Sequence record: OR413585.1
Reading direction: 5' to 3' (one strand)
Length of the DNA: 64,000 nucleotides
Shown here: piece by piece, positions 1-64,000 of the stretch
Position numbering within the stretch: the stretch's first letter is position 1
Layout of the letters: each line of letters starts with the position of its first letter
Program-made: the position numbers and the translations under genes
The notes under the pieces: model-generated
What the model was told of the DNA's origin: nothing
Seen by the model: the letters and a program-made list of their open reading frames with translations, nothing else
The model's database searches: none

Positions 1-429
1 AGTATCGACCCACTGAAAGTGAAAGTCGCGGAACTGTTCCCTCGTGATGAATGGGACATCTGGTATTTCCGTTGTTCGTCGGTATTGAATGCAATCAAAC
101 AACTGTCTGATTATCAGCCTGGCCCGTACATCGGTACCTGGCACTGGTACGTCCCACGCACCCCAAACTTCCTCTACTTACACGATGACGATAAACGCAC
201 TCATATTCGCACTGTAGCGACGCCTGAGCGTTTGGAGCGTTATCTGGGGTTAATCCACGACCGTCCTCGTAACGAGCTGCAAAGCATCGTAGAAGTGCTC
301 AGACAGGTACCTTTAGATGGTATCCTGGAACTGGACATGAAAATTGCTGATCGGCCTCGCCACTACTGGGAATTTTCCTGGGTAGATGCGAAATACGAAA
401 ACCATAACGTTATCTATCTGAAGCGTTAA
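1..429 (+). CDS. hypothetical protein, probably 5'-truncated by the window edge
   Basis: Frame is open from base 1; ORF track gives 19..429. Confidence 0.6.
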   Translation, partial: SIDPLKVKVAELFPRDEWDIWYFRCSSVLNAIKQLSDYQPGPYIGTWHWYVPRTPNFLYLHDDDKRTHIRTVATPERLERYLGLIHDRPRNELQSIVEVLRQVPLDGILELDMKIADRPRHYWEFSWVDAKYENHNVIYLKR

Positions 430-439
430 GGGGGACAGG

Positions 440-760
440 ATGTTGAACTGGTTACTTGCGCTGATTAACAAGCGACAAAAACAACTGTACGAAGAAAACC
501 GAGAATTGGCTGCCGCTAACCGTCGTGTACAGGCCGATAACTTGCAGTTAAGACACGATCTCGCGAAACTGGGTGTTAACGCGAGTAGGCTTTGCACGCA
601 CATTAGCCGGTGCCACGATATCATCGAACGTATTGGACACTACCATCTTACGTCCCCTGCGCGTCGCGTCTATGACGCGGCCGTCCAGGGATTGAAAGAT
701 ACCAGGAATGCGTACGACGAGATGTTAGAAGAGTTTAGCAAACGTGAGGATAAATACTAA
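440..760 (+). CDS. hypothetical coiled-coil protein
   Basis: GGGGGA/AGGA upstream; stop overlaps next start (TAATG). Confidence 0.65.
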   Translation: MLNWLLALINKRQKQLYEENRELAAANRRVQADNLQLRHDLAKLGVNASRLCTHISRCHDIIERIGHYHLTSPARRVYDAAVQGLKDTRNAYDEMLEEFSKREDKY

Positions 761-1143
761 TGGAAATGCCAACGAACACCGACTTAGCACTGGCAATCGA
801 ACACATGAAAAACCATCAGCTGACGTTACTGAATGCAAGCACAGAAGGGCAACGTCAAGGGTATGCGCTCGTTGCAAAAGCAGCGTTAGAACTTAACAAG
901 ATTCTACTCGCTAAACTTTACGGGCTGGAAAACAGCGTGCTCCATGCGTCGCACCTGGGCGAAGCCAGCGAGTTAGTTACGAATGTGCGGCTGTATGCAA
1001 GTCGTGAAATGGAACGTTTAACCAACGAATGGAATGTCCAGTGTAACGGCGAGCGTGCTGATAACGATCCACGTAAAGTTGCACTGACGCCAGGTGTGTA
1101 TATCAAGGACGGTAGCATCAACGAATATACCGGATTTAACTGA
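760..1143 (+). CDS. hypothetical protein
   Basis: Translationally coupled to previous ORF. Confidence 0.65.
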   Translation: MEMPTNTDLALAIEHMKNHQLTLLNASTEGQRQGYALVAKAALELNKILLAKLYGLENSVLHASHLGEASELVTNVRLYASREMERLTNEWNVQCNGERADNDPRKVALTPGVYIKDGSINEYTGFN

Positions 1144-1160
1144 TCGGTAGATAAGGGTAA

Positions 1161-1592
1161 TTGATAATGTTAACCATAGACGTAGCTATCTCTATCGAGC
1201 TTCAACGCATCGGTGTAGATACACTAAAACTTCGTTATCGTGATTTACCGCATTACAACAAGATGTTTGATGTTGGGGTGATAAAGTTTTATAACCGATA
1301 CGGGCCAAGAGAACTATGTCTATGGTTTGTCGAGTTAGCGATAACTTATGGCGAGTTTTATCATCCTAATGTACCGCATGTCGAACATGTGTCAAGAGGG
1401 CACCTGGAAACTTCCAGAGAATTCTATCAGCGATTGTATGGCGCGATGGAGGAGTCCGCACCCATCGACTACGACGTACCACCTGAACTGTTATTAATCG
1501 ACCATGAAGGAGAAGCCGGTGTCTATTTCATTACAGGGACTGACTATTCACGAGATTCAGAAATATTTACTCGAGGGCGGGAAACTGACTGA
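1161..1592 (+). CDS. hypothetical protein
   Basis: ORF in co-oriented run; start may be ATG 1167. Confidence 0.55.
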   Translation: MIMLTIDVAISIELQRIGVDTLKLRYRDLPHYNKMFDVGVIKFYNRYGPRELCLWFVELAITYGEFYHPNVPHVEHVSRGHLETSREFYQRLYGAMEESAPIDYDVPPELLLIDHEGEAGVYFITGTDYSRDSEIFTRGRETD

Positions 1593-1824
1593 CGACTATC
1601 AAACCGCAGATATGTTGCTACAGTCATTTGTACCGTTACGTGCTGAGTATTACGAAATCGCGTTCCTGGGCGATGAATATTGTGTCCGCACGCAAGGGCG
1701 TGAATACGAAGCAGTTCGCGTACCGCGCACACTCGGCGGGGTGATGATACTTATCGCTAATATCGAAGCACTCAATGCGAAATGTGCGTTATACATCGCA
1801 CAGGGAGGTCGCAATGGATTTTAA
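1504..1824 (+). CDS. hypothetical protein
   Basis: ORF in co-oriented run; true start may lie downstream of the overlap. Confidence 0.5.
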   Translation: MKEKPVSISLQGLTIHEIQKYLLEGGKLTDDYQTADMLLQSFVPLRAEYYEIAFLGDEYCVRTQGREYEAVRVPRTLGGVMILIANIEALNAKCALYIAQGGRNGF

Positions 1825-1874
1825 GTGGGAACCATTATCGTTAGCAGAAGTTCGTAACAGAATCGATAGAGCTA

Positions 1875-2291
1875 TTGCAAGGAGAAAACATGTTCGGCCT
1901 GTTTCAGGAGAAAAAACAATTGCGTCGCCAATTAGAAATACTGGAATTGGAACTCAGCCTCTCAAAGACTGAGTTGGAAATTTCGAAAGAAGCGTGGAAG
2001 AGAAATCTCGATGAATCTTTCGAAGAACGCCGTAAGCTTACACGATTACTTTCTGAGGAACAGTCTAAGAACCGGAAACTCGAAGACGAGCTACGAGATG
2101 CCCGACGAGATGCGGATCTGCGTGATAAGATGTTGGGATGGAACCTGGGTGCCCTAATCTATTTCATAGAGCAGCGTTGGGAACCAAAGACACTCCTTGA
2201 GTTACTCTATGAAAAACTCTCCTGCGTAGGTAGACGTTCTGCGGCCATCGAGTATTTTCGTAGTCACGGTTTCGAGGTAAAAGATGAGTAA
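1875..2291 (+). CDS. hypothetical coiled-coil protein (likely start ATG 1890)
   Basis: AAGGAG precedes ATG 1890; heptad-rich sequence. Confidence 0.6.
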   Translation: MQGENMFGLFQEKKQLRRQLEILELELSLSKTELEISKEAWKRNLDESFEERRKLTRLLSEEQSKNRKLEDELRDARRDADLRDKMLGWNLGALIYFIEQRWEPKTLLELLYEKLSCVGRRSAAIEYFRSHGFEVKDE

Positions 2292-2334
2292 AAATAACAG
2301 TTTGTTTTCCCTTTAACCATGGAAACCACAAGCA

Positions 2335-2667
2335 ATGAAAACGAAACGAACGTCAGTCGTGTTCCAGCAGGGACGTGCGCGACTCTATAAAGGTAAGAAA
2401 CTCATTGGTACATTCGAGTATCAAGAGAACCAGCTAATCGTCGATGTTATCATTCTCGGTTTAGCAGCGAAGTGGTCACCTTTAAAAAGGACATTAGCCA
2501 AACGTGCGATGGAGAAGCTCCGCCGCGACCAGATAAAAGCATTTAACAAACCTTTTCCACTTGAGGCGTACCGAGTACAGCCTCGTTGCGCACACATCAC
2601 GACGTCACCCATGATTGCTAAGCTCGATGTGACCGATCTGAGAGAAATGTTAACTGTACGGCCGTAG
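2335..2667 (+). CDS. hypothetical basic protein
   Basis: ORF track. Confidence 0.55.
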   Translation: MKTKRTSVVFQQGRARLYKGKKLIGTFEYQENQLIVDVIILGLAAKWSPLKRTLAKRAMEKLRRDQIKAFNKPFPLEAYRVQPRCAHITTSPMIAKLDVTDLREMLTVRP

Positions 2668-2694
2668 TGTCATAGCCCCTTAAGGAGTATTTAA

Positions 2695-3135
2695 ATGTTA
2701 AAGCCACGCAAACAGAAAAGATTACAGTTTGTCAAAATAGTACATCCGGAGTCCCGTCGTGTTACAGGTGGACGTCTCTACGTGGGTAAACACCGTAGTC
2801 GTCTTATCAGCTGGTCGGCAATGGCCAACGTAGCCACCCAACTCCAGGCAATGGTTGAAGACCGTTGTCAGTTAAAAGGGGACTTCTTTCAAGAGAAGAA
2901 ACCCTACCGTGATATCTTCCGTACACTGAAAGCGTGCTGGGTACTCAGTTGGGTGCCTGGCCGCGAACAACTTTATTTTCTGCGTAAGTTCCCACGCCCT
3001 ATGTCGAAAGAAAACATTAGCGTTTTCTTAGACAAACTAAAACGTTTTAATGGCATCGGCATTAACGCTAATAAAGAGCAAGTTTCTGCTACAGTAGCAG
3101 CCCGGAAACTCTTACGCGATTACGTGGCCGATTGA
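2695..3135 (+). CDS. hypothetical basic protein
   Basis: AAGGAG RBS; followed by a terminator. Confidence 0.65.
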   Translation: MLKPRKQKRLQFVKIVHPESRRVTGGRLYVGKHRSRLISWSAMANVATQLQAMVEDRCQLKGDFFQEKKPYRDIFRTLKACWVLSWVPGREQLYFLRKFPRPMSKENISVFLDKLKRFNGIGINANKEQVSATVAARKLLRDYVAD

Positions 3136-3175
3136 CTTGAGAGGCACTTATCCCAAAAGCGGTCAATAAAGCAGC

Positions 3176-3212
3176 ACCCTACTCCTTCGGGAGTAGGGTT
3201 TCTTCTTTTTTT
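3176..3212 (+). terminator. intrinsic terminator
   Basis: ACCCTACTCC-TTCG-GGAGTAGGGT followed by a T tract. Confidence 0.85.
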
Positions 3213-3232
3213 GTCTAGTCCGATTACAATTA

Positions 3233-3276
3233 TTTTCAGATATATATTACTTAGGTGAGAGTTAACCATTAACTCT
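3233..3276 (+). promoter_or_regulatory. phiKZ-type early promoter (TATATTAC at 3243-3250) followed by an inverted repeat
   Basis: TTTTCAGATATATATTACTTAGGTGAGAGTTAACCATTAACTCT; near-identical copy at 51717; TATATTAC is the reported phiKZ early promoter core. Confidence 0.7.
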
Positions 3277-3310
3277 TATCTAATCGACCATTATCTTAAG
3301 GAGTTTTAAC

Positions 3311-3757
3311 ATGTACATTCTGAATAACGAACTTACTAAGTACGCTAGCAAAAACCCGATTATGATTTCTTTCCTAATCGTGATGGCGGCCAACAAACAA
3401 GACCCTAGCGAATTCACTACTGAGGACTTCGAAGAGATTATCGCCAACGCCAAAGAAGCCACGTTCCAGACCACAGAACCTACTCGCGACGAGTTCCCTC
3501 TAGGTGAAGCCGGCGATGTAATGTTTAACGACATGATTGCTTCGTACTACATCAATAAACGTGGTATGGAAATCGAATACGACGAACTTCCTACTAGCAG
3601 CTTTGCTGAAATGATTCGTGATTATCGTCGTCAAGTTGTCTCTGACGATGTCGTAAAGAAATACATGGCACAAATCAGCCCATTCAGTCTTGAATTCGAA
3701 AACCGCGCGGTTGCCTTAGCAACACATCGCCTGCGTTTAGAAAGAGAAGTACACTAA
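3311..3757 (+). CDS. hypothetical early protein
   Basis: AAGGAG RBS; directly downstream of the early promoter. Confidence 0.75.
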   Translation: MYILNNELTKYASKNPIMISFLIVMAANKQDPSEFTTEDFEEIIANAKEATFQTTEPTRDEFPLGEAGDVMFNDMIASYYINKRGMEIEYDELPTSSFAEMIRDYRRQVVSDDVVKKYMAQISPFSLEFENRAVALATHRLRLEREVH

Positions 3758-3818
3758 TAATAACCCGGCGGGCAAAGTCCCGCCAATTCACCTACAATCT
3801 ACAAAAAAGGAATATCCC

Positions 3819-4037
3819 ATGCGCAACCTCTTCTCCAAATCTGAAATCAAACCTGTTGTTGAAACCACCGCCAAACGTAAGCCTGACATGATTGACTTGC
3901 TGCTGAAAATGTCTGCAGCAGAAGCCAAAGCTTTCATGAAAACAATGAAAGACGGCGAGAAAACGATTGATAATGTTGAAGTAACCTACGGTGTTAAAGA
4001 CCGCCCAAAGAATAACGGCCTTGTCTGGGTCTGTTAA
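3819..4037 (+). CDS. hypothetical protein
   Basis: AAAGGA RBS. Confidence 0.65.
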   Translation: MRNLFSKSEIKPVVETTAKRKPDMIDLLLKMSAAEAKAFMKTMKDGEKTIDNVEVTYGVKDRPKNNGLVWVC

Positions 4038-4058
4038 TCGACGATTGAGGATAGAGTC

Positions 4059-4490
4059 GTGAACGTAATCAAAAAGCTGAACGGCGATACTTTCCATGCT
4101 CTGATGCCGAAGGGTGCACGCATTCGGATAAACAACAAAAACAAACCCTATAAGACGGACTACACGTTCGACACCACCGACCACGCATTCGGTATCTGCG
4201 ACGAAGGGACGAACGATGTCAAATGGATTATCGTGGTATACGAAACGTCTAGTGGGTATAAGTTCTGGGATGCCTATGAACTGCAGAAGGGCTATTGGTG
4301 GTATGTCAGTTGGGAAGCTTTCAATGACAAGGTATCTTATTCGTGGAACGACTTCCCGCACTTTTGCTGGGATAGTTGGTTTCATGATTGCGGGGATAAG
4401 ATTTCTGATCTTGTCCAGGAACTCTACAAACACTACAAAGAACACAATGGAAACTTCGTCTATCCTGAATGGGAACTGCCGAAGTCGTGA
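4059..4490 (+). CDS. hypothetical aromatic-rich protein
   Basis: GAGG upstream of a GTG start; terminator follows. Confidence 0.7.
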   Translation: MNVIKKLNGDTFHALMPKGARIRINNKNKPYKTDYTFDTTDHAFGICDEGTNDVKWIIVVYETSSGYKFWDAYELQKGYWWYVSWEAFNDKVSYSWNDFPHFCWDSWFHDCGDKISDLVQELYKHYKEHNGNFVYPEWELPKS

Positions 4491-4494
4491 AGAA

Positions 4495-4523
4495 AAGGGA
4501 GCTTCGGCTCCCCTTCTTTTTTT
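4495..4523 (+). terminator. intrinsic terminator
   Basis: AAGGGAGC-TTCG-GCTCCCTT plus T tract. Confidence 0.85.
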
Positions 4524-4644
4524 GTTTCCTTTTCTTTTTTTGTTTGCTCTTGTTCGGATTCTGGTACGCACCACGCTTTTAATATGCTGGCAGGGGGTCT
4601 AAAAATCTTACGACCTCAATAATCCCTTAACTCGAGTTAACGCG

Positions 4645-5442
4645 ATGTCTTTTACTTCAAAACAGAATCTGCTAAAACTCATCAACGAAGAGAATAAGAT
4701 AAGCCCACCGCTTACCTTTGACGATGTTGATATCGGACTGCCGGAGGTTGTGTCAGTAGACGGTCGTGATTCGGAGGTAGTCCTTACCTCAAAAATGCGC
4801 GGTGATGAAGGTACGCAAGTGATTGTGGACTACCATCGTCGTCCATTAGAGGACTACCTTAAAGGCGATGTTGCCTTTGGAGACGAGGACGTGCAAACCA
4901 CGCACGACTTACTCGCGGCGATTAACGAGCGTTTTAATCTGTCTATCTTACCTGAGGATATCGAAGATAACCCCATTGATGGACAGACGCACACAGTCGT
5001 TGCTGTTGAAACTTCCCACGAGTGGCGAAGTCAAGCGGTCATCGAGCTGAAACCTGCTACACCTCTGGCAGAAGTAGTAACCAATACAGAGTTGAGCGGT
5101 CTTCTGTACCCGGATCACCAGGACATCCAGTTGGGTCAGGCGTATATCTATTCGCGTGACATCGATTGTAGCCACATCTCTCGTTTCCTGAGCCTCTTAG
5201 CGGTCGGTATCGAGGTAGATGACACGGCGTTGGCAATCGAACTCAACAAATGTGTTCCTGAGATTTGGGTAGCTGAAGATACCCCATCCCCGTATAACCT
5301 GCGTGGTGCCACTGTCGTATTCGACGGCGTACCTGCAGACTTGCCGGGAGCAAATACGGCGTTCGCGAAAGTCGTGTCAGTGCAACTGACCGATAAATGT
5401 ACGAACTTCCAGGGCAGCCTCAACCTACACTTTAACAACTAG
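4645..5442 (+). CDS. putative virion structural protein, paralog family A
   Basis: Shares N-terminal ...Y(H/D)RR/L.., linker T.L.GL.YP and C-terminal L.LHFN motifs with neighbours. Confidence 0.75.
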   Translation: MSFTSKQNLLKLINEENKISPPLTFDDVDIGLPEVVSVDGRDSEVVLTSKMRGDEGTQVIVDYHRRPLEDYLKGDVAFGDEDVQTTHDLLAAINERFNLSILPEDIEDNPIDGQTHTVVAVETSHEWRSQAVIELKPATPLAEVVTNTELSGLLYPDHQDIQLGQAYIYSRDIDCSHISRFLSLLAVGIEVDDTALAIELNKCVPEIWVAEDTPSPYNLRGATVVFDGVPADLPGANTAFAKVVSVQLTDKCTNFQGSLNLHFNN

Positions 5443-5452
5443 GAGGGTATAG

Positions 5453-6295
5453 GTGTCTATTTACGATAAGCCCTCGAAAGAGATGTTGTTAGATGCTATT
5501 AACCGACAGAACGGATTAACGGCCAATCCACTCACATGGGAGCAGGTTGCAACTGGCTTCCCTGAGTCTGTCCAAACGCCTGGCGCTGACCGGAATACGC
5601 GTGTGCTCTTATACGGGTTGAACGGCAAGGGCTACAAAGGCAACGTTACGCTCGAATACGACCGTATCGAAATGGAAATTCTGTTCAGGAACGTAATACC
5701 GGTAGTCGTTGCCGACCCGGTAAATAAACTCTCTGAGTTGTTGCCGTTTCTGAATGCGAAATACGGCTTGTCTTTAGTTGCCGACGATATCGTTGACCAG
5801 TCAGTAAAAGATTTGGGAGAAAGCTGGTTAATCGATGTGACTATTAAGCCCGGTTGCTTGGCCTGGCAAGGTGGTTTCCGTTTACGCTTTGCGAAGTTCT
5901 TCCCGAACTTGGCGGATGTGGTGACGGATGTTGACCTCAGCGCAATTATCGCGCCGTTCGTGGTTGCTAGTAAACCACAGGCTGAGTATGTGGCGTATGG
6001 TTACGATTGGACTGAACTGCAAAAACAGTTCACTACCGATTGGGCTTACAACCGCGCAATCACCGCGGCGGATGTTGAATTGCTTAACGAAGTGGTGCCA
6101 TTAAAGTTTGCATATGTGACGGGGGCGACTGCGCAACCTGAACAAATTGCGCTTCAAGGTGCACGATATATGGGGATAACTTCAGTCACACCGAACGATA
6201 GTTACAACCCCGATTATCAGCGTGTGGCGATTATCAAGCTAGCTGCGGACAGCAACTACGCCGGTAATCTCATCCTTCACTATCTCCCGATATAA
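5453..6295 (+). CDS. putative virion structural protein, paralog family A
   Basis: RNTRV..GKGYKGNVTLEYDR motif; ends LILHYLPI. Confidence 0.75.
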   Translation: MSIYDKPSKEMLLDAINRQNGLTANPLTWEQVATGFPESVQTPGADRNTRVLLYGLNGKGYKGNVTLEYDRIEMEILFRNVIPVVVADPVNKLSELLPFLNAKYGLSLVADDIVDQSVKDLGESWLIDVTIKPGCLAWQGGFRLRFAKFFPNLADVVTDVDLSAIIAPFVVASKPQAEYVAYGYDWTELQKQFTTDWAYNRAITAADVELLNEVVPLKFAYVTGATAQPEQIALQGARYMGITSVTPNDSYNPDYQRVAIIKLAADSNYAGNLILHYLPI

Positions 6296-6305
6296 GGATT
6301 TTGAC

Positions 6306-7151
6306 ATGCCACTTTTAGCCACTGCTGAAAAGATTATTATCGCGGAGGTTAACGTCGAAAACAATCTCGATTTAAAAGTCGAAGATGTGGTTTTCGGCGT
6401 CCCTGCGATTCCGACGTCTGACGAAGACCTGGCAAAAGCCAATGGTCATAACGCGATGGTGCGCATTCAGGCATTGGCCACCGCTAATGCTATCGGTGCC
6501 ACTACCGTGTATTACGATCGTGTTGACTTCGCAGACATGTTTACTGACCCAGATGGGATTCAACCTCTACGTGTTCCTGCACGTCTCGACGCTGTTTACC
6601 AGATGCATGACGTGGTCGGGTTAATTAACCAGTATTACGGTCTCAGCCTTAAACCCGCAGATGTGGTGAATACCGAAATCGACAGGAAGACATGGCGTGT
6701 GGATCTGATTGCCACGCCCACTTCTTTAGGTTGGATAGGGCAACAACAGGTACAGCTGTTACCAGGCGATGCGTTGCTTCCTGCAAACTTCGAACCCTTA
6801 ACAGTGACACCTTACGAGTATCCGTATTTTAACATCAAGGTCGGTCAAGGTGCAGTTTATTCGTATCCCTGGCGCTTTGATAATTTCGCGGAGGAATTTC
6901 AACGACTAGGTGCTGCGATAACCGCAGAACGTCTGGCACAGATTCTCAAAACGGTCACCGGTGATAACTGGACAACGTACCGTAACCCAATCGACTTTAA
7001 CCTTCGTGAAGCCGTCGTCGTCTATAACGGGCGTAACAAAGCGGAATTACCAACCAACCCAGCAGTCGACAACGTGCTGATTGTGGAGCTGTCGTTGTAC
7101 TGTCTGAATTTTGGCGGGCGTTTGTATTTGCACTACAACGACCCTGATTAA
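6306..7151 (+). CDS. putative virion structural protein, paralog family A
   Basis: TTVYYDRV motif; ends LYLHYNDPD. Confidence 0.75.
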   Translation: MPLLATAEKIIIAEVNVENNLDLKVEDVVFGVPAIPTSDEDLAKANGHNAMVRIQALATANAIGATTVYYDRVDFADMFTDPDGIQPLRVPARLDAVYQMHDVVGLINQYYGLSLKPADVVNTEIDRKTWRVDLIATPTSLGWIGQQQVQLLPGDALLPANFEPLTVTPYEYPYFNIKVGQGAVYSYPWRFDNFAEEFQRLGAAITAERLAQILKTVTGDNWTTYRNPIDFNLREAVVVYNGRNKAELPTNPAVDNVLIVELSLYCLNFGGRLYLHYNDPD

Positions 7152-7172
7152 TCCTGAGTAAAGGAAGTAAGA

Positions 7173-8084
7173 ATGAAACCTTTAAACAAAACGTCCGATC
7201 AGCTGGTTCTGGATTTTATTAATGAGAAAAACCCAGACGCAGAACTGGAACTTTCTAAAATAACGCTCGGCACACCGACCCCTATTGTCGATGAAGGTGC
7301 CGATCGCAATACCAGCATGACCCTGACTGCGAAAAAGAACTCCGGGTACATCGGTACTCAGGACGTGACTTATAATCGCCTGGAAGGCAGTGCGCTGTTC
7401 CGTAATGTAACAGCATACCTCGACGTTAAACTGCCGAAAACCACCACCGACCTGCTGACGACCCTGAACACCCAATACGGATTGAAGCTGACCGAAGACG
7501 ATATCGTTCCGGCGGCTATTCCGGAAAATACCAACCCACCGCTGACTAACCCGAACGATCCGGACCCAGCACCGGTTGACCATGTCATTACCTTCAAAGA
7601 AGACTGCTACGCTTATCTGGGCAGCATCCCGGTTAAAATCGGTGCTAAGCCTCAGGTTGGTGAACGTCTGAGTCTGGTGGTAACACAAACCAAGCTCGAC
7701 GGCCTGGTTTACCCAGATGGTCCAAGCGAAGCGAAGGGTCAGGGCTACATCTACTCTTACGGTGTAGACTGCACAGCAATCGCAGCATTCCTGAAAGTAC
7801 AGGCGAAAGGTGTTATCGCTGGCGACTCTGCATTCCCGGTTGAGCTGAATAAAGTTGTGCCGGAACTGTGGGTTGCATCTGATGAGCCTGCGGATTATAA
7901 CCTGAAAGGTGCTAACGTGTTGTACGTTGGTTCTACTGCTGACGACGGCACTGCTTCAGGCGACGATCCTAAGAAACCGGTTGAAGGTGCAAACACTGCT
8001 TACAACCAGGTTCTGCTGCTGCAGCTGGATGACACTCTGTGCACCAACTTCCAGGGCGTCATGTACCTGCACTTTAATGCCTAA
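7173..8084 (+). CDS. putative virion structural protein, paralog family A
   Basis: RNTSM..SGYIGTQDVTYNRL; TKLDGLVYP; ends MYLHFNA; two Pro/Asp-rich insertions. Confidence 0.75.
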   Translation: MKPLNKTSDQLVLDFINEKNPDAELELSKITLGTPTPIVDEGADRNTSMTLTAKKNSGYIGTQDVTYNRLEGSALFRNVTAYLDVKLPKTTTDLLTTLNTQYGLKLTEDDIVPAAIPENTNPPLTNPNDPDPAPVDHVITFKEDCYAYLGSIPVKIGAKPQVGERLSLVVTQTKLDGLVYPDGPSEAKGQGYIYSYGVDCTAIAAFLKVQAKGVIAGDSAFPVELNKVVPELWVASDEPADYNLKGANVLYVGSTADDGTASGDDPKKPVEGANTAYNQVLLLQLDDTLCTNFQGVMYLHFNA

Positions 8085-8093
8085 TTAGGCCTC

Positions 8094-8137
8094 GCTGGGA
8101 GGAGGAAATCCTCCTCCTGGCTACTCCTTTCTTTTTT
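8094..8137 (+). terminator. intrinsic terminator
   Basis: GGAGGAGG-AAAT-CCTCCTCC stem then T-rich tail. Confidence 0.7.
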
Positions 8138-8993
8138 GGCCGAGGAGGCTATTATGGCTTTATATAGTCTGTCTCAGCGACAATATCTGTACGATGCGAT
8201 TAATGCCGAAAACCCGGATGCTGTTCTACCGATGGGTTTAGACAATGCTATCATCGGTACGCCGAAAGCAATCACACCGACAGCAAGCGGTGCCAATACT
8301 GAGATTATCATTCGTGGTCGTCAAGGTCGTGGCTATATCGGTCCTCAGACGTTCCGTTATAAGCGCTTGTCGCTGAACGACTTATTTAAGAACATGACAC
8401 CTCAGGTAACTGCACCGAATGCCTACGGTTGGCTGAACGTGGAGTCGAAACGTACTGCGTTTGCGCAGAACCTGAACGGTCGTTATGGGTTAAACCTGGT
8501 CGCAGATGATATCCCAGAACAATACGTTTATCTGAACGTAAACAACACGATGCGCATTAACGCTAGCTGTATCCAATACACTGGCAGCATCACCTTTATG
8601 TCTATCCGGGGTAAGAATAGCCTCGAAGACCTCGTGGTAAACGACATCTTGTCGGCTTTGAACCACCCTGCAGCAGCAAGCACTGGTAAGAAATACATGG
8701 GCTTCTTGACGTACGGGGAAGACTTTACTGATGAAGTGCAGGTTATGGCCTCGTTTAAGAACGGGCGAATGGACGTAGGAAGTAACTTTGATTTGGGTTA
8801 CACGTCCAATCTGATGGCCACATTGGTCGCACGTGGGGTACCGTCGTTTGATCCGACGAACTGCACAATTACCCGCTACAAAACGAGTGAGTTGGCGACC
8901 GCCAATAAAGCGTACGATAACGTATTGCTGATTACCGGCATTCAGAACGACCCGAAAGTAATCGGCGAGTGTATGTTGCACTACAACAACTAG
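8136..8993 (+). CDS. putative virion structural protein, paralog family A (likely start ATG 8154)
   Basis: GAGGAGG precedes ATG 8154; GRGYIGPQTFRYKRL; ends MLHYNN. Confidence 0.75.
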   Translation: MAEEAIMALYSLSQRQYLYDAINAENPDAVLPMGLDNAIIGTPKAITPTASGANTEIIIRGRQGRGYIGPQTFRYKRLSLNDLFKNMTPQVTAPNAYGWLNVESKRTAFAQNLNGRYGLNLVADDIPEQYVYLNVNNTMRINASCIQYTGSITFMSIRGKNSLEDLVVNDILSALNHPAAASTGKKYMGFLTYGEDFTDEVQVMASFKNGRMDVGSNFDLGYTSNLMATLVARGVPSFDPTNCTITRYKTSELATANKAYDNVLLITGIQNDPKVIGECMLHYNN

Positions 8994-9003
8994 GAATTAG
9001 CGA

Positions 9004-9891
9004 ATGGCTATTTATCAACCTTCTAAAGACGTCCTGTTGGCAGCAGTGAACGCACAGAACTCGCTTGCTGTTAAGATGACTGATATCATCTGGTCCACGC
9101 CAAAGGACATTCGTGGTACGGAGAAGGAAACGCTGACTAACCGTAACACGCAAATTAAAATTACGGCAGATGGAGTAACGGGCTCTACCTGGTCGGGTAA
9201 GAAAAATGTCTTCTACAACCGCATGAAAGTCGAAGACTTGTTAGTGCTGATTGGTGACACGTTGGCGATCGGCCCATCCAACGAAACCTTGTATGCGGCC
9301 ATTCCTGGACTGAACCAACGTTACGGTTTTGTTCTGGAAGAAGCTGACCTGCAGGACGCAGATATCGAATGGAACGGTGATAAGACTGAAGGAACTGTGC
9401 GTGTTGTTGCACATCCAGAGTCTATCGGTTGGGTTGGACAGGCGACATTTAAAGTCGTGAAAGGCGATGAGTCGTTAGTCTCTGCGGTCACCACTAACGT
9501 CCTGACCGGTCTGAAATACCCGAACGGTCAGATGGGTTCCGAAACCGTTACTGCGGTCATTGCAGAGGTTTATTCCTACCCGTACAACTTCACCAAATAC
9601 CGTGATGAGTTGCTGGCATACGTGCCGGGTATTCTGTCCGGACAGCCGTTGACGGATATGGTTAACCTGCTGAAAGATATTACGGGTACTGCATGGGTAG
9701 CGACCACCTCCGCTTCCTACGGTTTGGCGGGCGCGGAGGTTATCAGCGTTGGTCTGAATGACCCTGTTGCAATGCCGACAAACGCGAAGTACAAGTATGC
9801 GCTGGTGTTGAAACTGCCTGTTACCTGTACCACCATCGTCGGAACGTTGTATCTCCAGTTCAACGATCTGGACGATCCAAGCGAGGTATAA
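9004..9891 (+). CDS. putative virion structural protein, paralog family A
   Basis: RNTQI..KNVFYNRM; VLTGLKYP; ends LYLQFNDLD. Confidence 0.75.
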   Translation: MAIYQPSKDVLLAAVNAQNSLAVKMTDIIWSTPKDIRGTEKETLTNRNTQIKITADGVTGSTWSGKKNVFYNRMKVEDLLVLIGDTLAIGPSNETLYAAIPGLNQRYGFVLEEADLQDADIEWNGDKTEGTVRVVAHPESIGWVGQATFKVVKGDESLVSAVTTNVLTGLKYPNGQMGSETVTAVIAEVYSYPYNFTKYRDELLAYVPGILSGQPLTDMVNLLKDITGTAWVATTSASYGLAGAEVISVGLNDPVAMPTNAKYKYALVLKLPVTCTTIVGTLYLQFNDLDDPSEV

Positions 9892-10722
9892 TTGATGATC
9901 AACTATGCTAAGCCGTCAAACGAGTTGGTCTTTGACCTCATTAACCGGGATAACCCAAACCTACCTATTAAAGCGTCGCCGGCAAACTGCTACGTGGAGA
10001 AAGTGACACAGGTTCCCGTTAATGCAGCTTCCAACAACCGCAATACGTCGGCACGCTTGCGCGGTATTCAGGGTTCTGGATTTCGAGACGCAATCACCGT
10101 TTACTACGACCGTGTGAACTTAGCGCGGTTATTGCCGTGGGGGCCTTCCGTCCAGGCGCAGTTCGTCACGTTTGACGCACCCAACCTCCACTCAGCCTTT
10201 TCGGTGCTCTTGGATACCTACGGAGTAAACTTCTCCGCAATCGATATCCAAAACTACTCACTGTTTGGTGCCAATACCCCAAATTACACCAATACACAGA
10301 CCATTGCAGCGCTATCGACATCTCCGGCTTATATCGGTTCTGCGACGTTGCGTTATAACCGTGGTTTACCGGTACTAGACACTTCGGTGAAATCGGATGT
10401 CTTGAATGCGATTCAAGAGCCTATTTCACCGTCTCTCGGTAAGAAGTGTATTGATTTGTTGACGTACGGTATTGACTTTACCGCGTATAAAAACCTACTG
10501 ACAGTAGATGCTTCTGGCCTACCGCAGTGGGCTGGTTTGCGTAAGGTGTTGGATGACCTGGGTATTCCGAACTACGCGGGGCCACTGAACAGCAACACCG
10601 TTCAGGATGTGCCGACTTCCACCGCTCAGTTCGCTAACAAATCGTACGACCGCGTGGTTATCCAAACGGGTATCGATGAGGAAGGCGTGAAAGGCGTGGC
10701 GTACTACCACTATAACAGCTAA
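9892..10722 (+). CDS. putative virion structural protein, paralog family A
   Basis: RNTSARL..ITVYYDRVNL; ends AYYHYNS. Confidence 0.75.
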   Translation: MMINYAKPSNELVFDLINRDNPNLPIKASPANCYVEKVTQVPVNAASNNRNTSARLRGIQGSGFRDAITVYYDRVNLARLLPWGPSVQAQFVTFDAPNLHSAFSVLLDTYGVNFSAIDIQNYSLFGANTPNYTNTQTIAALSTSPAYIGSATLRYNRGLPVLDTSVKSDVLNAIQEPISPSLGKKCIDLLTYGIDFTAYKNLLTVDASGLPQWAGLRKVLDDLGIPNYAGPLNSNTVQDVPTSTAQFANKSYDRVVIQTGIDEEGVKGVAYYHYNS

Positions 10723-10727
10723 GTGTA

Positions 10728-10752
10728 GGGGCTCTTCGGAGCCCCATCTTTT
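10728..10752 (+). terminator. intrinsic terminator
   Basis: GGGGCTC-TTCG-GAGCCCC plus ATCTTTT. Confidence 0.75.
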
Positions 10753-10769
10753 GGCGATGCGGAGTCCCT

Positions 10770-12182
10770 ATGCTATTTTACTCGAAGGAGTCGGCACTGC
10801 TTGTATACGACCAAGTCAATCGGGATAACCCTGATTTAGTTATTAAGCTGACGCCGGCTATCGCTGCTTTAACCAGTGGCCCAACCTCAGTTACGTTAAA
10901 CCAACGTAACACCAAAGCTGTTTTCACCGGGTATCCAGGGACAGGTGTACAAGGTAATGTTACCGTGTACTACGACCGGATTAACCTGGCCACCTTATTT
11001 AATTTTGTGCCGACTGTGGCTATCAAAGACACAGTCTTAACGGTACGAGACGCGTTACCTGCAATAAACGACGCATTAGGACTTACATTAGTTGCTTCTG
11101 ATTTGCAGTCACCTGACGCAAGTTTACCTAAACCGAGCGTTTCGCCGCAGACGTTGAAATTAAATATCTCAGGTAATTGCCCTGCGTTTACAGGCAGCTT
11201 AACGATACGTTATACCGTCCCGAGCGGTGCAATTTACCCCGATTCTGGACCTGGCCCTAAAACGTTGCTGCAAGGTAACACTATTGCGGGTTATTTCGGA
11301 ACAACCACAACTGCAGAGTTGTTTACACACTCTCAACTTCTTAATGCCACTATATCGGCCGGTGCGTTACCACCGGTACATTCTGGTGCCGAAGGTTGGT
11401 ACAAGTTCTTTTACCAGGGTAGGGTTATTTACTTCCCGATTAGTCCTGTCGCTAGCTCCATCTCCTGGAATACGTTATATACAAACGGACTCGTTTACGG
11501 AACAGACGATAATGGTAAATACCCTGCAGCGACGCCCGTTAACCAGGGACGCATCATTAGCTTTACAGGCGCAGACAACAAAAGGTTTTACTTCCGCGTT
11601 CGTCTACCTAGTGCTGGGAAAGACCCATACGTCAGCGGCACCCCAACGGCCGCTGAGTTAGCAGGTAGTGAGTTTGAGATGTTCAACTTTCTGTATAATG
11701 GAACGTGGGACAAACCGATTAACAGTTACTGGACGCTGTTCTGTTTATTGAAAGATACACTGAAGACCAACGTCGCCCATCATCGCATGGCGACGTTGTC
11801 TGGAGCAAGTTGGACAAACTTAGAAAAATCATCGAGTGCGGGCAACTACTACTGGTTCCCGGTGCTGGAGTTGGTGGATAAGTCCACAGTTACCTTGGGT
11901 TTAGAAGATATCCACGGTACGGCAGATTACAGTCTCCAACCGTGCAGCGTGTCCGCAGAAAACACATTTAGTCTCAAGCCGTTAGTGCTCGGTAATCCGG
12001 ATACTACCGATTTCGAACCGGTAGTTGTTACTTCAGAAAACAGTTTCGCACTGCATCCGCCTGCTTTAATGCTGCCGAAGACAGTCGACTTCCAACCTAT
12101 TGCGGCTACCGCTGAAATGTATACGCCCCCTGACAAGACAACGTTAACGTCTCTTAACGGTGAACTGGACGGCTTTAAGTAG
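10770..12182 (+). CDS. putative virion structural protein, type B (family A N-domain + GPGP domain + NGELDGF tail)
   Basis: VYYDRINL N-domain; SGPGPKTL..G..AGYFG; ends LNGELDGFK. Confidence 0.75.
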   Translation: MLFYSKESALLVYDQVNRDNPDLVIKLTPAIAALTSGPTSVTLNQRNTKAVFTGYPGTGVQGNVTVYYDRINLATLFNFVPTVAIKDTVLTVRDALPAINDALGLTLVASDLQSPDASLPKPSVSPQTLKLNISGNCPAFTGSLTIRYTVPSGAIYPDSGPGPKTLLQGNTIAGYFGTTTTAELFTHSQLLNATISAGALPPVHSGAEGWYKFFYQGRVIYFPISPVASSISWNTLYTNGLVYGTDDNGKYPAATPVNQGRIISFTGADNKRFYFRVRLPSAGKDPYVSGTPTAAELAGSEFEMFNFLYNGTWDKPINSYWTLFCLLKDTLKTNVAHHRMATLSGASWTNLEKSSSAGNYYWFPVLELVDKSTVTLGLEDIHGTADYSLQPCSVSAENTFSLKPLVLGNPDTTDFEPVVVTSENSFALHPPALMLPKTVDFQPIAATAEMYTPPDKTTLTSLNGELDGFK

Positions 12183-12193
12183 AGGTATCATCT

Positions 12194-13192
12194 ATGTCTT
12201 TTACTTTGCGTTGGAAAAATCCAAACGTAATCTCTACGGTAGTAAAAATCTACCGTGATGTTAAAGATATCACACCAAGCGCTTTGCCTGAACCGATTGC
12301 AACGCTCTCAAACGGCGAGACAGAATGGCGTGATACCACCGCCACACCAGGCGCAACCTATTATTACCTTCTGACGGTAACCGCCAACGGTAAAACAGTG
12401 GCATCGTCTAGCCAGAAATATACCATTGAACTGAAGCGGGGAATCGGTCCAATGACTATTCTAAACGGTGACGACCGTTTAGGGTTTATGGGTGCGGTTC
12501 CTTACGACGAACAGTGGCTTCCGTCGCAAATGCCACCTGCATTTTTGGCGATGTTCCCTAACCTACTAACCGATCGTGTGGCGTTGTATAAATTTACCCG
12601 AAACGGGAAGATCTATTACATGCTATCTAGCACGTCGCAGTTCCCGAATACGCCTGTGGACTGGGCTTCCCTCTATCAAGCTGGTTTAGTCTACGGTACA
12701 GGCGATGCTGGCCCAGAGAACGGCCATGGAACGCTACCGGCCACTCCACAAGACGCTAAGATAGTCCACAGAGGGGATACGTACATTATGCGTCTTCCTC
12801 GCGGCCTGACGACGTCTAGCGAGTCTCCTGCGTATCCTTTCGTGGCTGACTACAATGGGAAAACCCACGATGAAATCGCTTCTCTAACCAACCCGTGCGA
12901 GTATAACGATTTACTTTACACGATGGTTAACGAGGTGCCGAAGAAACAACGTTGGGCTAACTGGGCAACAATCGGTTATACTTATCTGGGACAGGGTACT
13001 TTGGGAACCTTGGCACAGTATTTCGGCGGTGGTGTTCTCTGTATGGAACACGACACCGCGGAAGACCGTGTGCTCCATCGTGGTATTTTTAACAATGCCG
13101 GTGGAACACCCGTATCCACGATTCAGCGTATAAACTATTTATCACCCACCACGAAAGGGCGCTACTACCCTATCTTTGAACTGGTCGAGTAA
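12194..13192 (+). CDS. putative virion protein, type C1 (Fn3/Ig-like N-domain + GPGP-type domain)
   Basis: FTLRW..KIYRD..GETEWRD..TYYY resembles Fn3; GLVYGT motif shared with type B. Confidence 0.7.
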   Translation: MSFTLRWKNPNVISTVVKIYRDVKDITPSALPEPIATLSNGETEWRDTTATPGATYYYLLTVTANGKTVASSSQKYTIELKRGIGPMTILNGDDRLGFMGAVPYDEQWLPSQMPPAFLAMFPNLLTDRVALYKFTRNGKIYYMLSSTSQFPNTPVDWASLYQAGLVYGTGDAGPENGHGTLPATPQDAKIVHRGDTYIMRLPRGLTTSSESPAYPFVADYNGKTHDEIASLTNPCEYNDLLYTMVNEVPKKQRWANWATIGYTYLGQGTLGTLAQYFGGGVLCMEHDTAEDRVLHRGIFNNAGGTPVSTIQRINYLSPTTKGRYYPIFELVE

Positions 13193-13201
13193 GGGGCAGT
13201 C

Positions 13202-14125
13202 ATGACTATACGGTTAAGCTGGCCGTCCCAAGCCAGCAAAGGTCTTACCGCGATTGAAATCTACCGCAAGGAAGGATGGAACGCAACAATCGACGTTTAC
13301 AACCCAGGCACACCCCACGCCACCTTATCCGGTAGCGCGGTAGAGTTCGTAGATAATATCGATACCCTGACGAAGAATACAACTTATCGTTACTGGGTAG
13401 CTGCTGTGAAAGATAATGAACGACTTATCGGCAATCCGATTACGCAAGGGTTCTATCCGGACACTGGACCGGGGCCACAAACTATTTTGCGTGGCGATTG
13501 GGCGTCAGGCTATTTCGGTACGGTATCTAATACCGAGTTCTTTAATACTGCCGAGTTAAAACTCATGTTAACCGCGCAGCAGGGAAACATGTTTACTTAC
13601 GACCCTCAGGAATGGCACAAGTTTATTTTCCGTGGGCGAATTGTCTTCTTCCCAGCGACGATGCATTCGAAAAGCAACTCGGTACAAATGGCGTATCAGT
13701 ACGGCATGATGTACGGGACCGATGATGTCGGAAGTATTGTTCCGCAGGGAGCCACGGCGACTAAACAAGATTGTAAGGTCACGAAGGATGGTCGTACGTA
13801 CCGTATCCGATTACCTTACGCAGTCCCGTACGACGCGGCACTCTCAGGACAGGATTACAACAACGGTGAATGGCGAAACACAATGGGCCGTTTGTATCCT
13901 GTCGGTGCACAGTACGCAGCCCTCGGTCTTGGTGCGATTGACTCACTTGAAAGACAAGGCGCGACTGCGCAGCCGAATGAGTCAGGTGCCGCTGTATTAG
14001 CTCCTTTGTGGAGCAACAACATATTCGCTTATGCGTATGGCACCGTGCCTATGGGGATTAGTAACACCGCAGGTGTCGGGAACTCGGCCACGATATTCTT
14101 TGCTTTTGAATTAGTCTTACCGTAA
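13202..14125 (+). CDS. putative virion protein, type C2 (Fn3-like + GPGP domain)
   Basis: TGPGPQTILRGDWASGYFG; paralog of 16648..17550. Confidence 0.7.
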   Translation: MTIRLSWPSQASKGLTAIEIYRKEGWNATIDVYNPGTPHATLSGSAVEFVDNIDTLTKNTTYRYWVAAVKDNERLIGNPITQGFYPDTGPGPQTILRGDWASGYFGTVSNTEFFNTAELKLMLTAQQGNMFTYDPQEWHKFIFRGRIVFFPATMHSKSNSVQMAYQYGMMYGTDDVGSIVPQGATATKQDCKVTKDGRTYRIRLPYAVPYDAALSGQDYNNGEWRNTMGRLYPVGAQYAALGLGAIDSLERQGATAQPNESGAAVLAPLWSNNIFAYAYGTVPMGISNTAGVGNSATIFFAFELVLP

Positions 14126-14138
14126 TGGAGTAAATACC

Positions 14139-15557
14139 ATGGGGTTGTATACAGAACCTTCAATGGAACTGCTCTGCCAACAAATTGTGCGTGACAATCC
14201 CGGTTTAGCAGGAAAAATCACCCCTGACTCCATTGGGGTCAGGGGTGTTCCTGTTGCGAAAAACGTTAACGGACGAAACACTCAGATTACGTTGGTAGGA
14301 AAACCCGGTAAAGGATTTGCTGGGGAAATAACGGTATATTACGACCGGTTGAATCTGGCCAGTCTATTTAAGTCTGGCCCGAATATGGTGAGTATTCCAC
14401 GTAGCGCACAAACCCATGCGGAAGCGTTACCGGCGTTCAATGAATTGAACGGGTTGAACTTAACCGCGAGTGACATCACCAGTCCAAACGTTGCATTAAT
14501 GAAATACGCTACGCCGGAAACTGTAACTCTGACGGCGCACGCTAACTCCTTGTGTTATACCGGGTCATGCAAGATGACCTATGTTTACGAACCGATTGCG
14601 ATGTATCCGAAGTCGGGTCCTGGGCCAAAAGGATTAATGGCCGGTAATGAGTTATACGGATTCTTTGGGCTGGTAAGCGCGGAAGAGTTATTCACATCTG
14701 ATGAAATGGTGTATGCCCTCTATAACGGCACCAACTGGCCTAACCGCTACGCTATCAAGTGGCTCAAATTCTTTCTGAATGGGGCGGTAGTGTTTGTTCC
14801 GACCCGTGCGATTTGCAACGTTACCTGGGCAGACCTGTACAACAAGGGTGCAATATTTGATTCCGGAGACGCAGGACCTCGCCCGAAGTCGACTTACACA
14901 CCTGTCGATGTTGAACAGTTGAAATACATGGTAAAACGGGATGATGAAGGAACGCATTATTTCAGAATGTCTATCCCGTATTACACCGAGAACGCCGCCG
15001 CGCCTGATTGGAGTAAACCGCCGTCAATCACCTCTATCCTGTCACTGACCAGCAAATTGGGGTCGGTGAACGTATATGGGGAGTGGGGAACTCTTAGCAC
15101 GACTGATGCTAACTTCCTGGATTACGTGTGGTTACGACACCAGTTCGGTGCCGACCAAGCGTATTACCAGTCTATCAGTGGGAGCTATCGTTCATACACC
15201 TACATCTACACCTCTTCTGGCTTTTGGCCAATCTTGGAGATGTTTGATGTTGCCAATGAACCTGTGCCGTTGATTGACGAAGGTGCAGAATTAACATGGG
15301 CACCGTCCGTGGTTACTCTGACGGACATCGACCAAAACGAATCGCTTCGTGTGGTGCCGATTACGGAAACCTCCGCTACAGCGAATCCACGTCCTCTGCT
15401 TGCCACGACGGACAATGATGAACGTGCATATTCCGTCGCGGTAACAGGCATGGCTACCGTTAAGATTAGACCGATTATTCTCACGACTGACCAAATCGCC
15501 CAACCTTCAAAAATTACTCTGGGCGATACTAACGGTGAGTTGGATGGATTCCAATAA
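14139..15557 (+). CDS. putative virion structural protein, type B
   Basis: Paralog of 10770..12182; SGPGPKGL; ends TNGELDGFQ. Confidence 0.75.
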   Translation: MGLYTEPSMELLCQQIVRDNPGLAGKITPDSIGVRGVPVAKNVNGRNTQITLVGKPGKGFAGEITVYYDRLNLASLFKSGPNMVSIPRSAQTHAEALPAFNELNGLNLTASDITSPNVALMKYATPETVTLTAHANSLCYTGSCKMTYVYEPIAMYPKSGPGPKGLMAGNELYGFFGLVSAEELFTSDEMVYALYNGTNWPNRYAIKWLKFFLNGAVVFVPTRAICNVTWADLYNKGAIFDSGDAGPRPKSTYTPVDVEQLKYMVKRDDEGTHYFRMSIPYYTENAAAPDWSKPPSITSILSLTSKLGSVNVYGEWGTLSTTDANFLDYVWLRHQFGADQAYYQSISGSYRSYTYIYTSSGFWPILEMFDVANEPVPLIDEGAELTWAPSVVTLTDIDQNESLRVVPITETSATANPRPLLATTDNDERAYSVAVTGMATVKIRPIILTTDQIAQPSKITLGDTNGELDGFQ

Positions 15558-15569
15558 GAGGTAACGACA

Positions 15570-16644
15570 ATGGCTTTTACAATTCGTTGGACGAACAATA
15601 ACCCTGGGGCTTCGACCGTGAAGCTGTACCGCGACACCAAACCTCTGGAGCGTACGGCATTACCTGAACCTCTGGCAACGTTCACTAACGGGGAAACTGA
15701 GTATACTGACCGAACAGCGATACTGGGGACAACGTATTACTACATGACCACCGTGACAGTGGGAAGCCGGACACTGTTCAGTCCGCAGAAATCAATTCTG
15801 ATTCAGAACCGTCGCGGTATCGGCATCGTGGCTCCACAGTACGGTGATGACCGCTTTGCGTATTACGGGTATGTGGCGTACGGTGAATTGCCTAGCGCGG
15901 CTGATTATCCGCCAGGGTTTGTGGCCCTTTCTGGATTTGACCCAACTGTTAAGCCGGGCTTGATTAAGTTCCAGCTAGACGGTAAAATTCTGTATCTGTT
16001 TAGTGGTCTTCGTGTGAACGGCAACACGCTGTATAGCCGTGATGCGATTTATAACGCGGGGCTTGTGTACGGTGTTGATGGATTTGGTCCTGATAACGGA
16101 CGTGGTGATTTGGTGGGTGTTGACCAGAGTGGGTTGTTTGAATGGCAAGGCGACACCTGATGGATTTGGTCCTGATAACGGACGTGGTGATTTGGTGGGT
16201 GTTGACCAGAGTGGGTTGTTTGAATGGCAAGGCGACACCTATCGGATGCGATTGCTGCGCGGTTTAACCGACGGGGACGAACCGACAGTAATGACGTTGG
16301 ATGAATCGTTACGAAACGCAGACCATGATGACTTGGAATATGGTCGCTGCGAATATAACGACTTTGTTTATCCGTTCGGAGATTGTATCCCTAACAAACA
16401 AATGCTCCCTAACTGGACTAATATCAGTCCAGCGTCCATTTATGGGAGCGGTAGCGCTTACCAAGGCAAAGGTTTCTTGTGCCAAGAACGTGATCCTGAA
16501 TCGGGATTAGTTCTGGTTCGTGGGTCTGCGCCTATCGATTCAAGCATAGTCAATACGTCGAAACGTAACCTCTCCCAAGTTACGTTAATTGACAGTGCTG
16601 AGAAGGTCGGTTTGTACGCATTCGTTATCGAGTTAGTGGAGTAA
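15570..16644 (+). pseudogene. type C1 virion gene split by an 82-bp tandem duplication (or an assembly artefact)
   Basis: 15570..16160 and the 3' part of 16039..16644 together match 12194..13192; removing 82 bp gives a 330-aa ORF. Confidence 0.8.
16077..16240 (+). repeat. perfect 82-bp direct tandem duplication
   Basis: GATGGATTTGGTCC...GGCGACACCT at 16077-16158 and 16159-16240. Confidence 0.95.
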
Positions 16645-16647
16645 AAC

Positions 16648-17550
16648 ATGTCGATTATCTTAAACTGGAAACAACAGCCAGGTCAGACTTTAGATTCCAT
16701 TGAAATCTATCGTTACGTTAACCCTAGACAAAGTGTTAGCCCAGTAGCACCGGGGGAACCCATTGTAACACTACCAGGTAACACAACGACGTACGAGGAC
16801 AAGACCACCGAAGCGTATAAAACGTATCAATATCGCATCGTGGCGGTAAAGGGCACTGAAAAGGTTATGGGGCTGCCGATTGTACAGGGCGACTTTCCAA
16901 TGACAGGACCCGGCCCACAGGAACTTATTCGTGGCGACTGGCATCGTGGCTACTTTGGCACACTGACAAACGAAGAATTTATTCTTAACCATGCCGAGCT
17001 GAATGGTTTAATTGGCTTTAATGCCTGGAACCAAGCTCCAACATTGTTCCATAAATTCGTTTTCAAAGGACGCATTCTGTTCATTCCTGACACGGTGACC
17101 TGTTTAGGGACGTCGTGGAACGAACAATACCAGCAAGGTCTGGCCTGGGGAACAGATGACTACGGTTTCCCGCCACGGGGCGTCGCTACCACTAACCAGC
17201 GTCGGACATTTAATAAAGACGGTTACGAGTATGTGGTACGTTTGCCTCGACTCGGAGACTACAGTTATGGGCACAGCACCTACCTAAACAGCGGTGGTTA
17301 TTTTCAAGACGGCGAGTGGCACAACACGTTCGCAAGCTTGTTCCGGTACGCGGGCGTCGTAAGACGTTTTGGCGACTTACCGATGCGCTCCGGCGGTAGT
17401 CCAACCGATTCAACCGCAACATTGTTTGCCAACGGTTATGACAACGCCACCCCGTGGTATTATCGCGCCACTTATCCAGACTCACCATCGTACATCTCTT
17501 CGAACAGTAGCGCGTCGGTAGTCCACGTTATCGAATTGGTTCTTAGCTAA
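16648..17550 (+). CDS. putative virion protein, type C2
   Basis: TGPGPQELIRGDWHRGYFG; Fn3-like N-terminus. Confidence 0.7.
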   Translation: MSIILNWKQQPGQTLDSIEIYRYVNPRQSVSPVAPGEPIVTLPGNTTTYEDKTTEAYKTYQYRIVAVKGTEKVMGLPIVQGDFPMTGPGPQELIRGDWHRGYFGTLTNEEFILNHAELNGLIGFNAWNQAPTLFHKFVFKGRILFIPDTVTCLGTSWNEQYQQGLAWGTDDYGFPPRGVATTNQRRTFNKDGYEYVVRLPRLGDYSYGHSTYLNSGGYFQDGEWHNTFASLFRYAGVVRRFGDLPMRSGGSPTDSTATLFANGYDNATPWYYRATYPDSPSYISSNSSASVVHVIELVLS

Positions 17551-17561
17551 CAGGAGCTAAT

Positions 17562-17837
17562 ATGGGGTTTTACTCATCCACTGCACTTGAGCTATTGTGT
17601 CGGCTCATTCAGCGGGATAATCCCCAACACGCAGGTCGAATCAGCGCAGATTCAATTGGGGAGTGTACGATCTATTACGATGAGTCGTTAAACAGTAACA
17701 CAGTGGCCGATGTTACCACCGCATCCAATTCGTTCGCTAATAAAGCGTACGGCCGCGTGGTTATCCAAACTGACGTCGAAGCAGCTGGAGTTAAAGGGAT
17801 AGCGTACTTCACCATAACAGCTAAAAATAGGCCCTGA
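17562..17837 (+). pseudogene. internally deleted chimeric remnant of array genes
   Basis: N-terminus resembles 14139; C-terminus resembles the end of 9892; a 1-nt shift near the end reads into the terminator. Confidence 0.7.
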
Positions 17838-17857
17838 AGGGCCTATTTTCTTTTTTT
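17825..17857 (+). terminator. intrinsic terminator
   Basis: AAATAGGCCC-TGAA-GGGCCTATTT plus T tract. Confidence 0.8.
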
Positions 17858-17868
17858 AGGACGTTGCA

Positions 17869-19188
17869 ATGATCAACTATAACAAACCTGTCATGCAGCT
17901 GGTTTGGGATCAGATTAATCGTGATAACCCGCAGCTCAAGAAACCACTCAACGCAACCAACGTGGCGTTATTACAAGGTCCTTTAACCAATGCCTTGCGC
18001 GATGGCCGCAACAGCCGTATAGTGGTAAACGGATTACAGGGTGGTGGTTACAGCGGTAAGATGGACATCTACTACGACCGCTTAAACCTTTCGCAGTATT
18101 TTAAAGGCGTCAGCGTACCGGTTAAAGTACCATATCGGGCGACGTCCTACCGCGACATCATCGACCGGATTTCCGCAGCTTGTGGGTTGGTGCTTACTGC
18201 TGACGATTTAACGTATCCCGACAGCCAGTTTGCAATGATCACCGTGGCAACGGGCGATCGGACGGTGGCGATTAAATCGGATAACCCCGCATTCACGGGT
18301 CACATTCCTATTAGCTTTATTCGTGAAGAGCCCAGCTTTGCCGACTTGTACCACACCACCGAAACCGGAGCTTGGGAACCCATGGATGTTTACAGCACGG
18401 TCTATCGACTCGACTGGAGCATGTACACCCAACAGATAATCAATATCCCAATGGGTACCCCGTTGCGACTAAACAGTAACTCGTACATGAACCAGTTCAT
18501 CGCTGCGCTGTCGGCATGGTCGGGCATCCCGTTCACTATCGGCAACGCTGCTACTGATAACCCGTATGACCTCTATGGGTACGTCGCTACACGCAATAAC
18601 AACCCAGGCTTAGACCCTGATATGCGTGGGGAGTACAATTACTGCGTGAAGTTGACGCCACCTGAGGATATGGGTAATCTCCGCCGTCCGTTTTTCTTGC
18701 ACTTTGGTCCGAAAAATAACGTGGCCTATTTAGCGCAGGAAGAGGACGTCGAACGTTATGCGCGTTACATGGGGTTCCGGGAAACCAGCTCAAATACGAT
18801 GAGCATCACGTTATATCAAAACGAGTACGTGTTGACCCGGGCGGAAGCGCCTGAAACGAGGGATGATTTATCGGGTTCCCCGTATGGCCTTCAATACTGT
18901 ACCGGGAGTATTCGACGGCTGATGCAACACGCGTTTCCGACCGAAGAGATGTTCCAAGAAAGTATTGCTAACCGGCGGCGGGTACTGTACCACACTGCTT
19001 ACACCACCACGACATCAGCTGTTACTTACCCGGGACTAAACCGTAACGGATACCAATCCAAACAAGTGTCGAGCAATTACTCGAATTACTGTAACTATTT
19101 CATCTATTACGACCCAAGCAAAGGTGGCTATATGGTCTACAGTCCATATAGCAAAACCGCCCCGGTCCCTTGGTATCCACCGCTATAG
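17869..19188 (+). CDS. putative virion protein (family A N-domain, distinct C-domain)
   Basis: RNSRIVV..MDIYYDRLNL; C-terminal YSPYSKTAP..W shared with 19203. Confidence 0.7.
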   Translation: MINYNKPVMQLVWDQINRDNPQLKKPLNATNVALLQGPLTNALRDGRNSRIVVNGLQGGGYSGKMDIYYDRLNLSQYFKGVSVPVKVPYRATSYRDIIDRISAACGLVLTADDLTYPDSQFAMITVATGDRTVAIKSDNPAFTGHIPISFIREEPSFADLYHTTETGAWEPMDVYSTVYRLDWSMYTQQIINIPMGTPLRLNSNSYMNQFIAALSAWSGIPFTIGNAATDNPYDLYGYVATRNNNPGLDPDMRGEYNYCVKLTPPEDMGNLRRPFFLHFGPKNNVAYLAQEEDVERYARYMGFRETSSNTMSITLYQNEYVLTRAEAPETRDDLSGSPYGLQYCTGSIRRLMQHAFPTEEMFQESIANRRRVLYHTAYTTTTSAVTYPGLNRNGYQSKQVSSNYSNYCNYFIYYDPSKGGYMVYSPYSKTAPVPWYPPL

Positions 19189-19202
19189 ACTAAGGTGTCA
19201 CC

Positions 19203-21380
19203 ATGTCCTACACTCCTGATTTAGTGGCGACCGTGATTCGGTCGCTCAACCGTAAAAACGCGGTCGCCAAAGCAGTAGACCCCGCTAACGTACGCCTGGT
19301 GTCCGTGGCGCATCGTGACGAAAAAACCCTAGACGTCACACTGACAGGGGGTCCGGGGTATTCGAATTACGGTCAAATTACGGCCCAGGTCACGAAGCAA
19401 AATATTGCTGATTATTTCGCTAAGGTTAAGTTGGATGCCATTCCCACTTGTGCATCCATTCACGAACTGTTGCCGCATTTAGACACTTTACTGGGGATTA
19501 CCTTTTTAACCGACGACTTTGAAGACCTGCCTATCACTTGGACAAACAATGCTGCGCGTATCACATTCCAGGCGAAACAGACAAGTCTTATCTGGTACGG
19601 CAGCCAAACGCTAGATGTGATAAACGGTGACGTGGATATCAACACTGTCTACACTGTTACCAATATCATTCTCACGCTAAAGGCTGCGAATAAACAGCAG
19701 TGGATTAACTTCTACTCTAATGCAACCAAACGGATCGTGGATCTTGATAAAGTCGATGTCAGCGCCCCGATGTCCCCGGAGGATATAGGCCAAACCTCTG
19801 CGTATAACAGCGTCGTAGCTTTGACCGCTAGACCGGGGAGCGGGATGTTTGGAACGAAGTATGTGTTCTTCTCACGCAACAAACTCGAGACATATGCAGG
19901 CAAAACCACATACGTCCCGGATGATTTCACCGGTAGCCTGCACGATGCTCTGGCCATCGAGACACTCGGCATTCGGAGCGTTTTTGATGTAAACGAAATT
20001 GCTCCTGTAGAGAACCTGGTAGGCGAGTGGCCGAGACAAGTGCAATTGACACCCGTAGAGGGTTCGTACAAAGTCATGGGCAGCGCCACGTTGAATGTGG
20101 CACGCTATCAAGATAACGAGCAAACCCTTAACCTGAACTACACAACTACGTCGCAACTTTCGGACAGCTACTGGGCCACAACGTTGACCAACCATGCGGC
20201 GTGCGGGCGTTTGTTTGTTAACGTGACCGTAGATGCGGGGGCTTTCGTTTATCGCGACAGCAACCTGAAACCGACGTTCGTTATCGACGAATTGCCGCAA
20301 ATTGGCGAGGTGGTTTGGAACTTCGTTAACCGGGGAACCATTCTTGGTCGTGGTGGTTCGGGTATGGTCTACTCTATGCCTGCGAACACATCAGCGGACG
20401 GAGCTGACGCAATCCACATTAGCGATACCTTCCGTGGCAAAGTCACCATCGAAAACTACGGCACCATCGCCGGAGGTGGGGGTGGGGGCGACTACTATGC
20501 GTTTAGCACCACCAAGATCGGTGGAGCTGGTGGTGCGCCTCTCGGGCCAGGCGCGGCGGTGCCCAGCGGCACCAATAACCGTAACGGCTTAGCTGGGTCC
20601 CGTGACAAAGGCGGTGCTACCCAGTTAGTCGTCGCACAATTTACCGGCTACCAGAGTCGCTACTATGGCGGTCCGGGTGGGGATTGGGGCCAGCCGGGAC
20701 GATATACGGCGTTCGAGCAATGGAACACCCCGGCTACCGGCTCGCCGGTCTATGTCTACGGTCGTGAAGACGGGATGTCATGGACTCGCCCTGGGATGGC
20801 AGGCGAAGCCGTCGGTGGGAATAAAAGTATCGTCAACTGGGTATCCGTCGGAACGGTGAAACCGAATGTCACCGACGAGTACCAAGAGTTCCTCGACTAC
20901 CTCGCAGATTTAGATGCCAACCGATTGGCCAGTGCGGATGGGATAGATAAAGTCACCGACCCAACCAAACCTGTAGTTGTGGAGTTCTTAGGTACTATTA
21001 TTTCAGGTACGCTGTTCAAAAAGCAAAACATACCCGGCGGTTTGGTGGGAACACCATACGGCGATGCTGTAGCCAATTTACCGGCCACCACATTGTTTGG
21101 TATCATGGCACACTGTGTATCGGAGTTTGATATTGTGCACGACACTTGGCGTTACAACCGTGCGGTAATGTTCACCCTAAAACCCGCGCCTACCGGGGCG
21201 ATTGGCCTCGCTGTGGAACGCAACCGGGTGAGATCGGCTACCAGTAGTACACCGGTGGAGAGGTTCTATGTCGATCGCTTCGTGTATTACGATGCGTATC
21301 TCGGTAAAATGATGGAATGTAATCCGTATACCAAATCTGCCCCTAAAACGTGGGTGCGGCCAACGATACCGTTATCGTAA
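19203..21380 (+). CDS. putative receptor-binding virion protein with a T-even gp38-like glycine-rich adhesin domain
   Basis: Two family A-like N-domains, then GTILGRGG..GTIAGGGGGG..GGAGGAPLG..GGPGGDWG..AGEAVGG..W motifs. Confidence 0.65.
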   Translation: MSYTPDLVATVIRSLNRKNAVAKAVDPANVRLVSVAHRDEKTLDVTLTGGPGYSNYGQITAQVTKQNIADYFAKVKLDAIPTCASIHELLPHLDTLLGITFLTDDFEDLPITWTNNAARITFQAKQTSLIWYGSQTLDVINGDVDINTVYTVTNIILTLKAANKQQWINFYSNATKRIVDLDKVDVSAPMSPEDIGQTSAYNSVVALTARPGSGMFGTKYVFFSRNKLETYAGKTTYVPDDFTGSLHDALAIETLGIRSVFDVNEIAPVENLVGEWPRQVQLTPVEGSYKVMGSATLNVARYQDNEQTLNLNYTTTSQLSDSYWATTLTNHAACGRLFVNVTVDAGAFVYRDSNLKPTFVIDELPQIGEVVWNFVNRGTILGRGGSGMVYSMPANTSADGADAIHISDTFRGKVTIENYGTIAGGGGGGDYYAFSTTKIGGAGGAPLGPGAAVPSGTNNRNGLAGSRDKGGATQLVVAQFTGYQSRYYGGPGGDWGQPGRYTAFEQWNTPATGSPVYVYGREDGMSWTRPGMAGEAVGGNKSIVNWVSVGTVKPNVTDEYQEFLDYLADLDANRLASADGIDKVTDPTKPVVVEFLGTIISGTLFKKQNIPGGLVGTPYGDAVANLPATTLFGIMAHCVSEFDIVHDTWRYNRAVMFTLKPAPTGAIGLAVERNRVRSATSSTPVERFYVDRFVYYDAYLGKMMECNPYTKSAPKTWVRPTIPLS

Positions 21381-21424
21381 TTTAACGAGGAACTTGACGG
21401 GTTTAAAGCCTGAAGATAATCCAT

Positions 21425-21458
21425 GCCCTCTTCCCCACGGGGAAGAGGCTTTCTTTTT
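21425..21458 (+). terminator. intrinsic terminator
   Basis: CCTCTTCCC-CACG-GGGAAGAGG plus T tract. Confidence 0.8.
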
Positions 21459-21485
21459 ATGACCCTATCAACTCAGGAGGTTATC

Positions 21486-22076
21486 GTGGTCGATCGTTGG
21501 AGTAAAGAGGGCATTATTCGTGCCAAAGTAAACATCGAAGCCGGTTACGTTAATAACCCGAAAGATTTGGGCAAAGCAACGAACCGCGGTGTCACCGAAC
21601 TCACTGCGCGCGAATATGGCTATAAAGGGGATATGCGTGACCTGAGCTTAGAAATCGCGTTAGACATTTACAACAAGCTCTGGTGGCAGCGGATGCGTTT
21701 AGACCAGATTATGAAAATGAATGTCCTGCTAGCTGACCGAATGTTTGATTTCGGCATTAACGCAGGACGCGGTAACTGTATCAAGTCCCTGCAACGTATT
21801 CTGAACGTATTAAACCGTCAGGGTAAACTATACGATGATATCGATGCCGATGGTGGTATCGGGCCACGTACGTTAACAGCGTTAGAAGGCTTCATCAAAG
21901 CCCGTGGGGAAGAGGGCCTGAATCGACTGATGTTCGCTTTAACCTGTCATCAGGTTGCGTATTACACGGAAATCAGTGAAGGGCGTGAGGATAACGAAGA
22001 GTTTACTTACGGCTGGTATGGCCGCGTCTATCAGGAAATGCCAGACTACGTGGCTAAGTTGGGGATGTGCAAATGA
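21486..22076 (+). CDS. glycoside hydrolase family 108 N-acetylmuramidase with C-terminal peptidoglycan-binding domain (endolysin-like)
   Basis: EAGYVNNPKDLGKATNRGVT catalytic motif; FDFGINAG; DGGIGPRT; GGAGG RBS before GTG 21486 (the track start at 21423 lies in the terminator). Confidence 0.85.
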   Translation: MVDRWSKEGIIRAKVNIEAGYVNNPKDLGKATNRGVTELTAREYGYKGDMRDLSLEIALDIYNKLWWQRMRLDQIMKMNVLLADRMFDFGINAGRGNCIKSLQRILNVLNRQGKLYDDIDADGGIGPRTLTALEGFIKARGEEGLNRLMFALTCHQVAYYTEISEGREDNEEFTYGWYGRVYQEMPDYVAKLGMCK

Positions 22077-22174
22077 AACAGAATTGGTTTGCTGCCTTAA
22101 TGAAAGCTATCTGGCGCGCCCTTGTTTTTGCCGCAAGGAGAAAACGTAATGACCCACCGTCCAACTCCGCCTAA
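22073..22174 (+). CDS. 33-aa amphipathic basic micro-ORF (MKQNWFAALMKAIWRALVFAARRKRNDPPSNSA)
   Basis: ATGA overlap with the endolysin stop; translated by hand. Confidence 0.4.
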   Translation: MKQNWFAALMKAIWRALVFAARRKRNDPPSNSA

Positions 22175-22301
22175 GTTCCCCGAAGTACAAACCGTTCCGG
22201 AAACGTATTACGATTCTGGGTTCTTCAAACTATTACGCGCGATCTTCTGTCGGAGGGTAAAGCCATGCAATACGACAACGACGACTGGCCGAAAGGCTTA
22301 A
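22149..22301 (+). CDS. 50-aa micro-ORF
   Basis: AGGAG RBS at 22136-22140; translated by hand. Confidence 0.45.
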   Translation: MTHRPTPPKFPEVQTVPETYYDSGFFKLLRAIFCRRVKPCNTTTTTGRKA

Positions 22302-22357
22302 TGCCCATTTTACTGGGATTAATGGTCCTCACGATGCTCGTGCGTTATATGACGTGA
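22265..22357 (+). CDS. 30-aa single-TM micro-ORF (MQYDNDDWPKGLMPILLGLMVLTMLVRYMT)
   Basis: GGAGG RBS; hydrophobic helix. Confidence 0.5.
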   Translation: MQYDNDDWPKGLMPILLGLMVLTMLVRYMT

Positions 22358-22364
22358 GGTCAGT

Positions 22365-23006
22365 ATGGAAGCACTTAAGTATACGTTGTTAGAGAAGCCG
22401 TGGTTTATCCTCACGGATGATTTCCATTTCGAGTTTACGTTGCGCAGCCTCTATCGTGAACAGACCGGAATGGATGCGATGGTAGCATTAGCAGGTGTGC
22501 ATCCGGATACCCCGTTATGGGTAACGGTACCGAGAGGATTTGTGACGGACCTGGCAAGCATTCCAGAAGCGTTACGTCCTATCCTGCATCCGGATGGGCC
22601 TTGGGCTGCTGCCGCTTGTGTGCATGATTTGTTTTACCAGAAACGTTCATCGGTAGGCTTTTACCCTGACACTGTCGAAGGTAATCTATCTCGTGCATGT
22701 GACAAAACATTCGCTGATCTGATGTTCTTACGTATCATGGAGGCATTAGGCGTTGACACCTTTATTCGTAAGTCCTTCTACCATGCCGTTCACGAGTTTG
22801 GTTGGCCGTCCTATGTAGACGATAACTCTAAGGTGGTTTATAGCCGGCCGGTAGAAAAGACGTTGTCCTATAATCGCAACTACCTGTTCTTTAGAACGTC
22901 GCGTACGTTAGCGATTCCTGAACACGAACGTGTTGACATTACTAATGGGCAACCGGTAAACGTGCAGTATTTGAATATCAAACGTGCGTTCCTGACTACC
23001 CCTTAA
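22365..23006 (+). CDS. DUF1353-family protein
   Basis: VTVPRGFVTDLASIP...AAACVHDLFY signature. Confidence 0.8.
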   Translation: MEALKYTLLEKPWFILTDDFHFEFTLRSLYREQTGMDAMVALAGVHPDTPLWVTVPRGFVTDLASIPEALRPILHPDGPWAAAACVHDLFYQKRSSVGFYPDTVEGNLSRACDKTFADLMFLRIMEALGVDTFIRKSFYHAVHEFGWPSYVDDNSKVVYSRPVEKTLSYNRNYLFFRTSRTLAIPEHERVDITNGQPVNVQYLNIKRAFLTTP

Positions 23007-23015
23007 GGAGAGAAA

Positions 23016-23531
23016 ATGTTTCATCCGAATCCTGCCAACTTCGCGTTAAAAGAGTTGATGCCGCAGGAGTACATCGCGAAATACGGTGAAGGTGCTATTC
23101 GTTTCCTTAATCCGTTACTGCTAATCTCGCTCCAACAGATTCGTAATCGTTTTGGGCGGATGGTGATTTTAACCAGTTCCCAGCAACAGCGTAGTCTGCG
23201 TACCCTGCAGTTCTTTATTAATCAAGAGAAACCAAAGGGTGGAGATTGGCAAACTCGTGCAAACAAACTGTACGCCGAATCAGGCAGTATGCATAAATTC
23301 GGTAATGCGTTTGATGCAACAATGCTTGATACTCCGTTGCAGAAAGTACACGACTATATTGCCGCGAACCCTAACGAGTTTCCGTTTATTCACTTTATCG
23401 AGTGCGATATTACCTGGCTGCATGTTGACGTACGCAACCAGCCTGATATCACCTTCTGGTCACCGACACGTGGTACCGTTAAAGTGGTTAAGCAACAACC
23501 CATCGATTGGAGCAAGCTAGTTAAAATCTAA
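23016..23531 (+). CDS. peptidase M15-like Zn peptidase (peptidoglycan-related)
   Basis: SMHKFGNAFD and WLHVD Zn-ligand motifs. Confidence 0.75.
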   Translation: MFHPNPANFALKELMPQEYIAKYGEGAIRFLNPLLLISLQQIRNRFGRMVILTSSQQQRSLRTLQFFINQEKPKGGDWQTRANKLYAESGSMHKFGNAFDATMLDTPLQKVHDYIAANPNEFPFIHFIECDITWLHVDVRNQPDITFWSPTRGTVKVVKQQPIDWSKLVKI

Positions 23532-23623
23532 GCCACTTTAATCAAAAGTAATATCATTTATCATTTGATACGTTTAATGCGCTTAGAGAGCGTTACAGAG
23601 CGTTTTAGAGGGTAAATAAAACC

Positions 23624-23654
23624 CTTACCCACTCCCCTTACGGGAGTGGGTAAG
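23624..23654. terminator. probable bidirectional terminator
   Basis: 13-bp stem CTTACCCACTCCC/GGGAGTGGGTAAG between convergent genes. Confidence 0.75.
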
Positions 23655-23656
23655 CA

Positions 23657-24148
23657 TTATTTATTTTCTTCTAACGGAACAATCGTAATCGGAGTAGGAA
23701 CTTCACCGATAAACCCGCTGCTGCAGCGAAAGAATGTCATCCCTTTACCTTCGCCGGTATACGGGTTCACATCCGAAAAAGAGTAAGTGGGGCTATCGTT
23801 TACGGTTTTATTAATACGGTAATAACGCTCACCTGTGGTGGTATTAACATTCCCGTCGATTTTGCCAATTGTATCTTTAAACATCATCGGTGACTCTAGT
23901 TTGCCACCGTCCCACGCTGCTACCCAGTTTGCACCCACATCCATTACTGTTACTGACCGCGGCATCATTTGTAGGTTGTCCAGTACCGGACGGTAGTCTA
24001 CAAACTTCTCCTGCGTCCCTATGCATGTATAAATCACCAAGTCGTGATTCTTTACTGGTGTGGCGCTAAATTGTCCTATGTTGCTTGGCGACTGAACACA
24101 ACCGGCCAACAGGTTTATAATCGCGAATACGATAAATAGACGTTTCAT
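23657..24148 (-). CDS. putative lipoprotein
   Basis: MKR + hydrophobic stretch + LAGC lipobox. Confidence 0.75.
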   Translation of the reverse strand: MKRLFIVFAIINLLAGCVQSPSNIGQFSATPVKNHDLVIYTCIGTQEKFVDYRPVLDNLQMMPRSVTVMDVGANWVAAWDGGKLESPMMFKDTIGKIDGNVNTTTGERYYRINKTVNDSPTYSFSDVNPYTGEGKGMTFFRCSSGFIGEVPTPITIVPLEENK

Positions 24149-24271
24149 AGAGTACCTTTCAGTGGTAAAAACTTTCTCGTTTAACAGCCAACTTTACTGT
24201 CATATTAAGCCCACTATGTTGTTTTTAGAACGATTTAGTATGCACCACAAACCTACTATAAGGAAACAACC

Positions 24272-24799
24272 ATGGCAGTCATCTCTGCAAAAGACCAACT
24301 CGTCGCGCTGTTTAATGCTGCAAACAGCGGACTGTCTAGTCCGTTAACTACTGCTGACGTTACATTCGGCGCTGTTGCTGACTATTCACCAGCAGATTCT
24401 GGAGACACTCGCAACTCCAAACTCACCATCACTGCCACCGCGGAATCCGCTAACTTTACGGGCGAGAAAGAGCTGCACTATACCCGCCTCGATTCATTGA
24501 ACATCATCGGTGCGAAAGCAGTTACCGCTGACCAGGCAGAATGGGATACCGATGAAGAAGTGCTTGCTTTTGTCAACGCAGATCTAATTGCCGCCGGTAA
24601 AACGGAAGATGCGTTTGCGTTGTCTGAACTCACCATTTCACGCGAAGACGGCGACAGTGGTGAGAAAATCATCACTGTTATGGTGAAAGAAGGCCACATT
24701 AAATACCAGCCTGCCAGCCTTGCAGTTTATACTGTAACGCAGCCAATCGTTAAAACTGACCTGAGCACCACCAACGGTGAACTGGACGGATTCGTTTAA
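24272..24799 (+). CDS. stand-alone family A N-domain virion protein with NGELDGF tail
   Basis: TRNSKLTITA..FTGEKELHYTRLD; ends TTNGELDGFV; AAGGA RBS. Confidence 0.75.
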   Translation: MAVISAKDQLVALFNAANSGLSSPLTTADVTFGAVADYSPADSGDTRNSKLTITATAESANFTGEKELHYTRLDSLNIIGAKAVTADQAEWDTDEEVLAFVNADLIAAGKTEDAFALSELTISREDGDSGEKIITVMVKEGHIKYQPASLAVYTVTQPIVKTDLSTTNGELDGFV

Positions 24800-24839
24800 C
24801 AAAACAACTTAGTAGTTTCTAAGAAATAAATAAAAGGTA

Positions 24840-24878
24840 CCTACCTCCCTTCGGGGAGGTAGGGCCTTTATTTTCTTT
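24840..24878. terminator. bidirectional terminator
   Basis: CCTACCTCCC-TTCG-GGGAGGTAGG flanked by A- and T-rich runs. Confidence 0.8.
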
Positions 24879-24880
24879 GC

Positions 24881-25552
24881 TTACATGCCGAGTGATTCGG
24901 ACAATGTTTTTAATCCAGTGTAATCGCGTTTTTCAGCTAACTCACGGATTTGGCGTTTGTTATCTGCCATTGCTGAGTGCAACACTTGGTCACGTGCAAC
25001 AATAGCGGCCAGCAACGCTTTACATTGGGCTACTGTAAACGGACTGTGCTTGGTATTCAGCGTATCGAGCCAGTATTCTGGTGCGGTATCTGCCTGAATG
25101 TATTGACCGAGGATGGTACGCGACGATTCATCGGCTTGAAAGTGACTACCTTCAAACTCGATATAACCATGGCGCTCATCTTCGTAGCGGTGGTCGAGTT
25201 CCAACAGCATCTTCTGCACGTCTTCGTAAATGTAACGTGCGGTAGATTTCAGATTCCCGCGAATTTCGTCGAGGTCAATCTCCAACACATTAGCAATAAA
25301 CTCTTTCGTGCGTTTCAATGTGAAGTTAGCTTCAATCTCCGACATCTCATACAGCTTCATGCGTGCCAGGGCTTCTTTATCAGACATCCCTTCGATGAGA
25401 TGGTAATGGAGTAATGCACAAAATCCGGTACGACCCTGATCCTGCGCACCGATTCGTTCCATGAAATTACCGTGACGATCAATCGGCAAATCACGCTGGA
25501 AATAACGGGCGCGGATCTCTTCGTTCGTTAAGCTTTTGTCAGTAACAGACAT
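24881..25552 (-). CDS. DUF4376-like (tail-fibre assembly-type) protein
   Basis: C-terminal GYIEFEGSHFQADESSR..WLDTLN..FTVAQCKALLAAI pattern. Confidence 0.6.
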   Translation of the reverse strand: MSVTDKSLTNEEIRARYFQRDLPIDRHGNFMERIGAQDQGRTGFCALLHYHLIEGMSDKEALARMKLYEMSEIEANFTLKRTKEFIANVLEIDLDEIRGNLKSTARYIYEDVQKMLLELDHRYEDERHGYIEFEGSHFQADESSRTILGQYIQADTAPEYWLDTLNTKHSPFTVAQCKALLAAIVARDQVLHSAMADNKRQIRELAEKRDYTGLKTLSESLGM

Positions 25553-26094
25553 TCGTCCTCCTCAATCAGGCCAAGTTCTAACAACAAACCGAAGTCCAGC
25601 ATCTGGAAGTCCTGATCGAGGTTACCGGCCCACAACACAGAAATGTTGTGTTGCTCTTCTTCTTCCAACTGCGGGAGCAGGTGTTCTTCGAAGATTTGAC
25701 GCTCTGTGTAATAAGCGTCAACCGGGTTATTGGAGCGTAAGTTACGAATACGCATCCGCGGGAATGACAAGCCCAATGCCACTAAACTTTCAGGACTGGC
25801 TTCATCGATAGAGTGACGTAGCAGTTCGATTTTGTGGCGTGGGTATGCAAGCAGTCGCTTCTCAAAGCCAGGGTTGCGCTTTTCGATTTCCGCGACAGAC
25901 TCGTGTCCTTTCTCAACGCAGTAGACCGGGATCATCACATTCAGCCCGTATTTAATCAACAGGCTTTGGATTTCATCAGTGAAGTCTTCCCCTGCCACAA
26001 TTGCGTGCACATTGTACAGCTTGCTTTTGCGCAGGAAGCGATCGACCAAGTGCAGCTTACGCTTCGTAAAATTGTGAATCAGTATTGACTTCAT
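25528..26094 (-). CDS. hypothetical protein in the rSAM cassette (start MKSIL)
   Basis: GGAG RBS upstream of ATG at 26094; overlaps both neighbours. Confidence 0.65.
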   Translation of the reverse strand: MKSILIHNFTKRKLHLVDRFLRKSKLYNVHAIVAGEDFTDEIQSLLIKYGLNVMIPVYCVEKGHESVAEIEKRNPGFEKRLLAYPRHKIELLRHSIDEASPESLVALGLSFPRMRIRNLRSNNPVDAYYTERQIFEEHLLPQLEEEEQHNISVLWAGNLDQDFQMLDFGLLLELGLIEEDECLLLTKA

Positions 26095-27385
26095 TCTGGG
26101 CTCCGTTTTGTAATTTTTCTGCTTCAGCACGTTGGCGTACACAACGTGAACAATAGCACATGGATTTATCGTGCAAATCTGATGCACGGGTCGTACCAGT
26201 TTTCTGATACCAATATTCCGCCGCCATCAACTTCGCAGTAGTCCAACCACACTGACGACGCTCGGCGTGATACGCTTTACGGTCTTCCAGTGTACCTTCA
26301 CCGTTTTCGTACGATGCTGCTGCGCAGCTACCGCAGCTGTGTTTCATCGGACACCCTAAACAGGTTTCTGGGTAGTTGGTGTACTGCGTTTGAATCTCTT
26401 CTAACAGCTTACCACCGTCCAGGCTCACAAACTCACGACCGACCAGTTCTGCTACAGCAGAGCGGGAAGTTACCGTGGACATGAAACGGTTACAACCGTA
26501 AATCTTGCGATCAAAGCCGAGACAGGTCATGTGCGTCAACGTACCGCAGTACGGTTTCAGGCGTTCTGGGTCGAGACGAACAGAGTCGTCATGTAAGAGT
26601 TTGTCACGCCAATCCGGGTCCCAAGTTGCCATAAAGTTCAGGCCATCCGGGATGATGTGCGTAATCGTGTTACGCGGGTTGGTGTGCAGACCCTTCTCAA
26701 TCCAGTAGTCCATCACGTCCATCATCTGGTTCGCGATATCCAACGCCATATGGCGCGGCAGGATATCTTCGTACGTTACGTTACCAGAGATGGTGCCACC
26801 GCCGGACATGTCAATTAACGATTTCATGCTGGCGGCATAGTGCGGCAATGTATCGATCGTAAACGTCGCCTTTACGCCCAGTTCAGCGATGCCAACACTC
26901 TTCAGATAATTGTAACCGCGTACCGCAGCTTCGTACGACCCTTCACGCGTCGTGGTAAAGATACGATATTTGTCATGGACTTCAGGTAAACCATCGATGG
27001 AGACCCCAATAGACAGTTTGTCTTTCCAGCGCTCGATAATTTCTTTGTTCAGCGGACGGTCCAGAAGCGTACCGTTCGTGGAGATACTGAACATATACGG
27101 GCGATTGTGTTCTGCGCATAACTTCTCTGCGGTTTCAAAGGCCGCCAAAAGAAGTTTAGGCTGCATGAACGGCTCACCACCGATGATATCGATGATGACT
27201 TCAACGTTCGGGATATCTTTATCACGCTCGAAACAAGCGTGGATAAAATCAATCACGTCTGCTACTTTGTTGTTACGCGGATATTTACGCTCGTAGCAGT
27301 ATTCGCAGTCCAGGTTACATGACAAGTTAGTCACAACCTGATACGTGCGTGGTGTGTACTGGATTTGCTGTTCGCTATTACTCAT
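26057..27385 (-). CDS. radical SAM/SPASM peptide maturase
   Basis: CNLDCEYC; IIGGEPF; ISTNGTLL; SIDG; SPASM cysteines YCG..C..GCNRF..CLGC..SCGSC..QC. Confidence 0.92.
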   Translation of the reverse strand: MSNSEQQIQYTPRTYQVVTNLSCNLDCEYCYERKYPRNNKVADVIDFIHACFERDKDIPNVEVIIDIIGGEPFMQPKLLLAAFETAEKLCAEHNRPYMFSISTNGTLLDRPLNKEIIERWKDKLSIGVSIDGLPEVHDKYRIFTTTREGSYEAAVRGYNYLKSVGIAELGVKATFTIDTLPHYAASMKSLIDMSGGGTISGNVTYEDILPRHMALDIANQMMDVMDYWIEKGLHTNPRNTITHIIPDGLNFMATWDPDWRDKLLHDDSVRLDPERLKPYCGTLTHMTCLGFDRKIYGCNRFMSTVTSRSAVAELVGREFVSLDGGKLLEEIQTQYTNYPETCLGCPMKHSCGSCAAASYENGEGTLEDRKAYHAERRQCGWTTAKLMAAEYWYQKTGTTRASDLHDKSMCYCSRCVRQRAEAEKLQNGAQNEVNTDSQFYEA

Positions 27386-28292
27386 TGTTCGCCGCCCGTT
27401 TACGCTTAGCAGAAATTACACGGTTGATGTAGTTATACGCATCAACGCCGATAGAACGCGCCAGGCGATTACAGCCGACTTCCAATATCTCTGGGGCGTT
27501 CTGAATTTGCTCCTGCGTACCGTCGGCGTTAAGCCACAGCACTTCACTGCACGTGTTGCACTCGGTATCGAACATTTTACTGATCGCAAGCCCACATTCA
27601 GAATCGTTCTGCATGTTAAGGCGTTCGATATTGTCGAGTATTTTCCAATACCCGTACATGAAGTTCATGACGTGGTCTGGCGATAACGGTTTCGGCATCA
27701 TCGCATCAAACAACAACGACACACCACCTGGACGGTAATGATAGATTGCTCGGTGCAGCTCGATGAAATCTTCGTACCAGCGTTTATCACCTAACTGGTC
27801 ACGCGTCATCACACCCCAGGTGTAATAGTTGTCCAGCTCGTACAGCACTTCCAGCGCTTCGTGATTACCACCGTTTACAAAGTTCATAAACGGACGTTCC
27901 GACTTCTTGTAGCCGTCAATGGACACAAAGATAAGGTCGAACTGTTTCAGCAACGGCAGATGTGATTTACGCATCTTTAAACCGTTGGTGTACATGTGAT
28001 GACGGAGGTTCGGATGAGACTCCTTCAACTCGTTCACGAAGTCTTCAATCTTACGCTGCGCTAACAGCGGCTCACCGCCCGTCCAATGAATCTCACCGAT
28101 ATCCGGATTCTTCTCTAAAATCGAGAGAATCTCTTCACGTTGAAACTCACGAGAAATATCTTCTCTATCCATGTAATAAGCCCCTCCACAGAAGCTACAG
28201 TCTAAGTTACACTTAGAAGTTGCGACAACCGACAGAATTGACGGTTTGTCGTACAGTTCAGACGAGATCCTGGATTCTACTTGATCTGTCAT
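27378..28292 (-). CDS. second radical SAM protein with a short C-terminal Cys region
   Basis: CNLDCSFC; WTGGEPL; YTNG; VSIDG; C-terminal CNTC..GC; GGAG RBS before ATG 28292. Confidence 0.88.
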   Translation of the reverse strand: MTDQVESRISSELYDKPSILSVVATSKCNLDCSFCGGAYYMDREDISREFQREEILSILEKNPDIGEIHWTGGEPLLAQRKIEDFVNELKESHPNLRHHMYTNGLKMRKSHLPLLKQFDLIFVSIDGYKKSERPFMNFVNGGNHEALEVLYELDNYYTWGVMTRDQLGDKRWYEDFIELHRAIYHYRPGGVSLLFDAMMPKPLSPDHVMNFMYGYWKILDNIERLNMQNDSECGLAISKMFDTECNTCSEVLWLNADGTQEQIQNAPEILEVGCNRLARSIGVDAYNYINRVISAKRKRAANNE

Positions 28293-28314
28293 TGCAGGTT
28301 GCTCCAGTATATTT

Positions 28315-29202
28315 TTAAATATAATCAATGGCGAATAAAGGATCTTCGTCTACGTTAGCGCCAGGCACCAGTAACATCGGGTCGTGATAGGCAGCTAAAA
28401 TTTTGTTCAGGTCGGCGTGTCTTTCGTTCAGGCGTTTCAAATCGGCCAACGTTACCGAACGACCACGAATCTCAGAAACAGCTTCTGCTTCTTCTTTCGT
28501 TAAATCCACCTTCGTTAAGAGGAAACTTACCAGCTTACTCAAGTCCGCTTCTGTCGCCGGGTAATCCCCATATCGAGTTTGAACCAGGTGTTGCATCCAC
28601 GGCTTACGAATACGTTTGGTGATTTCAAAATCGTCAGTCAGCGCATACCAGACAGAACGCTTTTTATCCCACACGAACTTATAGCTATACGCCATCATGT
28701 CCGCTAAACGGGTGATGCCGAGTTCTTTATACCCCTCGATATCGATGTATGGTTCGGTGTCGAAATACGTTTCCGTATCGGCAGGTACCAGTACAAAGTA
28801 GTAAGGGAACGAGCCCAGATAGTCCGGACTCCACCAACGGCGCGCCATCGGTTTTGCTTCCAGTTCGTCAAACGGTGTAAACATCAGTTCTAAATCGACG
28901 CTGTTGTTCAAAATCCCTTCACTGAAGAAATACTTACCGTCGACCAACACGCCGCGAGAGTTACCATCGCCGTTAAAGATAACGATGGCCTCTGCAACCA
29001 TATCACGGATCTTAAACGTATTTTCTACAGTGTAGTTCTTCTTATCGGTCAAGAAGCGACCACGAACCTTTGGCCACTCACCAGGAATCTGTGCAATCAG
29101 TCTGACTTTGTCAGCAAGGTGCGCACGCACTGAATCTGGGGAAGATAGATGCAGCGGGTGGTTGAATGTGGTTTTATACGCAAGATGCAAATCGTTTTTC
29201 AT
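28315..29202 (-). CDS. hypothetical protein between precursor peptides and rSAM genes
   Basis: GGAG RBS; tightly packed in the operon; no cysteines. Confidence 0.7.
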   Translation of the reverse strand: MKNDLHLAYKTTFNHPLHLSSPDSVRAHLADKVRLIAQIPGEWPKVRGRFLTDKKNYTVENTFKIRDMVAEAIVIFNGDGNSRGVLVDGKYFFSEGILNNSVDLELMFTPFDELEAKPMARRWWSPDYLGSFPYYFVLVPADTETYFDTEPYIDIEGYKELGITRLADMMAYSYKFVWDKKRSVWYALTDDFEITKRIRKPWMQHLVQTRYGDYPATEADLSKLVSFLLTKVDLTKEEAEAVSEIRGRSVTLADLKRLNERHADLNKILAAYHDPMLLVPGANVDEDPLFAIDYI

Positions 29203-29224
29203 TTAATACTCCGAACGTTTTCTG

Positions 29225-29431
29225 TTATCGATTCCCCGCTCCACGGCTACAGCTTCCGCTGCAGGACCAGCTACACCCACCATTACAGTTATAGTGAGAA
29301 AGCGGTAAGCCAGCCAGGTTATTTGTGGTCGACACGGTGCCCTGGTTAGCGATATAGTTGTTTGCCTGTGCGGTTGTAATGTAACCTTCTGCCGTAACGA
29401 GACGGTTTCGAATAGTCTTGAGACTGATCAC
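29225..29431 (-). CDS. Cys-repeat precursor-like peptide 3 (48-aa leader + 4 Cxxx units)
   Basis: SHYN-CNGG-CSWS-CSGS-CSRG; GGAGG RBS; leader paralogous to the two upstream peptides. Confidence 0.8.
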   Translation of the reverse strand: MISLKTIRNRLVTAEGYITTAQANNYIANQGTVSTTNNLAGLPLSHYNCNGGCSWSCSGSCSRGAGNR

Positions 29432-29446
29432 ATAAGCCTCCGTCAG

Positions 29447-29851
29447 TTAGGAGTTAGGACCTGAACAACCACCAGAGCACGCACCTGAGCAGTTTGCGGA
29501 GCAGGATTTACCACAACCCCCAGAACAGCTGCCTGTGCACGTGCCGCTACAACCACCAGAGCACGAAGAGCTACAGCCCGTGCAGCTGCTGCTACAGCCT
29601 GATACACAGTTTGCCGAACAAGTCGACCCACAACCACCTGTCGCAGACCCTGTGCAGCCGCCAGAGCAACTTGAGCAGCTAAAAGAACACGTACCACCAC
29701 AGTCGTAGTGCGAACGACCTTGACCTGCGAACAAGTCAGCGTTATTCGTAGCTTTATTGCGAATGTAGTTTTGCACATTCGTGGTATTCTTTAGAGCGTT
29801 TGCATCGATCGTGTTTAATCGGTTATTCAGTTCTTTTAATCCAATTGCCAT
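29447..29851 (-). CDS. Cys-repeat precursor-like peptide 2 (50-aa leader + 20 Cys)
   Basis: SHYD-CGGT-CSFS-... Cxxx/Cxx repeats; GGGGGA RBS. Confidence 0.85.
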   Translation of the reverse strand: MAIGLKELNNRLNTIDANALKNTTNVQNYIRNKATNNADLFAGQGRSHYDCGGTCSFSCSSCSGGCTGSATGGCGSTCSANCVSGCSSSCTGCSSSCSGGCSGTCTGSCSGGCGKSCSANCSGACSGGCSGPNS

Positions 29852-29861
29852 TTAATCCCCC

Positions 29862-30254
29862 TTAGCGACCTGAACAGCCGCCGGAGCAGGCCCCGGAACA
29901 ACTGGAAGAACATGAGCCACCGCAACCACCTGTGCAGTTACCGGTACAGCTACTACTGCAACCACCAGAACAACCAGAGCAACCAGAACAGTTACCGCCA
30001 CACGTCGAAGAACAGCTACCGATACAAGAAGCAGAACAGCTTCCTGAACAGCTCGAACAGCCGTGCGAGCAACCGTTAGAGCATGTCCAAGAACATGTCC
30101 CGCCGCAATCTAGCTGTGCTTTCGTCCAACCCCCAAATCGGTCTGCCGCATTATGGGCTTTAGAGGCCACTTGCGCCTCGATGCGGGGGCCTGTCGCCAT
30201 GTTAGCTTCGACTATCTGGACGCGGTTTCTGACGTCTTTAATAGATATCGCCAT
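29862..30254 (-). CDS. Cys-repeat precursor-like peptide 1 (49-aa leader + 21 Cys)
   Basis: AQLD-CGGT-CSWT-... repeats; AAGGA RBS. Confidence 0.85.
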   Translation of the reverse strand: MAISIKDVRNRVQIVEANMATGPRIEAQVASKAHNAADRFGGWTKAQLDCGGTCSWTCSNGCSHGCSSCSGSCSASCIGSCSSTCGGNCSGCSGCSGGCSSSCTGNCTGGCGGSCSSSCSGACSGGCSGR

Positions 30255-30319
30255 TACGCTTCCTTAAAAAGTAGAACGAGCGGACTATGTCCATAAACAT
30301 AGTCCGGCTCGTAAACAAG

Positions 30320-31522
30320 TTACTTAGTACCCGCTTCAGCTTGAACATCGTCGCGCGAGGTGAGGTTGTTGTTGACGTGAACAGCAGCCTGCACAACACC
30401 TCCATACTGTTTATGGAGGTAATTCGGGTGTGGGTTATCCGCAGCCGCATGGTTCGCCAGATTCTGGTTTGCCTGCGAAATTGCGTTGGTGTTGTTTATA
30501 ACCTGAGTTTTAAGACTGTTGATTTGTCCTTGCAGGTTATCAATTTGCTGTTGGAAGTCTTTGCCCTGATTCTCAAGATCCGTGACGCGCTGATTTGTTT
30601 CATTCAGTGCAGACTGAAGATCGTTAACCATCTTCTGTAATTGCAACACCAGAGAATTAAGGTTAGCTAATGCTAACGACATTTTCTGGTAATTTTGAGC
30701 AACCACGTTAAGCTGGTCGTTCCACGCGGCTAACGAAGCCACAATTGCATCGATGCGTTGCCCCAACGCCGTGTCTGCTGCTCTTAAGTCGCCGATATCT
30801 TTGATAGTGGCGTCAATGGCAGTCTGTACACTTTGAATCAGAGCACGAATCTCCGTCTCCGTCAGGCCATTAACCTGATGAATGTCGAGATTGTGTACGT
30901 TACCTTCGGCGTTGATGTGGACATTTAAGGCATCGAGGAAGTCGTTTTTCAGACCGTCTAGAATACCTTTAATTTCCTCCAGCTGTACTGCAGAGCCGGA
31001 GTTAATCGCATCTTTAATCCCCGCGAGTACGGTAATGATATACTCAAAACCGTAGATATCGCCAAGGTCTTTATACGTCGGGGCGGACGGGAACGTATCG
31101 GGTACGTTTCGAAGATCCTTGAAGTCCACCACGCGGTCTTCAATTTTCAACGACGCAATCGCTTGTCGGATGCCTTCGACGTTCGCAGACTGAAAACCAC
31201 CAACGACTTGCGCAGAGACTTCGATATCAGTAGGAATGGCCGAGTTAGTTACCACCACACCCATGACCACTTCGCGGTTCTTGGTCATTTTCTGATATGC
31301 AGTATGTGCAAAAATCAGCTCGTAGTCTGTGCCGCGTTTGTACGGGTAGACACCCGGTTTATTCGCAGCCGCCAAGCGGAAGGTATCCGCGTAGAAAGCT
31401 CCGTCAGGAAATGCAAAAGCCCGGTTAACTTTACCAGAACCTAACGTAATACGCCGTGTAACGGCGTTCGACGTTAATGTCCCGGTAAGGTCGAGCGGGT
31501 ACTGATGAATGATTTCGGCCAT
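30320..31522 (-). CDS. tail-fibre-like virion protein with a long coiled coil (start MAEII)
   Basis: RGTDYEL N-domain shared with the three large upstream genes; heptad C-half; NHAAADNPHPNY; AAAGGAG RBS. Confidence 0.75.
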   Translation of the reverse strand: MAEIIHQYPLDLTGTLTSNAVTRRITLGSGKVNRAFAFPDGAFYADTFRLAAANKPGVYPYKRGTDYELIFAHTAYQKMTKNREVVMGVVVTNSAIPTDIEVSAQVVGGFQSANVEGIRQAIASLKIEDRVVDFKDLRNVPDTFPSAPTYKDLGDIYGFEYIITVLAGIKDAINSGSAVQLEEIKGILDGLKNDFLDALNVHINAEGNVHNLDIHQVNGLTETEIRALIQSVQTAIDATIKDIGDLRAADTALGQRIDAIVASLAAWNDQLNVVAQNYQKMSLALANLNSLVLQLQKMVNDLQSALNETNQRVTDLENQGKDFQQQIDNLQGQINSLKTQVINNTNAISQANQNLANHAAADNPHPNYLHKQYGGVVQAAVHVNNNLTSRDDVQAEAGTK

Positions 31523-31569
31523 TGCCAAACTCCTTTGATTGGGGCTTCCTTGCCCCATAGCGCTATCTG

Positions 31570-34500
31570 TTAGGTACGGAACATAAGATTGACCTGGATA
31601 ATATCAGGCTGCTGACGTCCTCTCTCGTTCACCCAATCGTGCGCAATCGTTAACGTAAGATCATCGCCATCCCACGCCACGATCGGTGGTGGGAATAAAC
31701 CCTGAGCGCCCGTGGTAACAACCGGGATTGCACCTGCCACATTCGTAAACGTATAGCTACGACTGTTCAGAACAACTGGAGTGCCATAGGTTTCTCCCGG
31801 CTGTGGTAAGATTTGAATCTTACTATCCGAAAGATCGGTGGTGATTGGTAGTCCCCCCGCTTCCGTGAAAAGCCAAGAGCAAATATGCTGGTTGGCTGTT
31901 TCGAGCGCTGAAGAACTTACCGCCGCGACAAATGTAAAGGTGCACGGCACGCCTGCTGGCAGAGAGTGTTGTTTGTGATACACGGTATGTGGTGACGGCA
32001 ATAACACTTCTGGATTTTCGTCAATGTTAACATCCGTACCTTCCGCTTCGACGTTGTAGAAAAAGCCATCCACCGCCTCCCATGGGGCAACGTGGACATT
32101 AAAGGTCGTTTCTACTCCCGGTGTACCTGGGACGACGAATTTACTTTGCACCACCACCATCAAGTTCGTTGAGGTCGGTGAGAAAGCGGGCGTTGGAATA
32201 CCTACCCACTCCATTCCCAACGATGCCGCTTCACCGTTCTCATCAGCCGTTACCGTCGCGATTGTTGTAGGATGCTTCCAAAACGCCCCCGACTTGTTTG
32301 CCTGAGTAAACGCCGGCAAAGTTTTCAAGCCTTCGAAACGTTTGGAGACCATCGCTTTACCGCGACGCTGTGCGTCAGATACGGTATAAAGCAACTGACT
32401 ATCCAGATAGCCTTTCGTAGCATCGATCGACAAAGGACCCATCGCTTCTTTACGCAATGGTGCCAGTCTGCCCGTTGCTGCATCCCTTCCCACTTCCACA
32501 TCATGCTTATTCTCAACCGCCGCGTGTTCCAACAGTTGTTTCACCGCCCCCAATCGCTTAGCATGTTCGACGTTAGTCTCGACGACTCGCGACGAGCCCG
32601 TTTTAACATACCCGATATAGAGTTCCGTTTCAGTGTCTGGATGTTGAATCACGTCCATTACGTACTTCGGTGTACCATTTTCTACCTTGGCGTGCAGGTA
32701 GAATGTCCGGTTCTGATGGTTTGTTGGAAATGCTGCGCTGAGGTCAATATACCACGTAGGCAGCTTATAAGTGCTCGAGCCGAAACGCAGGTCAACTTCC
32801 TCAGTCACGTATACCAGCCAACCTTCGGCGGTTTCCACACCAGCAATGACGACCGATTCAGTCGGGCCACTAAAATTAGGAGCCGCGACAAAATCACTCG
32901 ACGACATTGCGATACCACCACAATAGACGTAGTCGAGAGATGAGTTGTGTAGCATCACCTGATCACGATGAGCCAGATAAGCTGGGCTGACTGGAGTGTG
33001 GGATGGTGCCATGCGTCCAATGCCGTGTGGAGCAGAAGAACGCGTCCAGGTACCATTAGACAGCGTAAGACCAACACCGTAGTTAAGCGCACCCAAGTCG
33101 CCAATTTGGCGCAAGGTTAACGTGTGTGGAAGATACAACCCGAACTGAGTACCATCTACTGACACCAGTGTAGGTTGTCCCGGCCGGCGTGTTTTTCCTC
33201 CCGTTATCTCACCCAACGTAGCATAGTTCAAGCCATAGTCGAGGTTGTTATAGAAGTCAAACAGTGCCAATATCGCTGCGGGGAATGTTACCTGCCCGTT
33301 GCTGATCGTTGGTTTCAGTGTAAAGTAGTAGATATCCAACACGTTAACATTGTTCACAGTACGCATACATGCTACTTGTGCTAACGTGAGCGGTGTGGCC
33401 GTACCAATGCCGATGAACCAAATGGAGAACAGTGCCTTTCCGGCGTTATTTGCGGCAAGGATAAATTCCGAAGCATAACCATTCGCAGCGCCAGCCGGTG
33501 CACCGTCGATGATCATCTGCTTCATCTTATCCCATTCGGCTTGTGACAGCGTCAACCGATCGGCATGAATCGTGAAAGTGCCAGAAACGTTGTGGTAAGG
33601 GAATGTTTCTGGTCCTGTGCAATACCAGCCGTTTAACTCTGTACCAGGCGACGCCGGTGTAACAATGTGGCACATCTGCGACAGATTCTCGTACGTGGTA
33701 GAATCTACTACACGACGATTGTTAGTTGGTCCATACCCCGCTTTACCTGAATAAGTGGTGTTCGGATCAAACTCAACTTCAATTGCCAAACGGGTACGCG
33801 GCTGTGACAACCAGATAAGTCTGGAATTCGCTCCCAGAGTCAGCGGATACGCCATACCCAGCTCGTAGATAGAACCACGACCTTGGTTTAACATTACCGC
33901 ACTAAAACTTCTGGCAGTGAAGTTGTAGTCGCACGACAGGTACTCGTACCAACTCACACCGTCATCTAACGTTGTAATCGTGACATAAGGCATTAGGTCG
34001 CGATCGCCTGCATGTCCTTGCGAAACGATATACTTGTCTTGCGATGTTGCAAAGGTTCGGTTATTAGCTTGACCTTCGCCCCATTTCCGGCTCGGAATCC
34101 CAATCTCAGCGCCACCGTTATAACGAACCGTGGTAAGATCGGCCACAATAGGGAATCGATCAGCACCTTCCAGCGTTATCGTCATTGAACTACAATCAAC
34201 AACAAAGCTTGACACCCATTGTTTAAAGTTAATAGTTTGCCCTGTAGTAGAAGCAAACCAAACCGTTGGAGTTAAACCAACACGAAAGTTCAGCCCATCC
34301 ACACCAATCGCGTGATTACATTCCGGACCATGGACGAAATTTCGCGCACTATTCCACTTCGCCGATGCGTCTGCGTAGATTTGTGTTACTGGCGCTACCA
34401 ACACATCTGTATCAGAACGTTTCTGACCCTGACGCAAGTAGATATTATCTCCCGACGTTAACATCCCACCTGTTAACACATCCGCCACAAACGTGTTGCT

Positions 34501-36753
34501 ACCACCCAGATTAAGTTCGTCGAGTGCGATGCTACGCATACTCACGAAATAGTCACCGGAGGTAAGCACAGTACGGAGCAGATAAACCCGCTCGTTGCAA
34601 ACGATCAAATCGTTTGTTGATGGATCAACAACCCATGGAGCGGTTGTAATCACACCGGCCGCGTTACCATTTCGGTAATCGCCCAACTGAACTTTAACAA
34701 CACGATGATGTTTTGCATGGTCAATGGTGCCGTCAAAGATGACCAGGTAGTACGCACCGTCACTGCCTAAGCAGATCATTGCATCTGTACCGGTAATCAC
34801 AATAGCAACCAGATTCACCCCAGGATACGCCGACATTCCAGCGGGTCGATAACGTACGGACGTCTGCTGCATATTTTCCAGCGTATTGCTTGGCGACACA
34901 TCAGCATAGGCGTAATAGATAGCCCAGTCACCTGGTGGATTCCCGTTAGAACCGTTACGGAGCGAGTAAACCTTACCAGACTCGTAACGCGCCAAACCTT
35001 TCTGCCAGGTTTGGTTTTTGGTATACCCTTCGTAGTTCCCCTGGACTGGTATAGGCAAGAAGTTATTGTTGCCGTACGATGATCCACCGACAGTCCACGC
35101 CGGTAATAACGTACCAATCTTGTCATTCAGTGTGTCAATCTTTTGTTCAAGCAAGAAGCCCTGACGCGAAGTGACCATCTTATCCGAGGTAGTGTCGATT
35201 GCATCCCACAGTTTAGCCAAACCTGTAACAGACGTGGATGCGTACGGCACGTTATCGAGATCTGCAATGGTGTGGGTGTGCGTTGTAAGCGCTTTGCCTG
35301 ATAGCACGGTACGCAATGCGTTAGTAACAGGCTTTTCTAACGGTCCGGTATTGTCCATTTTCTCAATACCGAAATCTGCCGCGGTTAAGGTCAGATGCAT
35401 CTGCCCGTTTGAATCTAATACAAACCCTTTACCGTTGACTGTATACGTGTCGTCCACATATCCGTCGAGTTTGTTCTTCAAGTCAGTAACAGCTTTTTGG
35501 GAAATCGCTGTGGACGCTGCAGCGGATGCCGAGAGGTTAGTAATCGCAAACAAACCCTGCACAGTTGTGGTTGCTGCAGGCAGCTCCGCATTCATGTAAA
35601 CTTTGTTTGTTTCTTTACCAGAGCCGTAAATCTTCAACGTGTCGCTGGACTTGAAGTAGGCGTTTGCTGGAAGTATCTTCACCGAGGTCAAGTACATCTT
35701 AACCATATCCGGTGTAACGAGATACACGCTGTTATACACAGGTGCAAGCACACCTGCATCATAAGCGCCCCACTTGTCACCTGCTTTACCCGAGTGAACC
35801 CAAAGCGTGTTCAGGCCAGCACTGAACTCCGTAGCGATACCCGGTTCGTTGTTATCCTGGTCAGATTTTAATACCAGCGGTTTTGTCGAGGTGATGATGA
35901 ACTTCTCACCTTTCATGCTGATAACGTGACCAGACGTTGTTTGGAACGTAATCGCGTCGTTATTCAGAACACGCATACGGCCCAGTAAATCACCCAGGGT
36001 ATTATCCAGAAGCATGTCAACATGTTTCTGTTGGATACCGCTGGTAGACATTAGCGTCACTAACTCTGCCAGTGTACGTCCAAACGCTTTAGTCGCATCC
36101 ACGGCCTTACCGAGCACAGGGAGTGCGCCAATGTCACCGCAGGTGTAATCATGTGCATTTTTAATCAGGTGGTGTTGATACATTTCGTCATCAAACACCT
36201 GTTTACCGTTCTGATAAATCAAATCGGTAACTTCGGCAAATGCCTCATCCAGTTCGTGGGCGCGCTCTAAAATACCCAGACGGATATCTTCCAACGCCTT
36301 TACGATTTCATCGCGAAGAATCGCTTCTTCGAGATCTTTTGGCGGGTCGATTGGCGAGATAATCGGTGGATATTTCATCAGCTCAGACCAATCGCAGTTG
36401 CGCGGGTCTTTCATATCCGTCTTAACCAGATACTTGCCGATTTCAGAAGCAGGGATGCGATACTGTCGACCAACCGACAACAACTCGTATTCTACCTCTG
36501 TGGCGTTCAGCAGCATTATGCTGCCGTATATTGCATCGTTCTCAGCCTCGGCTAATTCCTGGAAGTAATGTCCTAAGAAATAATCAAGACCTTCTATTAA
36601 CTTGCGTTTGGTTCCGGTTGTTTTATCGGTAACGGTTAACGTTAACCCGATGCGATAGAACGGTGCTTCGACGGGAATGACCGTCGAATAACGGTTCGGG
36701 TAAGTAGCGGTACTGAGGGTACCGTTAAACTGCGCCGCATCTTCTCTCGGCAT
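31570..36753 (-). CDS. large tail-fibre/baseplate protein, about 1727 aa (start MPRED)
   Basis: PFY..LIEGLDY N-domain; fibre repeats ATTTVQGL and ASTSVTGL; GGAG RBS. Confidence 0.8.
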   Translation of the reverse strand: MPREDAAQFNGTLSTATYPNRYSTVIPVEAPFYRIGLTLTVTDKTTGTKRKLIEGLDYFLGHYFQELAEAENDAIYGSIMLLNATEVEYELLSVGRQYRIPASEIGKYLVKTDMKDPRNCDWSELMKYPPIISPIDPPKDLEEAILRDEIVKALEDIRLGILERAHELDEAFAEVTDLIYQNGKQVFDDEMYQHHLIKNAHDYTCGDIGALPVLGKAVDATKAFGRTLAELVTLMSTSGIQQKHVDMLLDNTLGDLLGRMRVLNNDAITFQTTSGHVISMKGEKFIITSTKPLVLKSDQDNNEPGIATEFSAGLNTLWVHSGKAGDKWGAYDAGVLAPVYNSVYLVTPDMVKMYLTSVKILPANAYFKSSDTLKIYGSGKETNKVYMNAELPAATTTVQGLFAITNLSASAAASTAISQKAVTDLKNKLDGYVDDTYTVNGKGFVLDSNGQMHLTLTAADFGIEKMDNTGPLEKPVTNALRTVLSGKALTTHTHTIADLDNVPYASTSVTGLAKLWDAIDTTSDKMVTSRQGFLLEQKIDTLNDKIGTLLPAWTVGGSSYGNNNFLPIPVQGNYEGYTKNQTWQKGLARYESGKVYSLRNGSNGNPPGDWAIYYAYADVSPSNTLENMQQTSVRYRPAGMSAYPGVNLVAIVITGTDAMICLGSDGAYYLVIFDGTIDHAKHHRVVKVQLGDYRNGNAAGVITTAPWVVDPSTNDLIVCNERVYLLRTVLTSGDYFVSMRSIALDELNLGGSNTFVADVLTGGMLTSGDNIYLRQGQKRSDTDVLVAPVTQIYADASAKWNSARNFVHGPECNHAIGVDGLNFRVGLTPTVWFASTTGQTINFKQWVSSFVVDCSSMTITLEGADRFPIVADLTTVRYNGGAEIGIPSRKWGEGQANNRTFATSQDKYIVSQGHAGDRDLMPYVTITTLDDGVSWYEYLSCDYNFTARSFSAVMLNQGRGSIYELGMAYPLTLGANSRLIWLSQPRTRLAIEVEFDPNTTYSGKAGYGPTNNRRVVDSTTYENLSQMCHIVTPASPGTELNGWYCTGPETFPYHNVSGTFTIHADRLTLSQAEWDKMKQMIIDGAPAGAANGYASEFILAANNAGKALFSIWFIGIGTATPLTLAQVACMRTVNNVNVLDIYYFTLKPTISNGQVTFPAAILALFDFYNNLDYGLNYATLGEITGGKTRRPGQPTLVSVDGTQFGLYLPHTLTLRQIGDLGALNYGVGLTLSNGTWTRSSAPHGIGRMAPSHTPVSPAYLAHRDQVMLHNSSLDYVYCGGIAMSSSDFVAAPNFSGPTESVVIAGVETAEGWLVYVTEEVDLRFGSSTYKLPTWYIDLSAAFPTNHQNRTFYLHAKVENGTPKYVMDVIQHPDTETELYIGYVKTGSSRVVETNVEHAKRLGAVKQLLEHAAVENKHDVEVGRDAATGRLAPLRKEAMGPLSIDATKGYLDSQLLYTVSDAQRRGKAMVSKRFEGLKTLPAFTQANKSGAFWKHPTTIATVTADENGEAASLGMEWVGIPTPAFSPTSTNLMVVVQSKFVVPGTPGVETTFNVHVAPWEAVDGFFYNVEAEGTDVNIDENPEVLLPSPHTVYHKQHSLPAGVPCTFTFVAAVSSSALETANQHICSWLFTEAGGLPITTDLSDSKIQILPQPGETYGTPVVLNSRSYTFTNVAGAIPVVTTGAQGLFPPPIVAWDGDDLTLTIAHDWVNERGRQQPDIIQVNLMFRT

Positions 36754-36785
36754 TGCAAACACTCCTAATCTGTAATAAAACGGAG

Positions 36786-36847
36786 ACCGCCCTCCCAATA
36801 ACGGAAGGGCGGTTTACCTACGGACTACCCGCCCGTAGGCAGTCCGT
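36786..36847 (-). promoter_or_regulatory. two tandem hairpins between tail genes (terminator or processing site)
   Basis: ACGGACTGCC/GGTAGTCCGT and ACCGCCCTTCC/GGGAGGGCGGT stems on the minus strand. Confidence 0.5.
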
Positions 36848-36848
36848 C

Positions 36849-39800
36849 CTAAGAGGCCCACTCACCCGAGTTGTTGCCTTCGTTTCTACGTTCAGTATCC
36901 AACGTTTGTAAAATCCAATCCCATGTCCTGGTGGGGATATGGAATGGATTACGCTTCTCAATGAGAATCGTCTCGCCACCAGTGCGAAGTTCCACCGGTG
37001 TCGTTTCAGTAATCACGAACATCGGATTACCGCTACTGCCCACGCCATTAATAGTGAACTTCGCTTGCAGCGGCGGCACAGAACCTTCCGGAGGCACGAA
37101 CACGATGTGAATTGGCTGCATCGGTTTCGTGCGGGCAAGAGTCCCAGATATCTGAACAGCTGTTGTCGATGCACTGAAAGGTATAACATTACCCGAAATT
37201 TTCTCACTACCCACGATGATATATCCTGGGTAGTTAGAGAGCATTGTCCCATTTACCGACACAAAACGCTCATTTTGAGTTGGGCGATAAGCCCGCATAA
37301 AGCCGTACTTCCATTCACCACCGTTAGACGTATAGTCTGCAGGAGCCGACTCAAGTAGCGGAGCACCACGTTTCTGCAGCCCTTTGTAAAACGGCGCTGG
37401 GAGTTTACCGTTCGGTGCAAGTTCCGGATAACCCTCACTTGCAGCAGACATCGTGATGTATTCCGTAACCGGGTTATCGACGTTATCTCCAAAGTTCGCG
37501 AACGCGACGGTTGATATCGACATCTCCTCATGCCCAGAAGACTGGCTGTCCGGAGAACGCTCAATATACGACTCAAATAGCGAGCGTAGATAATGGAAAC
37601 GATTTAAATCTACTTCTGTTGTGGAAGGGTCCATCAAACCGTGGTTGATTGTGACGCCTTCACCAGTTTCGATGCCAGTAACACTAATCGATAAAGCGCC
37701 GCCTTTAAAATAATCAATCGCGTCAAACGGAAGGTCGTATTCTATCTCACGAATAGTTGCCGAAGCCTGGCCGCCTATCTTACTAATCGACGATATTCGC
37801 AGTATCTGCGTATCAACAATATAGCGATAACGAATAAGCCAGCGCGAACCAATGGCTGCGAACTCGCTAGCGATTGAAACCGGGAGATAGTCTAAACAGT
37901 CAGGCGACTGAACATCCACGCTCTTGATTACACGAGGAGCATCAACCAGCGTATTAGTAACGCTGGATTGTGTGGTGGCAATTCTTCCGGTTGGTTTATC
38001 GTACGGCGCAGCAATAAAGCCGCAGTTTAAACTGGTGTGGGAGTTACTCCACCGCAGGACTCTGGTTTTACCTTTCTCATCAGCAGAAGGGGCCATGAAG
38101 TTTAATGAAACTACGACGTCCGAGATTTTTGGGACTTCAGGATAATCAGTGTCGATTACCACCGAACCCTCGAATGTCGCCATTCCATTTTCTTTCGGGT
38201 TGCTTGGTGTAAACCAGCAATACGGGGACGCGTTTTCAGTGGAAACAACCGCCGCAAGAAGAATCCTGAGCGAGGTGGCACTTACGAATTTATAATCAAA
38301 TAACCCACGATCTAAACGAACGAGGTTATCCCCAGAAACAGACGGGTTAGTTGGATACGCATACAGCCATTGTTTAGGTAATGGATCAACCTTATTCAAC
38401 GGCAGCATTTTCGGGTTATCCGTCAACGACCAGTCGGTGTTACTCACCCCGTGTGCTAGACGTGTTTCGAAGTGCCGTTTAAGTTCGGACGCCATGCCGA
38501 AGTCAAACGTCGTTTCAAACTCGTAAGTCGTGCCTGCAACCAATCCCGCGTCAGGGACATCAATGTGGCCGATATAGCCGCGTTCCAAGTTAATACCTTC
38601 CGTGTCCACAATAGGTTCGGCGCGCGAATATAACGCATCGGTTATCATGTTCACATAGAGGTAATGCCTTAAACCGTTCGGCGTCTTAACAAACTCCTGC
38701 AGGCGGGCGACTTTGGTGTTTTTATCCGAGGCCCCAACCGCAAAGTCACCGTCGTAAATTGTGAAACGAATTGCGGCTGCTTTAGCGCTATCGTTACATT
38801 CTGCACGGAATGCTAAGCAGTGTTGCTTCCACCCCTCTTTGACAGTCGCCTCCAGATACCCCGCTTCTGTAATACCCGCACCGATAATTTCACCGTCCAG
38901 ATAAACAGAAACAGCACCACCGCCACGAACCCAAATCCGCAGCTTACCAGAGTCGCAACGAACCCACGTTTTCGCCAAGAGGTTAACGACTGACAAATCA
39001 CCCATTCCGGTTGTCGTTAACCCAATCTGCGCACCGTAGTTCGTTTCCGGGACGGCAACCTCAAACCCACTAAAATCAATACCGGCACCGGTATTAATTA
39101 CCGCGTTCTGCCACGTTCTTTCCATACGGTTATCTGGAGAGAACCACTGGAACATCGGTGTGGTTTGCAGGTCTATCGAACCAGATACCGTCCCCTCTTT
39201 ACGTGCACCATTTAACAGATAGAAATAATTCAAATCCGTTACGGCGAGGGTGGTACGTGTAGATCCCACAGTCCAAGTCTTACCGCGCACAGCGGCAAAA
39301 TCGGTCACGGAATCCTCTTTCGCGTTTGCTAGCGCAGCTGCAACCACGTCTAAACGTTTTGACAAATCGTTCAGAACGTTCGGGGTAACGCCGCGATTAT
39401 CCGACAAGCCGTTTAGGTTGGTAGAATATCGAGCGATACCGGGAACTGTTTGAGAAGCCGTTGGGATCTGTAAATCGGCGAAGTTGTGATGGTGACCTTT
39501 ATCACTAAGACCGGTAACTGCTTCTGCCAACGCATCAGAAAGTGGTTTATCGACGTCAGCTGTGTTATCAGCCAAGTCCAGACCCAAATCCTTTTTCGTT
39601 AGCGTTCGGCTACCAGTGTCCATCGGCTGGTTATTCAGCAGCGTTGTCTTCCTGACGTACGAAGACAGGTCACCCTCGTACGGTAAGAGCGAAGCTGGGG
39701 TGACTGCTTGTCCCTTGACTACATCGCTCGGCTTATCAGTCAGCGTCACAACGCCGGGTTCAGAGGTCGTCGCGGGTTTGGCTGTGACCTTCCCGGTGAC

Positions 39801-40979
39801 GGGATCGGCTTTTGACCCTTTACCCGTGAAAGTAATGCCGTTCACCCCGCTAATGTACAGTTTGTTGTCATCCGGGTCAACGGTACCACCGCCGGTACCA
39901 GGGTCTTGTTGATAGCCCATGAGAGCAGTTGTGGTCAGTAACGTCGTACCATTAAGCGTCAGCTTATCCATCCCCAAGGCACTGCCAGTCGACTCAATAC
40001 GTAATGTATTGATGCCTGCTTTCCACTCCATAAACCGGACGGTTCCAGTAGTGTCGGCATACCCACACGCCAACACAACAGAGCCATTAGATTTAAGAGT
40101 GAATGCCTCAGCAGAGAACACAATTTCGGATTCACCAGCAGGAGAACGGAACAGAGCACGAGTACCGGATATCGTCGCATTAAACACCCCTTTGGATTCT
40201 TTCGATACCCATTTAGAAATGTACTTGTCGATATCCGATTGTTGCAGACCCAGTGCACGGACCTCGCTGGTTAACTGACGCAACGTCTTTCCGTACGCCA
40301 GGAAAGTATCTGGCGTTTTCAGGTTGACAGGATGCGCACCGGCCTGCGCCGCGGTAGTCCCATGAGGGTTAGTCGACGCAATGTGTCCGGGGTAGTTAAA
40401 TGCGGCGATTTCAGTTCCTAAGCCCAAAACCGCATCTTTCAGCTCAGTAAGCTTTTCACGAATCTGCTCGTTGGCCGCCCCGGCATCTAACTCCACATCA
40501 TGCACTGCAGAGGCAACATACTTTTTATTCAGCATGTCTGACCAAGCTACCGCTGCAGGGGTGGCTGGGTACAGGGAGGGTCGATTACCTAAAAGCAGCC
40601 AATCTGCAGCCGTTGGATTGTTGAGTGCCTTAATTAGCTCATCCAACATCTCAATCAAACCACTGTAAAACGTACCCCCAAGCATCTGGCCTTCAAAGAC
40701 CACCGCACCACGCAGTTTAGGGTTAATAAGATGCACCCCGCAAAATACCGGGGTCGTCACCGAGTCGTCCAACGGTGTTAAAGCATACTCCAGCTCATAG
40801 TCCGTCCCGCGGGTAAGCGGTATGGACGAGCCGGCGAGCCTTACCACCAATCCTTCGAAAAACGGGCGATGATCTAGCATCACCACCCGATCGTTAGGAT
40901 TGTCGGAGTCGATGATACGTTCCTCGATGAAGTGACACTCAGGATTTACACCCCGAGGATCGTAAGGATACGTTTTCAT
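36849..40979 (-). CDS. large tail-fibre/baseplate protein (1376 aa)
   Basis: PFF..LTRGTDY N-domain; HIASTNPHGTT; ATTSEPGV and ASQTVPGI repeats; AAGGAG RBS. Confidence 0.8.
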   Translation of the reverse strand: MKTYPYDPRGVNPECHFIEERIIDSDNPNDRVVMLDHRPFFEGLVVRLAGSSIPLTRGTDYELEYALTPLDDSVTTPVFCGVHLINPKLRGAVVFEGQMLGGTFYSGLIEMLDELIKALNNPTAADWLLLGNRPSLYPATPAAVAWSDMLNKKYVASAVHDVELDAGAANEQIREKLTELKDAVLGLGTEIAAFNYPGHIASTNPHGTTAAQAGAHPVNLKTPDTFLAYGKTLRQLTSEVRALGLQQSDIDKYISKWVSKESKGVFNATISGTRALFRSPAGESEIVFSAEAFTLKSNGSVVLACGYADTTGTVRFMEWKAGINTLRIESTGSALGMDKLTLNGTTLLTTTALMGYQQDPGTGGGTVDPDDNKLYISGVNGITFTGKGSKADPVTGKVTAKPATTSEPGVVTLTDKPSDVVKGQAVTPASLLPYEGDLSSYVRKTTLLNNQPMDTGSRTLTKKDLGLDLADNTADVDKPLSDALAEAVTGLSDKGHHHNFADLQIPTASQTVPGIARYSTNLNGLSDNRGVTPNVLNDLSKRLDVVAAALANAKEDSVTDFAAVRGKTWTVGSTRTTLAVTDLNYFYLLNGARKEGTVSGSIDLQTTPMFQWFSPDNRMERTWQNAVINTGAGIDFSGFEVAVPETNYGAQIGLTTTGMGDLSVVNLLAKTWVRCDSGKLRIWVRGGGAVSVYLDGEIIGAGITEAGYLEATVKEGWKQHCLAFRAECNDSAKAAAIRFTIYDGDFAVGASDKNTKVARLQEFVKTPNGLRHYLYVNMITDALYSRAEPIVDTEGINLERGYIGHIDVPDAGLVAGTTYEFETTFDFGMASELKRHFETRLAHGVSNTDWSLTDNPKMLPLNKVDPLPKQWLYAYPTNPSVSGDNLVRLDRGLFDYKFVSATSLRILLAAVVSTENASPYCWFTPSNPKENGMATFEGSVVIDTDYPEVPKISDVVVSLNFMAPSADEKGKTRVLRWSNSHTSLNCGFIAAPYDKPTGRIATTQSSVTNTLVDAPRVIKSVDVQSPDCLDYLPVSIASEFAAIGSRWLIRYRYIVDTQILRISSISKIGGQASATIREIEYDLPFDAIDYFKGGALSISVTGIETGEGVTINHGLMDPSTTEVDLNRFHYLRSLFESYIERSPDSQSSGHEEMSISTVAFANFGDNVDNPVTEYITMSAASEGYPELAPNGKLPAPFYKGLQKRGAPLLESAPADYTSNGGEWKYGFMRAYRPTQNERFVSVNGTMLSNYPGYIIVGSEKISGNVIPFSASTTAVQISGTLARTKPMQPIHIVFVPPEGSVPPLQAKFTINGVGSSGNPMFVITETTPVELRTGGETILIEKRNPFHIPTRTWDWILQTLDTERRNEGNNSGEWAS

Positions 40980-40991
40980 TCAAAAATCTCC

Positions 40992-43900
40992 TTAATCACG
41001 AATAATAAGTGTTCGAGCTGACGTGTTTTTCGGATTGAACGTCATCATCTTGGATGGGTGCGCCGCCGGTGGAATTTTACCTGTATCCACTGGTCGGAAC
41101 GAACTGTATGAATAGTTGCACATCGCGCTGTTCATCTCATTAATCGTTGAACCTGCATCCACCACGCCAGTAAAGAATCTTGCGCGGTTTAAGCCGGAAT
41201 AGTTAATCGCATAGTCAAGGAACGTGGCGTAATAACGATTCTTCATCGGCATCGAATTCAGGTTAGCGTAAGTCAAACGCGCTTCTGTGTCGGAACTAAA
41301 CAAACCACCCACGCCGTGATAAATCGGCGTACTCGGATCGGTAATCAGTTTCGTCAAGTCGATATAGTCAGGACGGAGACGGGTAGACAAATCCTCAGTC
41401 CACGACTCGCCGGTCGACTGCAAGGTGTATTTCAGCGTCTTTGTTGTCGCAGTTAGCGTCAGCTCAAAGTTAATCGTTTTGGAATCGATGTTAATCGTTC
41501 CCACGAACGAAATACCGTCCGCTGTTCGCGCGTGGCTGAAATGCACCGATGGATTAAGTGCCGTCCAGTCATGGCCGGAACCAGTAACGCCGTTCAAGCC
41601 AATAACAACCTGTGCAGCACGTCCGTAGTTAACCGCGATTCCCGCATACGTGCTCACGCCGCCTGGAGTGGTAATACGCCCTGCGGTGCGTGCGACGAGT
41701 ACAGAAATACGGTGCATGAACGTGGCCGAGTGATGGCAACAGCCAATTACCGTTTCTAGCACACTGTCCGCTGTTGCGGTTAAAGGTGTCCACGTTGCGG
41801 TAATGCCGTTATTCTGGAACATCGGGAATGTGTTGTGGACAAAACGATAATCGGTTACAGATAAACTGGTTGTTTTAAACGTCCATTTATCAGCAGCCGG
41901 ATCGTAGTCCGCTTTCAACATAGGCGTATAGCTGCTAGCCTGCGCGTAACGCCAATCGGCATCTATACGTTTTGTACCCGGTGCACCCGTGGACCACACA
42001 GGCCCGCCCGTACCGTAAGTAAATCCGAATTCAGCTTGCGTCATGCCCCGACGAATATGGGCGTTATCATCCTCGATATGCTCGCCTAATTCACGGAACT
42101 CACCTAAACGCGTCACGTTGCGGATTTCTACAAAAACCACACCGGTTTCACTGGTGATGATGGAACCTATTTTGGTCATCGTCTCAGTTTCTGCCGTGTT
42201 TGGATTTTCGTAGATAATGTACTTGCCGTCATCGCCCGCCGCGTCAACATACACGCCAAACTCAGCATCTTCGTGCGTCGCTGGGAATAGCTCCGCCAAG
42301 TTAAATGTGGAGAGAGGTACTTTGTACTCGCGACCAACGAAATAATCGTTCGCTTTAATAGTAACCATCCAGTCGGTGTAAGTGATGCCGTTTTCAATGA
42401 TATCCGTGCCGGGTAAACCGTAGCGAATAATGTTGATTGAAGCACCAGAGTCGACTGTCTTCGCAACCTTCTCTATCTCTGTGATCGCGTCCGCCTGTCG
42501 GATAACCTCACCGCCGTCTAATGCCAGCGTGGCATCGTCAACCGCGGTGCCGAATTGTACTAAACCGAACTCCGTCGTTGTTGCACGCTTAATCCCGAGC
42601 GCAGCAGGAGTGTGTGTGTGACCGACCACTGCATACTTGTCCAGCTCAGCTTGTTGGAGCGGGGAAATTGGCAATTGCACATCTGGGATGTTCTGTACGT
42701 TCGATAAGCCGAAGTTAGTTTTATCGATGTAAATAGAACTCGTCAGTGGCATGTCGTTGATGTACGATTTAACCGCAACCAACTTGCCCGTAAACTGCTG
42801 ATCCAGTTTCTTGATGAGTGCCGGCGTTGCGGCCAAGTCCTCACGATCACCGAATTCAGTAGCCAGCATCCGAACGGCCATCAAGCCGAGATCTGCGGAT
42901 TCAGGTGGAACAAAAGTACAAATGAACGGAACAGACTGAATACCGTTACCGTTAATGGTTACAGTAGCTGTGGATGTTCCGTAAAACAGCCCGTCGCCAC
43001 CTGACTCGTTACCCGGCAGGTACGGCCCGACCGTAGTAGGGTCCAACAGTTTCTTACCGTTGAACTCCAATCCACGGGAATCCGGATAAAGGATAAGTTG
43101 GTTAGCCCCACCTTGCCATGTAATCGGGTTATTCCCAGCGTTAACGGTTTGCGAATCACGTCCAATAAAACGGATAACCCTCGGGTCAACCGTAAACTGT
43201 GCGCCCACGCCATTAGACTCATCGGTGCCCACTGCTGACGTTATTGAAGTCAGGCCAGGCTTCATGCCGAACGTGCCGTTAATAGACTGCGCCACGGTTG
43301 GTAAACGTAATAGCTTGTTCGCCAACGTCGACAGTTTCGGCAACAGATTGTTAACGTAATCTGTCAGTTGCGGTTGTGTCTTTCCGTAAACCAGTGTCGC
43401 ATCCGAAGCAATGCCGTTATTCTCCAAAGCACGGATTGCGCCCCACGAATCGCGATGCGGGTTATCCTTGCGCGGCACGTGCGTGTGTGCCGGTGCATCA
43501 CGGTACAATTTATCGACAATCTGGTGATATTTTACCAGCAGCTGGTACACGTCATTGTTAACGTCAGGCGACGGTGCGCCTGGTAATGAACGAATTTGGA
43601 CGTAATCGTCCTCACCCGCCCACCAGTTTAGGTTGACGCTCGATTTAAACTTCAGCCATTTTGCGACATCGGTTTTCTGATACCCTGGTGCAAATTCGCT
43701 CGGTGGGTTGTCAACGTTAAAGCTGTAGTTGACGGTTTGCTTGCTTGTTTTAACGGTGATGTCGTAAATGCCATTACCTTCGCGCCTGACCACGCTAAAC
43801 TCAATCACACCCGCCAACTCGGTATCAGTCAGGCCGGTCGTCAACGTATAGCTGTAATTAGACGAACCAGAACCAATCGCCGTCGTTAAGGTAAGATAAA

Positions 43901-44705
43901 TCGCGCGTTGCTTCAACTGAAGACGCAGGATACTTGTCCCACCGTTTGCGTAACAGAGCATCCAATCGATCAACTCGCCTGGGTTTAACGTTGTTTCCGG
44001 TGGAATGCTCGGTAAACGGTGTTTTACCGCTAACGAATACGCATTGAACGTCGTGTTCTGGTAAGATAACGAATAACGACGACGTTTCGCGTTATACGTG
44101 TAGCCGCCAGTACCGTCGTACGTCGCATACTGCTCGGATGTGATAAGCGTGACACCGGCGCGATATTGAAGGTCTAACGTGTTACGAGCAATCGGGTCAA
44201 CGCGACTGATCGCTTCACCGAGCTTAGCACCAACCGCAACAATGGCTTCCATCAACTCGGATTCGCCACGCCAGTTTTCCCAGTCGAACTTAATATCGAC
44301 CGGTGGGAAATATAAATCCCCAATGACGTTATCCCATTGGCAGTCTACGGGATAGCGATCTTTATTCGCTTCTCGTTCTGCGGCGATCATTTCTGCAGTG
44401 GCTTCACCGATGCCAATTGCGTGGTAATCGAGTGTAAAGCCACTCTGATATTTCGGGTTGGTAATCCACACACCACCATGACAAACATGGCCAGTGCGTG
44501 CCATACCCGTAACGTACGCGTGGGTGATGACGTAATCATCACCTAATGTTAATTTCTTGCCGCCACTCTTGACCACCAGGGATGTGGTATAAAAGGGGGC
44601 GTGTGCGGGGAACAGCATCCGGTACTTAGTACCGATCGGCGTTACCGCTTCACCGGTCTGCATATTCCCCGGTTCTTGATAGTGCGGGTCAGGGACGACA
44701 GCCAT
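40992..44705 (-). CDS. large tail-fibre/baseplate protein (1237 aa)
   Basis: PFY..LTLGDDY N-domain; HVPRKDNPH; ATTTEFGL repeat; AAGGAG RBS. Confidence 0.8.
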   Translation of the reverse strand: MAVVPDPHYQEPGNMQTGEAVTPIGTKYRMLFPAHAPFYTTSLVVKSGGKKLTLGDDYVITHAYVTGMARTGHVCHGGVWITNPKYQSGFTLDYHAIGIGEATAEMIAAEREANKDRYPVDCQWDNVIGDLYFPPVDIKFDWENWRGESELMEAIVAVGAKLGEAISRVDPIARNTLDLQYRAGVTLITSEQYATYDGTGGYTYNAKRRRYSLSYQNTTFNAYSLAVKHRLPSIPPETTLNPGELIDWMLCYANGGTSILRLQLKQRAIYLTLTTAIGSGSSNYSYTLTTGLTDTELAGVIEFSVVRREGNGIYDITVKTSKQTVNYSFNVDNPPSEFAPGYQKTDVAKWLKFKSSVNLNWWAGEDDYVQIRSLPGAPSPDVNNDVYQLLVKYHQIVDKLYRDAPAHTHVPRKDNPHRDSWGAIRALENNGIASDATLVYGKTQPQLTDYVNNLLPKLSTLANKLLRLPTVAQSINGTFGMKPGLTSITSAVGTDESNGVGAQFTVDPRVIRFIGRDSQTVNAGNNPITWQGGANQLILYPDSRGLEFNGKKLLDPTTVGPYLPGNESGGDGLFYGTSTATVTINGNGIQSVPFICTFVPPESADLGLMAVRMLATEFGDREDLAATPALIKKLDQQFTGKLVAVKSYINDMPLTSSIYIDKTNFGLSNVQNIPDVQLPISPLQQAELDKYAVVGHTHTPAALGIKRATTTEFGLVQFGTAVDDATLALDGGEVIRQADAITEIEKVAKTVDSGASINIIRYGLPGTDIIENGITYTDWMVTIKANDYFVGREYKVPLSTFNLAELFPATHEDAEFGVYVDAAGDDGKYIIYENPNTAETETMTKIGSIITSETGVVFVEIRNVTRLGEFRELGEHIEDDNAHIRRGMTQAEFGFTYGTGGPVWSTGAPGTKRIDADWRYAQASSYTPMLKADYDPAADKWTFKTTSLSVTDYRFVHNTFPMFQNNGITATWTPLTATADSVLETVIGCCHHSATFMHRISVLVARTAGRITTPGGVSTYAGIAVNYGRAAQVVIGLNGVTGSGHDWTALNPSVHFSHARTADGISFVGTINIDSKTINFELTLTATTKTLKYTLQSTGESWTEDLSTRLRPDYIDLTKLITDPSTPIYHGVGGLFSSDTEARLTYANLNSMPMKNRYYATFLDYAINYSGLNRARFFTGVVDAGSTINEMNSAMCNYSYSSFRPVDTGKIPPAAHPSKMMTFNPKNTSARTLIIRD

Positions 44706-44772
44706 TTTACACTCCTTTTCTCTGAGGGCGTCGAGTTCATACTATGACCCGAATCCTTAGAGGAAACAGCCA

Positions 44773-46035
44773 GTGACTACTGCTTATCAAGTGCGGGCCG
44801 ACAGCGCTTTTGGCTTCTCTCGAGACACCCGAACTTGGGGAACCATCGATGTCACGCAGCCCTTAAATACCCTTTGTGCTAACTACCACTTTTTCGAAGT
44901 AGGACTAGAAGCATTAGGTGCCGAATATACCTTCTATAGCCAGTATCACCTGGCCGATTTACAAAACCGTACGGACACCCTGCAGGATTGGTTGAATACC
45001 AAGTCAGGAACGGCGATTCCAACGCTTGGGAAAGGCCTACCGAAGCTCGAATTCGTTGAGGCACACTACCAGTCTATTAATGCCGACGTGCCCGTAGAAA
45101 CGCACCTGTGCCCTCCTGGGTACCATTACACTCAGGACTTCAATCCTGATGATGCACACGACGTTGTTGTAGTCTGCGATGATGAATGGAAAGAGAAATA
45201 CCGTACTGGGGTACTGTACAACATCAACGGTCAATGGGTGCCGCACCAATCTGACCCTGTGGGTGTTCGCTTAACCGGCGCTGGTAACATCGTGCGGAGA
45301 GCCAACACACCCGATATCGGCTGTCTAGTGATGGCGAATATTGGTAAAGTGAAGACTTACCCCATATCCGGTTTAACGATGAACAAACTCGATACTACGC
45401 GAGATTACTATTCTTCGTTAATGCTGACCTTACCCGATTCCATTACAGGGAAAACCGTTGGGTTCGTCATCGGAGGTATTCTGCATTGGTTGCCGCCGCA
45501 AGGCTATTTCAGCGACCGTGCGATTATGCTGAGTCTGCCAAACCTTAGCGTGGCGAAGATTGTATTGGAAACCCGTCGCTATTACGATTGGGATGCCATC
45601 GGTGTAGGTGATTTAAGTACGCCTACGTCCGTTCAACGTATTCGTAACTCAGAAACGTTAAAAGCGTTGCTGACGCACGAATCCTCGTTTATCTTTACGA
45701 TAGACAACCCGTATCTCGAAAAAGAGATTCACGGAATAAGCCACAACGCTATCTGGGGCCGGTTCTATTTAAAAGACCCGACTGACCCAGATGGGAAGAA
45801 GACGCTAGGTCCTATCTTTAACCGTATTGGTAAATGTGTAGGGTACTGGCCGACCTGGGAAGAAGGGGAGTGGGTCTTTAATACCACATTCTTCGACCGG
45901 GAAAACTTTTTGTTGGGGAACGCGCGTTGGTATAACCAGAATTTGGTAAACGACGCGCAGGCAATCGTCGGGCCTTTCGGGGCTTGGGGTAAGCCGTTTG
46001 TTGAAATGCATCGCTACAAAGCAAGAAAAAAATAA
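44773..46035 (+). CDS. hypothetical, probably virion structural protein
   Basis: AGGA RBS with GTG start; divergent from the tail operon; terminator follows. Confidence 0.65.
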   Translation: MTTAYQVRADSAFGFSRDTRTWGTIDVTQPLNTLCANYHFFEVGLEALGAEYTFYSQYHLADLQNRTDTLQDWLNTKSGTAIPTLGKGLPKLEFVEAHYQSINADVPVETHLCPPGYHYTQDFNPDDAHDVVVVCDDEWKEKYRTGVLYNINGQWVPHQSDPVGVRLTGAGNIVRRANTPDIGCLVMANIGKVKTYPISGLTMNKLDTTRDYYSSLMLTLPDSITGKTVGFVIGGILHWLPPQGYFSDRAIMLSLPNLSVAKIVLETRRYYDWDAIGVGDLSTPTSVQRIRNSETLKALLTHESSFIFTIDNPYLEKEIHGISHNAIWGRFYLKDPTDPDGKKTLGPIFNRIGKCVGYWPTWEEGEWVFNTTFFDRENFLLGNARWYNQNLVNDAQAIVGPFGAWGKPFVEMHRYKARKK

Positions 46036-46042
46036 AAGGTAA

Positions 46043-46082
46043 ACCCTACTCCCAACGGGAGTAGGGTACCTATATCTTTTTT
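46043..46082. terminator. bidirectional terminator
   Basis: ACCCTACTCCC-AAC-GGGAGTAGGGT between convergent genes. Confidence 0.8.
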
Positions 46083-46095
46083 GCCTGCAGGCCGA

Positions 46096-46305
46096 TTACG
46101 CGTTTACGTAATAGATGGCGTTGCCGAACATTTTGTTGTTGCCGCCACAAGCGGTAACTTTAAATGCTACGCCGCCTTCAGCTTCGGCTTTCTTAGCCAG
46201 CGCTTCGGTAACTTCGGTAACGGTGCTCAGTCCAGAAACCTGAACGGTGCCTGCTTCTACCAGACCAGAAACGTCGCTGCCTGCGGTGATTTCACGAATG
46301 CTCAT
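46096..46305 (-). CDS. DUF1471 (YdgH/BhsA/McbA-like) domain protein lacking a signal peptide
   Basis: GTVQVSG..EVTEALAKKAEAEGGVAFKVT..GGNNKMFGNAIYY; GGAG RBS; in-frame TAA directly before the ATG. Confidence 0.65.
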   Translation of the reverse strand: MSIREITAGSDVSGLVEAGTVQVSGLSTVTEVTEALAKKAEAEGGVAFKVTACGGNNKMFGNAIYYVNA

Positions 46306-46399
46306 TTACTTATCTCCATTAACAAATGATAGCAGAAGAACCCTATGTTCAACTACTTGTACTTCGAGGCATATTAACTGCCCCGACTCGTAAATTAGT

Positions 46400-46486
46400 T
46401 GACAATAAACCGGCTTTTGTGCGAAAAAAGTGGCTAACTGTGCACAAGCGATTCGGGTTATCGTTACAGTTAGGGGTTTATTGTCA
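46400..46486 (+). ncRNA. candidate structured RNA (three-way junction)
   Basis: 12-bp outer stem, 8-bp plus 6-bp inner arm, 6-bp side hairpin, all found by hand. Confidence 0.35.
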
Positions 46487-46512
46487 CATTATACCCCACA
46501 CACGTAAATAAC

Positions 46513-47445
46513 TTAGTGTGGTGTACTGGTGTCGTTGCCCGGACCATGGCCAGTATGTACGTGAAGAGTAAAGGTGATGCCGCCGATAACCGATTCGGTA
46601 ACTGTGAATGTGCCCTTACCCTCACCCTTGCCGTTATAGAGGAAATCCTTACCTACTTCCAGGTTACCGGTAAATAGATTCGTTGGGCATGTGGTCTTCC
46701 AGTCTTTAGTCGTCCATGCCATGTTTTTCGACGCTGTAGAGTTGCGAGTTTCGCACTTCTCGTTAATCGTCTTTGTCTCGAGATTAATAGAACGTTTAGC
46801 ATAAATGAAAGCGTCCTCTTTATTGATATTAATCTTCGACCGGCAGGCGTTTTCAAATCCCAAGTCATCCTCTGGAGAGTTGAGGTAGAACTTACGCCCT
46901 TCGTCATCCACTAACTGGCAAAACCCATCGCGCGTGTTCAGCTGAAGCAGATACGCGTTTTTCTCACCGTTAGTCATACTGGTACGTAAAGTAACGTGAC
47001 CATCCATCGGAGAGATATTCAGTACGTAGGCGTTAGAGAGGTCATCGGCCATCTGGTTTACTGGGTCAGCAGACCAGGCGTATACGCCGTCTTCCAGTCG
47101 CTTAACGTTACTGTTGTTTAAATCTTCCCAGAAGTACATATCGGTTTCACCGATACGCCAGATTCTTACATAGTCTTCTTTTTTCACATCCGGAGGGTTA
47201 ACCCGGTTGCTGTTGGACTTCATCCATTTTGCAGTGATGGCATTACCTTGCTTTACAGTAAGGTTGTCAGTACCACTTAAACTGTTGTGTTGCTTCTCTA
47301 CAGGCGTCTCTGTTGCATCGACAGCTGTTGGATTAATAAAGTTAACTTCGATAGGGATGACTTTAACTCGAGTGGCACCACGAGGTTTATCTTCCGCGAC
47401 GATACCTATCGAGAAGATGTGCAACCCTGACTTAGATTTATTCAT
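46513..47445 (-). CDS. baseplate central spike (gpV/gp5-like)
   Basis: OB-fold-like N-terminus, beta-repeat C-terminus, terminal LHVHTGHGPGNDTSTPH (HxH metal tip). Confidence 0.65.
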   Translation of the reverse strand: MNKSKSGLHIFSIGIVAEDKPRGATRVKVIPIEVNFINPTAVDATETPVEKQHNSLSGTDNLTVKQGNAITAKWMKSNSNRVNPPDVKKEDYVRIWRIGETDMYFWEDLNNSNVKRLEDGVYAWSADPVNQMADDLSNAYVLNISPMDGHVTLRTSMTNGEKNAYLLQLNTRDGFCQLVDDEGRKFYLNSPEDDLGFENACRSKININKEDAFIYAKRSINLETKTINEKCETRNSTASKNMAWTTKDWKTTCPTNLFTGNLEVGKDFLYNGKGEGKGTFTVTESVIGGITFTLHVHTGHGPGNDTSTPH

Positions 47446-47625
47446 ACCACCCTCCTCTCATACTACACTTTTTTACGTTTCGATCTCATCGTTTGACAAT
47501 CAAGGAGTGTACGGGGGTAAGGGGGTTTATGTATTGGATGCGAACATAAACGGAGGTATCCGTAGGATACCGACATCCTTTTTGTAGTTGACCTTGACTT
47601 TTAACCTAACGAGGAGTGCAGTACC

Positions 47626-47943
47626 ATGTCTTTATTTCAAACCATTAAAAGTGCATTAGAGCGTAATGATGCAGACAGTGCCTTTACTGCGTTGCAGAAA
47701 GCCAGTAACGGGAAGCTAGACAGCGTCTTTGCTAACAATCAAAGAATGCGCTTTTACAAAGTCGGGGAAGTAGACCAGTTCTACGACGAACTGTTTACGG
47801 GGGTAGTGCAAAGCGCGGTATACGCCATGCCGACTGAACAATTAAGTCAGTTTGAAAAAGGGATGCGTTACCAGCGGTTAAGTAACGACTACGCATTACT
47901 GAATCTGGCTATCGATGACTGCGTCGTGCTGGTCGTATACTAA
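47626..47943 (+). CDS. hypothetical protein
   Basis: GAGGAG RBS. Confidence 0.7.
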   Translation: MSLFQTIKSALERNDADSAFTALQKASNGKLDSVFANNQRMRFYKVGEVDQFYDELFTGVVQSAVYAMPTEQLSQFEKGMRYQRLSNDYALLNLAIDDCVVLVVY

Positions 47944-47944
47944 G

Positions 47945-47973
47945 TTTTTACAGATAGATGTCATCTTAGTGAG
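47945..47973 (+). promoter_or_regulatory. degenerate copy of the early promoter motif
   Basis: TTTTTACAGATAGATGTCATCTTAGTGAG has the same CAGA-N14-GTGAG spacing as 3237. Confidence 0.45.
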
Positions 47974-48064
47974 CATTGTGTATAAACCCACAGTCGCTTA
48001 AACACCAACTGTTCTTTAGTAACAGTTTTTGGTCACTTTAGTGTACTTTAAAAGGAAATACCAA

Positions 48065-49303
48065 ATGTATAACGAATACGAATTAGTTTACCAGACACCG
48101 AAAGAAGCATTCTTTAATGCAGTAATTACTAACTCAATTGTACTGTTGGGAATGCAGTTCAGTATTCGGAGTATGGCTTACAGCGACGTAACGTGGCAGG
48201 ATTGTGCGTACCTGCCACAAAAGCTCTCAACCGTTGTCGAAAAGCGGCTGCTTGACAAAGGGGAAGTAAAGTGCCGTTTAGGCCACCACGTCTCTGACTT
48301 AGCGCCGTGGGTTGAGTTAACCATGACATTCGAAGGGGATTCGCGGGTAGCTTACCTATCGGGTAATCAAAACATCGGACGCGCCATTGCTGAGGGTAAC
48401 ACAATGTGGGTGCACTACATTCTTACTCTGCTGACCGGTAAACCGGTGTTCGAGTTAACACCTGACATGCCGGCACTAAGCGATAGCAACTGGTGGACTG
48501 GCGGAGAGTTGAATACAGGGTTTAATGAGAAATTACAAAACTTTAATTCAGAGCGACTCGATGTTGATGCGGAAGTGTTGGTGCAGCAGTTCCCCGAATT
48601 CACTGCGTACCAAATTACTACCGTATGGAATAGAGCGGTAAGCAAGCGCAGGTTCTACACGAAAAACGCACCGCGTGAAGCAGCCAAACCTGTGGAAATT
48701 GACGAAGACACCAAAGAAGCACTGCGTGATCTAGTCACCATAGCCAATGATGGCAATACGATGTTCTGGACATCTGATGAAAACGCTAACCATTATTTCG
48801 GTGAGATGTTAGACGCCGATGTTTGGTCAGTAATGCCGATAGCAGAGCCCGGAAACCTTAAAGATTACCATAAGGTCGAAAAAGGCGATGTGGTTAATGA
48901 GAAGGTCGTCACCCTTCTTAACGTTTTCCGCGAAGTTATCCAATCGGAAATACTGTTAAGCATCTATAAACGCAAGACCCCGGCCAGTGAAAATGACACG
49001 GCGTGGGTATTTGACTGTCGACCAACAAATACAACATCGCCCGCGTTCTGGATACAGGTGTCAGGAACGCTGCAGCGCGTGAACAGTTCCGTTGTTTCTC
49101 GCCTGCCGGATTCTGAAATGCGCTCCGTTGCCGAACCTGCTTATTTGATGTCGGCGAAGGCGGTACGGGACGCGTGGGGTACCAGCGAACTGAAACAGTG
49201 GCACTACGACGCCATCATCAAATGGGGTGTTAACAATGGCTGGAAAGAAGTGACTAAGTACGGCCGTCAACTGTTGTTTGTCGCAGATTTGCGTTTACTG
49301 TAA
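48065..49303 (+). CDS. hypothetical protein (start MYNEY)
   Basis: AAAGGA RBS; terminator follows. Confidence 0.7.
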   Translation: MYNEYELVYQTPKEAFFNAVITNSIVLLGMQFSIRSMAYSDVTWQDCAYLPQKLSTVVEKRLLDKGEVKCRLGHHVSDLAPWVELTMTFEGDSRVAYLSGNQNIGRAIAEGNTMWVHYILTLLTGKPVFELTPDMPALSDSNWWTGGELNTGFNEKLQNFNSERLDVDAEVLVQQFPEFTAYQITTVWNRAVSKRRFYTKNAPREAAKPVEIDEDTKEALRDLVTIANDGNTMFWTSDENANHYFGEMLDADVWSVMPIAEPGNLKDYHKVEKGDVVNEKVVTLLNVFREVIQSEILLSIYKRKTPASENDTAWVFDCRPTNTTSPAFWIQVSGTLQRVNSSVVSRLPDSEMRSVAEPAYLMSAKAVRDAWGTSELKQWHYDAIIKWGVNNGWKEVTKYGRQLLFVADLRLL

Positions 49304-49313
49304 TCTCGTCATC

Positions 49314-49342
49314 GGGGGTCTTGTACCCCCTTCTTATTTTTT
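49314..49342 (+). terminator. intrinsic terminator
   Basis: GGGGGT-CTTGT-ACCCCC plus T tract. Confidence 0.65.
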
Positions 49343-49363
49343 AACCGTAAAGAGTATTTAACC

Positions 49364-49945
49364 ATGCCACAACCAATTATTGAACAACATGAAATGAACT
49401 ACGAAGAACTGACCCGCCGCTATCGCGTGAAAGCCCCACGGGTAGTAGAAGGTTGCGAGAAATACAAAGAAGCAGACTTCGTGGTATTCCAACGCGAAGG
49501 TGTTCCGACGTTGGTGTTCGTAAAACACGTCACCACCGATAACGACGACCGTCTAGTGATGCTGTATAACGTGATGGCTACCGTACTAGATACCGATATT
49601 GGACTGTTACGTCGTTATAAATCATCCTACGAACAGAAAGCGAAGGTGGTTGCTTTTGACTTACCACGCACGGTACTAGTAGATGGTTCCCGTCCGGCTA
49701 TTCTTCGTTTTACGAAAAGTGAAGACGACAGTAACCCAGCACATATCGTTCAGCCGCTAACGCTGTCGCAAGATACGTTACAGCAGAACGGCGGGATGGA
49801 TTGGCTAAACGTCATGTTACCGGGCCTAGCTGAAGGTCAGGAACTGCATCTGGTTTGCTACACCCCATCCGTTGAGCACACCTATGCGCGTTACCTTACC
49901 GAAGAACACGGTTTCCGTAACCACCGTGGTATTTACATTGCGTAA
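49364..49945 (+). CDS. hypothetical protein
   Basis: ORF track; operon context. Confidence 0.65.
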   Translation: MPQPIIEQHEMNYEELTRRYRVKAPRVVEGCEKYKEADFVVFQREGVPTLVFVKHVTTDNDDRLVMLYNVMATVLDTDIGLLRRYKSSYEQKAKVVAFDLPRTVLVDGSRPAILRFTKSEDDSNPAHIVQPLTLSQDTLQQNGGMDWLNVMLPGLAEGQELHLVCYTPSVEHTYARYLTEEHGFRNHRGIYIA

Positions 49946-49954
49946 TGTGAGTGT

Positions 49955-50518
49955 ATGTCCCGTTTACTAGAAATTCGAAACGATATCTGGCAAGAGCACA
50001 TCCGCAACGATCCGGAGTGGGAAGGGGTTGAAAGTGATTTACCGGATAACCCCGACCAGCTGTTGGTGTTCCTTTATAGCGATAAGGCCAAACAGATCAA
50101 GGGGATATTTGAACGCAAAACGACAAGCTTGTCGACCTTACTGAACTGCATTTGCTGTGGCGTCAGTGAGCTTGATCCCAATCTATTCACCAACTATTTT
50201 GCGCGTAAAGTCCGTACACCGCTACTGGAAGTTACACTCCCGCCAGATATTCGTATCAGTAAAACTGTACCGACCGTTTTGCGTTTACAGGATGTGTCTG
50301 GTAGTAGCGACGACGGGGAAACAACGATTACCCTTTCCTCGTCAGAGAGTGAACTCGCAACCGAATCGTTTCTTAGCGAAGTCGAGGCCGGATTAAAGCA
50401 GGACGTAATCGTTTATAATCTCGGCGGTGTGCCCATTGAACCCATTTTACACTTCTTTGAAAGCCAAACCTGCCATCTCGTAGAAAGCTTAACATATCAC
50501 TTTAAAGGAGCCTTATAA
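49955..50518 (+). CDS. hypothetical acidic protein
   Basis: Coupled to the next gene (TAATG). Confidence 0.65.
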   Translation: MSRLLEIRNDIWQEHIRNDPEWEGVESDLPDNPDQLLVFLYSDKAKQIKGIFERKTTSLSTLLNCICCGVSELDPNLFTNYFARKVRTPLLEVTLPPDIRISKTVPTVLRLQDVSGSSDDGETTITLSSSESELATESFLSEVEAGLKQDVIVYNLGGVPIEPILHFFESQTCHLVESLTYHFKGAL

Positions 50519-51045
50519 TGAAACTCGAAGGTTATATTGTTACTGATAAGCCGTTTGTTGAGGCTAACCTTTCACGTTCTCAAGTTGTCTATAAAGACAT
50601 CGATGTCCCTGCTGAAATTGTTAAAACGAATCCCAGCTGGCTAATCAACCACGTTTCTTTGGAAATCACCAATCCATTTATCAACGATCCTACTGACCCG
50701 TTCGTCGATATCGGTAATTTCCGCGAGATTCTTTCCCCGCATCAATATCAGACAGTTGCACAGAAGAAAGGGAACTTGCTCATTGAAACAAATGAGTGGG
50801 GGCGTATCCAAGAGCGTCATCCTGAAAAGGGTTTGATGGAGGTTTACCACCAACACCCTAAAGAGTTTGACAAGTTACCACTATGGGCATCGGTGGCGTA
50901 TAACTGTAGTGCGATATATGACCATCTGTTGCTGAGCGGATACGATGGCGCAATACACGCAGCCGAAGGCCCGCACGCGCCGGTAACTGTTTATCACACA
51001 TTTCACCCAGCGCGCATCAAATTCATTGAAACGTTGAGTGTGTAG
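50518..51045 (+). CDS. hypothetical protein, possibly ADP-ribosyltransferase-like (ART-PolyVal type)
   Basis: HVSLEITNPF, GYDGAI and YHTFHPARIK resemble the L...NP / GYDG / YVVF.P.QIK pattern. Confidence 0.4.
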   Translation: MKLEGYIVTDKPFVEANLSRSQVVYKDIDVPAEIVKTNPSWLINHVSLEITNPFINDPTDPFVDIGNFREILSPHQYQTVAQKKGNLLIETNEWGRIQERHPEKGLMEVYHQHPKEFDKLPLWASVAYNCSAIYDHLLLSGYDGAIHAAEGPHAPVTVYHTFHPARIKFIETLSV

Positions 51046-51050
51046 TTTAT

Positions 51051-51091
51051 CTCCAGTAACCCTCGTGGTTACTGGAGTCCTCTTATTTTTT
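51051..51091 (+). terminator. intrinsic terminator
   Basis: CTCCAGTAACC-CTCGT-GGTTACTGGAG plus T tract. Confidence 0.8.
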
Positions 51092-51124
51092 ACACTTAAC
51101 TCAAATTAATTTGAGGTGTGGTAT

Positions 51125-51712
51125 ATGACAGAACGTATTTTACGACTGCAAGAGAACAAGTTAGAAGACCTGCACGTAATGCGTAGTCGTGGCTTGTTTC
51201 CGGTGGGGCTTGATGTGAGTGGATTATTAACTGCCGCAGAGCACGGGGATAGGGTCATTACAATGCATTCGCGTGGGAGCGAAGTGGTCTCTGCGATTTT
51301 CATCGATAAGGTTATTCCAGACTCGGAAAGCGGTAGGGAGGCAGGACACATCATTTACGAATACTTTCGCAGCATTCTATACGAGGAAAAGATAAATGTC
51401 AAAACTTTTATGGAGTACGCTAAGCGAAATAACTACATCGATGCGCGACTGATGGTCACGGAAGGCACCCCAACTATAAACGGTAAAGTCCATCATCGTT
51501 TACTTGGGGCGCAGTTGCCGAGACTGGGTGAGTTACCGACGACGATAGAGCTGCACCAAAAAACAGATTGGCGACACAAAATCGAAGTGCTTCACAAGCT
51601 TTACGATTTATCGATCGTTCAAATCAAACTGGTGGACTTCACGCCTGCAAATATGCAAATCGCTAAGCGAGCATTGGGTTTTCGTATTCTTAACACAACC
51701 TTCACATTGTAA
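51125..51712 (+). CDS. hypothetical protein
   Basis: GAGGTG RBS before ATG 51125. Confidence 0.65.
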   Translation: MTERILRLQENKLEDLHVMRSRGLFPVGLDVSGLLTAAEHGDRVITMHSRGSEVVSAIFIDKVIPDSESGREAGHIIYEYFRSILYEEKINVKTFMEYAKRNNYIDARLMVTEGTPTINGKVHHRLLGAQLPRLGELPTTIELHQKTDWRHKIEVLHKLYDLSIVQIKLVDFTPANMQIAKRALGFRILNTTFTL

Positions 51713-51716
51713 AATA

Positions 51717-51759
51717 TCTCAGATATATATTACCTAGGTGAGAGTTAAGAGATTAACTC
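51717..51759 (+). promoter_or_regulatory. phiKZ-type early promoter (TATATTAC at 51726-51733) plus inverted repeat
   Basis: TCTCAGATATATATTACCTAGGTGAGAGTTAAGAGATTAACTC, nearly identical to the 3233 element. Confidence 0.7.
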
Positions 51760-51763
51760 AACT

Positions 51764-51792
51764 GGCTACCCTCGGGTAGCCTATTCTTTTTT
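51764..51792 (+). terminator. terminator-like hairpin just downstream of the promoter
   Basis: GGCTACCC-TC-GGGTAGCC plus TATTCTTTTTT. Confidence 0.6.
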
Positions 51793-51817
51793 AAACCAAT
51801 CGACTATAGAGTAAAAC

Positions 51818-52219
51818 ATGACTATCAAGAAGTTCTTACAAGCAGTAGTAGTTCTGGCCGCATGTGGTATTGCAGCAACTTATGCTTTCGATAAGCCAGA
51901 CGTGACTGAATACACATCAGCTGATTCGGATTATGGCATTGCACCGAATGAAAAACCGGAACTGATGCGTGAGGTCGAACAGTTACAAATCTACAGACTG
52001 ACGGACGGTAAGAACTGCACAGGGCTGGTTATCGCTGATAAGAAACTGAAAATGTATCAGCGGTTAATCGACATATCGTGCGATCAACCAAAAGTCACTT
52101 CGGTCAGCGTATCGCCGTTGGAATTACCGAATTTGGTTGCTGTGAGCTTTTATCACAACGATGTGCTCGTTGGTCGCATCACCCTCATTCGTGGAGATAT
52201 CAAAAATGAAATGCAATAA
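51818..52219 (+). CDS. secreted or membrane-anchored protein with a Cys pair
   Basis: N-terminal signal-like segment MTIKKFLQAVVVLAACGIAATYA. Confidence 0.7.
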   Translation: MTIKKFLQAVVVLAACGIAATYAFDKPDVTEYTSADSDYGIAPNEKPELMREVEQLQIYRLTDGKNCTGLVIADKKLKMYQRLIDISCDQPKVTSVSVSPLELPNLVAVSFYHNDVLVGRITLIRGDIKNEMQ

Positions 52220-52697
52220 CGTTAATCGCCACTTGGCCAAAGTGGTGCTTTTTACTGTGCTGCTGATGGCAGTTGTTGTTGGGCTACGGATTTCTAAGGC
52301 ACGCGCTGACGAATTCAGCGGGTTCCAGGGCAGTATTAACGGCAGCATTCCAGCATATACCCGCACCATCAATCTTAATGATAAGCCGTTCTGGTGCAAT
52401 GCGCGTAAGCTGCTTAAGAAACAGTGTCGTGTAGTTGACATATCCTTCAACGGTCGTGTCGCTATCGTACACCGTCCGGGCGATAAAGATTGCCCAGGTG
52501 GTTGGTGGGGTGCAGTCGACCGTCACAATGGTGACGCGTTATGGCTTATCCCTAATCGTGATGAACTATCAGTGGAGAAAATTTGCAGCAAAGATTTCAG
52601 GGCCGGTTTTGTACAGCGACCGGATACCAAAACTCTGGCCTCCATCGCTATGTACTACGGTATGGAAACCATCAAAACAATCGACTATTCAGAATAA
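52206..52697 (+). CDS. secreted Cys-paired protein, paralog 1 (start MKCNN)
   Basis: GGAG RBS; signal/TM segment ending ARA; PFWC..C..DCPGGWWG. Confidence 0.7.
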   Translation: MKCNNVNRHLAKVVLFTVLLMAVVVGLRISKARADEFSGFQGSINGSIPAYTRTINLNDKPFWCNARKLLKKQCRVVDISFNGRVAIVHRPGDKDCPGGWWGAVDRHNGDALWLIPNRDELSVEKICSKDFRAGFVQRPDTKTLASIAMYYGMETIKTIDYSE

Positions 52698-52719
52698 CTC
52701 AAAAAATTGAGGTACTATT

Positions 52720-53130
52720 ATGAAACATTTTTTATTACCAGTTTTACTTGCTACTCTGGCCATTAGCTTCTTCGCTCGCGCTGGAAGTATCGAGTTACCA
52801 AAAGTTGTTAACGATCACGAATACGGCGGGCCGTTCTGGTGCCAGAACTCTGACGTACAAGGCGGTAGCTGTCAGATCGTTGCGATGTCCGATAACAACC
52901 GTTACCTGTTAGTGAAAACGATGGGCGGTGTCGCATGTGGCGACCCTGAATATGGGGTTATTAACATGGCAACAGGTCAGGCCGAATCCATGAACTACAA
53001 TGATAACCAAGCCTGTAGCGGTGAAGCCGTTGCTGAGTTTACTCGCGACCCAGGTGATAATGCCCTGACGGTTATCATGTACGACCCTACGATTAAGAAA
53101 AACGTGGGCATCAATAAACTCGACTTTTAA
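52720..53130 (+). CDS. secreted Cys-paired protein, paralog 2
   Basis: GAGG RBS; signal peptide ending ARA; PFWC..C..ACGDPEYG. Confidence 0.75.
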   Translation: MKHFLLPVLLATLAISFFARAGSIELPKVVNDHEYGGPFWCQNSDVQGGSCQIVAMSDNNRYLLVKTMGGVACGDPEYGVINMATGQAESMNYNDNQACSGEAVAEFTRDPGDNALTVIMYDPTIKKNVGINKLDF

Positions 53131-53143
53131 GTAAGGAAACAAC

Positions 53144-53527
53144 ATGCGTGGACTTATGGGTATTATCGCGGCGGTGTTCTTGACCGCTTCTGCTTCAGCT
53201 ACAACCAGCGTAGAAGATTTACTGCCAGGCACACTGTATCAGTACAACCCGCCTTCATTCGAAGTCTGTACTGGCGACGATGGCAGATGTGAAGAAGTCA
53301 GCCGTCACGACGAGTATATCCTGGTCCACGCAAAGGGCGAGGAAACTTGTCCGGCTGGTTACTACTTCTTGTTGAACTCAAAGGCACAAGAGATTGTGCC
53401 GGTAGAGACAATAACGTGCGACCCGACGCTTCGCGCGTCGCTCGCTTACAATACGAAAACCAAACAACGCCTCCTGGTTATTGAACAGCAAGGGGTGGTG
53501 CGTGGTTCAGTAGCGCTCGACCAGTAA
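53144..53527 (+). CDS. secreted Cys-paired protein, paralog 3
   Basis: AAGGA RBS; signal peptide ending ASA; FEVC..C..TCPAGYY. Confidence 0.75.
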   Translation: MRGLMGIIAAVFLTASASATTSVEDLLPGTLYQYNPPSFEVCTGDDGRCEEVSRHDEYILVHAKGEETCPAGYYFLLNSKAQEIVPVETITCDPTLRASLAYNTKTKQRLLVIEQQGVVRGSVALDQ

Positions 53528-53535
53528 CCGAAAAG

Positions 53536-53561
53536 TTTTCAGACAGATGTTATAACGTGAG
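53536..53561 (+). promoter_or_regulatory. degenerate copy of the early promoter motif
   Basis: TTTTCAGACAGATGTTATAACGTGAG (CAGA-N13-GTGAG). Confidence 0.4.
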
Positions 53562-53656
53562 ATGACGACCCATCTCACTTTGGCCCTGCGGTGATTTCCC
53601 CAACACTTAGCCGCAGGGTCCTTTTTAATCGACTATTACTCGTAAGGATTAAGCAA

Positions 53657-54157
53657 ATGAACATGAACATTCTCGACGATACCCGTTCTTCTTTCTTTAC
53701 TCAGATGAACGTCAATCCCGAACGTACCCGTGCCATTCTTTCCACTGGCTGGAAGTTAAAGCTGTTAGGCGAGTTAACCCTAAACCGCACCGACTGGCCA
53801 GAAGAAGCGACCGTATTGATTAACAGCATTCACAGCGAGTGGCTAGATGCTGCGTTGAATGCCCCACAACTACGTCCGTACTATCGGATGCTTCATGCGG
53901 GTTATGAAGTATACCGCAAAGGTTGGTACGCTGCAGCCACTTATTGCAAAACCCCTGAAGGTCGTGAAGACAACACTGTCGACCACGTATTAGTAAACAA
54001 TTTCTGGGGCGACCAAATCGAAGTCTTACAACTTTCCACCGGTGACCGTATTCCGGCCTGTGAGTTATTCGAAACTAATGCACAAATGTACGAACCATAT
54101 GCAATGATTCGTGGCCGTAAGGTCCCAATCATTTCCCTTATGCATATGGGGCTGTAA
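53657..54157 (+). CDS. hypothetical protein (start MNMNI)
   Basis: AAGGA RBS; terminator follows. Confidence 0.7.
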   Translation: MNMNILDDTRSSFFTQMNVNPERTRAILSTGWKLKLLGELTLNRTDWPEEATVLINSIHSEWLDAALNAPQLRPYYRMLHAGYEVYRKGWYAAATYCKTPEGREDNTVDHVLVNNFWGDQIEVLQLSTGDRIPACELFETNAQMYEPYAMIRGRKVPIISLMHMGL

Positions 54158-54163
54158 ATACGA

Positions 54164-54193
54164 GAGGTAGCCTACGGGCTACCTTCTTTTTTT
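54164..54193 (+). terminator. intrinsic terminator
   Basis: GAGGTAGCC-TACG-GGCTACCTTC plus T tract. Confidence 0.8.
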
Positions 54194-54211
54194 GTTGAAG
54201 AAGGATTAAAC

Positions 54212-54838
54212 ATGAACGAGATTACCCTGATTCGTTTCATCGACGACATGGTGACGTGTCAGAAAGCGAATCGTCAGGATACCAAACTGCGTATCAATCT
54301 GATGGAAGAAGAGGTAGAAGGGTTTCTGGAATACCCGCGGCTAGTAAAGTGGTTTAAAGAAGCATTACCACGTAGCTGGGAACAGCTCGAAGCGTGGTTT
54401 GCTCTACCTATTGCAGAACGTAATCCCAATAATACGATCTTCACCGGAACAACTGCATTAGATTTGGCTGGTTCGGTGGAGCAACCTAAACGTTTAGTTT
54501 TCTTCTACGTCAATGGCGATTCAATAATGGCTGATACAGTTAACTGGATTTCCGATGAGTTAACTGTAAACACCACTTTGGTCGGTAGCGCTGCTGATGC
54601 CTGGGTTGTTGGCCAGCACCAATCGCAACCGTACGAAGAAATCAAAACCGGTTATTTAATCCCGATATATCTCGACGGCGTGGCACCGGGTCGTAGCGCA
54701 GAACTGTTCAAATTCCTGCTTACTGAAACGTTAAAGGTTGTCGATTCTGATGCCGGACGTGCGTGGTACGAATTAACCAAAGAGCGCACCGATAGTTTTT
54801 GGGAATCACTCGGGCACCGTAAGTTTATTCCGCAATAA
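54212..54838 (+). CDS. hypothetical protein
   Basis: AAGGA RBS. Confidence 0.7.
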   Translation: MNEITLIRFIDDMVTCQKANRQDTKLRINLMEEEVEGFLEYPRLVKWFKEALPRSWEQLEAWFALPIAERNPNNTIFTGTTALDLAGSVEQPKRLVFFYVNGDSIMADTVNWISDELTVNTTLVGSAADAWVVGQHQSQPYEEIKTGYLIPIYLDGVAPGRSAELFKFLLTETLKVVDSDAGRAWYELTKERTDSFWESLGHRKFIPQ

Positions 54839-54849
54839 CTCTCCTCTCT

Positions 54850-54881
54850 GGAACCCTTCGGGGTTCCATTTCTTCTTTTTT
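54850..54881 (+). terminator. intrinsic terminator
   Basis: GGAACCC-TTCG-GGGTTCC plus T tract. Confidence 0.8.
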
Positions 54882-54934
54882 ACGCATGACCTTTTGGATA
54901 TGAACGACTAATACTTTCTCATTAGAAGGCAAAC

Positions 54935-57445
54935 ATGCTCAAGGTCGAACGTATCATTTTGAAAGGATTTACCGGCATGGGGTTACATGAAATCGAAACG
55001 TTTGATTTCACCCTTAAGTCAACCGTTACCATCATCCTCGGTGGCAACGGCTGCGGTAAAACAAGCCTCCTATCTGTTTTTCTCCCCTTAGCTCCAGCAA
55101 AATCTGAATTCCGTGAAGGTGGTTCTTACACTAACTACGCGTTAGTCGGGGACGACCGTCTTAAGTTTGAAGTCCTGCGACGTGGGTCTTCTTTGTCTTG
55201 TAGTATTTTCAATATCACTAAAGGTGTCTCCATCGTAGACTCGGTAAACGCCAAAGTTTACAACTCCATGGTGGAGCAATTAACCGGAATCACCAAAGAA
55301 ATCAAAGAGTTAATTAATGGTGAGACCTTATTAACTGACGCCACTACCGAAGTTCGTCGTAAATGGTTTACGTTAATGTCAGAATCTGATCTGACGTACG
55401 TTGTTGGTTGCTATCGACGTTTGCGTAAACTCGCTTCCAGTTTAAGTGGGGCCATTGAGCACACCGGCCGTAAAATCGGTGAGGCAAAAATGCGCGTGGT
55501 GGACGATGAAGAAGATCGTGCACGTTTAGAAGTTCGTTTGAAAGAACTCGATGCTGAGCTTCAGGAATTAAACCGCACAATTGAAGCGAGACCCGGTTTA
55601 GATAACGCCGTTTCGGTTGATAGTATCCGGAAACGCATTGCTTCGTTGCAACCGGCTGTAAAACTCATTATGGAACGTTATGGCGTTCTGCCTTCTGACG
55701 AACTGATTAACGAGTTTCAAAGTCGTGTGGTTGCCTGGCGTGAGCAAGCTGCCTCTGCTGAAACTGAATGCAACATGTACAATAAAGAGTTGTCACAGCT
55801 ACTGGATGAGGAGTCGCGTCAAGCGTATCTGATGCGCAACCATACCGGTCTAAAACAAACAATCGACAGCTTAAAACAGGAACTGGCAACGTTCCAACAG
55901 AACTGGATGTTCCCGGCTCTGTTTGAAGGTACCCGCATTGATGTGGATAGCATTCAGAACGCGTTAAACGATGCCTGTAACTGGAATTTACCGTTGTCCA
56001 TGCATTTGGACCAGTTAAAGACAACAGATCGCCTGGGAGCGTTAGAGAAGCGTTTACAGGGTATGGATTTAACCTCTGCGGGTCTATCTGAAAAGCTGCA
56101 ACGTTGTGAGAATGTGCTACACGGTTTATACCACGACCGTCAACACTTCTTAGAAACTGCAGAAGTTGATTGTCCACAGTGTAACCACCGTTTCCGTCCT
56201 GGGATTCGTAAGTCGTTACCTGAAATTGAAAAGGCCATCAACGATAATGAAGGTTGGAAGAAGCAGCTGAAAGACGAAATGGATAGTCTTTTGCGTGACC
56301 GCAAAGAGATTGAAGAGGACGTCCGTAGCTTACGTACGATTCGCGAAATTGTCATGTCGTATTCCAATCATCCCGTTGTCGGTTTGTTTTTCCGTAAACT
56401 GCAGGAGCTGGATATCTTCACCACGTCGCGGGATCGTTATGGTGCCATTGCACGTGCCTTTACCGAAGAGCTAGATTCGGCCATGATGTATCTGCGTCAA
56501 TCGGCGAAGCTTGCAACAGCGGAACGGGAATGGCAAGAGGCTGTTGCCGCAGTAGGTAATGTTGATGGTGCGCTGAGTCAGAAAATTGAACACATCCGTT
56601 CACAACTAGACGGGGCTAACCGTCGACTGATAGAATACCGCAGACAAGCCAATGAGCTGGAACGCGAAACCACCCAACTGCAACAAACCAAAGAAGCAAT
56701 CGAACGTTTCCAAAAAGGCTACGAACATCTGGTATCGGAAATGAACATCTCCGTTAACAACGTCGTGGTTCGCGAGTTGTTAAACCGACGCGAAGCGAAG
56801 CTCGATGCGTACACTTCCGCTCGTGAGCGGTTTCGTCAAATGGAAGGGGCTATTGCACGTTTAGCGGAATTAGAAAAAGAGCAAGCTGAGTTGCTCAAAG
56901 AACACCATCATGCCAGATTGATTATCAATGCCGTCTCACCCGAAAAAGGATTATTGCGTCGTTACTTTTATGCTGCGATTACCCGCATCATGGATTTAAT
57001 GAATCGGTATATCGAAATGGTGTGGGCATATCCGATGCAGGTTATTCCATGCGATCTAACCGACGGGGATTTGGATTATACTTTCCCGGTGCGATTAAAA
57101 GACCATGAAGAACTGGTGCCGGATGTGAAGAAAGGTTCGAAGGCACAGCGTATTATCTTTAACATGATGTTTCGTTTAACGGCGTATAAAGCGCTTGGTT
57201 TACAAAACTATCCTTTGTTATTGGATGAACCCTCTGAAGGCATGGATGAAGAACACAAAAATCGACTGGTCAACTTCATTAAATCGTTGGCGTTGTCGGG
57301 AGAGTTTTCTCAATTGCTGGTCGTTTCGCATGAAGCGGAAGTTCATTCTAAACTTAACGAAGCCACCTACTGTGTCGTAGAACCAGAAGGTGTAACGCTT
57401 CCACCGGTGTATAACGAAGGGGTAATAATCAAATATGCATCATAA
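54935..57445 (+). CDS. sbcC: SbcC/Rad50-like SMC-family ATPase
   Basis: Walker A GGNGCGKTS; long coiled coils; zinc hook CPQC; variant signature GSKAQ; Walker B LLLDEP; H-loop VVSH. Confidence 0.88.
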   Translation: MLKVERIILKGFTGMGLHEIETFDFTLKSTVTIILGGNGCGKTSLLSVFLPLAPAKSEFREGGSYTNYALVGDDRLKFEVLRRGSSLSCSIFNITKGVSIVDSVNAKVYNSMVEQLTGITKEIKELINGETLLTDATTEVRRKWFTLMSESDLTYVVGCYRRLRKLASSLSGAIEHTGRKIGEAKMRVVDDEEDRARLEVRLKELDAELQELNRTIEARPGLDNAVSVDSIRKRIASLQPAVKLIMERYGVLPSDELINEFQSRVVAWREQAASAETECNMYNKELSQLLDEESRQAYLMRNHTGLKQTIDSLKQELATFQQNWMFPALFEGTRIDVDSIQNALNDACNWNLPLSMHLDQLKTTDRLGALEKRLQGMDLTSAGLSEKLQRCENVLHGLYHDRQHFLETAEVDCPQCNHRFRPGIRKSLPEIEKAINDNEGWKKQLKDEMDSLLRDRKEIEEDVRSLRTIREIVMSYSNHPVVGLFFRKLQELDIFTTSRDRYGAIARAFTEELDSAMMYLRQSAKLATAEREWQEAVAAVGNVDGALSQKIEHIRSQLDGANRRLIEYRRQANELERETTQLQQTKEAIERFQKGYEHLVSEMNISVNNVVVRELLNRREAKLDAYTSARERFRQMEGAIARLAELEKEQAELLKEHHHARLIINAVSPEKGLLRRYFYAAITRIMDLMNRYIEMVWAYPMQVIPCDLTDGDLDYTFPVRLKDHEELVPDVKKGSKAQRIIFNMMFRLTAYKALGLQNYPLLLDEPSEGMDEEHKNRLVNFIKSLALSGEFSQLLVVSHEAEVHSKLNEATYCVVEPEGVTLPPVYNEGVIIKYAS

Positions 57446-57626
57446 AGGTTGGCGCTTATGGGCTTGGTGGGGTTTTCAGTTCCTTCAGTTTGTTGTGATG
57501 GTACTGTACCTCTCCTTTTGTGCAGCCGTGGTGGTTATCGCTGCGGTTGTCTATTTAGCCTCTGCTCTTAAAGAACGCCTTTTTGACACGCGTTGTGAGT
57601 GGCGAGATATAGGAGAACGGACATGA
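57435..57626 (+). CDS. small membrane protein
   Basis: Long hydrophobic stretch; overlaps the SbcC stop. Confidence 0.55.
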   Translation: MHHKGWRLWAWWGFQFLQFVVMVLYLSFCAAVVVIAAVVYLASALKERLFDTRCEWRDIGERT

Positions 57627-57727
57627 TTGAAGGTATCGTATTAACCGGTATTGCACTGTGGTTGATTCGTGGTGCCTGGGGTTGGATTATCCGCACGAAA
57701 GGATGGGCATTCCATGGCAAGACGTAA
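57623..57727 (+). CDS. 34-aa membrane micro-ORF (MIEGIVLTGIALWLIRGAWGWIIRTKGWAFHGKT)
   Basis: AGGAG RBS; ATGA overlap. Confidence 0.5.
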   Translation: MIEGIVLTGIALWLIRGAWGWIIRTKGWAFHGKT

Positions 57728-57917
57728 ACCTGGTCGTTTAAAGTTTTGGGCAGTTGTGGTAATGCACACTGTGGTGCTACTCGGTATTTTCATGTCTCGC
57801 GCTACGCCTGCCTTTTGGGGCTTAGTTGTTTTGGTGTTCTTAGAAGGGGTTTACTTCGGTAATCTGTGGAGCAAGCCCCCGCGTTTAAGGGACCCGGCTT
57901 ATGACAGTCGTGAATAG
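57714..57917 (+). CDS. 67-aa two-TM protein (start MARRK)
   Basis: Basic N-terminus and two hydrophobic segments. Confidence 0.55.
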   Translation: MARRKPGRLKFWAVVVMHTVVLLGIFMSRATPAFWGLVVLVFLEGVYFGNLWSKPPRLRDPAYDSRE

Positions 57918-58032
57918 TGTCAACGCAGCCATGATTGCAACAGGTGCGTATGATGGTGCCACCTGGACAGACCTTGGCATTACGATTATCATCTGTGCAA
58001 TCGGAGCATTTCTGGCATCATGGTTATTTTAG
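57901..58032 (+). CDS. 43-aa membrane micro-ORF
   Basis: Translated by hand; ends DLGITIIICAIGAFLASWLF. Confidence 0.45.
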   Translation: MTVVNSVNAAMIATGAYDGATWTDLGITIIICAIGAFLASWLF

Positions 58033-58127
58033 TGAAGTGGGTTGGGTGTATCATCTGTAGCCTGGTACTAGGAGCAGGCGCATACGCCCTAGGCGCAATC
58101 CTTGCATTGACGCAAGGTTGGTTTTAA
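58032..58127 (+). CDS. 31-aa membrane micro-ORF
   Basis: GTG overlapping the previous TAG; MKWVGCIICSLVLGAGAYALGAILALTQGWF. Confidence 0.4.
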   Translation: MKWVGCIICSLVLGAGAYALGAILALTQGWF

Positions 58128-58145
58128 CAGGAGGGTAATTACGAA

Positions 58146-58424
58146 GTGGGAGAAGTATCATGTGACAGTGAAACAGTCTCTGATCCCGTGGTCGTGGGTT
58201 CAGGGGCGGCCGAGCCAACCCGGCGTATCGTTCTTTCGAGCGTGGGGATGGCTATAGGGTCTTCAAAGAACCTTCTAGCAGACATCGCGGAAGTCTGCGG
58301 GCCGGATGATTTTGCAGTTTCACGCACAGTCGGGGAAGACTGGCGTGGTAATCAGAAGCGCCATGAGCGAATGTGGCGACGGAAGGTTACCTCAGCATCG
58401 CGACGTTTTCAACGACGTTGCTGA
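58146..58424 (+). CDS. hypothetical protein
   Basis: GGAGG RBS with GTG start. Confidence 0.5.
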   Translation: MGEVSCDSETVSDPVVVGSGAAEPTRRIVLSSVGMAIGSSKNLLADIAEVCGPDDFAVSRTVGEDWRGNQKRHERMWRRKVTSASRRFQRRC

Positions 58425-58543
58425 TTAAAGACACGGTTCCGATAGAGAACTGGTCTTTACCTGCAGCGGTATACACCGCTAAGCTTTACCGGTAAACTTA
58501 AGAAAACACAAACGCAATTCTTCGTTACTCGCTTTCATCGCAG

Positions 58544-59059
58544 GTGAAAGCTCACTTAGGAATTCAGCTCATGGCCGAAATTGTCATTCTTTCCTCATCC
58601 TCAGATTTAACGGAAGCACAAAATAAACAGCTGTTGGGGCTGCATTATAAATTTCTGAACCACCAACGTACCATACTCCATATCGAAAAAGGTGAGATTC
58701 CGAACCTCACTCTGGAGAAACTGTTGGCGGGGAACCGTGCCTGCGTTGCTCTGGAAGGGGGTACCCCTGTTGGTTACTGTTTGTATCGCGTAATCGCTGG
58801 GGTTCTGAAGATTCGTACGATGTTCGTGTCTGAAATGGCACGCCGCCGTAAAACGATGACGCAGATTTTTGATGCGCTTGATGTGAATGAACAGTTCACC
58901 AGTGCGCATGGGGGAATATACGCTTGCCAGGAAGCTGGTATTGCGTTCTTTACCGCTCGCGGTTTTGACAAGACCGTCTCTACAGACGGACAATGGCTTG
59001 AATTTAAGAAGCAGGTTCCTGCGGAAGCAGATGAACCTTTAAGGACTGCGGTAGCATAG
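58544..59059 (+). CDS. GNAT-family acetyltransferase-like protein (start may be ATG 58571)
   Basis: VALEGGTPVGYC..KIRTMFVSEMARRR..AFFTARGF. Confidence 0.65.
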   Translation: MKAHLGIQLMAEIVILSSSSDLTEAQNKQLLGLHYKFLNHQRTILHIEKGEIPNLTLEKLLAGNRACVALEGGTPVGYCLYRVIAGVLKIRTMFVSEMARRRKTMTQIFDALDVNEQFTSAHGGIYACQEAGIAFFTARGFDKTVSTDGQWLEFKKQVPAEADEPLRTAVA

Positions 59060-59084
59060 TCCTGTTTTAGCACTCCTTACGATT

Positions 59085-59111
59085 ATACCTCACTATGAGT
59101 GGGGTATTTTT
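59085..59111 (+). terminator. intrinsic terminator
   Basis: ATACCTCACT-ATG-AGTGGGGTAT plus T tract. Confidence 0.6.
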
Positions 59112-59129
59112 ACGCGAGGAGTGCTATTT

Positions 59130-59348
59130 ATGTTTCACCGTCCTGGGTTTTCAGCTTTAAACACCGATGTCTGTTGGGCTGAGTACGAGCGGGTGAAGGA
59201 GTTCTTACCCGTAAATCCTAAACACATCAACGTGGGTACTATCGGGCGTGTTGCGTTCGATGATACTCCGCTGAGTACGTGTATTAAAGCAGCGCTTGGT
59301 ACGCCGCCTGAGCCTCACCACCACGACTGGGAGGCAACTTTACCCTAA
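59130..59348 (+). CDS. 72-aa protein with a segment resembling the EF-Tu N-terminus
   Basis: GAGGA RBS; KHINVGTIGRVAFDDTPLSTCIKAAL. Confidence 0.6.
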   Translation: MFHRPGFSALNTDVCWAEYERVKEFLPVNPKHINVGTIGRVAFDDTPLSTCIKAALGTPPEPHHHDWEATLP

Positions 59349-59359
59349 GGAGCATTAAA

Positions 59360-59782
59360 ATGGTTACCGCTATTCGCGAAACAAAATCACTATACGATCA
59401 TTTATCAGAAGAAGAAACAGCCTTATTCTACGACCTGTTACCTGAAACCAAAGCAAATGTTCAGTGGTGGTTACGTTTAGCGCTACGTGATAAAGTTGGG
59501 GAAACGCCGGTTAGTATTCTCGCACACACGTTGGACATGACACCCATGATTGAAATCGCGATTACCCGCCCTAAATTCTGGCGGCCTGGTATGGTGCGTG
59601 AGGCGTATCTACTCCAACGCTTAGGTGTTGCCCCGGAGAAGTGTTGGCGTAAGATGGACGACCATCGCTACCGTGAAGAAATTACGAATAGCCTCAACAC
59701 TATGTTGGCAATGAAACGACTCGGTATCGAACACGAAGGTTTCGAGTCAGCGGTACAAGCCTGGGTGAAAAGGAATAGCTAA
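59360..59782 (+). CDS. hypothetical protein
   Basis: AAGGAG RBS. Confidence 0.7.
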   Translation: MVTAIRETKSLYDHLSEEETALFYDLLPETKANVQWWLRLALRDKVGETPVSILAHTLDMTPMIEIAITRPKFWRPGMVREAYLLQRLGVAPEKCWRKMDDHRYREEITNSLNTMLAMKRLGIEHEGFESAVQAWVKRNS

Positions 59783-60031
59783 ATGCAAAAAACAATCATC
59801 GGAATAATGGTTAGTTCTTTCTGTGGTTTCCCTACCCCACAAACAGAACCCCAATATTTAGGCGCAGGTAAACCCGATCCGGAAGTCCGTAAGTTGCGCG
59901 AAGAAGCAAAAGCCAGAGTTCTTACTGAGCTGGAATCGTTGCTTCAGTCTCCGGTTATTTCACAATGGGGTATGGCAATAGATGTCACTAGAACTGATCG
60001 ACGAGGCTATTATCTCCCACGACTTGTTTAA
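59783..60031 (+). CDS. hypothetical protein
   Basis: Abuts the previous stop. Confidence 0.5.
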   Translation: MQKTIIGIMVSSFCGFPTPQTEPQYLGAGKPDPEVRKLREEAKARVLTELESLLQSPVISQWGMAIDVTRTDRRGYYLPRLV

Positions 60032-60482
60032 CGCGCCTGAGCGCTTCAAGGTCGTTACAGTTAACTGCGTTGGTGCAATGGGAAGGGGCATTGCCTTGGC
60101 GTGCCGAGAACGCTTCCCGTCGCTTTATAATGACTATCGCCAGAAATGCCGTAAAGAGCAAATCGTTATCGGTGAGGTCTATTGTTATCCTGAGGAAGGG
60201 GTAATACTCCTTCCTACTAAAACCCATTTTCGCTATAAATCGCAGATTTACTATGTCACGTCCGGCATTGATGCGCTGGCGCGACTAGGGGAAGACTTAG
60301 AAGGAGGGATTGCGATACCACCCCTAGGGATGGCTAACGGTTGGTTACGTTACCATGAGCGATTGGAAATCTTTATACACTTACAGAAACGACTACAGCA
60401 CACGGAGCAGACTTATCGATTCTATTTACCGGACACCCTGCTGAGGGAAGCAGAGAAAATCATCCCAAATAGTTTCAAATAG
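59982..60482 (+). CDS. macrodomain protein, DarG/TARG1-like ADP-ribose hydrolase
   Basis: VTVNCVGAMGRGIAL..FP; LPTK; IAIPPLG..NG. Confidence 0.8.
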   Translation: MSLELIDEAIISHDLFNAPERFKVVTVNCVGAMGRGIALACRERFPSLYNDYRQKCRKEQIVIGEVYCYPEEGVILLPTKTHFRYKSQIYYVTSGIDALARLGEDLEGGIAIPPLGMANGWLRYHERLEIFIHLQKRLQHTEQTYRFYLPDTLLREAEKIIPNSFK

Positions 60483-60581
60483 ATATTATCATCAGGGCAC
60501 ATTACAAAGGAGCACAATGCCGTCCGCGCCGTCTTCCCGGATTGGGAACGGAAAAGTATAAATCCGTTTGGAGATACATCC

Positions 60582-61304
60582 ATGTTTCGCACCATTTTAT
60601 TTCTTCTGGTAGCAATGACTACGTTCAACAGCAACGCTTCTTACCAGACCACCAGTAACAAACACCAAAAAGAATTCGTCCTTATCCAGGACCAGTTCAA
60701 TGAGATTAAACCTCTCATCGTCACCGCATCTCGAAAACAAGGCGTACATGCCGGGATGCTCGCGACCACCATTTATCGTGAATCCCGTTTTAATAAAAAC
60801 GTGGGTAAGAATAAATCGAGCAGTGCTAGTAGTGTTGTCCAAATGACGACAGGCACTAAACGCTCCATGATACGTCTGTATGGGAAACAACTTAACATCC
60901 CAAAGAATGCGGACCTTAATAAACCGAAGTATGCTGTACAGCTTGCTGCCGTTTACATGAAACACATCGAGGATCATCTGACAAAACAACTCAAACGCAA
61001 GCCGAGCACAGCCGAAATCGCTTTAGGCTACCGCTTCGGTGAGGGTGCTGCTGTTGCGATGATTAAAAAGAAATCACCGGTCGGGAAACGCTGGATGGCC
61101 AGCTACCGAAAAGACGCAGCATTCTACGGTGCGAAAATGACACCACCGAAAGCTGAAACACGTCAGCTTGCTTTTGCGAAGGAAGACCACGACCAACGCG
61201 TCGCCGAACTTCAGAAAATCTGGGATACGCTGTACACCAAAATATCACCTGCGGCCGGTACATTACTGGCAAATAACACTATCATGAAAGGAGCATTGCT
61301 TTGA
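60582..61304 (+). CDS. lytic transglycosylase (SLT-like) with a signal peptide
   Basis: IYRESRF catalytic Glu; VVQM; AAVYMK; GYRFGEG; GGAG RBS. Confidence 0.8.
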   Translation: MFRTILFLLVAMTTFNSNASYQTTSNKHQKEFVLIQDQFNEIKPLIVTASRKQGVHAGMLATTIYRESRFNKNVGKNKSSSASSVVQMTTGTKRSMIRLYGKQLNIPKNADLNKPKYAVQLAAVYMKHIEDHLTKQLKRKPSTAEIALGYRFGEGAAVAMIKKKSPVGKRWMASYRKDAAFYGAKMTPPKAETRQLAFAKEDHDQRVAELQKIWDTLYTKISPAAGTLLANNTIMKGALL

Positions 61305-61894
61305 CACTCGTAACACGCCCCTGGTATCCAGGTCTTAAAACAGCCGCACAAATCACCGCCAAAGACGTTTACGAACTGATTCGCGCGGGTGCGGAACACG
61401 TTCAAACCAATCCGAACTACGTTGAGCGTCCTATCGGTGAAGTCGATGGGGAAGCTGTCGAAGCACCTGTCTACGTTGAGTACGGCGAATGGTTCGCAGA
61501 GAACCACGGTTTCTACGACGCGTTAAACGCGGCGTTTGGTGATGACGAGGACGAAGGTATCGAATTCGACTGGAACGTTAATCTGGCGCTGATGTGGATT
61601 TGTGGTTTACGTCCAGCAATTAACGAAACCGAAGCAGGCTTCGTGCTGACGTGGCGACAGTCGGCGGGTTACGATAAAGAACTCGACTTCAAACAGGCGT
61701 ATATGGATGTGTCGATTGCACTGCAGAAACTGTTCTTCGGCGATCGTGCTTTCTGCCAGCTCAGCTGGTTGACCATCCTGGAAAAACTGGCAACGTGCCA
61801 CAAACTGTGGCGAGCAGAAGATGCCCCAGAACATCTTTTCGTGCTCGAATATGCAGTGGTACCGAACCAGCCGTTCTTTGAGGCCGAAGCGTAA
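61301..61894 (+). CDS. hypothetical acidic protein
   Basis: AAAGGAG RBS; TTGA overlap. Confidence 0.7.
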   Translation: MTLVTRPWYPGLKTAAQITAKDVYELIRAGAEHVQTNPNYVERPIGEVDGEAVEAPVYVEYGEWFAENHGFYDALNAAFGDDEDEGIEFDWNVNLALMWICGLRPAINETEAGFVLTWRQSAGYDKELDFKQAYMDVSIALQKLFFGDRAFCQLSWLTILEKLATCHKLWRAEDAPEHLFVLEYAVVPNQPFFEAEA

Positions 61895-61899
61895 TTAAC

Positions 61900-61932
61900 G
61901 GTCAGACCTTCGGGTCTGACCACCTTTTATTT
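61900..61932 (+). terminator. intrinsic terminator
   Basis: GGTCAGACC-TTCG-GGTCTGACC plus T-rich tail. Confidence 0.8.
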
Positions 61933-61945
61933 AATTCTTGGGTGT

Positions 61946-62212
61946 GTGTTCGTGAAACGTTTAATAAATTTTCTCTACTGGATGGAGAAACGCTATAGCC
62001 ACAACATTCCGATGATGTATAGTTTGTTATTCTCCACGGTAATGTTGGTAATCGGTGCGATTGTCGCGCATCTGATGGAACTCACGTCTCCATGGGCGCA
62101 ACTCTTTCTTACCATCTGGATGTTGTTCTCAGGCTACCACATACGTGGTTTCATAACCCGATTCTTCCGCTGGCGTAGTACCTGGCACGTCTTTAATTCC
62201 GACCGTAACTAG
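61946..62212 (+). CDS. small two-TM membrane protein
   Basis: Two hydrophobic segments. Confidence 0.55.
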   Translation: MFVKRLINFLYWMEKRYSHNIPMMYSLLFSTVMLVIGAIVAHLMELTSPWAQLFLTIWMLFSGYHIRGFITRFFRWRSTWHVFNSDRN

Positions 62213-62248
62213 TTTTTTACAGCAGTCACTAATCATCTGAAAATACCA

Positions 62249-63406
62249 TTGACTTTTATAAGGACTATTAACATGCAATTTCCAATTTCCGTAATCGAAG
62301 ATATGGCTCGTGTAGTACGTGACCGTGCGTATGTGCTTAGCTACGAAGGTATTCGTGCATATTCAGAAGCTCTGATTGCACAACACGTCACTGGCACCGG
62401 TGTTATCAACCCGGATCTTTACAATGCGCTGGTCGATAACAATGTGGAGGCTTATCTGCCGCTGCCGCACCTGCGTAATAAGTTGTGCCTTTCTTCTCAA
62501 ACTCTTCAGTTTGATAACCTGCCACCACTGAAATATTCGCCAGATGACCGTTGGGGAAGTATGCTGGGTGTAGCTTTCCAAAATTGCCACGCGCCTTATA
62601 ACTGGTCTATTCTCGTTGAAGGTGTTGATGGTGTCTGGTATGCCATTGCACATTCTGACGGATTCTTCTTCGAACCAGGTGAGTTGATTAAACCAGTAAG
62701 TGCCCCACAAGGCCGTGCTAAGGTTGGGCATTGTTACATTGAATTGACTCATGTCCAGTGGACTATCGAAGACTGGCGTGCTGCCTCCGTTATCTTCGGC
62801 GACGGTAAACCACACTCAGTTACTTTCGAGCGTTGTGAAGCAGAGCATGTTGAAGAGACTGACAATGACGAAGTGGGAGATCGTTACGCGCCACTGGAAG
62901 AGTGTCGTAACATCGCGAACATCGACTGGGTGAAAGTCTTTACGGCCAACCCCGGTTTCCGTGGTCAGACTATCAACCCCGGCGAAGTAACCTGGGAAGG
63001 TTTCGTACAACTCGCAGATAAACTCGGTTATGACGTGTGGGATTACACCTACAAACGTCCATACCCGAATGCGTCGGAAGATGAAGACCACGATGAAATC
63101 ATTCTGGAAAACCTGGCTGATATCGAAAACGTGTTCATCGATGATGAAATCTTCATCACCCTCGGCATTGAGCGTCCGAAATCAACCGCATATCCGGTAT
63201 CGGTTGCCAGCGTTATTCAGGAACTGGGCAAGATGCAGGAGCAGACCGTCGAAGTGAAAATCGACGAAGAGCAAATGCATATCGTTGCACAGGTACAGAA
63301 AACTCTGAACCTGGATAAACTGTACGCAGAAATCCGCAAGCTGCCGAAAAAGAAACGTACTGTTGCCACAATCAAAGCAATGGTCCGTGATATCATCGGT
63401 AAATAA
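62249..63406 (+). CDS. hypothetical protein (likely start ATG 62273)
   Basis: AAGGA RBS before MQFPI; terminator follows. Confidence 0.7.
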   Translation: MTFIRTINMQFPISVIEDMARVVRDRAYVLSYEGIRAYSEALIAQHVTGTGVINPDLYNALVDNNVEAYLPLPHLRNKLCLSSQTLQFDNLPPLKYSPDDRWGSMLGVAFQNCHAPYNWSILVEGVDGVWYAIAHSDGFFFEPGELIKPVSAPQGRAKVGHCYIELTHVQWTIEDWRAASVIFGDGKPHSVTFERCEAEHVEETDNDEVGDRYAPLEECRNIANIDWVKVFTANPGFRGQTINPGEVTWEGFVQLADKLGYDVWDYTYKRPYPNASEDEDHDEIILENLADIENVFIDDEIFITLGIERPKSTAYPVSVASVIQELGKMQEQTVEVKIDEEQMHIVAQVQKTLNLDKLYAEIRKLPKKKRTVATIKAMVRDIIGK

Positions 63407-63425
63407 TGCGATAAAAAATAAAAGC

Positions 63426-63462
63426 CTACCTACTCCCAAGGGAGTAGGTAGTTCTTTTTTTT
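63426..63462. terminator. bidirectional terminator
   Basis: CTACCTACTCCC-AA-GGGAGTAGGTAG flanked by A and T tracts. Confidence 0.8.
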
Positions 63463-63464
63463 CT

Positions 63465-64000
63465 TTAATTTGTTAACCCGTTATCTTTCAGGATTTTCAA
63501 CATCGCATCATTCAACGCCTGCAGTTCTTGATTCTGCTTAGTGAGTGTTGCAACTTGTTCTGTCAGAGGAACCTGCTCACGGATTTTGGCTTTACGCACC
63601 GCTTCCATTTGCAAGTGTTCTTCTTCCGTCACCGTCCCTTCGTAATCCATCGATGTGATGTCCACATGTGCATCGATTCCTAAACCGCGTTCTAAGATGC
63701 TTTTCAGGTCGTTCGTTAGCAGTGTGACATCGACGTATTCGGGTATTAATGCCAGGTCAATAACCACCACATTGCGTCTATAATTTAACCCGTTCAGTCC
63801 AGGATACGTCTCAATGTACGTATCAGGCAACTCGTAGACTTGACCGTCCCTCGACTTTAATGTTACAATCGAGGCTTCGACATTAGCGTCGCTGATATAG
63901 TCGTCACGAGTTAGGCCGACAGGTTTATAATACTTGTTATAAACGTCAATATTATTACGTTGGAGTTTCGGAAAGTTCTGTACCGCGTCAACACGGTAAA
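63465..64000 (-). CDS. partial gene, 5' end beyond the window (possibly structural), with a C-terminal coiled coil
   Basis: Frame stays open upstream of the track start at 63830 to the window edge. Confidence 0.65.
   Translation of the reverse strand, partial: YRVDAVQNFPKLQRNNIDVYNKYYKPVGLTRDDYISDANVEASIVTLKSRDGQVYELPDTYIETYPGLNGLNYRRNVVVIDLALIPEYVDVTLLTNDLKSILERGLGIDAHVDITSMDYEGTVTEEEHLQMEAVRKAKIREQVPLTEQVATLTKQNQELQALNDAMLKILKDNGLTN

Follow-up and report, generated by a model that had tools for sequence, protein, structure and literature searches.

A nonsense codon fixed in Seoulvirus has probably cost the Gp38-domain virion protein gp155 a conserved C-terminal tail

According to our analysis, the gp155 gene of the Salmonella jumbo phage SPLA5c (genus Seoulvirus) has in all likelihood lost a conserved C-terminal tail through a nonsense mutation that became fixed in the genus, and the tail-like sequence still lying behind the stop would be the untranslated relic of an ordinary evolutionary truncation. 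SPLA5c is the source of the window, by which we mean the whole 64,000-nt stretch analyzed here (OR413585.1). The frame that opens at position 19203 on the + strand encodes 725 residues and is closed by a single in-frame stop, beyond which ten further sense codons, including those for E-L-D-G-F, run to a TGA at 21411 to 21413. A sequence-only reading of this DNA had pointed out the TAA at 21378 to 21380 and the ten-codon extension in the same frame, and both are present in the sequence and in its translation. Every translation was taken from the sequence unaltered, in-frame stops included. The translated gp155 orthologue has no tail; the tail is an untranslated remnant, and the DUF7941 linker motif that it carries is absent from the protein, since it sits behind the in-frame stop.

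The window gp155 is 100% identical to the SPLA5c protein and 97% identical to gp155 of SPN3US (SPN3US_0155, AEP83988.1), a direct orthologue that shares its product length of 725 residues, its stop, and its remnant, the last of which, unlike that of the window, additionally lacks the conserved Phe in SPN3US. The two genomes also differ upstream, where SPN3US has three gene triplets and the window has two plus fragments. Pfam assigns DUF7941 (PF25613) to residues 11 to 154 (E = 3.1e-23; 83.1 bits versus a cut-off of 27) and GP38 (PF05268) to residues 373 to 553 (E = 6.6e-18; 65.8 bits versus a cut-off of 25), the latter match spanning profile positions 61 to 214 of 218. The protein also matches phrog_2056, "tail fiber protein; host specificity" (E = 2.1e-19), and positions 1 to 714 of the 728 in phrog_19313, the last positions of the profile being unmatched. 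Its C-terminal domain is common to gp154, the C-terminal part of which matches phrog_6409 and phrog_19313; gp154 ends naturally at the point homologous to the gp155 stop, neither carrying a tail nor leaving room for it. Oddly, one of the nearby SPLA5c genes harbors an exact tandem duplication. The features of the region are collected in Table 1.

Table 1. Features of the window around the gp155 orthologue and its tail remnant
Feature	Position	Strand	Basis or remark
Seven tandem DUF7941 paralogues, ~265-303 aa	4645..10722	+	Motif internal, right after the N-terminal domain
First "triplet head" protein, gp145 orthologue, 470 aa	10770..12182	+	DUF7941; tail motif at extreme C-terminus
Second "triplet head" protein, gp148-like, 472 aa	14139..15557	+	DUF7941; tail motif at extreme C-terminus
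gp154 orthologue, 439 aa	17869..19188	+	DUF7941; C-terminal domain as in gp155
gp155 orthologue, ancestral frame	19203..21413	+	DUF7941, Gp38-like domain, C-terminal domain, tail motif; one in-frame stop
Fossil ancestral spacer with the ATG of the former next gene	21414..21426	+	Alignment A2
Terminator-like hairpin and T run	21427..21458	+	Hairpin 21427-21448, 9 pairs, 6 of them G-C
Endolysin, Glyco_hydro_108 and PG_binding_3	21459..22076	+	Pfam, GenBank annotation; present downstream neighbour
gp160 orthologue, 175 aa	24272..24799	+	DUF7941, then tail motif directly

A six-frame scan of the 64 kb for E-[LIVM]-D-G-F returned four matches, all on the + strand and each at or just beyond the end of a DUF7941 gene; by a rough estimate from residue frequencies, the chance of meeting the five-residue core in frame within about 12 codons of a given stop is ~1e-5. 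That the motif is shared with three other proteins, as had been proposed, is borne out, while their placement in one array has to be amended, the third being the separate gp160 orthologue. Pfam also finds DUF7941 in the gp154 and gp160 orthologues and in both "triplet head" proteins. The tail and the linker that follows the DUF7941 domain, a motif of the type L-x3-h-T-x-T/G-E-L-D/N-G-L/F, are homologous: in an hhalign comparison of the gp160 family with the ~275-aa paralogues (probability 97.8%, E = 7.5e-13), the tail columns align to the post-domain linker. By these alignments, the GELDGF tails in SPN3US "paralog family B" represent the DUF7941 linker motif, which can stand at the far C-terminus, beyond large inserted domains. 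An alignment of 62 gp160 homologues shows the motif residues in some of its most conserved columns, with L171 invariant. The AF2 model of gp160 has a pLDDT of 94, and its tail, at ~88 to 91, is predicted to be ordered; the top PDB match of this model, which represents the paralogue and not gp155, is the phiKZ outer peripheral baseplate chain 9xqd_0 (probability 1.00, TM 0.51/0.57, E = 1.8e-3). At the DNA level, the tail-coding stretches of the paralogues have a common core of ~20 nt (alignment A5). The array is clearly reshuffled between genomes.

The stop is fixed in the clade, being identical in 12 of the 12 aligned Seoulvirus genomes, which come from independent isolates of different laboratories and countries (alignment A1). 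Furthermore, in the 345-member 90% cluster, every full-length member among those listed is 725 aa long, including proteins from isolate assemblies. The stop is therefore not a sequencing error, one of the origins that the sequence-only reading had offered; a sequencing or assembly error in the SPLA5c genome alone, in favor of which one could adduce its a priori possibility and the duplication mentioned above, is vanishingly improbable. Of the "recent nonsense mutation" put forward in the same reading, the nonsense truncation stands, whereas recent in the sense of strain-specific does not, as the stop predates the sampled genus. An exact-pattern scan of IMG/VR for further Seoulvirus copies retrieved SPN3US itself only.

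Outside the genus, more distant orthologues (40 to 82% identity) run through the tail without a stop. Uninterrupted tails are found in CR5_144, Phobos gp145, P0003 (82% identity, 738 aa), P0004, P0005, and P0025, the tail is likewise read through in P0098 and P0101 to P0104, and relatives at 77 to 82% identity have no stop before it. The tail is therefore ancestral, and the ancestral frame was continuous through it. A comparison of orthologues had been suggested as the way to tell the two cases apart, a sense codon favoring a plain nonsense allele over readthrough, and sense codons are what we found outside Seoulvirus. In two contigs of a sister lineage, an independent stop, likewise TAA followed by T, precedes an intact tail at a different codon, and their near relatives are without it; three distant orthologues (P0099, P0105, and P0106) end at the homologous point, leaving no room for a tail. 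Tail loss therefore recurs, and these sequences indicate that the tail has been removed several times in evolution from the Gp38-domain member. On contig L027, a tail-less pair lies beside a second pair, the long gene of which is called at 735 residues and runs off the locus with its C-terminus unread.

The remnant appears to be in decay within Seoulvirus. An 11-nt deletion destroys its frame in one genome, its conserved Phe is changed in five, and the remnants of two genomes have one additional stop each, one of these (Lh1B) being a low-quality record with many N; the remnant of the window is two codons shorter than the closest intact tail. These signs of decay are few events in 33 nt, all apparently disabling in kind. 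No synonymous change was seen in the 33 nt of the remnant over the 12 genomes, a comparison dominated by one deletion and of little power. The gene body, with 93 variable codons that are synonymous only versus 44 that change a residue and with no indel, is by this count under purifying selection. When compared with L016, the closest tailed relative, the remnant is identical to the tail at 28 of 30 positions, versus 78% identity over the gene body, and only 5.5% of the 30-nt stretches of the body are as similar to L016 as the remnant is. Such a degree of identity fits a young loss of a motif that would formerly have been very constrained; it would also fit continuing constraint, exerted through rare readthrough or through a role at the DNA or RNA level. 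A copy of the 3' end of a neighboring "triplet head" paralogue, brought in by recombination, was considered as the origin of the remnant and rejected because both flanks are colinear with the orthologous L016 tail and the remnant is closest to orthologous, not paralogous, tails.

In alignment A2, the similarity of the window to L016, L017, and L022 covers the tail and the spacer and reaches the ATG that opens the following gene in those three; right after this ATG the window diverges from them into the terminator, which marks a rearrangement junction. The terminator-like hairpin, followed by its T run, is the only one found and is kept in all 12 Seoulvirus genomes, which agrees with the earlier remark that the terminator comes only past the TGA. 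Between 21200 and 21600 there is no Rfam match at E ≤ 1, folding yields no strong local structure near the stop other than the terminator, and no promoter-like site was seen in the remnant. This bears on the proposal that the remnant is kept as noncoding sequence, be it as the 3' end of the operon transcript, as a signal for the endolysin, or as a homology block for cassette recombination. Its high similarity to the nearest intact tail, the tail-coding core common to the paralogues, and the reshuffling of the array would all suit such a role, but one clade member is missing 11 nt of the remnant, the terminator is the only part that folds well, and an imperfect match of ~20 nt offers little length for homologous recombination, so we hold this role to be highly improbable.

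Readthrough of the stop, by which a receptor-binding protein would be made in two forms, was the other possibility raised at the outset. Either programmed or merely tolerated at a low level, it would provide a minority of tailed gp155 able to recruit a further subunit. The paradigm of a readthrough extension in phages is the A1 coat extension of Qbeta, and in the known phage cases the stop is leaky and the extension is conserved and required. The window gp155 resembles them in having, in the gene of a virion protein, an in-frame stop followed by a further coding-like stretch in the same frame, but unlike in those cases, its stop is TAA followed by T, its ten-codon extension appears to be decaying, and its relatives have no stop. 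The tail does lie in frame with its motif intact in the window, the similarity of the remnant to the nearest intact tail exceeds that of 94.5% of stretches of the same size in the gene, a second lineage also has a stop right before an intact tail, and the terminator is placed only past the tail. However, the stop in both lineages is TAA followed by T, which Poole, Brown and Tate reportedly found in 1995 to be the most efficient termination context in E. coli and which is the least leaky one known in enterobacteria. ARAGORN, run on 237.8 kb of the 239.1-kb SPLA5c genome, detected no suppressor tRNA, its sole hit being tRNA-Trp(CCA), and the last 1.3 kb, outside the scan, lie inside the tail-sheath gene; nor is there a known recoding RNA or a strong local structure save the terminator. 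Moreover, the remnant is frame-shifted, deprived of its Phe, or interrupted by a second stop in the clade members named above, the stops of the two lineages fall at different codons and thus share no conserved signal, and the relatives at 77 to 82% identity have no stop at all. Programmed readthrough is expected to show a leaky stop or context or a suppressor tRNA, and the window gp155 shows none of these in the sequence scanned; it is likewise expected to show a stop and an extension conserved together, with the extension under purifying selection, and here the stop is conserved only within Seoulvirus and the remnant carries disabling changes, so that this second pattern is absent too, with the caveat of the 28/30 identity to the nearest intact tail. 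Readthrough is accordingly deemed very unlikely, and the window gene fails as a recoding candidate.

The tail-less protein is viable. In SPN3US, gp155 was detected in virions with 70 to 80% sequence coverage (PMC10052503 Tables S2, S5, and S6), and gp154, P0099, P0105, and P0106 are tail-less as well. The published mass spectrometry (MS) searches used the annotated 78.3-kDa gp155 (PMC10052503), and a tailed minor form would therefore have been missed. The paralogue gp160 is a high-abundance virion protein of SPN3US (PMC5694885). As for the description of gp155 as an adhesin or receptor-binding protein, the Pfam GP38 match above threshold speaks for it, whereas the presence of SPN3US gp155 in tailless heads at about the same level (normalized PSM ratio of tailless heads to wild type, 0.89) and its label "Head" speak against it (PMC10052503 Table S2). 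The glycine-rich region of the T-even tail-fibre adhesin Gp38 is shared by residues 373 to 553 of gp155, but the match is at the level of the domain only, in a protein about three times larger, and Gp38 sits at the distal tip of the long tail fibre, where it binds the receptor, whereas SPN3US gp155 is found in the head fraction.

In a 2026 preprint on phage Goslar, the DUF7941 linker is proposed to dock protomers head-to-tail into filaments, a proposal that rests on AlphaFold predictions and negative-stain images obtained for that different phage, and some Goslar DUF7941 members have host-recognition-type domains after the DUF7941 module (10.64898/2026.04.21.720040). The chimallivirus filament proteins Goslar gp22 and gp23 and phiKZ gp126 and gp127 (PDB 9xqd) have the same DUF7941 N-terminal domain as gp155, and the gp155 tail is homologous to the linker proposed to chain such proteins; unlike in these proteins, the linker motif of gp155 stands at the extreme C-terminus, after the Gp38-like and C-terminal domains, and is cut off by the stop. 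Of the "docking tail" envisaged in the sequence-only reading, the loss of a conserved tail by a nonsense mutation is thus upheld, and docking is plausible by homology to the linker and in view of the Goslar preprint, although we would place such a role of the tail at about even chances. The course of events that we favor begins in an ancestor of the SPN3US-like phages, where a single nonsense mutation would have closed the gp155 frame before its last dozen codons. From then on, the 725-residue tail-less gp155 would have been made as a genuine virion protein, and the ten codons would be untranslated leftovers, as would the spacer and ATG of the former next gene, all of them still present since decay has had little time to act after so young a loss. 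The lost tail itself repeats the conserved linker motif found behind the DUF7941 N-terminal domain in every other member of the family, and this motif, judging from the Goslar predictions and filament images and from the phiKZ baseplate map, may let each protomer hold its successor by the N-terminal domain. Tentatively, and with somewhat less confidence than in docking itself, tail-less gp155 could then join a chain, being still held through its own N-terminal domain, but could not extend it, as it would hold no further subunit, and would sit at the chain end.

Why the truncation became fixed is a separate matter, on which a variant of this truncation account differs from it in that respect only: selection might repeatedly have favored the Gp38-domain subunit as a chain end, with a stop as the cheapest route. 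Stops that arose ahead of the tail independently at least twice, which might point to selection in favor of a product largely without the tail, the three further groups of orthologues without a tail, the natively tail-less gp154 with the same C-terminal domain, the tail-less pair of L027 beside its second pair, and the fixation of the stop across the genus would all be in line with it. However, the same distribution is expected if a dispensable tail is lost neutrally, since selection would weed out stops lying further upstream, the numbers are small, and hitch-hiking could explain the fixation, which leaves adaptive loss possible but doubtful. Going further, the linker or tail might be a modular "hold the next subunit" tag that a stop repeatedly disables in the Gp38-domain subunit, re-wiring the filament cloud, while an intact remnant keeps the switch reversible or allows a trace of tailed product; this we regard as unlikely.

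With truncation as the preferred reading, the gene end at 725 residues is the correct annotation. One conflict deserves to be flagged: MS places the DUF7941 family of SPN3US in tailless heads rather than at the baseplate alone, as in Goslar and phiKZ, and this head assignment of gp155 and its paralogues does not match the baseplate-anchored model. If the tag reading were true, a chain-extending subunit would be turned into a chain-ending one by a stop just ahead of the motif. For the nucleus-forming jumbo phages, gp155 represents a natural experiment on the recently proposed head-to-tail chaining of DUF7941 proteins through a linker motif, offering a defined short peptide and natural pairs of tailed and tail-less proteins for structural comparison.

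According to sequence searches, the gene starting at 19203 is an orthologue of SPN3US_0155 (gp155), with 100% identity over 19203 to 21500 in Salmonella phage SPLA5c and 95 to 99% in 34 other SPN3US-like jumbo phage records (genus Seoulvirus). It closes a long plus-strand array of paralogous virion genes and is followed by a hairpin terminator and then the endolysin gene. Mass spectrometry of SPN3US has established gp155 as a genuine component of the virion, with 70 to 80% of its sequence covered (PMC10052503 Tables S2, S5, and S6; PMC5694885). Its N terminus is a DUF7941 domain (Pfam, 83 bits; cutoff, 27), its central residues 373 to 553 form a Gp38 adhesin-type glycine-rich domain (Pfam, 65.8 bits; cutoff, 25), and its C-terminal region is shared with the upstream 439-residue paralogue (PHROGs). 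The match to the family profile phrog_19313 stops at position 714 of 728, so that the profile expects a few more C-terminal residues than gp155 has. The sequence-only reading had reported an in-frame stop just before a conserved C-terminal motif, which is correct: the frame encodes 725 residues and a stop, followed by ten sense codons that include E-L-D-G-F (here called the remnant) and TGA. As also claimed there, termination of transcription is placed only behind this TGA, where the sole terminator-like hairpin lies. Across all six frames of the whole window, the E-L-D-G-F core occurs only three more times, as listed in the table.

Features of the window and of the SPLA5c genome discussed in the text
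Feature	Coordinates	Strand	Basis
DUF7941 family set touched by the head/baseplate conflict	4645-21413, 24272-24799	+	
DUF7941 protein, core at extreme C terminus	10770..12182	+	six-frame scan
DUF7941 protein, core at extreme C terminus	14139..15557	+	six-frame scan
DUF7941 protein, core at extreme C terminus	24272..24799	+	six-frame scan
Triplet partner proteins with h-E-L-V/I-E/L-x type motif	12194-13192, 13202-14125, 16042-16644, 16648-17550		
Second-triplet middle gene, split	15570-16644	+	
91-aa ORF	17562-17837	+	
Terminator-like hairpin	21427-21448		
Two adjacent radical SAM genes	26057-28328	-	
tRNA-Trp(CCA), only tRNA gene found in SPLA5c	13572-13647 of SPLA5c genome locus L023, outside window		

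The same stop was aligned in 12/12 Seoulvirus genomes from different laboratories, and all full-length members listed in a 345-member 90%-identity cluster have 725 residues, which rules out the sequencing error initially offered as one cause and means that the stop is older than the sampled genus. Outside Seoulvirus, unbroken frames ending in the tail are found in Cronobacter phage CR5 gene 144 and Erwinia phage Phobos gp145 (both ~40% identity), in the metagenomic orthologues P0003 (82%, 738 aa), P0004 (77%, 735 aa), P0025 (737 aa), and the domain-deleted P0005, and in the cluster representatives P0098 and P0101 to P0104. Therefore, the tail is ancestral and the stop a derived nonsense mutation, as one of the proposed explanations had it; a sense codon in orthologues had been named there in advance as the result that would favor a simple nonsense allele.

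The proposed alternative, readthrough of the stop into the remnant, is left with a small probability, because the remnant agrees at 28/30 positions with the tail of its nearest tailed relative, compared with 78% identity for the gene body, and residual constraint would give the same high similarity; only 5.5% of 30-nt windows of the body are as similar to that relative. However, the TAA stop has a T directly behind it, the most efficient termination context in enterobacteria. No suppressor tRNA was found in the 237.8 of 239.1 kb of phage genome scanned, where the single tRNA is Trp-CCA, no Rfam family matched near the stop, and folding gave no structure there besides the terminator. Moreover, among the 12 aligned genomes, an 11-nt deletion breaks the remnant's frame in one, the conserved Phe is replaced in five, and two carry one additional stop each (one of these a low-quality record), changes of the kind that a coding tail should not tolerate. 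Purifying selection acts on the gp155 body in these genomes, where 93 variable codons have synonymous changes only versus 44 with residue changes, and no indel occurs. In the window, the remnant stops two codons short of the point where the nearest intact tail ends. Readthrough is thus unsupported, and we read the similarity as a sign that a motif once under strong constraint was lost not long ago. The case is an ordinary truncation with a well-preserved relic.

Loss of the tail has recurred. In L020 and L021, contigs of a sister lineage (~77% identity) from different samples, one in-frame stop, at a different codon from that of Seoulvirus but likewise TAA followed by T, precedes a fully intact tail, while their near relatives L017, L018, and L022 have no stop before the tail. 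Three more distant orthologue groups (P0099, P0105, and P0106) end at the homologous point and hold no remnant, since only 17 to 23 nt separate them from the next gene, and gp154, a paralogue that shares the C-terminal domain of gp155, has never had space for a tail. Based on these repeated losses and on gp154, the gp155 tail is an optional add-on that was lost on several occasions, and the protein evidently works without it. A distant relative (L027, Logan SRR1749770 contig, 1676 to 8121) carries two successive gp154-like/gp155-like pairs, of which the long gene of the first pair (706 aa) has no tail and that of the second, called at 735 aa, runs off the locus before its C terminus; if the latter is tailed, a phage with both states at once would be informative.

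The window can be aligned with its relatives through the tail, a short spacer, and the start codon (ATG) of the gene that comes next in those relatives, after which it switches abruptly to the terminator. In CR5, Phobos, and metagenomic relatives, the pair of 438-aa and 735-aa genes precedes the three-gene "triplets," whereas in Seoulvirus the gp154/gp155 pair follows them and ends the operon. The alignment break and the different gene order place a rearrangement junction directly behind the remnant. The stop is not tied to it, since the second stop-bearing lineage (L020 and L021) keeps the old order. In the stretch from 21423 to 21458, the ATG at 21423 opens a 217-aa ORF overlapping the terminator hairpin, while the GenBank start of the endolysin is 21459; this ATG is probably a fossil rather than the start of the endolysin gene, because it aligns with the start codon of the relatives' former downstream gene. 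In the 77%-identity relative L017, the endolysin and DUF1353 block (18320 to 21395, versus window 21459 to 25552) lies on the opposite strand, and its order with respect to the gp160 orthologue differs; the DNA behind the array has therefore been inverted or rearranged between lineages. Two radical SAM genes beside the array are kept in its neighborhood in SPN3US, CR5, and relatives.

The triplets, each a ~470- to 500-aa head protein with ~330-aa and ~300-aa partners, vary in number and makeup among Seoulvirus genomes (10770 to 17550 versus L001 and L005 to L009): there are three in SPN3US, two plus fragments in SPLA5c, and another combination in SPLA3. The array is one of recombining cassettes. 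The two partners of each triplet end in a conserved motif of their own, a second family-wide C-terminal tag. The second-triplet middle gene, of the orthologue type of SPN3US gp149/gp152 (~330 aa there), is whole in the other genomes compared. In the window, an exact 82-nt tandem duplication (two copies, 100% identical) shifts its frame with one break and divides it into two overlapping ORFs, annotated in GenBank as separate proteins; the duplication could be real or an assembly artifact. The 91-aa ORF, which carries the annotation "virion structural protein," is pieced together from scraps of DUF7941 genes: residues 1 to ~40 match, with an internal gap, the N terminus of a triplet-head protein, and the final ~50 residues match the C-terminal end of the ~275-aa paralogues. 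It resembles what a deletion would leave of array genes.

Across 62 homologues of the gp160 orthologue (175 residues), some of the most strongly conserved alignment columns fall in the C-terminal motif, and the Leu of its E-L-D never varies. A similar motif stands directly behind the N-terminal domain in 23 aligned paralogues of ~275 aa, and profile-profile comparison aligned the gp160 tail onto their linker (probability, 97.8%; E = 7.5e-13). AF2 models the gp160 orthologue with high confidence (pLDDT, 94; tail, ~88 to 91), and the best PDB match of this model is 9xqd_0, a phiKZ outer peripheral baseplate chain (probability, 1.00; TM, 0.51/0.57). In phage Goslar, DUF7941 proteins are reported to be highly abundant in virions, purified gp22 was shown to form filaments, and in predicted head-to-tail dimers one protomer's linker, alone or together with the C-terminal domain, docks on the next protomer's N-terminal domain; a gp126-gp127 pair was fitted into the phiKZ baseplate map (2026 preprint 10.64898/2026.04.21.720040). 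Taken together, the linker homology, the baseplate match, and the docking model indicate that one subunit most likely holds the next through this tail. The docking role first proposed for it is hence plausibly right, supported by the linker homology and the Goslar model; the further step, which we infer, is that tail-less gp155 could be held by another subunit but could not hold the next and would form a chain end.

The location of these proteins is contested. For SPN3US gp155, the normalized spectral counts of tailless particles relative to wild type give a ratio of 0.89 (PMC10052503), because of which it was labeled "Head," as was paralog family B (gps 138 to 154 and 160), and the whole DUF7941 family (gps 138 to 155 and 160) is undiminished in tailless, tail-tube-mutant particles (PMC10052503; PMC5694885). 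The Goslar model instead anchors DUF7941 filaments at the baseplate, and the Goslar/phiKZ work places these proteins at its periphery (10.64898/2026.04.21.720040); the two placements cannot both be the whole story. The gp155 case is of moderate interest in that it identifies the motif and provides natural tailed/tail-less pairs for the new assembly model.

Follow-up and report, generated by a model that had tools for sequence, protein, structure and literature searches.

The window analysed here, a stretch of 64,000 nucleotides, comes from the Salmonella jumbo phage SPLA5c, an SPN3US-like Seoulvirus, and contains the gene for the ortholog of the SPN3US virion protein gp155 (Table 1). The open reading frame is 100% identical to SPLA5c and 97.4% identical to positions 133169-135346 of SPN3US, which serves as the genetic model of the nucleus-forming jumbo phages that infect enterobacteria. 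PHROG 19313 spans the full length of the protein with 1290 bits. The gene lies inside an array of DUF7941 paralogs, the “paralog family B” of SPN3US (defined in PMC5694885), with the gp154 gene before it and an endolysin gene next after it. The large fibre genes are found about 10 kb away, and there is no gp37-like gene adjacent to the gp155 gene. The domain order of gp155 is two DUF7941 N-modules, a GP38 domain that lacks the gp37-attachment domain, and a C-domain that is common to gp154.

Table 1. Features of the gp155 locus (positions refer to the window, residues to gp155).
Feature	Residues	Positions	Strand	Basis or remark
DUF7941 paralog array and associated genes		4645..17550	+	SPN3US “paralog family B”, gp138-153
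gp154 ortholog		17869..19188	+	439 aa; single DUF7941 N-module and C-domain as in gp155
gp155 ortholog (SPN3US_0155), virion protein gene		19203..21380	+	725 aa; ORF list, translation
First DUF7941 N-module	11-154	19233..19664	+	Pfam PF25613, E 3e-23, profile positions 12-166
Second, further diverged DUF7941 N-module	178-300	19734..20102	+	PF25613, E 2.5e-7, profile 23-152
GP38-type domain, β part and polyglycine sandwich	306-557 (structure); 373-553 (Pfam)	20118..20873	+	
Glycine motif 1, GTILGRGGSG	378-387	20334..20363	+	aligned to S16 gp38 IYGRGGTG
Glycine motif 2, NYGTIAGGGGGG	418-429	20454..20489	+	top conserved block among orthologs (0.85)
Glycine motif 3, GGAGGAPLG	440-448	20520..20546	+	
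Glycine motif 4, GGPGGDWGQPG	489-499	20667..20699	+	
Glycine motif 5, GMAGEAVGG	531-539	20793..20819	+	W546 downstream
C-terminal domain common to gp154-like proteins	557-725	20871..21377	+	PHROG 6409, BLASTP, alignment A4
TAA stop, then in-frame untranslated remnant of the DUF7941 linker/docking motif		21378..21413	+	FNEELDGFKA and stop
Large fibre genes (SPN3US gp168-170 homologs)		31570-36798	-	

The GP38-type domain

The original prediction had read five glycine motifs in a fixed order as a gp38-like adhesin domain, and all five are present in that order and at the places claimed in the translation of positions 19203-21380. Motifs 1-4 align residue by residue with S16 and PP01 gp38, and all five are recovered in the multiple alignment A6. 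The glycine content is 24% between residues 377 and 540 vs. 10% over the entire protein. The Pfam profile GP38 (PF05268) matches residues 373-553 with an E-value of 6.6e-18 and 65.8 bits, covering profile positions 61-214 of 218; the curated gathering cut-off is 25 bits, and the gp38 profile match on which the prediction had been staked is therefore above the Pfam threshold. The SPN3US copy of the domain scores 70.1 bits against this profile. PHROG 2056 (“tail fiber protein; host specificity”) matches gp155 at 2e-19, and a phmmer search of gp155 against PDB sequences returned PP01 and S16 gp38 only (E 0.004-0.007). At the sequence level, the GP38 match in gp155 is not by chance. Gp38_N (PF21721) gave no Pfam match in gp155 or its orthologs, whereas it is present in the short T-even-type proteins P0026 and P0027.

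A structure search against gp38 had been suggested as a check of the fold, and its outcome agrees with the prediction. The AlphaFold2 model of gp155 (pLDDT 85) superposes on S16 gp38 (6f45_D) with a Z-score of 24.2 over 215 residues (Foldseek E 3e-8), and on PP01 gp38 (9v85_A) with a Z-score of 23.2 and an r.m.s.d. of 2.5 Å over 206 residues (Foldseek E 2e-10). The glycine segments of the model are assigned by DSSP as neither helix nor strand. As judged from profile and predicted structure, the domain is a genuine GP38-type polyglycine-II sandwich.

In comparison to the T2/S16/PP01-type gp38 of Straboviridae (PF05268; 6F45 chain D, 9V85), gp155 has the five glycine motifs in an unchanged order, the predicted polyglycine sandwich superposes (Z 23-24), and a conserved glycine scaffold with variable, indel-rich loops is seen in both. 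The sequences are 32-39% identical in alignment A6 and 27% identical in the structure-based comparison. The differences concern the context. Straboviridae gp38 is a stand-alone protein of 25-30 kDa whose gene is a neighbour of gene 37, in S16 directly after it, whereas the GP38 domain of gp155 is located in the middle of a 725-residue protein, with DUF7941 modules before and the C-domain after it, and its gene lies within the DUF7941 array. Also, gp155 lacks Gp38_N, the domain by which T-even gp38 docks on the tip of the trimeric gp37 fibre. The phage belongs to the Chimalliviridae, not the Straboviridae, and proteomics places gp155 with heads, not on the tail. We regard this as a clear example of the sharing of an adhesin module by Straboviridae and Chimalliviridae with common hosts. 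No paper discussing the Gp38 domain of gp155 was found; one GenBank record (SPFM19) already carries an automatic “Gp38” label.

DUF7941 modules, C-domain and linker motif

Two stretches matching PF25613 are found in all gp155 orthologs; in the SPN3US record, the match of the second module lies in frame with the first. A superposition of model residues 1-140 on 9xqd_0, a chain of the phiKZ outer baseplate, results in a Z-score of 9.9 over 132 residues. This chain is the N-domain of phiKZ gp127, according to the preprint on phage Goslar (bioRxiv 10.64898/2026.04.21.720040). Thus gp155 and gp127 share the Pfam family and the fold of the N-module, but gp127, unlike gp155, is a plain DUF7941 protein of 290 residues without cargo. 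A C-terminal globular DUF7941 module was not found in gp155, the Pfam match being limited to the N half.

The last ~110 residues of gp155 match the C-terminus of the neighbouring ORF 17869-19188 (positions 18790-19185; BLASTP E 8e-9), and PHROG 6409 is found in both. The proposed architecture, with the adhesin domain inserted between array-family domains and a C-domain common to this neighbour, is borne out, the array family being DUF7941. We rejected the idea that a DUF7941 C-module had diverged into the C-domain, as hhalign against the canonical paralogs gave a probability of 0.2%. A likeness to the LCCL domain (1jbi), with a Z-score of 8.6 in the full-length model and of only 3.7 in the stand-alone model, was also rejected. 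The stand-alone model of the C-domain has a pLDDT of 74, and its best structural match overall has a Z-score of 4.8.

The sequence NGELDGF forms the end of three other DUF7941 proteins within the window. The terminal motif at the gp155 gene matches the linker motif of canonical DUF7941 paralogs in alignment A7, on the basis of which it would represent the canonical DUF7941 linker. Lying behind the TAA stop, a translated linker/docking motif is absent from gp155. Outside Seoulvirus, the linker tail is still translated in the orthologs P0005, P0006, P0016, P0019-21 and P0025.

Relatives and conservation

The architecture of gp155 is common to 12 orthologs. Outside Seoulvirus it is found in Cronobacter phage CR5, in Erwinia phage Phobos and in about nine lineages from metagenomes. 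GP38 is present in CR5, Phobos was matched by full-length gp155, and no GP38 domain was found anywhere in phiKZ. Directly upstream of every gp155-like gene examined lies a gene of the gp154 type (~440 residues); this pair is conserved, and in L010 it is duplicated as a unit. The wider ortholog set and the alignment used for folding originate from one large search of representative sequences. Word-based protein searches with the GP38 domain, alone or as a region of gp155, returned near relatives only, tblastn of the domain against phage genomes returned Seoulvirus only, and a search for related loci returned SPN3US alone for gp155 and three loci for S16 gp38. In a tree of GP38 domains, 11 of the 12 jumbo-phage domains fall on one side of a 96/96 branch; the long-branch rows P0024 and P0028 crossed over.

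Conservation over the 12 orthologs is 0.54-0.85 in the glycine motifs vs. 0.30-0.45 in the loops, and the indels fall in loops. The anticipated loop variation among relatives is thus seen across lineages, where motifs are kept and loops vary with indels, but it fails within Seoulvirus. Within this genus, isolates from Salmonella, E. coli and Proteus have GP38 domains that are at least 97.8% identical, with almost invariant loops. Because this identity extends across three host genera, the domain is no fast-evolving specificity switch within Seoulvirus, and it does not behave as a host-range switch there. An apparent loop divergence in E. coli phage Lh1B (domain 91.8% identical) was rejected, since it is due to ambiguous bases in the record. 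Records that seemed to be of low quality or frameshifted were left out (SPFM records matching in 31-34 pieces, and P0007-P0011, P0014 and P0015).

Virion location and possible function

In SPN3US, gp155 is a low-abundance virion protein that is present at full length, uncleaved by the prohead protease. With the portal taken as 12 copies, a rough calculation puts gp155 at about 6-8 copies per virion, similar to gp154. Mass spectrometry detected gp155 in CsCl-purified tailless heads of the mutant 255(am107) at 0.89 of the virion level, and it was assigned “Head”. The whole DUF7941 family is likewise present in these heads at near-equal levels, whereas the fibre proteins gp168-170, unlike gp155, drop more than 10-fold. 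SPN3US is reported to use the flagellum as its receptor; known targets of gp38 are outer-membrane proteins. Within the DUF7941 family, filament formation has been shown for Goslar gp22 only, which assembles into long filaments when purified; docking is predicted to occur from linker to N-domain, and the cargo of Goslar DUF7941 proteins consists of carbohydrate-binding, hydrolase or LRR domains (bioRxiv 10.64898/2026.04.21.720040). In phiKZ, the DUF7941 protein gp127 has been modelled in the outer baseplate (PMC13250141).

From the homology, predicted fold, architecture, conservation pattern and synteny presented here, we hypothesize, with somewhat better than even confidence, that gp155 is a GP38-type receptor-binding domain built into a DUF7941 filament protein and thereby a candidate filament-tip adhesin. 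The two N-terminal DUF7941 modules would join gp155 to head-to-tail DUF7941 filaments on the chimallivirus virion, and would in this way take the place of the gp37-docking domain of T-even gp38. The GP38 domain could then offer variable loops on a conserved glycine scaffold to a structure of the host surface. In Seoulvirus, the stop codon cuts off the C-terminal linker motif, through which the following subunit would otherwise be recruited, and gp155 may join a filament without extending it. Because the stop codon removes the linker/docking motif, gp155 probably ends the filament as its tip adhesin, probably with its neighbour gp154. Incorporation into filaments, the position at the tip and receptor binding are what we infer from this arrangement, and the anchoring site may be the baseplate or the head.

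Could such filaments be carried by the head? The persistence of gp155 and the DUF7941 family in tailless heads conflicts with a baseplate-anchored filament. It is conceivable, if rather unlikely, that gp155 is part of an external fibre borne by the head or neck, where filaments would sit on the capsid or collar and GP38, being on the head side, would grip the flagellum or the cell surface. This would explain why purified heads of two independent tailless mutants retain gp155 as well as every family B protein, SPN3US is reported to depend on the flagellum, and flagellum-binding head filaments exist in the Caulobacter phage phiCbK. On the other hand, the N-module of gp155 matches the chain of phiKZ gp127, which is modelled in the outer baseplate, long self-assembling filaments could merely co-purify with heads, and a low-resolution study of the SPN3US capsid reports no head-attached fibres. 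A still more speculative proposal, which we regard as doubtful, is that SPN3US-like phages possess head- or neck-borne DUF7941 filaments, each with a gp154/gp155 cap whose GP38 domain catches the flagellum or a conserved surface protein. If true, a phage with a contractile tail would have its filament-tip adhesins on the head side, in a system where a T-even adhesin has been grafted onto a chimallivirus-specific polymer. The head- or neck-borne fibre and the filament-tip adhesin differ in the anchoring site only.

The original suggestion for family B in SPN3US was that of internal head or ejection proteins, in which case the polyglycine domain would serve some purpose other than adsorption. 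For gp155 we consider this improbable: the protein is not processed by the prohead protease and runs at full length, a purified DUF7941 protein of Goslar assembles into long filaments, gp127 sits on the outside of the phiKZ baseplate, and the combination of a conserved scaffold with variable loops is the pattern of an outward-facing binding surface, even though gp155 was assigned “Head” in proteomics and abundant family B members are annotated “Head ejection?” (PMC5694885). The least probable reading is that gp155 caps conventional tail fibres, formed by the homologs of SPN3US gp168-170, in the manner of the classical T-even tip adhesins. The GP38 fold, the large fibre genes ~10 kb away and the label “Phage tail fiber adhesin Gp38” in the SPFM19 record point in this direction, but gp155 has neither the Gp38_N domain carried by short T-even-type proteins nor a gp37-like gene next to its own, and, unlike gp168-170, which drop more than 10-fold, it is retained in tailless heads.

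As a putative filament-tip adhesin, gp155 resembles Goslar gp86, gp92 and gp161, in which an N-terminal DUF7941 domain likewise precedes a domain that hints at host recognition, among the many DUF7941 paralogs of a chimallivirus (bioRxiv 10.64898/2026.04.21.720040). Their cargo is of the carbohydrate-binding, glycoside-hydrolase or LRR type, while that of gp155 is the GP38 polyglycine domain, a cargo type absent from the Goslar description of DUF7941 proteins. Unlike these proteins, gp155 also has two N-modules, a separate C-domain common to its partner gene and, in Seoulvirus, a truncated linker. The domain ties the polyglycine adhesin structures of gp38 to the “DUF7941 fibre cloud” proposal of 2026, two lines that do not cite each other. 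For receptor binding of SPN3US, gp155 is a concrete and structurally well-predicted candidate, for which solved homologs can guide mutagenesis, and it is a testable candidate for how SPN3US-like phages grip their host. It also brings out a contradiction, as proteomics puts the DUF7941 family in tailless heads and cryo-EM puts the phiKZ member in the baseplate. Moreover, the location of the linker motif at the extreme C-terminus of cargo-bearing DUF7941 members suggests a simple way to tell filament-extending subunits from those at which a filament ends.

The gp38-like domain of gp155 and its predicted fold

It had been predicted that the 725-residue virion protein gp155 carries a T-even gp38-like domain with five glycine motifs, and the translation does contain these motifs in the expected order at aa 378-387, 418-429, 440-448, 489-499 and 531-539 (nt 20334-20819). 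A gp38 profile match is found as well: Pfam GP38 (PF05268; curated cut-off of 25 bits) matches aa 373-553 with an E-value of 6.6e-18 and 65.8 bits, and a second hit, at 2e-19, is to PHROG 2056 (“tail fiber protein; host specificity”). In a PDB sequence search, the sole meaningful matches were gp38 of phages PP01 (9V85) and S16 (6F45 chain D). Pairwise alignments pair motifs 1-4 one to one with these two proteins, and all five motifs are included in the sequence alignment A6. The motif observation is real and well past chance, and the identification of the GP38 domain is secure.

An AlphaFold2 model of full-length gp155, computed with a 12-sequence alignment of long GP38 proteins (A2), has a mean pLDDT of 85. 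Foldseek against the PDB retrieves PP01 gp38 (E 2e-10), S16 gp38 (E 3e-8) and a phiKZ outer baseplate chain (9xqd_0, E 5e-5), with no further match below 1e-2. According to VIA-align, the model superposes on 6f45_D with Z 24.2 over 215 residues, and its residues 306-557 superpose on 9v85_A with Z 23.2 (r.m.s.d. 2.5 Å over 206 residues); residues 1-140 align with 9xqd_0 at Z 9.9. The predicted structure thus agrees with the gp38 fold of the original prediction, and the domain would share that fold. Neither of the two outcomes named beforehand as speaking against the prediction, a fold other than a polyglycine-II sandwich and a missing gp38 profile match, was observed. An adhesin function is a well-founded inference rather than a demonstration, and the porin specificity that had also been proposed is unsupported. 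Flagella have been reported as the receptor of SPN3US (PMC11428620).

Features of gp155 and its surroundings (positions in the window unless given as residues)
Feature	Location	Strand	Remarks
gp155 ortholog gene	19203-21380	+	ORF of 2178 bases
DUF7941 N-terminal half, two copies (PF25613)	gp155 aa 11-154 and aa 178-300		
GP38 domain	gp155 aa 306-557		
C-domain common to gp155 and the gp154 ortholog (17869-19188)	gp155 aa 557-725		PHROG 6409; BLASTP E 8e-9
DUF7941 paralog array around gp155	4645-17550		
NGELDGF-ending DUF7941 ORFs	10770-12182, 14139-15557, 24272-24799		motif at 12159, 15534 and 24776, respectively

Relatives, conservation and annotation

Only 16 proteins were matched when the 231-residue domain was searched as a single sequence against 1.84 billion cluster representatives. 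Of these, nine have lengths of 706-755 aa and carry the GP38 domain at a matching position, and three belong to the short T-even-type gp38 proteins. Cronobacter phage CR5 (CR5_144) and Erwinia phage Phobos encode full-length orthologs that share about 40% identity, and further ones are present in metagenomic contigs; in phiKZ, GP38 was looked for and none was found. In T-even gp38, the Gp38_N domain (PF21721) docks the protein on the tip of gp37. In contrast, Gp38_N was found neither in gp155 nor in any ortholog, although it is present in the short homologs P0026 and P0027. We regard gp155 as a novel architecture for an established adhesin domain, borne on a recently described filament family.

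Across 12 orthologs, nearly all of the invariant positions within the GP38 part are motif glycines, mean column conservation is 0.54-0.85 in the five motif blocks vs. 0.30-0.45 in the four loops, and indels fall in the loops, the same pattern of conserved motifs and variable loops as described for gp38. The gene is 100% identical to that of Salmonella phage SPLA5c and 97-98.5% identical to those of about 30 other Seoulvirus genomes (from Salmonella, E. coli and Proteus). Within Seoulvirus, the GP38 domain shows 97.8-99.6% identity whatever the isolation host and changes no faster than the remainder of gp155. An apparent divergence of the domain in Lh1B (OK428535) is due to ambiguous bases within the gene. 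In about one third of the SPFM genome records (LR535901, LR535903-08, LR535911-13, LR535917) the gene is matched in 31-34 separate pieces with fragmentary proteins, which points to many indel errors in these assemblies.

Every genome examined has a gp154-like gene of about 440 aa directly upstream of the GP38-bearing gene (contig L011:6666-10178; CR5 7676-11169; contig L010:3203-10208), and L010 carries the two-gene unit twice (436+706 aa and 439+735 aa). Because gp154 and gp155 have a C-domain in common and are similarly low in abundance in SPN3US virions, they may act as a complex. In L011, a 602-aa Phage_tail_beta protein (PF27114; 10321-12129) follows in the place of the endolysin.

The SPN3US counterpart (SPN3US_0155) is named “hypothetical protein”. 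One record, SPFM19, reads “Phage tail fiber adhesin Gp38”, apparently a name assigned automatically from Pfam; no adhesin is mentioned in the paper on the SPFM phages. We found no paper discussing SPN3US gp155 or its gp38-like domain, and both are absent from the Goslar preprint (10.64898/2026.04.21.720040) and the phiKZ atlas (PMC13250141). The domain is thus already flagged automatically in databases and undiscussed in the literature.

Filament linker and location in the virion

DUF7941 is described as chimallivirus-specific; purified Goslar gp22 forms long filaments, AlphaFold predicts that the linker of one protomer docks on the N-domain of the following one, and three Goslar members bear carbohydrate-binding, hydrolase or LRR cargo (10.64898/2026.04.21.720040). 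SPN3US has 17 DUF7941 matches, and gp155 is its sole GP38 match. A short C-terminal tail with the motif GEL(D/P)(G/A)F closes the orthologs from outside Seoulvirus. In the window, residue 725 is followed by a TAA stop, behind which ten in-frame codons continue to spell out this motif. Three more DUF7941 proteins of the window end in NGELDGF plus one residue, and in the 175-aa gp160 homolog NGELDGF aligns with the conserved linker motif located after the N-module in canonical paralogs. These sequences suggest, as a general rule, that cargo lies between N-module and docking linker. Because its linker is lost, Seoulvirus gp155 could be recruited but could not recruit, and would act as a filament terminator. 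Its low copy number (about 6-8 per virion, like gp154, a rough estimate from published spectral counts vs. the 12-copy portal) fits one gp155 per filament.

SPN3US “paralog family B” (gps 83, 138-154, 161, 237) was termed head proteins, since it is retained in a tailless mutant (Ali et al. 2017, PMC5694885); gp155 is not listed there despite carrying the DUF7941 domain. It was detected as a 78.3-kDa protein at an unprocessed gel position, both in virions and in tailless heads of mutant 255(am107) purified on CsCl; the normalised ratio was 0.89 and the assignment “Head” (PMC5694885 supplementary table; PMC10052503 Table S2). Thus proteomics places the whole DUF7941 family with tailless heads, whereas cryo-EM places phiKZ gp127 on the baseplate, its N-domain being modelled in the outer baseplate (PMC13250141). 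The 2026 Goslar preprint, in whose model a “DUF7941 fibre cloud” is attached to the peripheral baseplate, does not mention SPN3US, and the contradiction appears to have gone unnoticed so far. Possibly the filaments attach elsewhere in Seoulvirus, or long filaments co-purify with heads. An internal location, which the head assignment might also imply, is the least likely option because gp155 is not protease-processed and the family builds external structures in two other phages.

About 3.3 kb of SPN3US (126901-130235), one of the array's three repeated three-gene units, is missing from the window phage. The junction is a gp149/gp152 paralog hybrid (15387-16644 vs. SPN3US 126142-130353) with two overlapping ORFs (15570-16160 and 16039-16644) and is therefore probably frameshifted. 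Between the gp153 and gp154 orthologs, a 91-aa ORF (17562-17837, + strand) has a DUF7941 match (E 7e-7) confined to the family's final ~45 positions and looks like the remnant of a paralog C-module; about 130 bases at 17645-17775 are absent from SPN3US. The homolog of SPN3US gp157 (22365-23006, + strand) is called “tail assembly chaperone” in RefSeq but is a DUF1353 protein (E 2e-17). SPN3US gp157 was classed as non-virion by proteomics, and the homolog could be an assembly factor for neighbouring proteins.

Follow-up and report, generated by a model that had tools for sequence, protein, structure and literature searches.

In the system defined by the families TIGR04114 and TIGR04115 (Pfam PF27846), as at the locus described here, a substrate of Cys-x3 repeats adjoins a SPASM radical SAM enzyme; to our knowledge this family has been defined by genomics only and its chemistry is unsolved, a literature search having found none. 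In the PapB/PapA (freyrasin) ranthipeptide system, PapA carries a motif repeated at four-residue spacing, each Cys of which receives a thioether; the SCIFF maturase CteB (PDB 5WGG/5WHY) is a SPASM enzyme that forms a Cys thioether, and QhpD is a SPASM radical SAM enzyme that puts several Cys thioethers into QhpC, a subunit of quinohemoprotein amine dehydrogenase. Among phage structural loci, P2 gpH/gpG and V22 gp26/gp27 (DUF4376) resemble the present one in that a fibre end is followed by helper genes, and the HK97 capsid chainmail, made of autocatalytic isopeptide crosslinks (Lys-Asn bonds), is likewise a case of a virion protein being covalently reinforced.

The window analysed here, a stretch of 64,000 nucleotides from record OR413585.1, comes from SPLA5c, a jumbo phage of Salmonella that resembles SPN3US (Seoulvirus, Chimalliviridae). 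A sequence-only reading had described a radical SAM and Cxxx-repeat cassette inside the tail-fibre unit of a jumbo phage from the Chimalliviridae; that placement holds, and all the elements it listed are present on the minus strand where it had put them. The order on that strand is three large fibre paralogs, gp167, P1-P3, gp165, rSAM-A and rSAM-B, and downstream of these a 188-aa gp162-like protein, a DUF4376 protein and a terminator, with cassette neighbours abutting or overlapping by 8-38 nt:

40992 to 44705, minus strand: gp170-like large baseplate/fibre paralog, 1237 aa (ORF; paralogy with gp168 and gp169)
36849 to 40979, minus strand: gp169-like large baseplate/fibre paralog, 1376 aa (ORF; paralogy)
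31570 to 36753, minus strand: gp168-like large baseplate/fibre paralog, 1727 aa counted from the annotated ATG (ORF; paralogy)
30320 to 31522, minus strand: gp167-like coiled-coil virion protein, 400 aa (coiled-coil matches; phrog_2163)
30276 to 30312, minus strand: stem-loop with a U-rich tract after it, in the spacer that separates the gp167 stop from the P1 start, kept in relatives
29862 to 30254, minus strand: P1, 130 aa, 21 Cys (Shine-Dalgarno; phrog_6085, E 1e-40; TIGR04114)
29447 to 29851, minus strand: P2, 134 aa, 20 Cys (Shine-Dalgarno; phrog_6085, E 3e-41)
29225 to 29431, minus strand: P3, 68 aa, GTG start, 4 Cys (Shine-Dalgarno; phrog_6085, E 2.7e-24)
28315 to 29202, minus strand: gp165-like protein, 295 aa (homologs adjoin Cxxx fibres elsewhere)
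27378 to 28292, minus strand: rSAM-A, radical SAM protein, 304 aa (PF04055, E 2.3e-15; CxxxCxxC)
26057 to 27385, minus strand: rSAM-B, radical SAM/SPASM protein, 442 aa (TIGR04115 and PapB matches, both below cut-off)
25528 to 26094, minus strand: gp162-like protein, 188 aa (phrog_7988 only)
24881 to 25552, minus strand: gp161-like DUF4376 protein (PF14301, E 1.4e-9, 38.8 bits against a cut-off of 25)
24840 to 24863, both strands: two-way intrinsic-terminator-like hairpin closing the unit (10-bp stem, 7 GC pairs, T-run on both strands)

The gp168-, gp169- and gp170-like proteins are mutual paralogs by sequence comparison and lie upstream of the interval 24881 to 31522. In SPN3US the gp170 ortholog belongs to the virion as a tail-associated protein (Ali 2017, PMC5694885), gp169 is present in virions according to the published proteome, and gp168 is a tail protein missing in tailless particles. 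Of the 'four tail-fibre paralogs' of the sequence-only reading, these three stand; the fourth, gp167, has only its N-terminal ~170 aa in common with gp169 (gp167 residues 49-215, 27% identity, E 3e-7). It lacks a large distal domain, matches phrog_2163 ('virion structural protein', E 3e-107), and its SPN3US counterpart was detected in virions with 70% coverage and does not belong to the head. Gene order and the missing distal domain make gp167 a candidate for the shaft that carries P1-P3. The stem-loop separating gp167 from P1 (MFE -24.3 kcal/mol, z -3.7) recurs at the same site in five other relatives from four genera (six loci), with stem sequences that differ between relatives and UAUG in every loop.

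In P1 a helical stub of ~50 aa leads through a junction motif into a Cys-x3 block, after which 3 residues precede the stop; AlphaFold gives P1 no confident fold (pLDDT 42). The N-terminal parts of P1-P3 are paralogous (E 4e-13 to 6e-6) and their repeats are rich in Ser, Gly and Thr, P3 retaining stub, junction and the first repeats only. That all three are true genes follows from the ribosome-binding site preceding each, from the concentration of ortholog differences in the Cys-repeat genes at codon position 3 (27/17/77 by position in P1, where 58 codons differ synonymously and 30 non-synonymously), and from their conservation in four genera, Seoulvirus, Machinavirus, Derbicusvirus and Wellingtonvirus. 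Throughout the genera examined P1 keeps 21 Cys, and the residues between them drift. The SPN3US and SPLA5c records carry no annotation of P1-P3, GenBank SPN3US_0166 spanning the P2 DNA in another reading frame; virion proteomics therefore could not have found these proteins, and the published list is uninformative about them.

The identification of a radical SAM/SPASM and Cxxx-repeat system is sound at the level of resemblance, TIGR04115 being the best NCBIfam match of rSAM-B and TIGR04114 the sole one of P1-P3; nevertheless both fall short of the family cut-offs (125.6 bits against 350 for rSAM-B, 19.6 against 20 for P1), and membership of either family is not supported. Besides its CxxxCxxC motif rSAM-B has seven invariant SPASM Cys (invariant Cys at 23, 27, 30, 280, 298, 342, 345, 351, 354 and 379). 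Its second-best family is PapB (NF047865; 113.6 bits over residues 22-357, cut-off 340), its matches also include TIGR03906 (QhpD; 55.5 bits, cut-off 453) and the anaerobic sulfatase maturase, and the nearest solved structure by sequence is CteB (PDB 5WGG, E 3e-10). CteB differs in having an N-terminal peptide-recognition domain of ~100 residues, whereas rSAM-B starts ~20 residues before its own CxxxCxxC. Sequence comparison places rSAM-B in a sister clade, roughly equidistant from TIGR04115 and PapB, and this SPN3US-type clade differs from the TIGR04114/TIGR04115 system in having a junction motif of its own and additional constant partners, namely a gp165-like protein and frequently rSAM-A. 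By analogy rSAM-B is presumed to be a crosslink-forming maturase, and since it scores far below the cut-offs of every characterised family its chemistry is an extrapolation. The second enzyme, rSAM-A, carries CxxxCxxC and three conserved C-terminal Cys in a short auxiliary-cluster domain (Cys 40, 44, 47, 257, 260 and 286 in the numbering of the 316-aa ORF); it accompanies rSAM-B in loci L007, L008, L010, L032, L033, L035 and L037 and is missing in L030 and L031, which suggests an accessory role.

The linkage between rSAM-B and the Cys block is near-obligate. Of 79 viral loci with an rSAM-B relative, 78 have a Cxxx-repeat ORF near it on the same strand, the remaining one being a 1.7-kb fragment; so do 10 of the 12 best genome loci, compared with none of 68 control loci with unrelated radical SAM genes (0.88 Mb). 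Moreover, among distant phages of P2-like, lambda-like and T4-like type, and in one prophage, the junction motif and Cys block are found C-terminal on tail-fibre proteins, with gp165-like and rSAM-B-like genes downstream. In L032 the block terminates a P2 gpH-like fibre (PF12571, E 1.8e-40) that follows baseplate J- and I-like genes and has gp165-like and rSAM genes directly 3' of it; in L031 and L036 it terminates proteins with tail-fibre PHROG matches (E 2e-40 and 3.6e-31), in L008 a 568-aa fibre-like protein adjoining T4 gp13, and in L007 a 302-aa protein that carries phage tail repeats and comes after a GpJ-like gene. In L033 central tail fibre J (phrog_31, E 1e-167) precedes a Cxxx-ended protein that itself lacks a tail-fibre match. 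The fused proteins match phrog_6085, the PHROG of P1-P3, from ~15-30 residues before the first Cys. Across 30 aligned sequences the junction has Leu or Phe at -10 in all and Gly at -8 in 28, the second Cys is followed by Ser (27/30), Trp (28/30) and Thr or Ser (27/30), and the block ends 3-7 residues before the stop in every sequence aligned. Viral contigs also contain true TIGR04115 members, placed directly after baseplate genes (L081, 654 bits).

Our preferred explanation, held with modest confidence, is that the cassette builds a tail-fibre tip crosslinked by radical SAM chemistry, which is here split off as stand-alone subunits. In its favour, the unit opens with the virion tail proteins gp167-170 and closes with a homolog of DUF4376 fibre chaperones. 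The sequence-only reading had offered either a virion part or an effector; the former is now strongly favoured, given that the Cys block ends true tail fibres elsewhere, and the effector option is the less likely one. The DUF4376-like gene and the terminator that it listed are present. Two DUF4376 proteins, gp27 from the Alteromonas phage V22 and A5 gp9, have been described as tail-fibre chaperones (PMC7289586, PMC10579305), and gp161 is by analogy a probable chaperone of the same kind. Known fibre chaperones differ in that folding or trimerisation of the tip involves no covalent chemistry; in SPLA5c radical enzymes are added.

The gp165-like protein has no match in Pfam, NCBIfam or PDB; its AF2 model has pLDDT 87 and pTM 0.83, and a fold search with it returned only its own ortholog and no likeness to known peptide-binding domains. 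Homologs adjoin Cxxx fibres in L007, L010, L030-L033 and L035-L037 (in L034 by single-sequence search only), and every group-1 locus apart from L008/L029 has a gp165-like gene alongside the Cxxx fibre and rSAM-B. Such genes stand at the place where P2-like phages have their fibre assembly gene. We propose that gp165 is a substrate-holding or chaperone component. For gp162 there is no Pfam, NCBIfam or PDB match, only phrog_7988, and its homologs are limited to the SPN3US-like clade and L010. The SPN3US virion proteome contains neither of the two enzymes nor gp161, gp162 or gp165, which is what one would expect of assembly factors.

An unlikely alternative is that P1-P3 are RiPP precursors with true leaders, whose crosslinked cores are freed at lysis with an antimicrobial, signalling or anti-competitor role, their position among fibre genes reflecting late expression only. 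The proteins are indeed small with conserved N-terminal regions, the maturases of ranthipeptides and sactipeptides are relatives of rSAM-B, and in Firmicutes genomes stand-alone Cxxx peptides of 62-94 aa, resembling ordinary RiPP precursors, adjoin true TIGR04115 enzymes. However, neither a leader peptidase nor an exporter was detected among the cassette proteins with Pfam and NCBIfam, nor an immunity gene in the cassette, nor a RiPP recognition element by these libraries or the gp165 fold search. The junction and Cys block are fused to tail-fibre ends in P2-, lambda- and T4-like contexts, a fibre-chaperone homolog closes the unit, and 80-residue cores holding 21 Cys far exceed the thioether RiPPs known to us in size. 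PapA is a short peptide of secreted type, whereas the Cys block of SPLA5c is read as a fibre end. The 'leaders' of the sequence-only reading are better read as fibre stubs, and both that term and 'RiPP' are probably misnomers for a system of protein maturation.

It is similarly improbable that the block forms a fibre tip held by other means, namely metal ions, iron-sulfur-like clusters or disulfides, with the radical SAM enzymes performing another Cys or Ser/Thr modification or making inter-chain carbon-carbon links. The fibre context would be identical, the scores of rSAM-B below all family cut-offs leave room for another reaction, and a sulfatase maturase is among its matches. In PapA the acceptor Asp lies four residues past each Cys; in the SPLA5c repeats Asp is nearly missing and the next Cys occupies that position. 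Against this, thioether chemistry is favoured because TIGR04115, PapB and CteB, the nearest characterised families, count as thioether formers, the best-scoring relatives all acting on Cys-rich substrates, and odd, variable Cys counts (21, 20, 23, 29, 31, 11) speak against strict disulfide pairing. Least probable of all is that modified P1-P3 cap or scaffold the folding of gp167-170 and are then discarded, as might be suggested by the description of Alteromonas phage DUF4376 chaperones as transient caps, the degenerate Cys block of P3 and the uninformative absence of P1-P3 from a virion list whose underlying annotation omits them, since the fused forms carry the block covalently on the fibre, with no Peptidase_S74 domain and no evident cleavage module.

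For a crosslinked fibre tip, we envisage that the unit would be expressed late in infection along with the fibre genes, and that gp165 may grip the junction and first repeats, the best-conserved part of the substrate. The SPASM domain of rSAM-B, with two auxiliary clusters, would use SAM-derived radicals to join Cys sulfurs to carbons of neighbouring residues, giving, by analogy with its nearest characterised relatives, a ladder of thioether rings; rSAM-A might add a second type of modification or serve a subset of sites. The stubs of P1-P3 would dock on the fibre apparatus and so reside in the virion, most plausibly at the distal end of gp167, a presumptive baseplate-anchored coiled-coil fibre without its own distal domain, and gp161 and gp162 may help assembly. 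QhpD and QhpC, although a distant relative and a periplasmic enzyme subunit without repeats, set a precedent for a target that is part of a protein complex and not a released peptide; the HK97 chainmail, by contrast, is self-catalysed, lies in the capsid and has no dedicated enzyme. P1-P3 are most likely minimal fibre subunits and not RiPP precursors in the usual sense.

The 6.7-kb region is identical (100%) to Salmonella phage SPLA5c (OR413585.1) and 98-99% identical to SPN3US and about 30 further jumbo phages of Salmonella, Escherichia and Proteus, and since Seoulvirus is a genus within the Chimalliviridae, the sequence-only reading was correct in assigning it to a jumbo phage of that family. 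The gene unit described there is also confirmed, with all cassette genes on the minus strand and a terminator hairpin at the end. From upstream to downstream, and with protein numbers taken from SPN3US, it comprises:

40992-44705, minus strand: gp170-like large paralog
36849-40979, minus strand: gp169-like large paralog
31570-36753, minus strand: gp168-like large paralog
30320-31522, minus strand: gp167-like gene
29862-30254, minus strand: P1
29447-29851, minus strand: P2
29225-29431, minus strand: P3
28315-29202, minus strand: gp165-like gene, 295 aa
27378-28292, minus strand: rSAM-A, the shorter radical SAM enzyme
26057-27385, minus strand: rSAM-B, the radical SAM/SPASM enzyme
25528-26094, minus strand: gp162-like gene, 188 aa
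24881-25552, minus strand: gp161-like gene, DUF4376 protein
24840-24863: two-way terminator hairpin

The peptide genes are separated by gaps of 10-22 nt and the genes downstream of them overlap by 8-38 nt. The four tail-fibre paralogs first counted at the head of the unit become three large paralogs and one shorter relative, because the likeness between gp167 and gp169 is confined to the N-terminal ~170 residues of gp167 (27% identity, E 3e-7). With gp167-gp170 on one side and the DUF4376 protein on the other, the cassette has the baseplate/fibre and fibre-chaperone neighbours of a fibre module. The spacer from the stop codon of gp167 to the start of P1 holds a strong hairpin followed by a U-rich tract (window 30264-30312, minus strand; -24.3 kcal/mol, z -3.7), whose position is kept in six comparison loci from four genera (L003, L004, L005, L006, L013 and L016), with differing stems and a loop that invariably contains UAUG; candidate roles are an attenuator behind the abundant gp167, a phage promoter or a processing element. 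No Rfam RNA family was found within the window. The convergent neighbours on the plus strand (window 21423-23531) include an endolysin-like gene, a gp157-like gene and a peptidase M15-like gene; the annotation of gp157 as a tail assembly chaperone conflicts with the 'head' assignment it has in SPN3US proteomics.

Each of the three Cys-x3-repeat proteins (P1, P2 and P3; 130, 134 and 68 aa) is preceded by a Shine-Dalgarno site, and the three are related as paralogs through their N-terminal halves (E 4e-13, 4e-10 and 6e-6). Orthologs of the full set of three are present in Seoulvirus, Machinavirus, Derbicusvirus and Wellingtonvirus and on one unassigned 27-kb contig. Between P1 of the window and a relative of ~83% identity, differences number 27, 17 and 77 at codon positions 1, 2 and 3, and the codons divide into 58 synonymous and 30 non-synonymous changes, or 39 and 13 in the Cys block alone. 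The codon-position pattern, the ribosome-binding sites and the conservation together rule out chance ORFs in low-complexity DNA. All three proteins match phrog_6085, a PHROG without assigned function, and no copy of their N-terminal stub was found elsewhere within the window.

The DNA encoding P1-P3 (window 29225-30254) carries no annotation in SPLA5c (OR413585); in SPN3US (JN641803) a wrong-frame gene, SPN3US_0166, is annotated over P2, and the Machina record lists each of the three as a hypothetical protein. P1 and P2 have no exact counterpart in a collection of 15 billion predicted proteins, where an identical rSAM-B occurs on 598 contigs. Gene callers appear to miss this type of gene systematically. 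With the genes absent from reference records or called there in the wrong frame, and with no exact copy of their sequences in the protein collection, proteomic and structural work on SPN3US-like phages has been blind to them, which is a lesson for annotation in itself. The SPN3US virion proteome is uninformative on P1-P3 for this reason, as they lie outside the annotation that was searched. The N-terminal ~50 residues of P1-P3 do contain Lys and Arg and should give rise to tryptic peptides. Among the proteins in that proteome are gp167, a non-head protein with 70% coverage, and gp168-173, and gp161-166 are missing from it (Ali 2017, Supplementary Table 1, PMC5694885); the absence of the enzymes, gp165, gp162 and gp161 fits a role as assembly factors. 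In the records LR535901, LR535907, LR535908 and LR535911 (SPFM1, 9, 10 and 12) the cassette matches at >99% identity, yet in 40 short pieces covering 37%, with truncated or frame-shifted predicted proteins, which suggests many small sequencing errors in these assemblies.

Relatives of rSAM-B with 30-47% identity to it (group 1) sit in the tail modules of unrelated phages, where the Cys block, instead of being a small peptide, forms the C-terminus of a fibre. When neighbouring genes were labelled with profile HMMs built from alignments of fetched ORFs, the comparison loci showed these successions of genes:

L032, P2-like: baseplate J- and I-like genes; a 384-aa protein that has the N-terminal domain of P2-type fibres (PF12571, E 1.8e-40) and a Cys block at its C-terminus; gp165-like; rSAM-B-like; rSAM-A-like
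L033, lambda-like: central tail fibre J (phrog_31, E 1e-167); a 255-aa Cys-ended protein; gp165-like; rSAM-A-like; rSAM-B-like
L031: a fibre (phrog_6722, E 2e-40) ending in a Cys block; gp165-like and rSAM-B-like
L036: a fibre (phrog_2631, E 3.6e-31) ending in a Cys block; gp165-like and rSAM-B-like
L008, 213-kb T4-like contig: gp13; a fibre-like protein of 568 aa whose end carries 30 Cys (precomputed Pfam match to PF27846); two radical SAM genes
L007, prophage-like region of Deferribacter abyssi: GpJ-like; two small genes; a protein of 302 aa that contains phage tail repeats and 29 Cys; gp165-like (hhalign probability 97%); rSAM-A-like; rSAM-B-like

Recognised tail-fibre domains are thus attached to the Cys block in L032 (PF12571), L031 (phrog_6722) and L036 (phrog_2631). 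An exhaustive HMM search with P2 returned 102 representatives, many of them proteins of 185-560 aa with a fibre-like shaft and the same C-terminal block. In the gut-phage locus L081, the enzyme, a true TIGR04115 member (654 bits), directly follows baseplate J- and I-like genes, and two Cxxx proteins occupy the place expected of a fibre gene. The same baseplate module carries a reverse transcriptase gene (L081 12732-14006; phrog_1423, E 1e-75) ~3.5 kb downstream of the enzyme and the Cxxx proteins, which may belong to a diversity-generating retroelement aimed at a nearby fibre gene. Stand-alone Cxxx peptides of 62-94 aa lie beside true TIGR04115 enzymes in Firmicutes genomes, so that both a fused and a small-peptide form exist. 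Cxxx-repeat proteins far above peptide size (400-670 aa, 77-122 Cys) are found beside TIGR04115-like enzymes in genomes of Margulisiibacteriota and Termititenax (L090-L092) and in L082 and L044.

Split and fused forms share a common anatomy, as judged from 30 sequences of both kinds. The Cys block ends 3-7 residues from the C-terminus, and its cysteines are spaced by four residues in 453 of 534 intervals and by three in 76, which is the every-fourth-residue pattern of TIGR04114 and PF27846; the positions between them are mostly Ser/Thr, then Gly/Ser, then Ser/Gly/Thr. Before the block lies a conserved junction with Leu/Phe at -10 relative to the first Cys (30/30), Gly at -8 (28/30), Ala at -13 (20/30) and Tyr at -2 (21/30), and the second Cys is followed by Ser (27/30), Trp (28/30) and Thr/Ser (27/30). 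The number of Cys is 21 for P1 of every genus, 20-23 for P2 and four for P3, falling to 2-3 for P3 of Derbicusvirus, Wellingtonvirus and the locus L010. Fused fibres align with phrog_6085 from 15-30 residues ahead of the first Cys, and most of the supposed leader therefore corresponds, by homology, to where a fibre shaft ends; the match is seen at the C-terminus of L036 and not of L031 or L032, which have short Cxxx blocks and a different junction. The first ~16 residues, conserved among P1, P2 and P3, are the sole part special to the split form, and we infer that they form a docking helix in place of a covalent connection to a shaft. An AlphaFold2 model of P1 places helices at roughly residues 4-37 and nothing beyond, at a confidence too low to be usable (pLDDT 42).

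The linkage between enzyme and Cys block is close to absolute. Counting ORFs with at least six repeats, we found a Cxxx-repeat ORF in 78 of the 79 viral loci with any rSAM-B relative, the exception being a 1.7-kb fragment, in 10 of the 12 best prokaryotic-genome loci, and in none of 68 loci (0.88 Mb) fetched via unrelated radical SAM genes; where found, it was always on the strand of the enzyme. P1-P3 themselves lie 0.9-2.9 kb upstream of rSAM-B on the same strand, in keeping with the description of TIGR04115 enzymes as adjoining a Cys-x3 repeat protein.

Some GenBank labels cast the two enzymes as metabolic MoaA or QueE, which is ruled out by the far higher scores of peptide-maturase families for rSAM-B and by its near-absolute linkage to the Cys block. 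A recent duplication giving rise to both enzymes is likewise ruled out, as they have in common the radical SAM core alone, at 26% identity. Another reading is a RiPP pathway, in which a leader-core precursor is released as a peptide product. TIGR04115 is the best family of rSAM-B, with all scores below curated cut-offs: P1, P2 and P3 reach 19.6, 17.1 and 13.7 bits against TIGR04114 (cut-off 20 bits), and rSAM-B reaches 125.6 bits against TIGR04115 (cut-off 350), where controls pass (L081 654, L099 486 and L094 383 bits). P1-P3 gave no PF27846 match in the local Pfam copy; precomputed matches exist for relatives, namely the 568-aa fibre of L008 and P0166. No RRE was found, rSAM-B being without an N-terminal extension and gp165 without a Pfam, NCBIfam or fold match, and no leader peptidase or exporter domain was detected in any cassette protein (Pfam, NCBIfam, PHROG; gp162 without assignment). 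A leader-core pathway is considered unlikely.

rSAM-B carries CxxxCxxC (Cys 23, 27 and 30) and seven further cysteines (280, 298, 342, 345, 351, 354 and 379), all invariant in 20 relatives down to 31% identity, so that the complete SPASM set ascribed to one of the enzymes, and typical of TIGR04115, is present; rSAM-A has CxxxCxxC and three conserved C-terminal Cys. The next family is PapB (NF047865; 113.6 bits, cut-off 340), followed by other peptide maturases, and the Cys-x3-Asp motifs of PapB substrates are lacking: Asp makes up at most 1-2% at each position of the four-residue repeats in P1-P3 and relatives, so that the acceptor residue used in PapB substrates is missing. Scores of 383-654 bits are reached by those fetched loci that hold true TIGR04115 members, and about 125-155 bits against both families by the SPN3US-type enzymes and their group-1 relatives, which together form a sister clade outside TIGR04115 and PapB. 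The closest solved structure is CteB (5WGG), then an anaerobic sulfatase maturase. In two related viral contigs (L012 4542-5453 and L027 4543-5454) a second rSAM-A paralog is inserted between P1 and P2.

gp165 stands beside the fibre and rSAM-B in every group-1 locus but L008 and L029, including those without rSAM-A, and we therefore regard rSAM-A as accessory to a core module that would consist of gp165, rSAM-B and the Cys-ended fibre. Its AlphaFold2 model is confident (pLDDT 87, pTM 0.83), with a beta-rich N-terminal half and a helical C-terminal half, and matches no fold in the PDB or BFVD libraries save its own ortholog; as there is also no Pfam, NCBIfam or PDB sequence match, a recognisable RRE or known fibre chaperone fold finds no support, and gp165 may have a novel binding fold. 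gp161 scores above the Pfam cut-off for DUF4376, and DUF4376 proteins of Alteromonas phages V22 and A5 have been described as tail-fibre chaperones (PMC7289586, PMC10579305). Neither gp162 nor gp161 has a PDB relative, and no relatives of gp162 were detected beyond the SPN3US-like clade and L010.

In proposing a mechanism, we suggest that gp165 would hold the junction of P1-P3 while rSAM-B crosslinks the Cys ladder, probably as thioethers by analogy with the nearest characterised families, and rSAM-A would add a second modification. The matured proteins would then join the fibre apparatus, most plausibly at gp167, aided by the DUF4376 chaperone. Exactly three paralogs are always present and their N-terminal helices are homologous, from which one might speculate that they assemble as a P1:P2:P3 heterotrimer. 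The original interpretation, crosslinked peptides serving either as virion parts or as an effector, is upheld in part and sharpened towards the structural, fibre option. Our broader reading, offered tentatively and with rather less than even confidence, is that the Cxxx-repeat and SPASM radical SAM system is mainly a phage device, by which the distal end of the tail fibre is built as a cysteine ladder and crosslinked by dedicated radical SAM enzymes before assembly, in many lineages that include P2-like, lambda-like, T4-like, gut and SPN3US-like jumbo phages; in the last of these the tip would be split into three stand-alone chains, perhaps that heterotrimer.

The TIGR04114/TIGR04115 Cxxx-repeat system, PapB and CteB are closest by function, with the curated cut-offs of the first three beyond the reach of the cassette. 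QhpD is closest by logic, since what it crosslinks is part of a protein complex, a subunit, instead of a free peptide, and the cassette also resembles fibre-plus-chaperone gene pairs. The open-access library searched yielded no paper on the cassette and no report of a radical SAM enzyme maturing a phage structural protein; the sole match, radical SAM genes of cyanophages, is unrelated, and the preprint on the Goslar virion structure mentions neither radical SAM nor cysteine.

Until now the Cxxx-repeat and SPASM radical SAM system has been classed among the uncharacterised RiPP families of bacteria, and our reading, if true, would explain this widespread orphan. It would also provide the first case of a virion protein crosslinked by enzymatic radical chemistry, with the SPN3US-like phages as its sole cultured model, and would supply a very small, Gly/Ser-rich, covalently laced module with possible use as a stable scaffold. 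Tail-fibre tips set the attachment range of a phage and their folding is normally ascribed to chaperones alone; crosslinking of the tip would represent a new class of virion maturation step, reliant on iron-sulfur enzymes.
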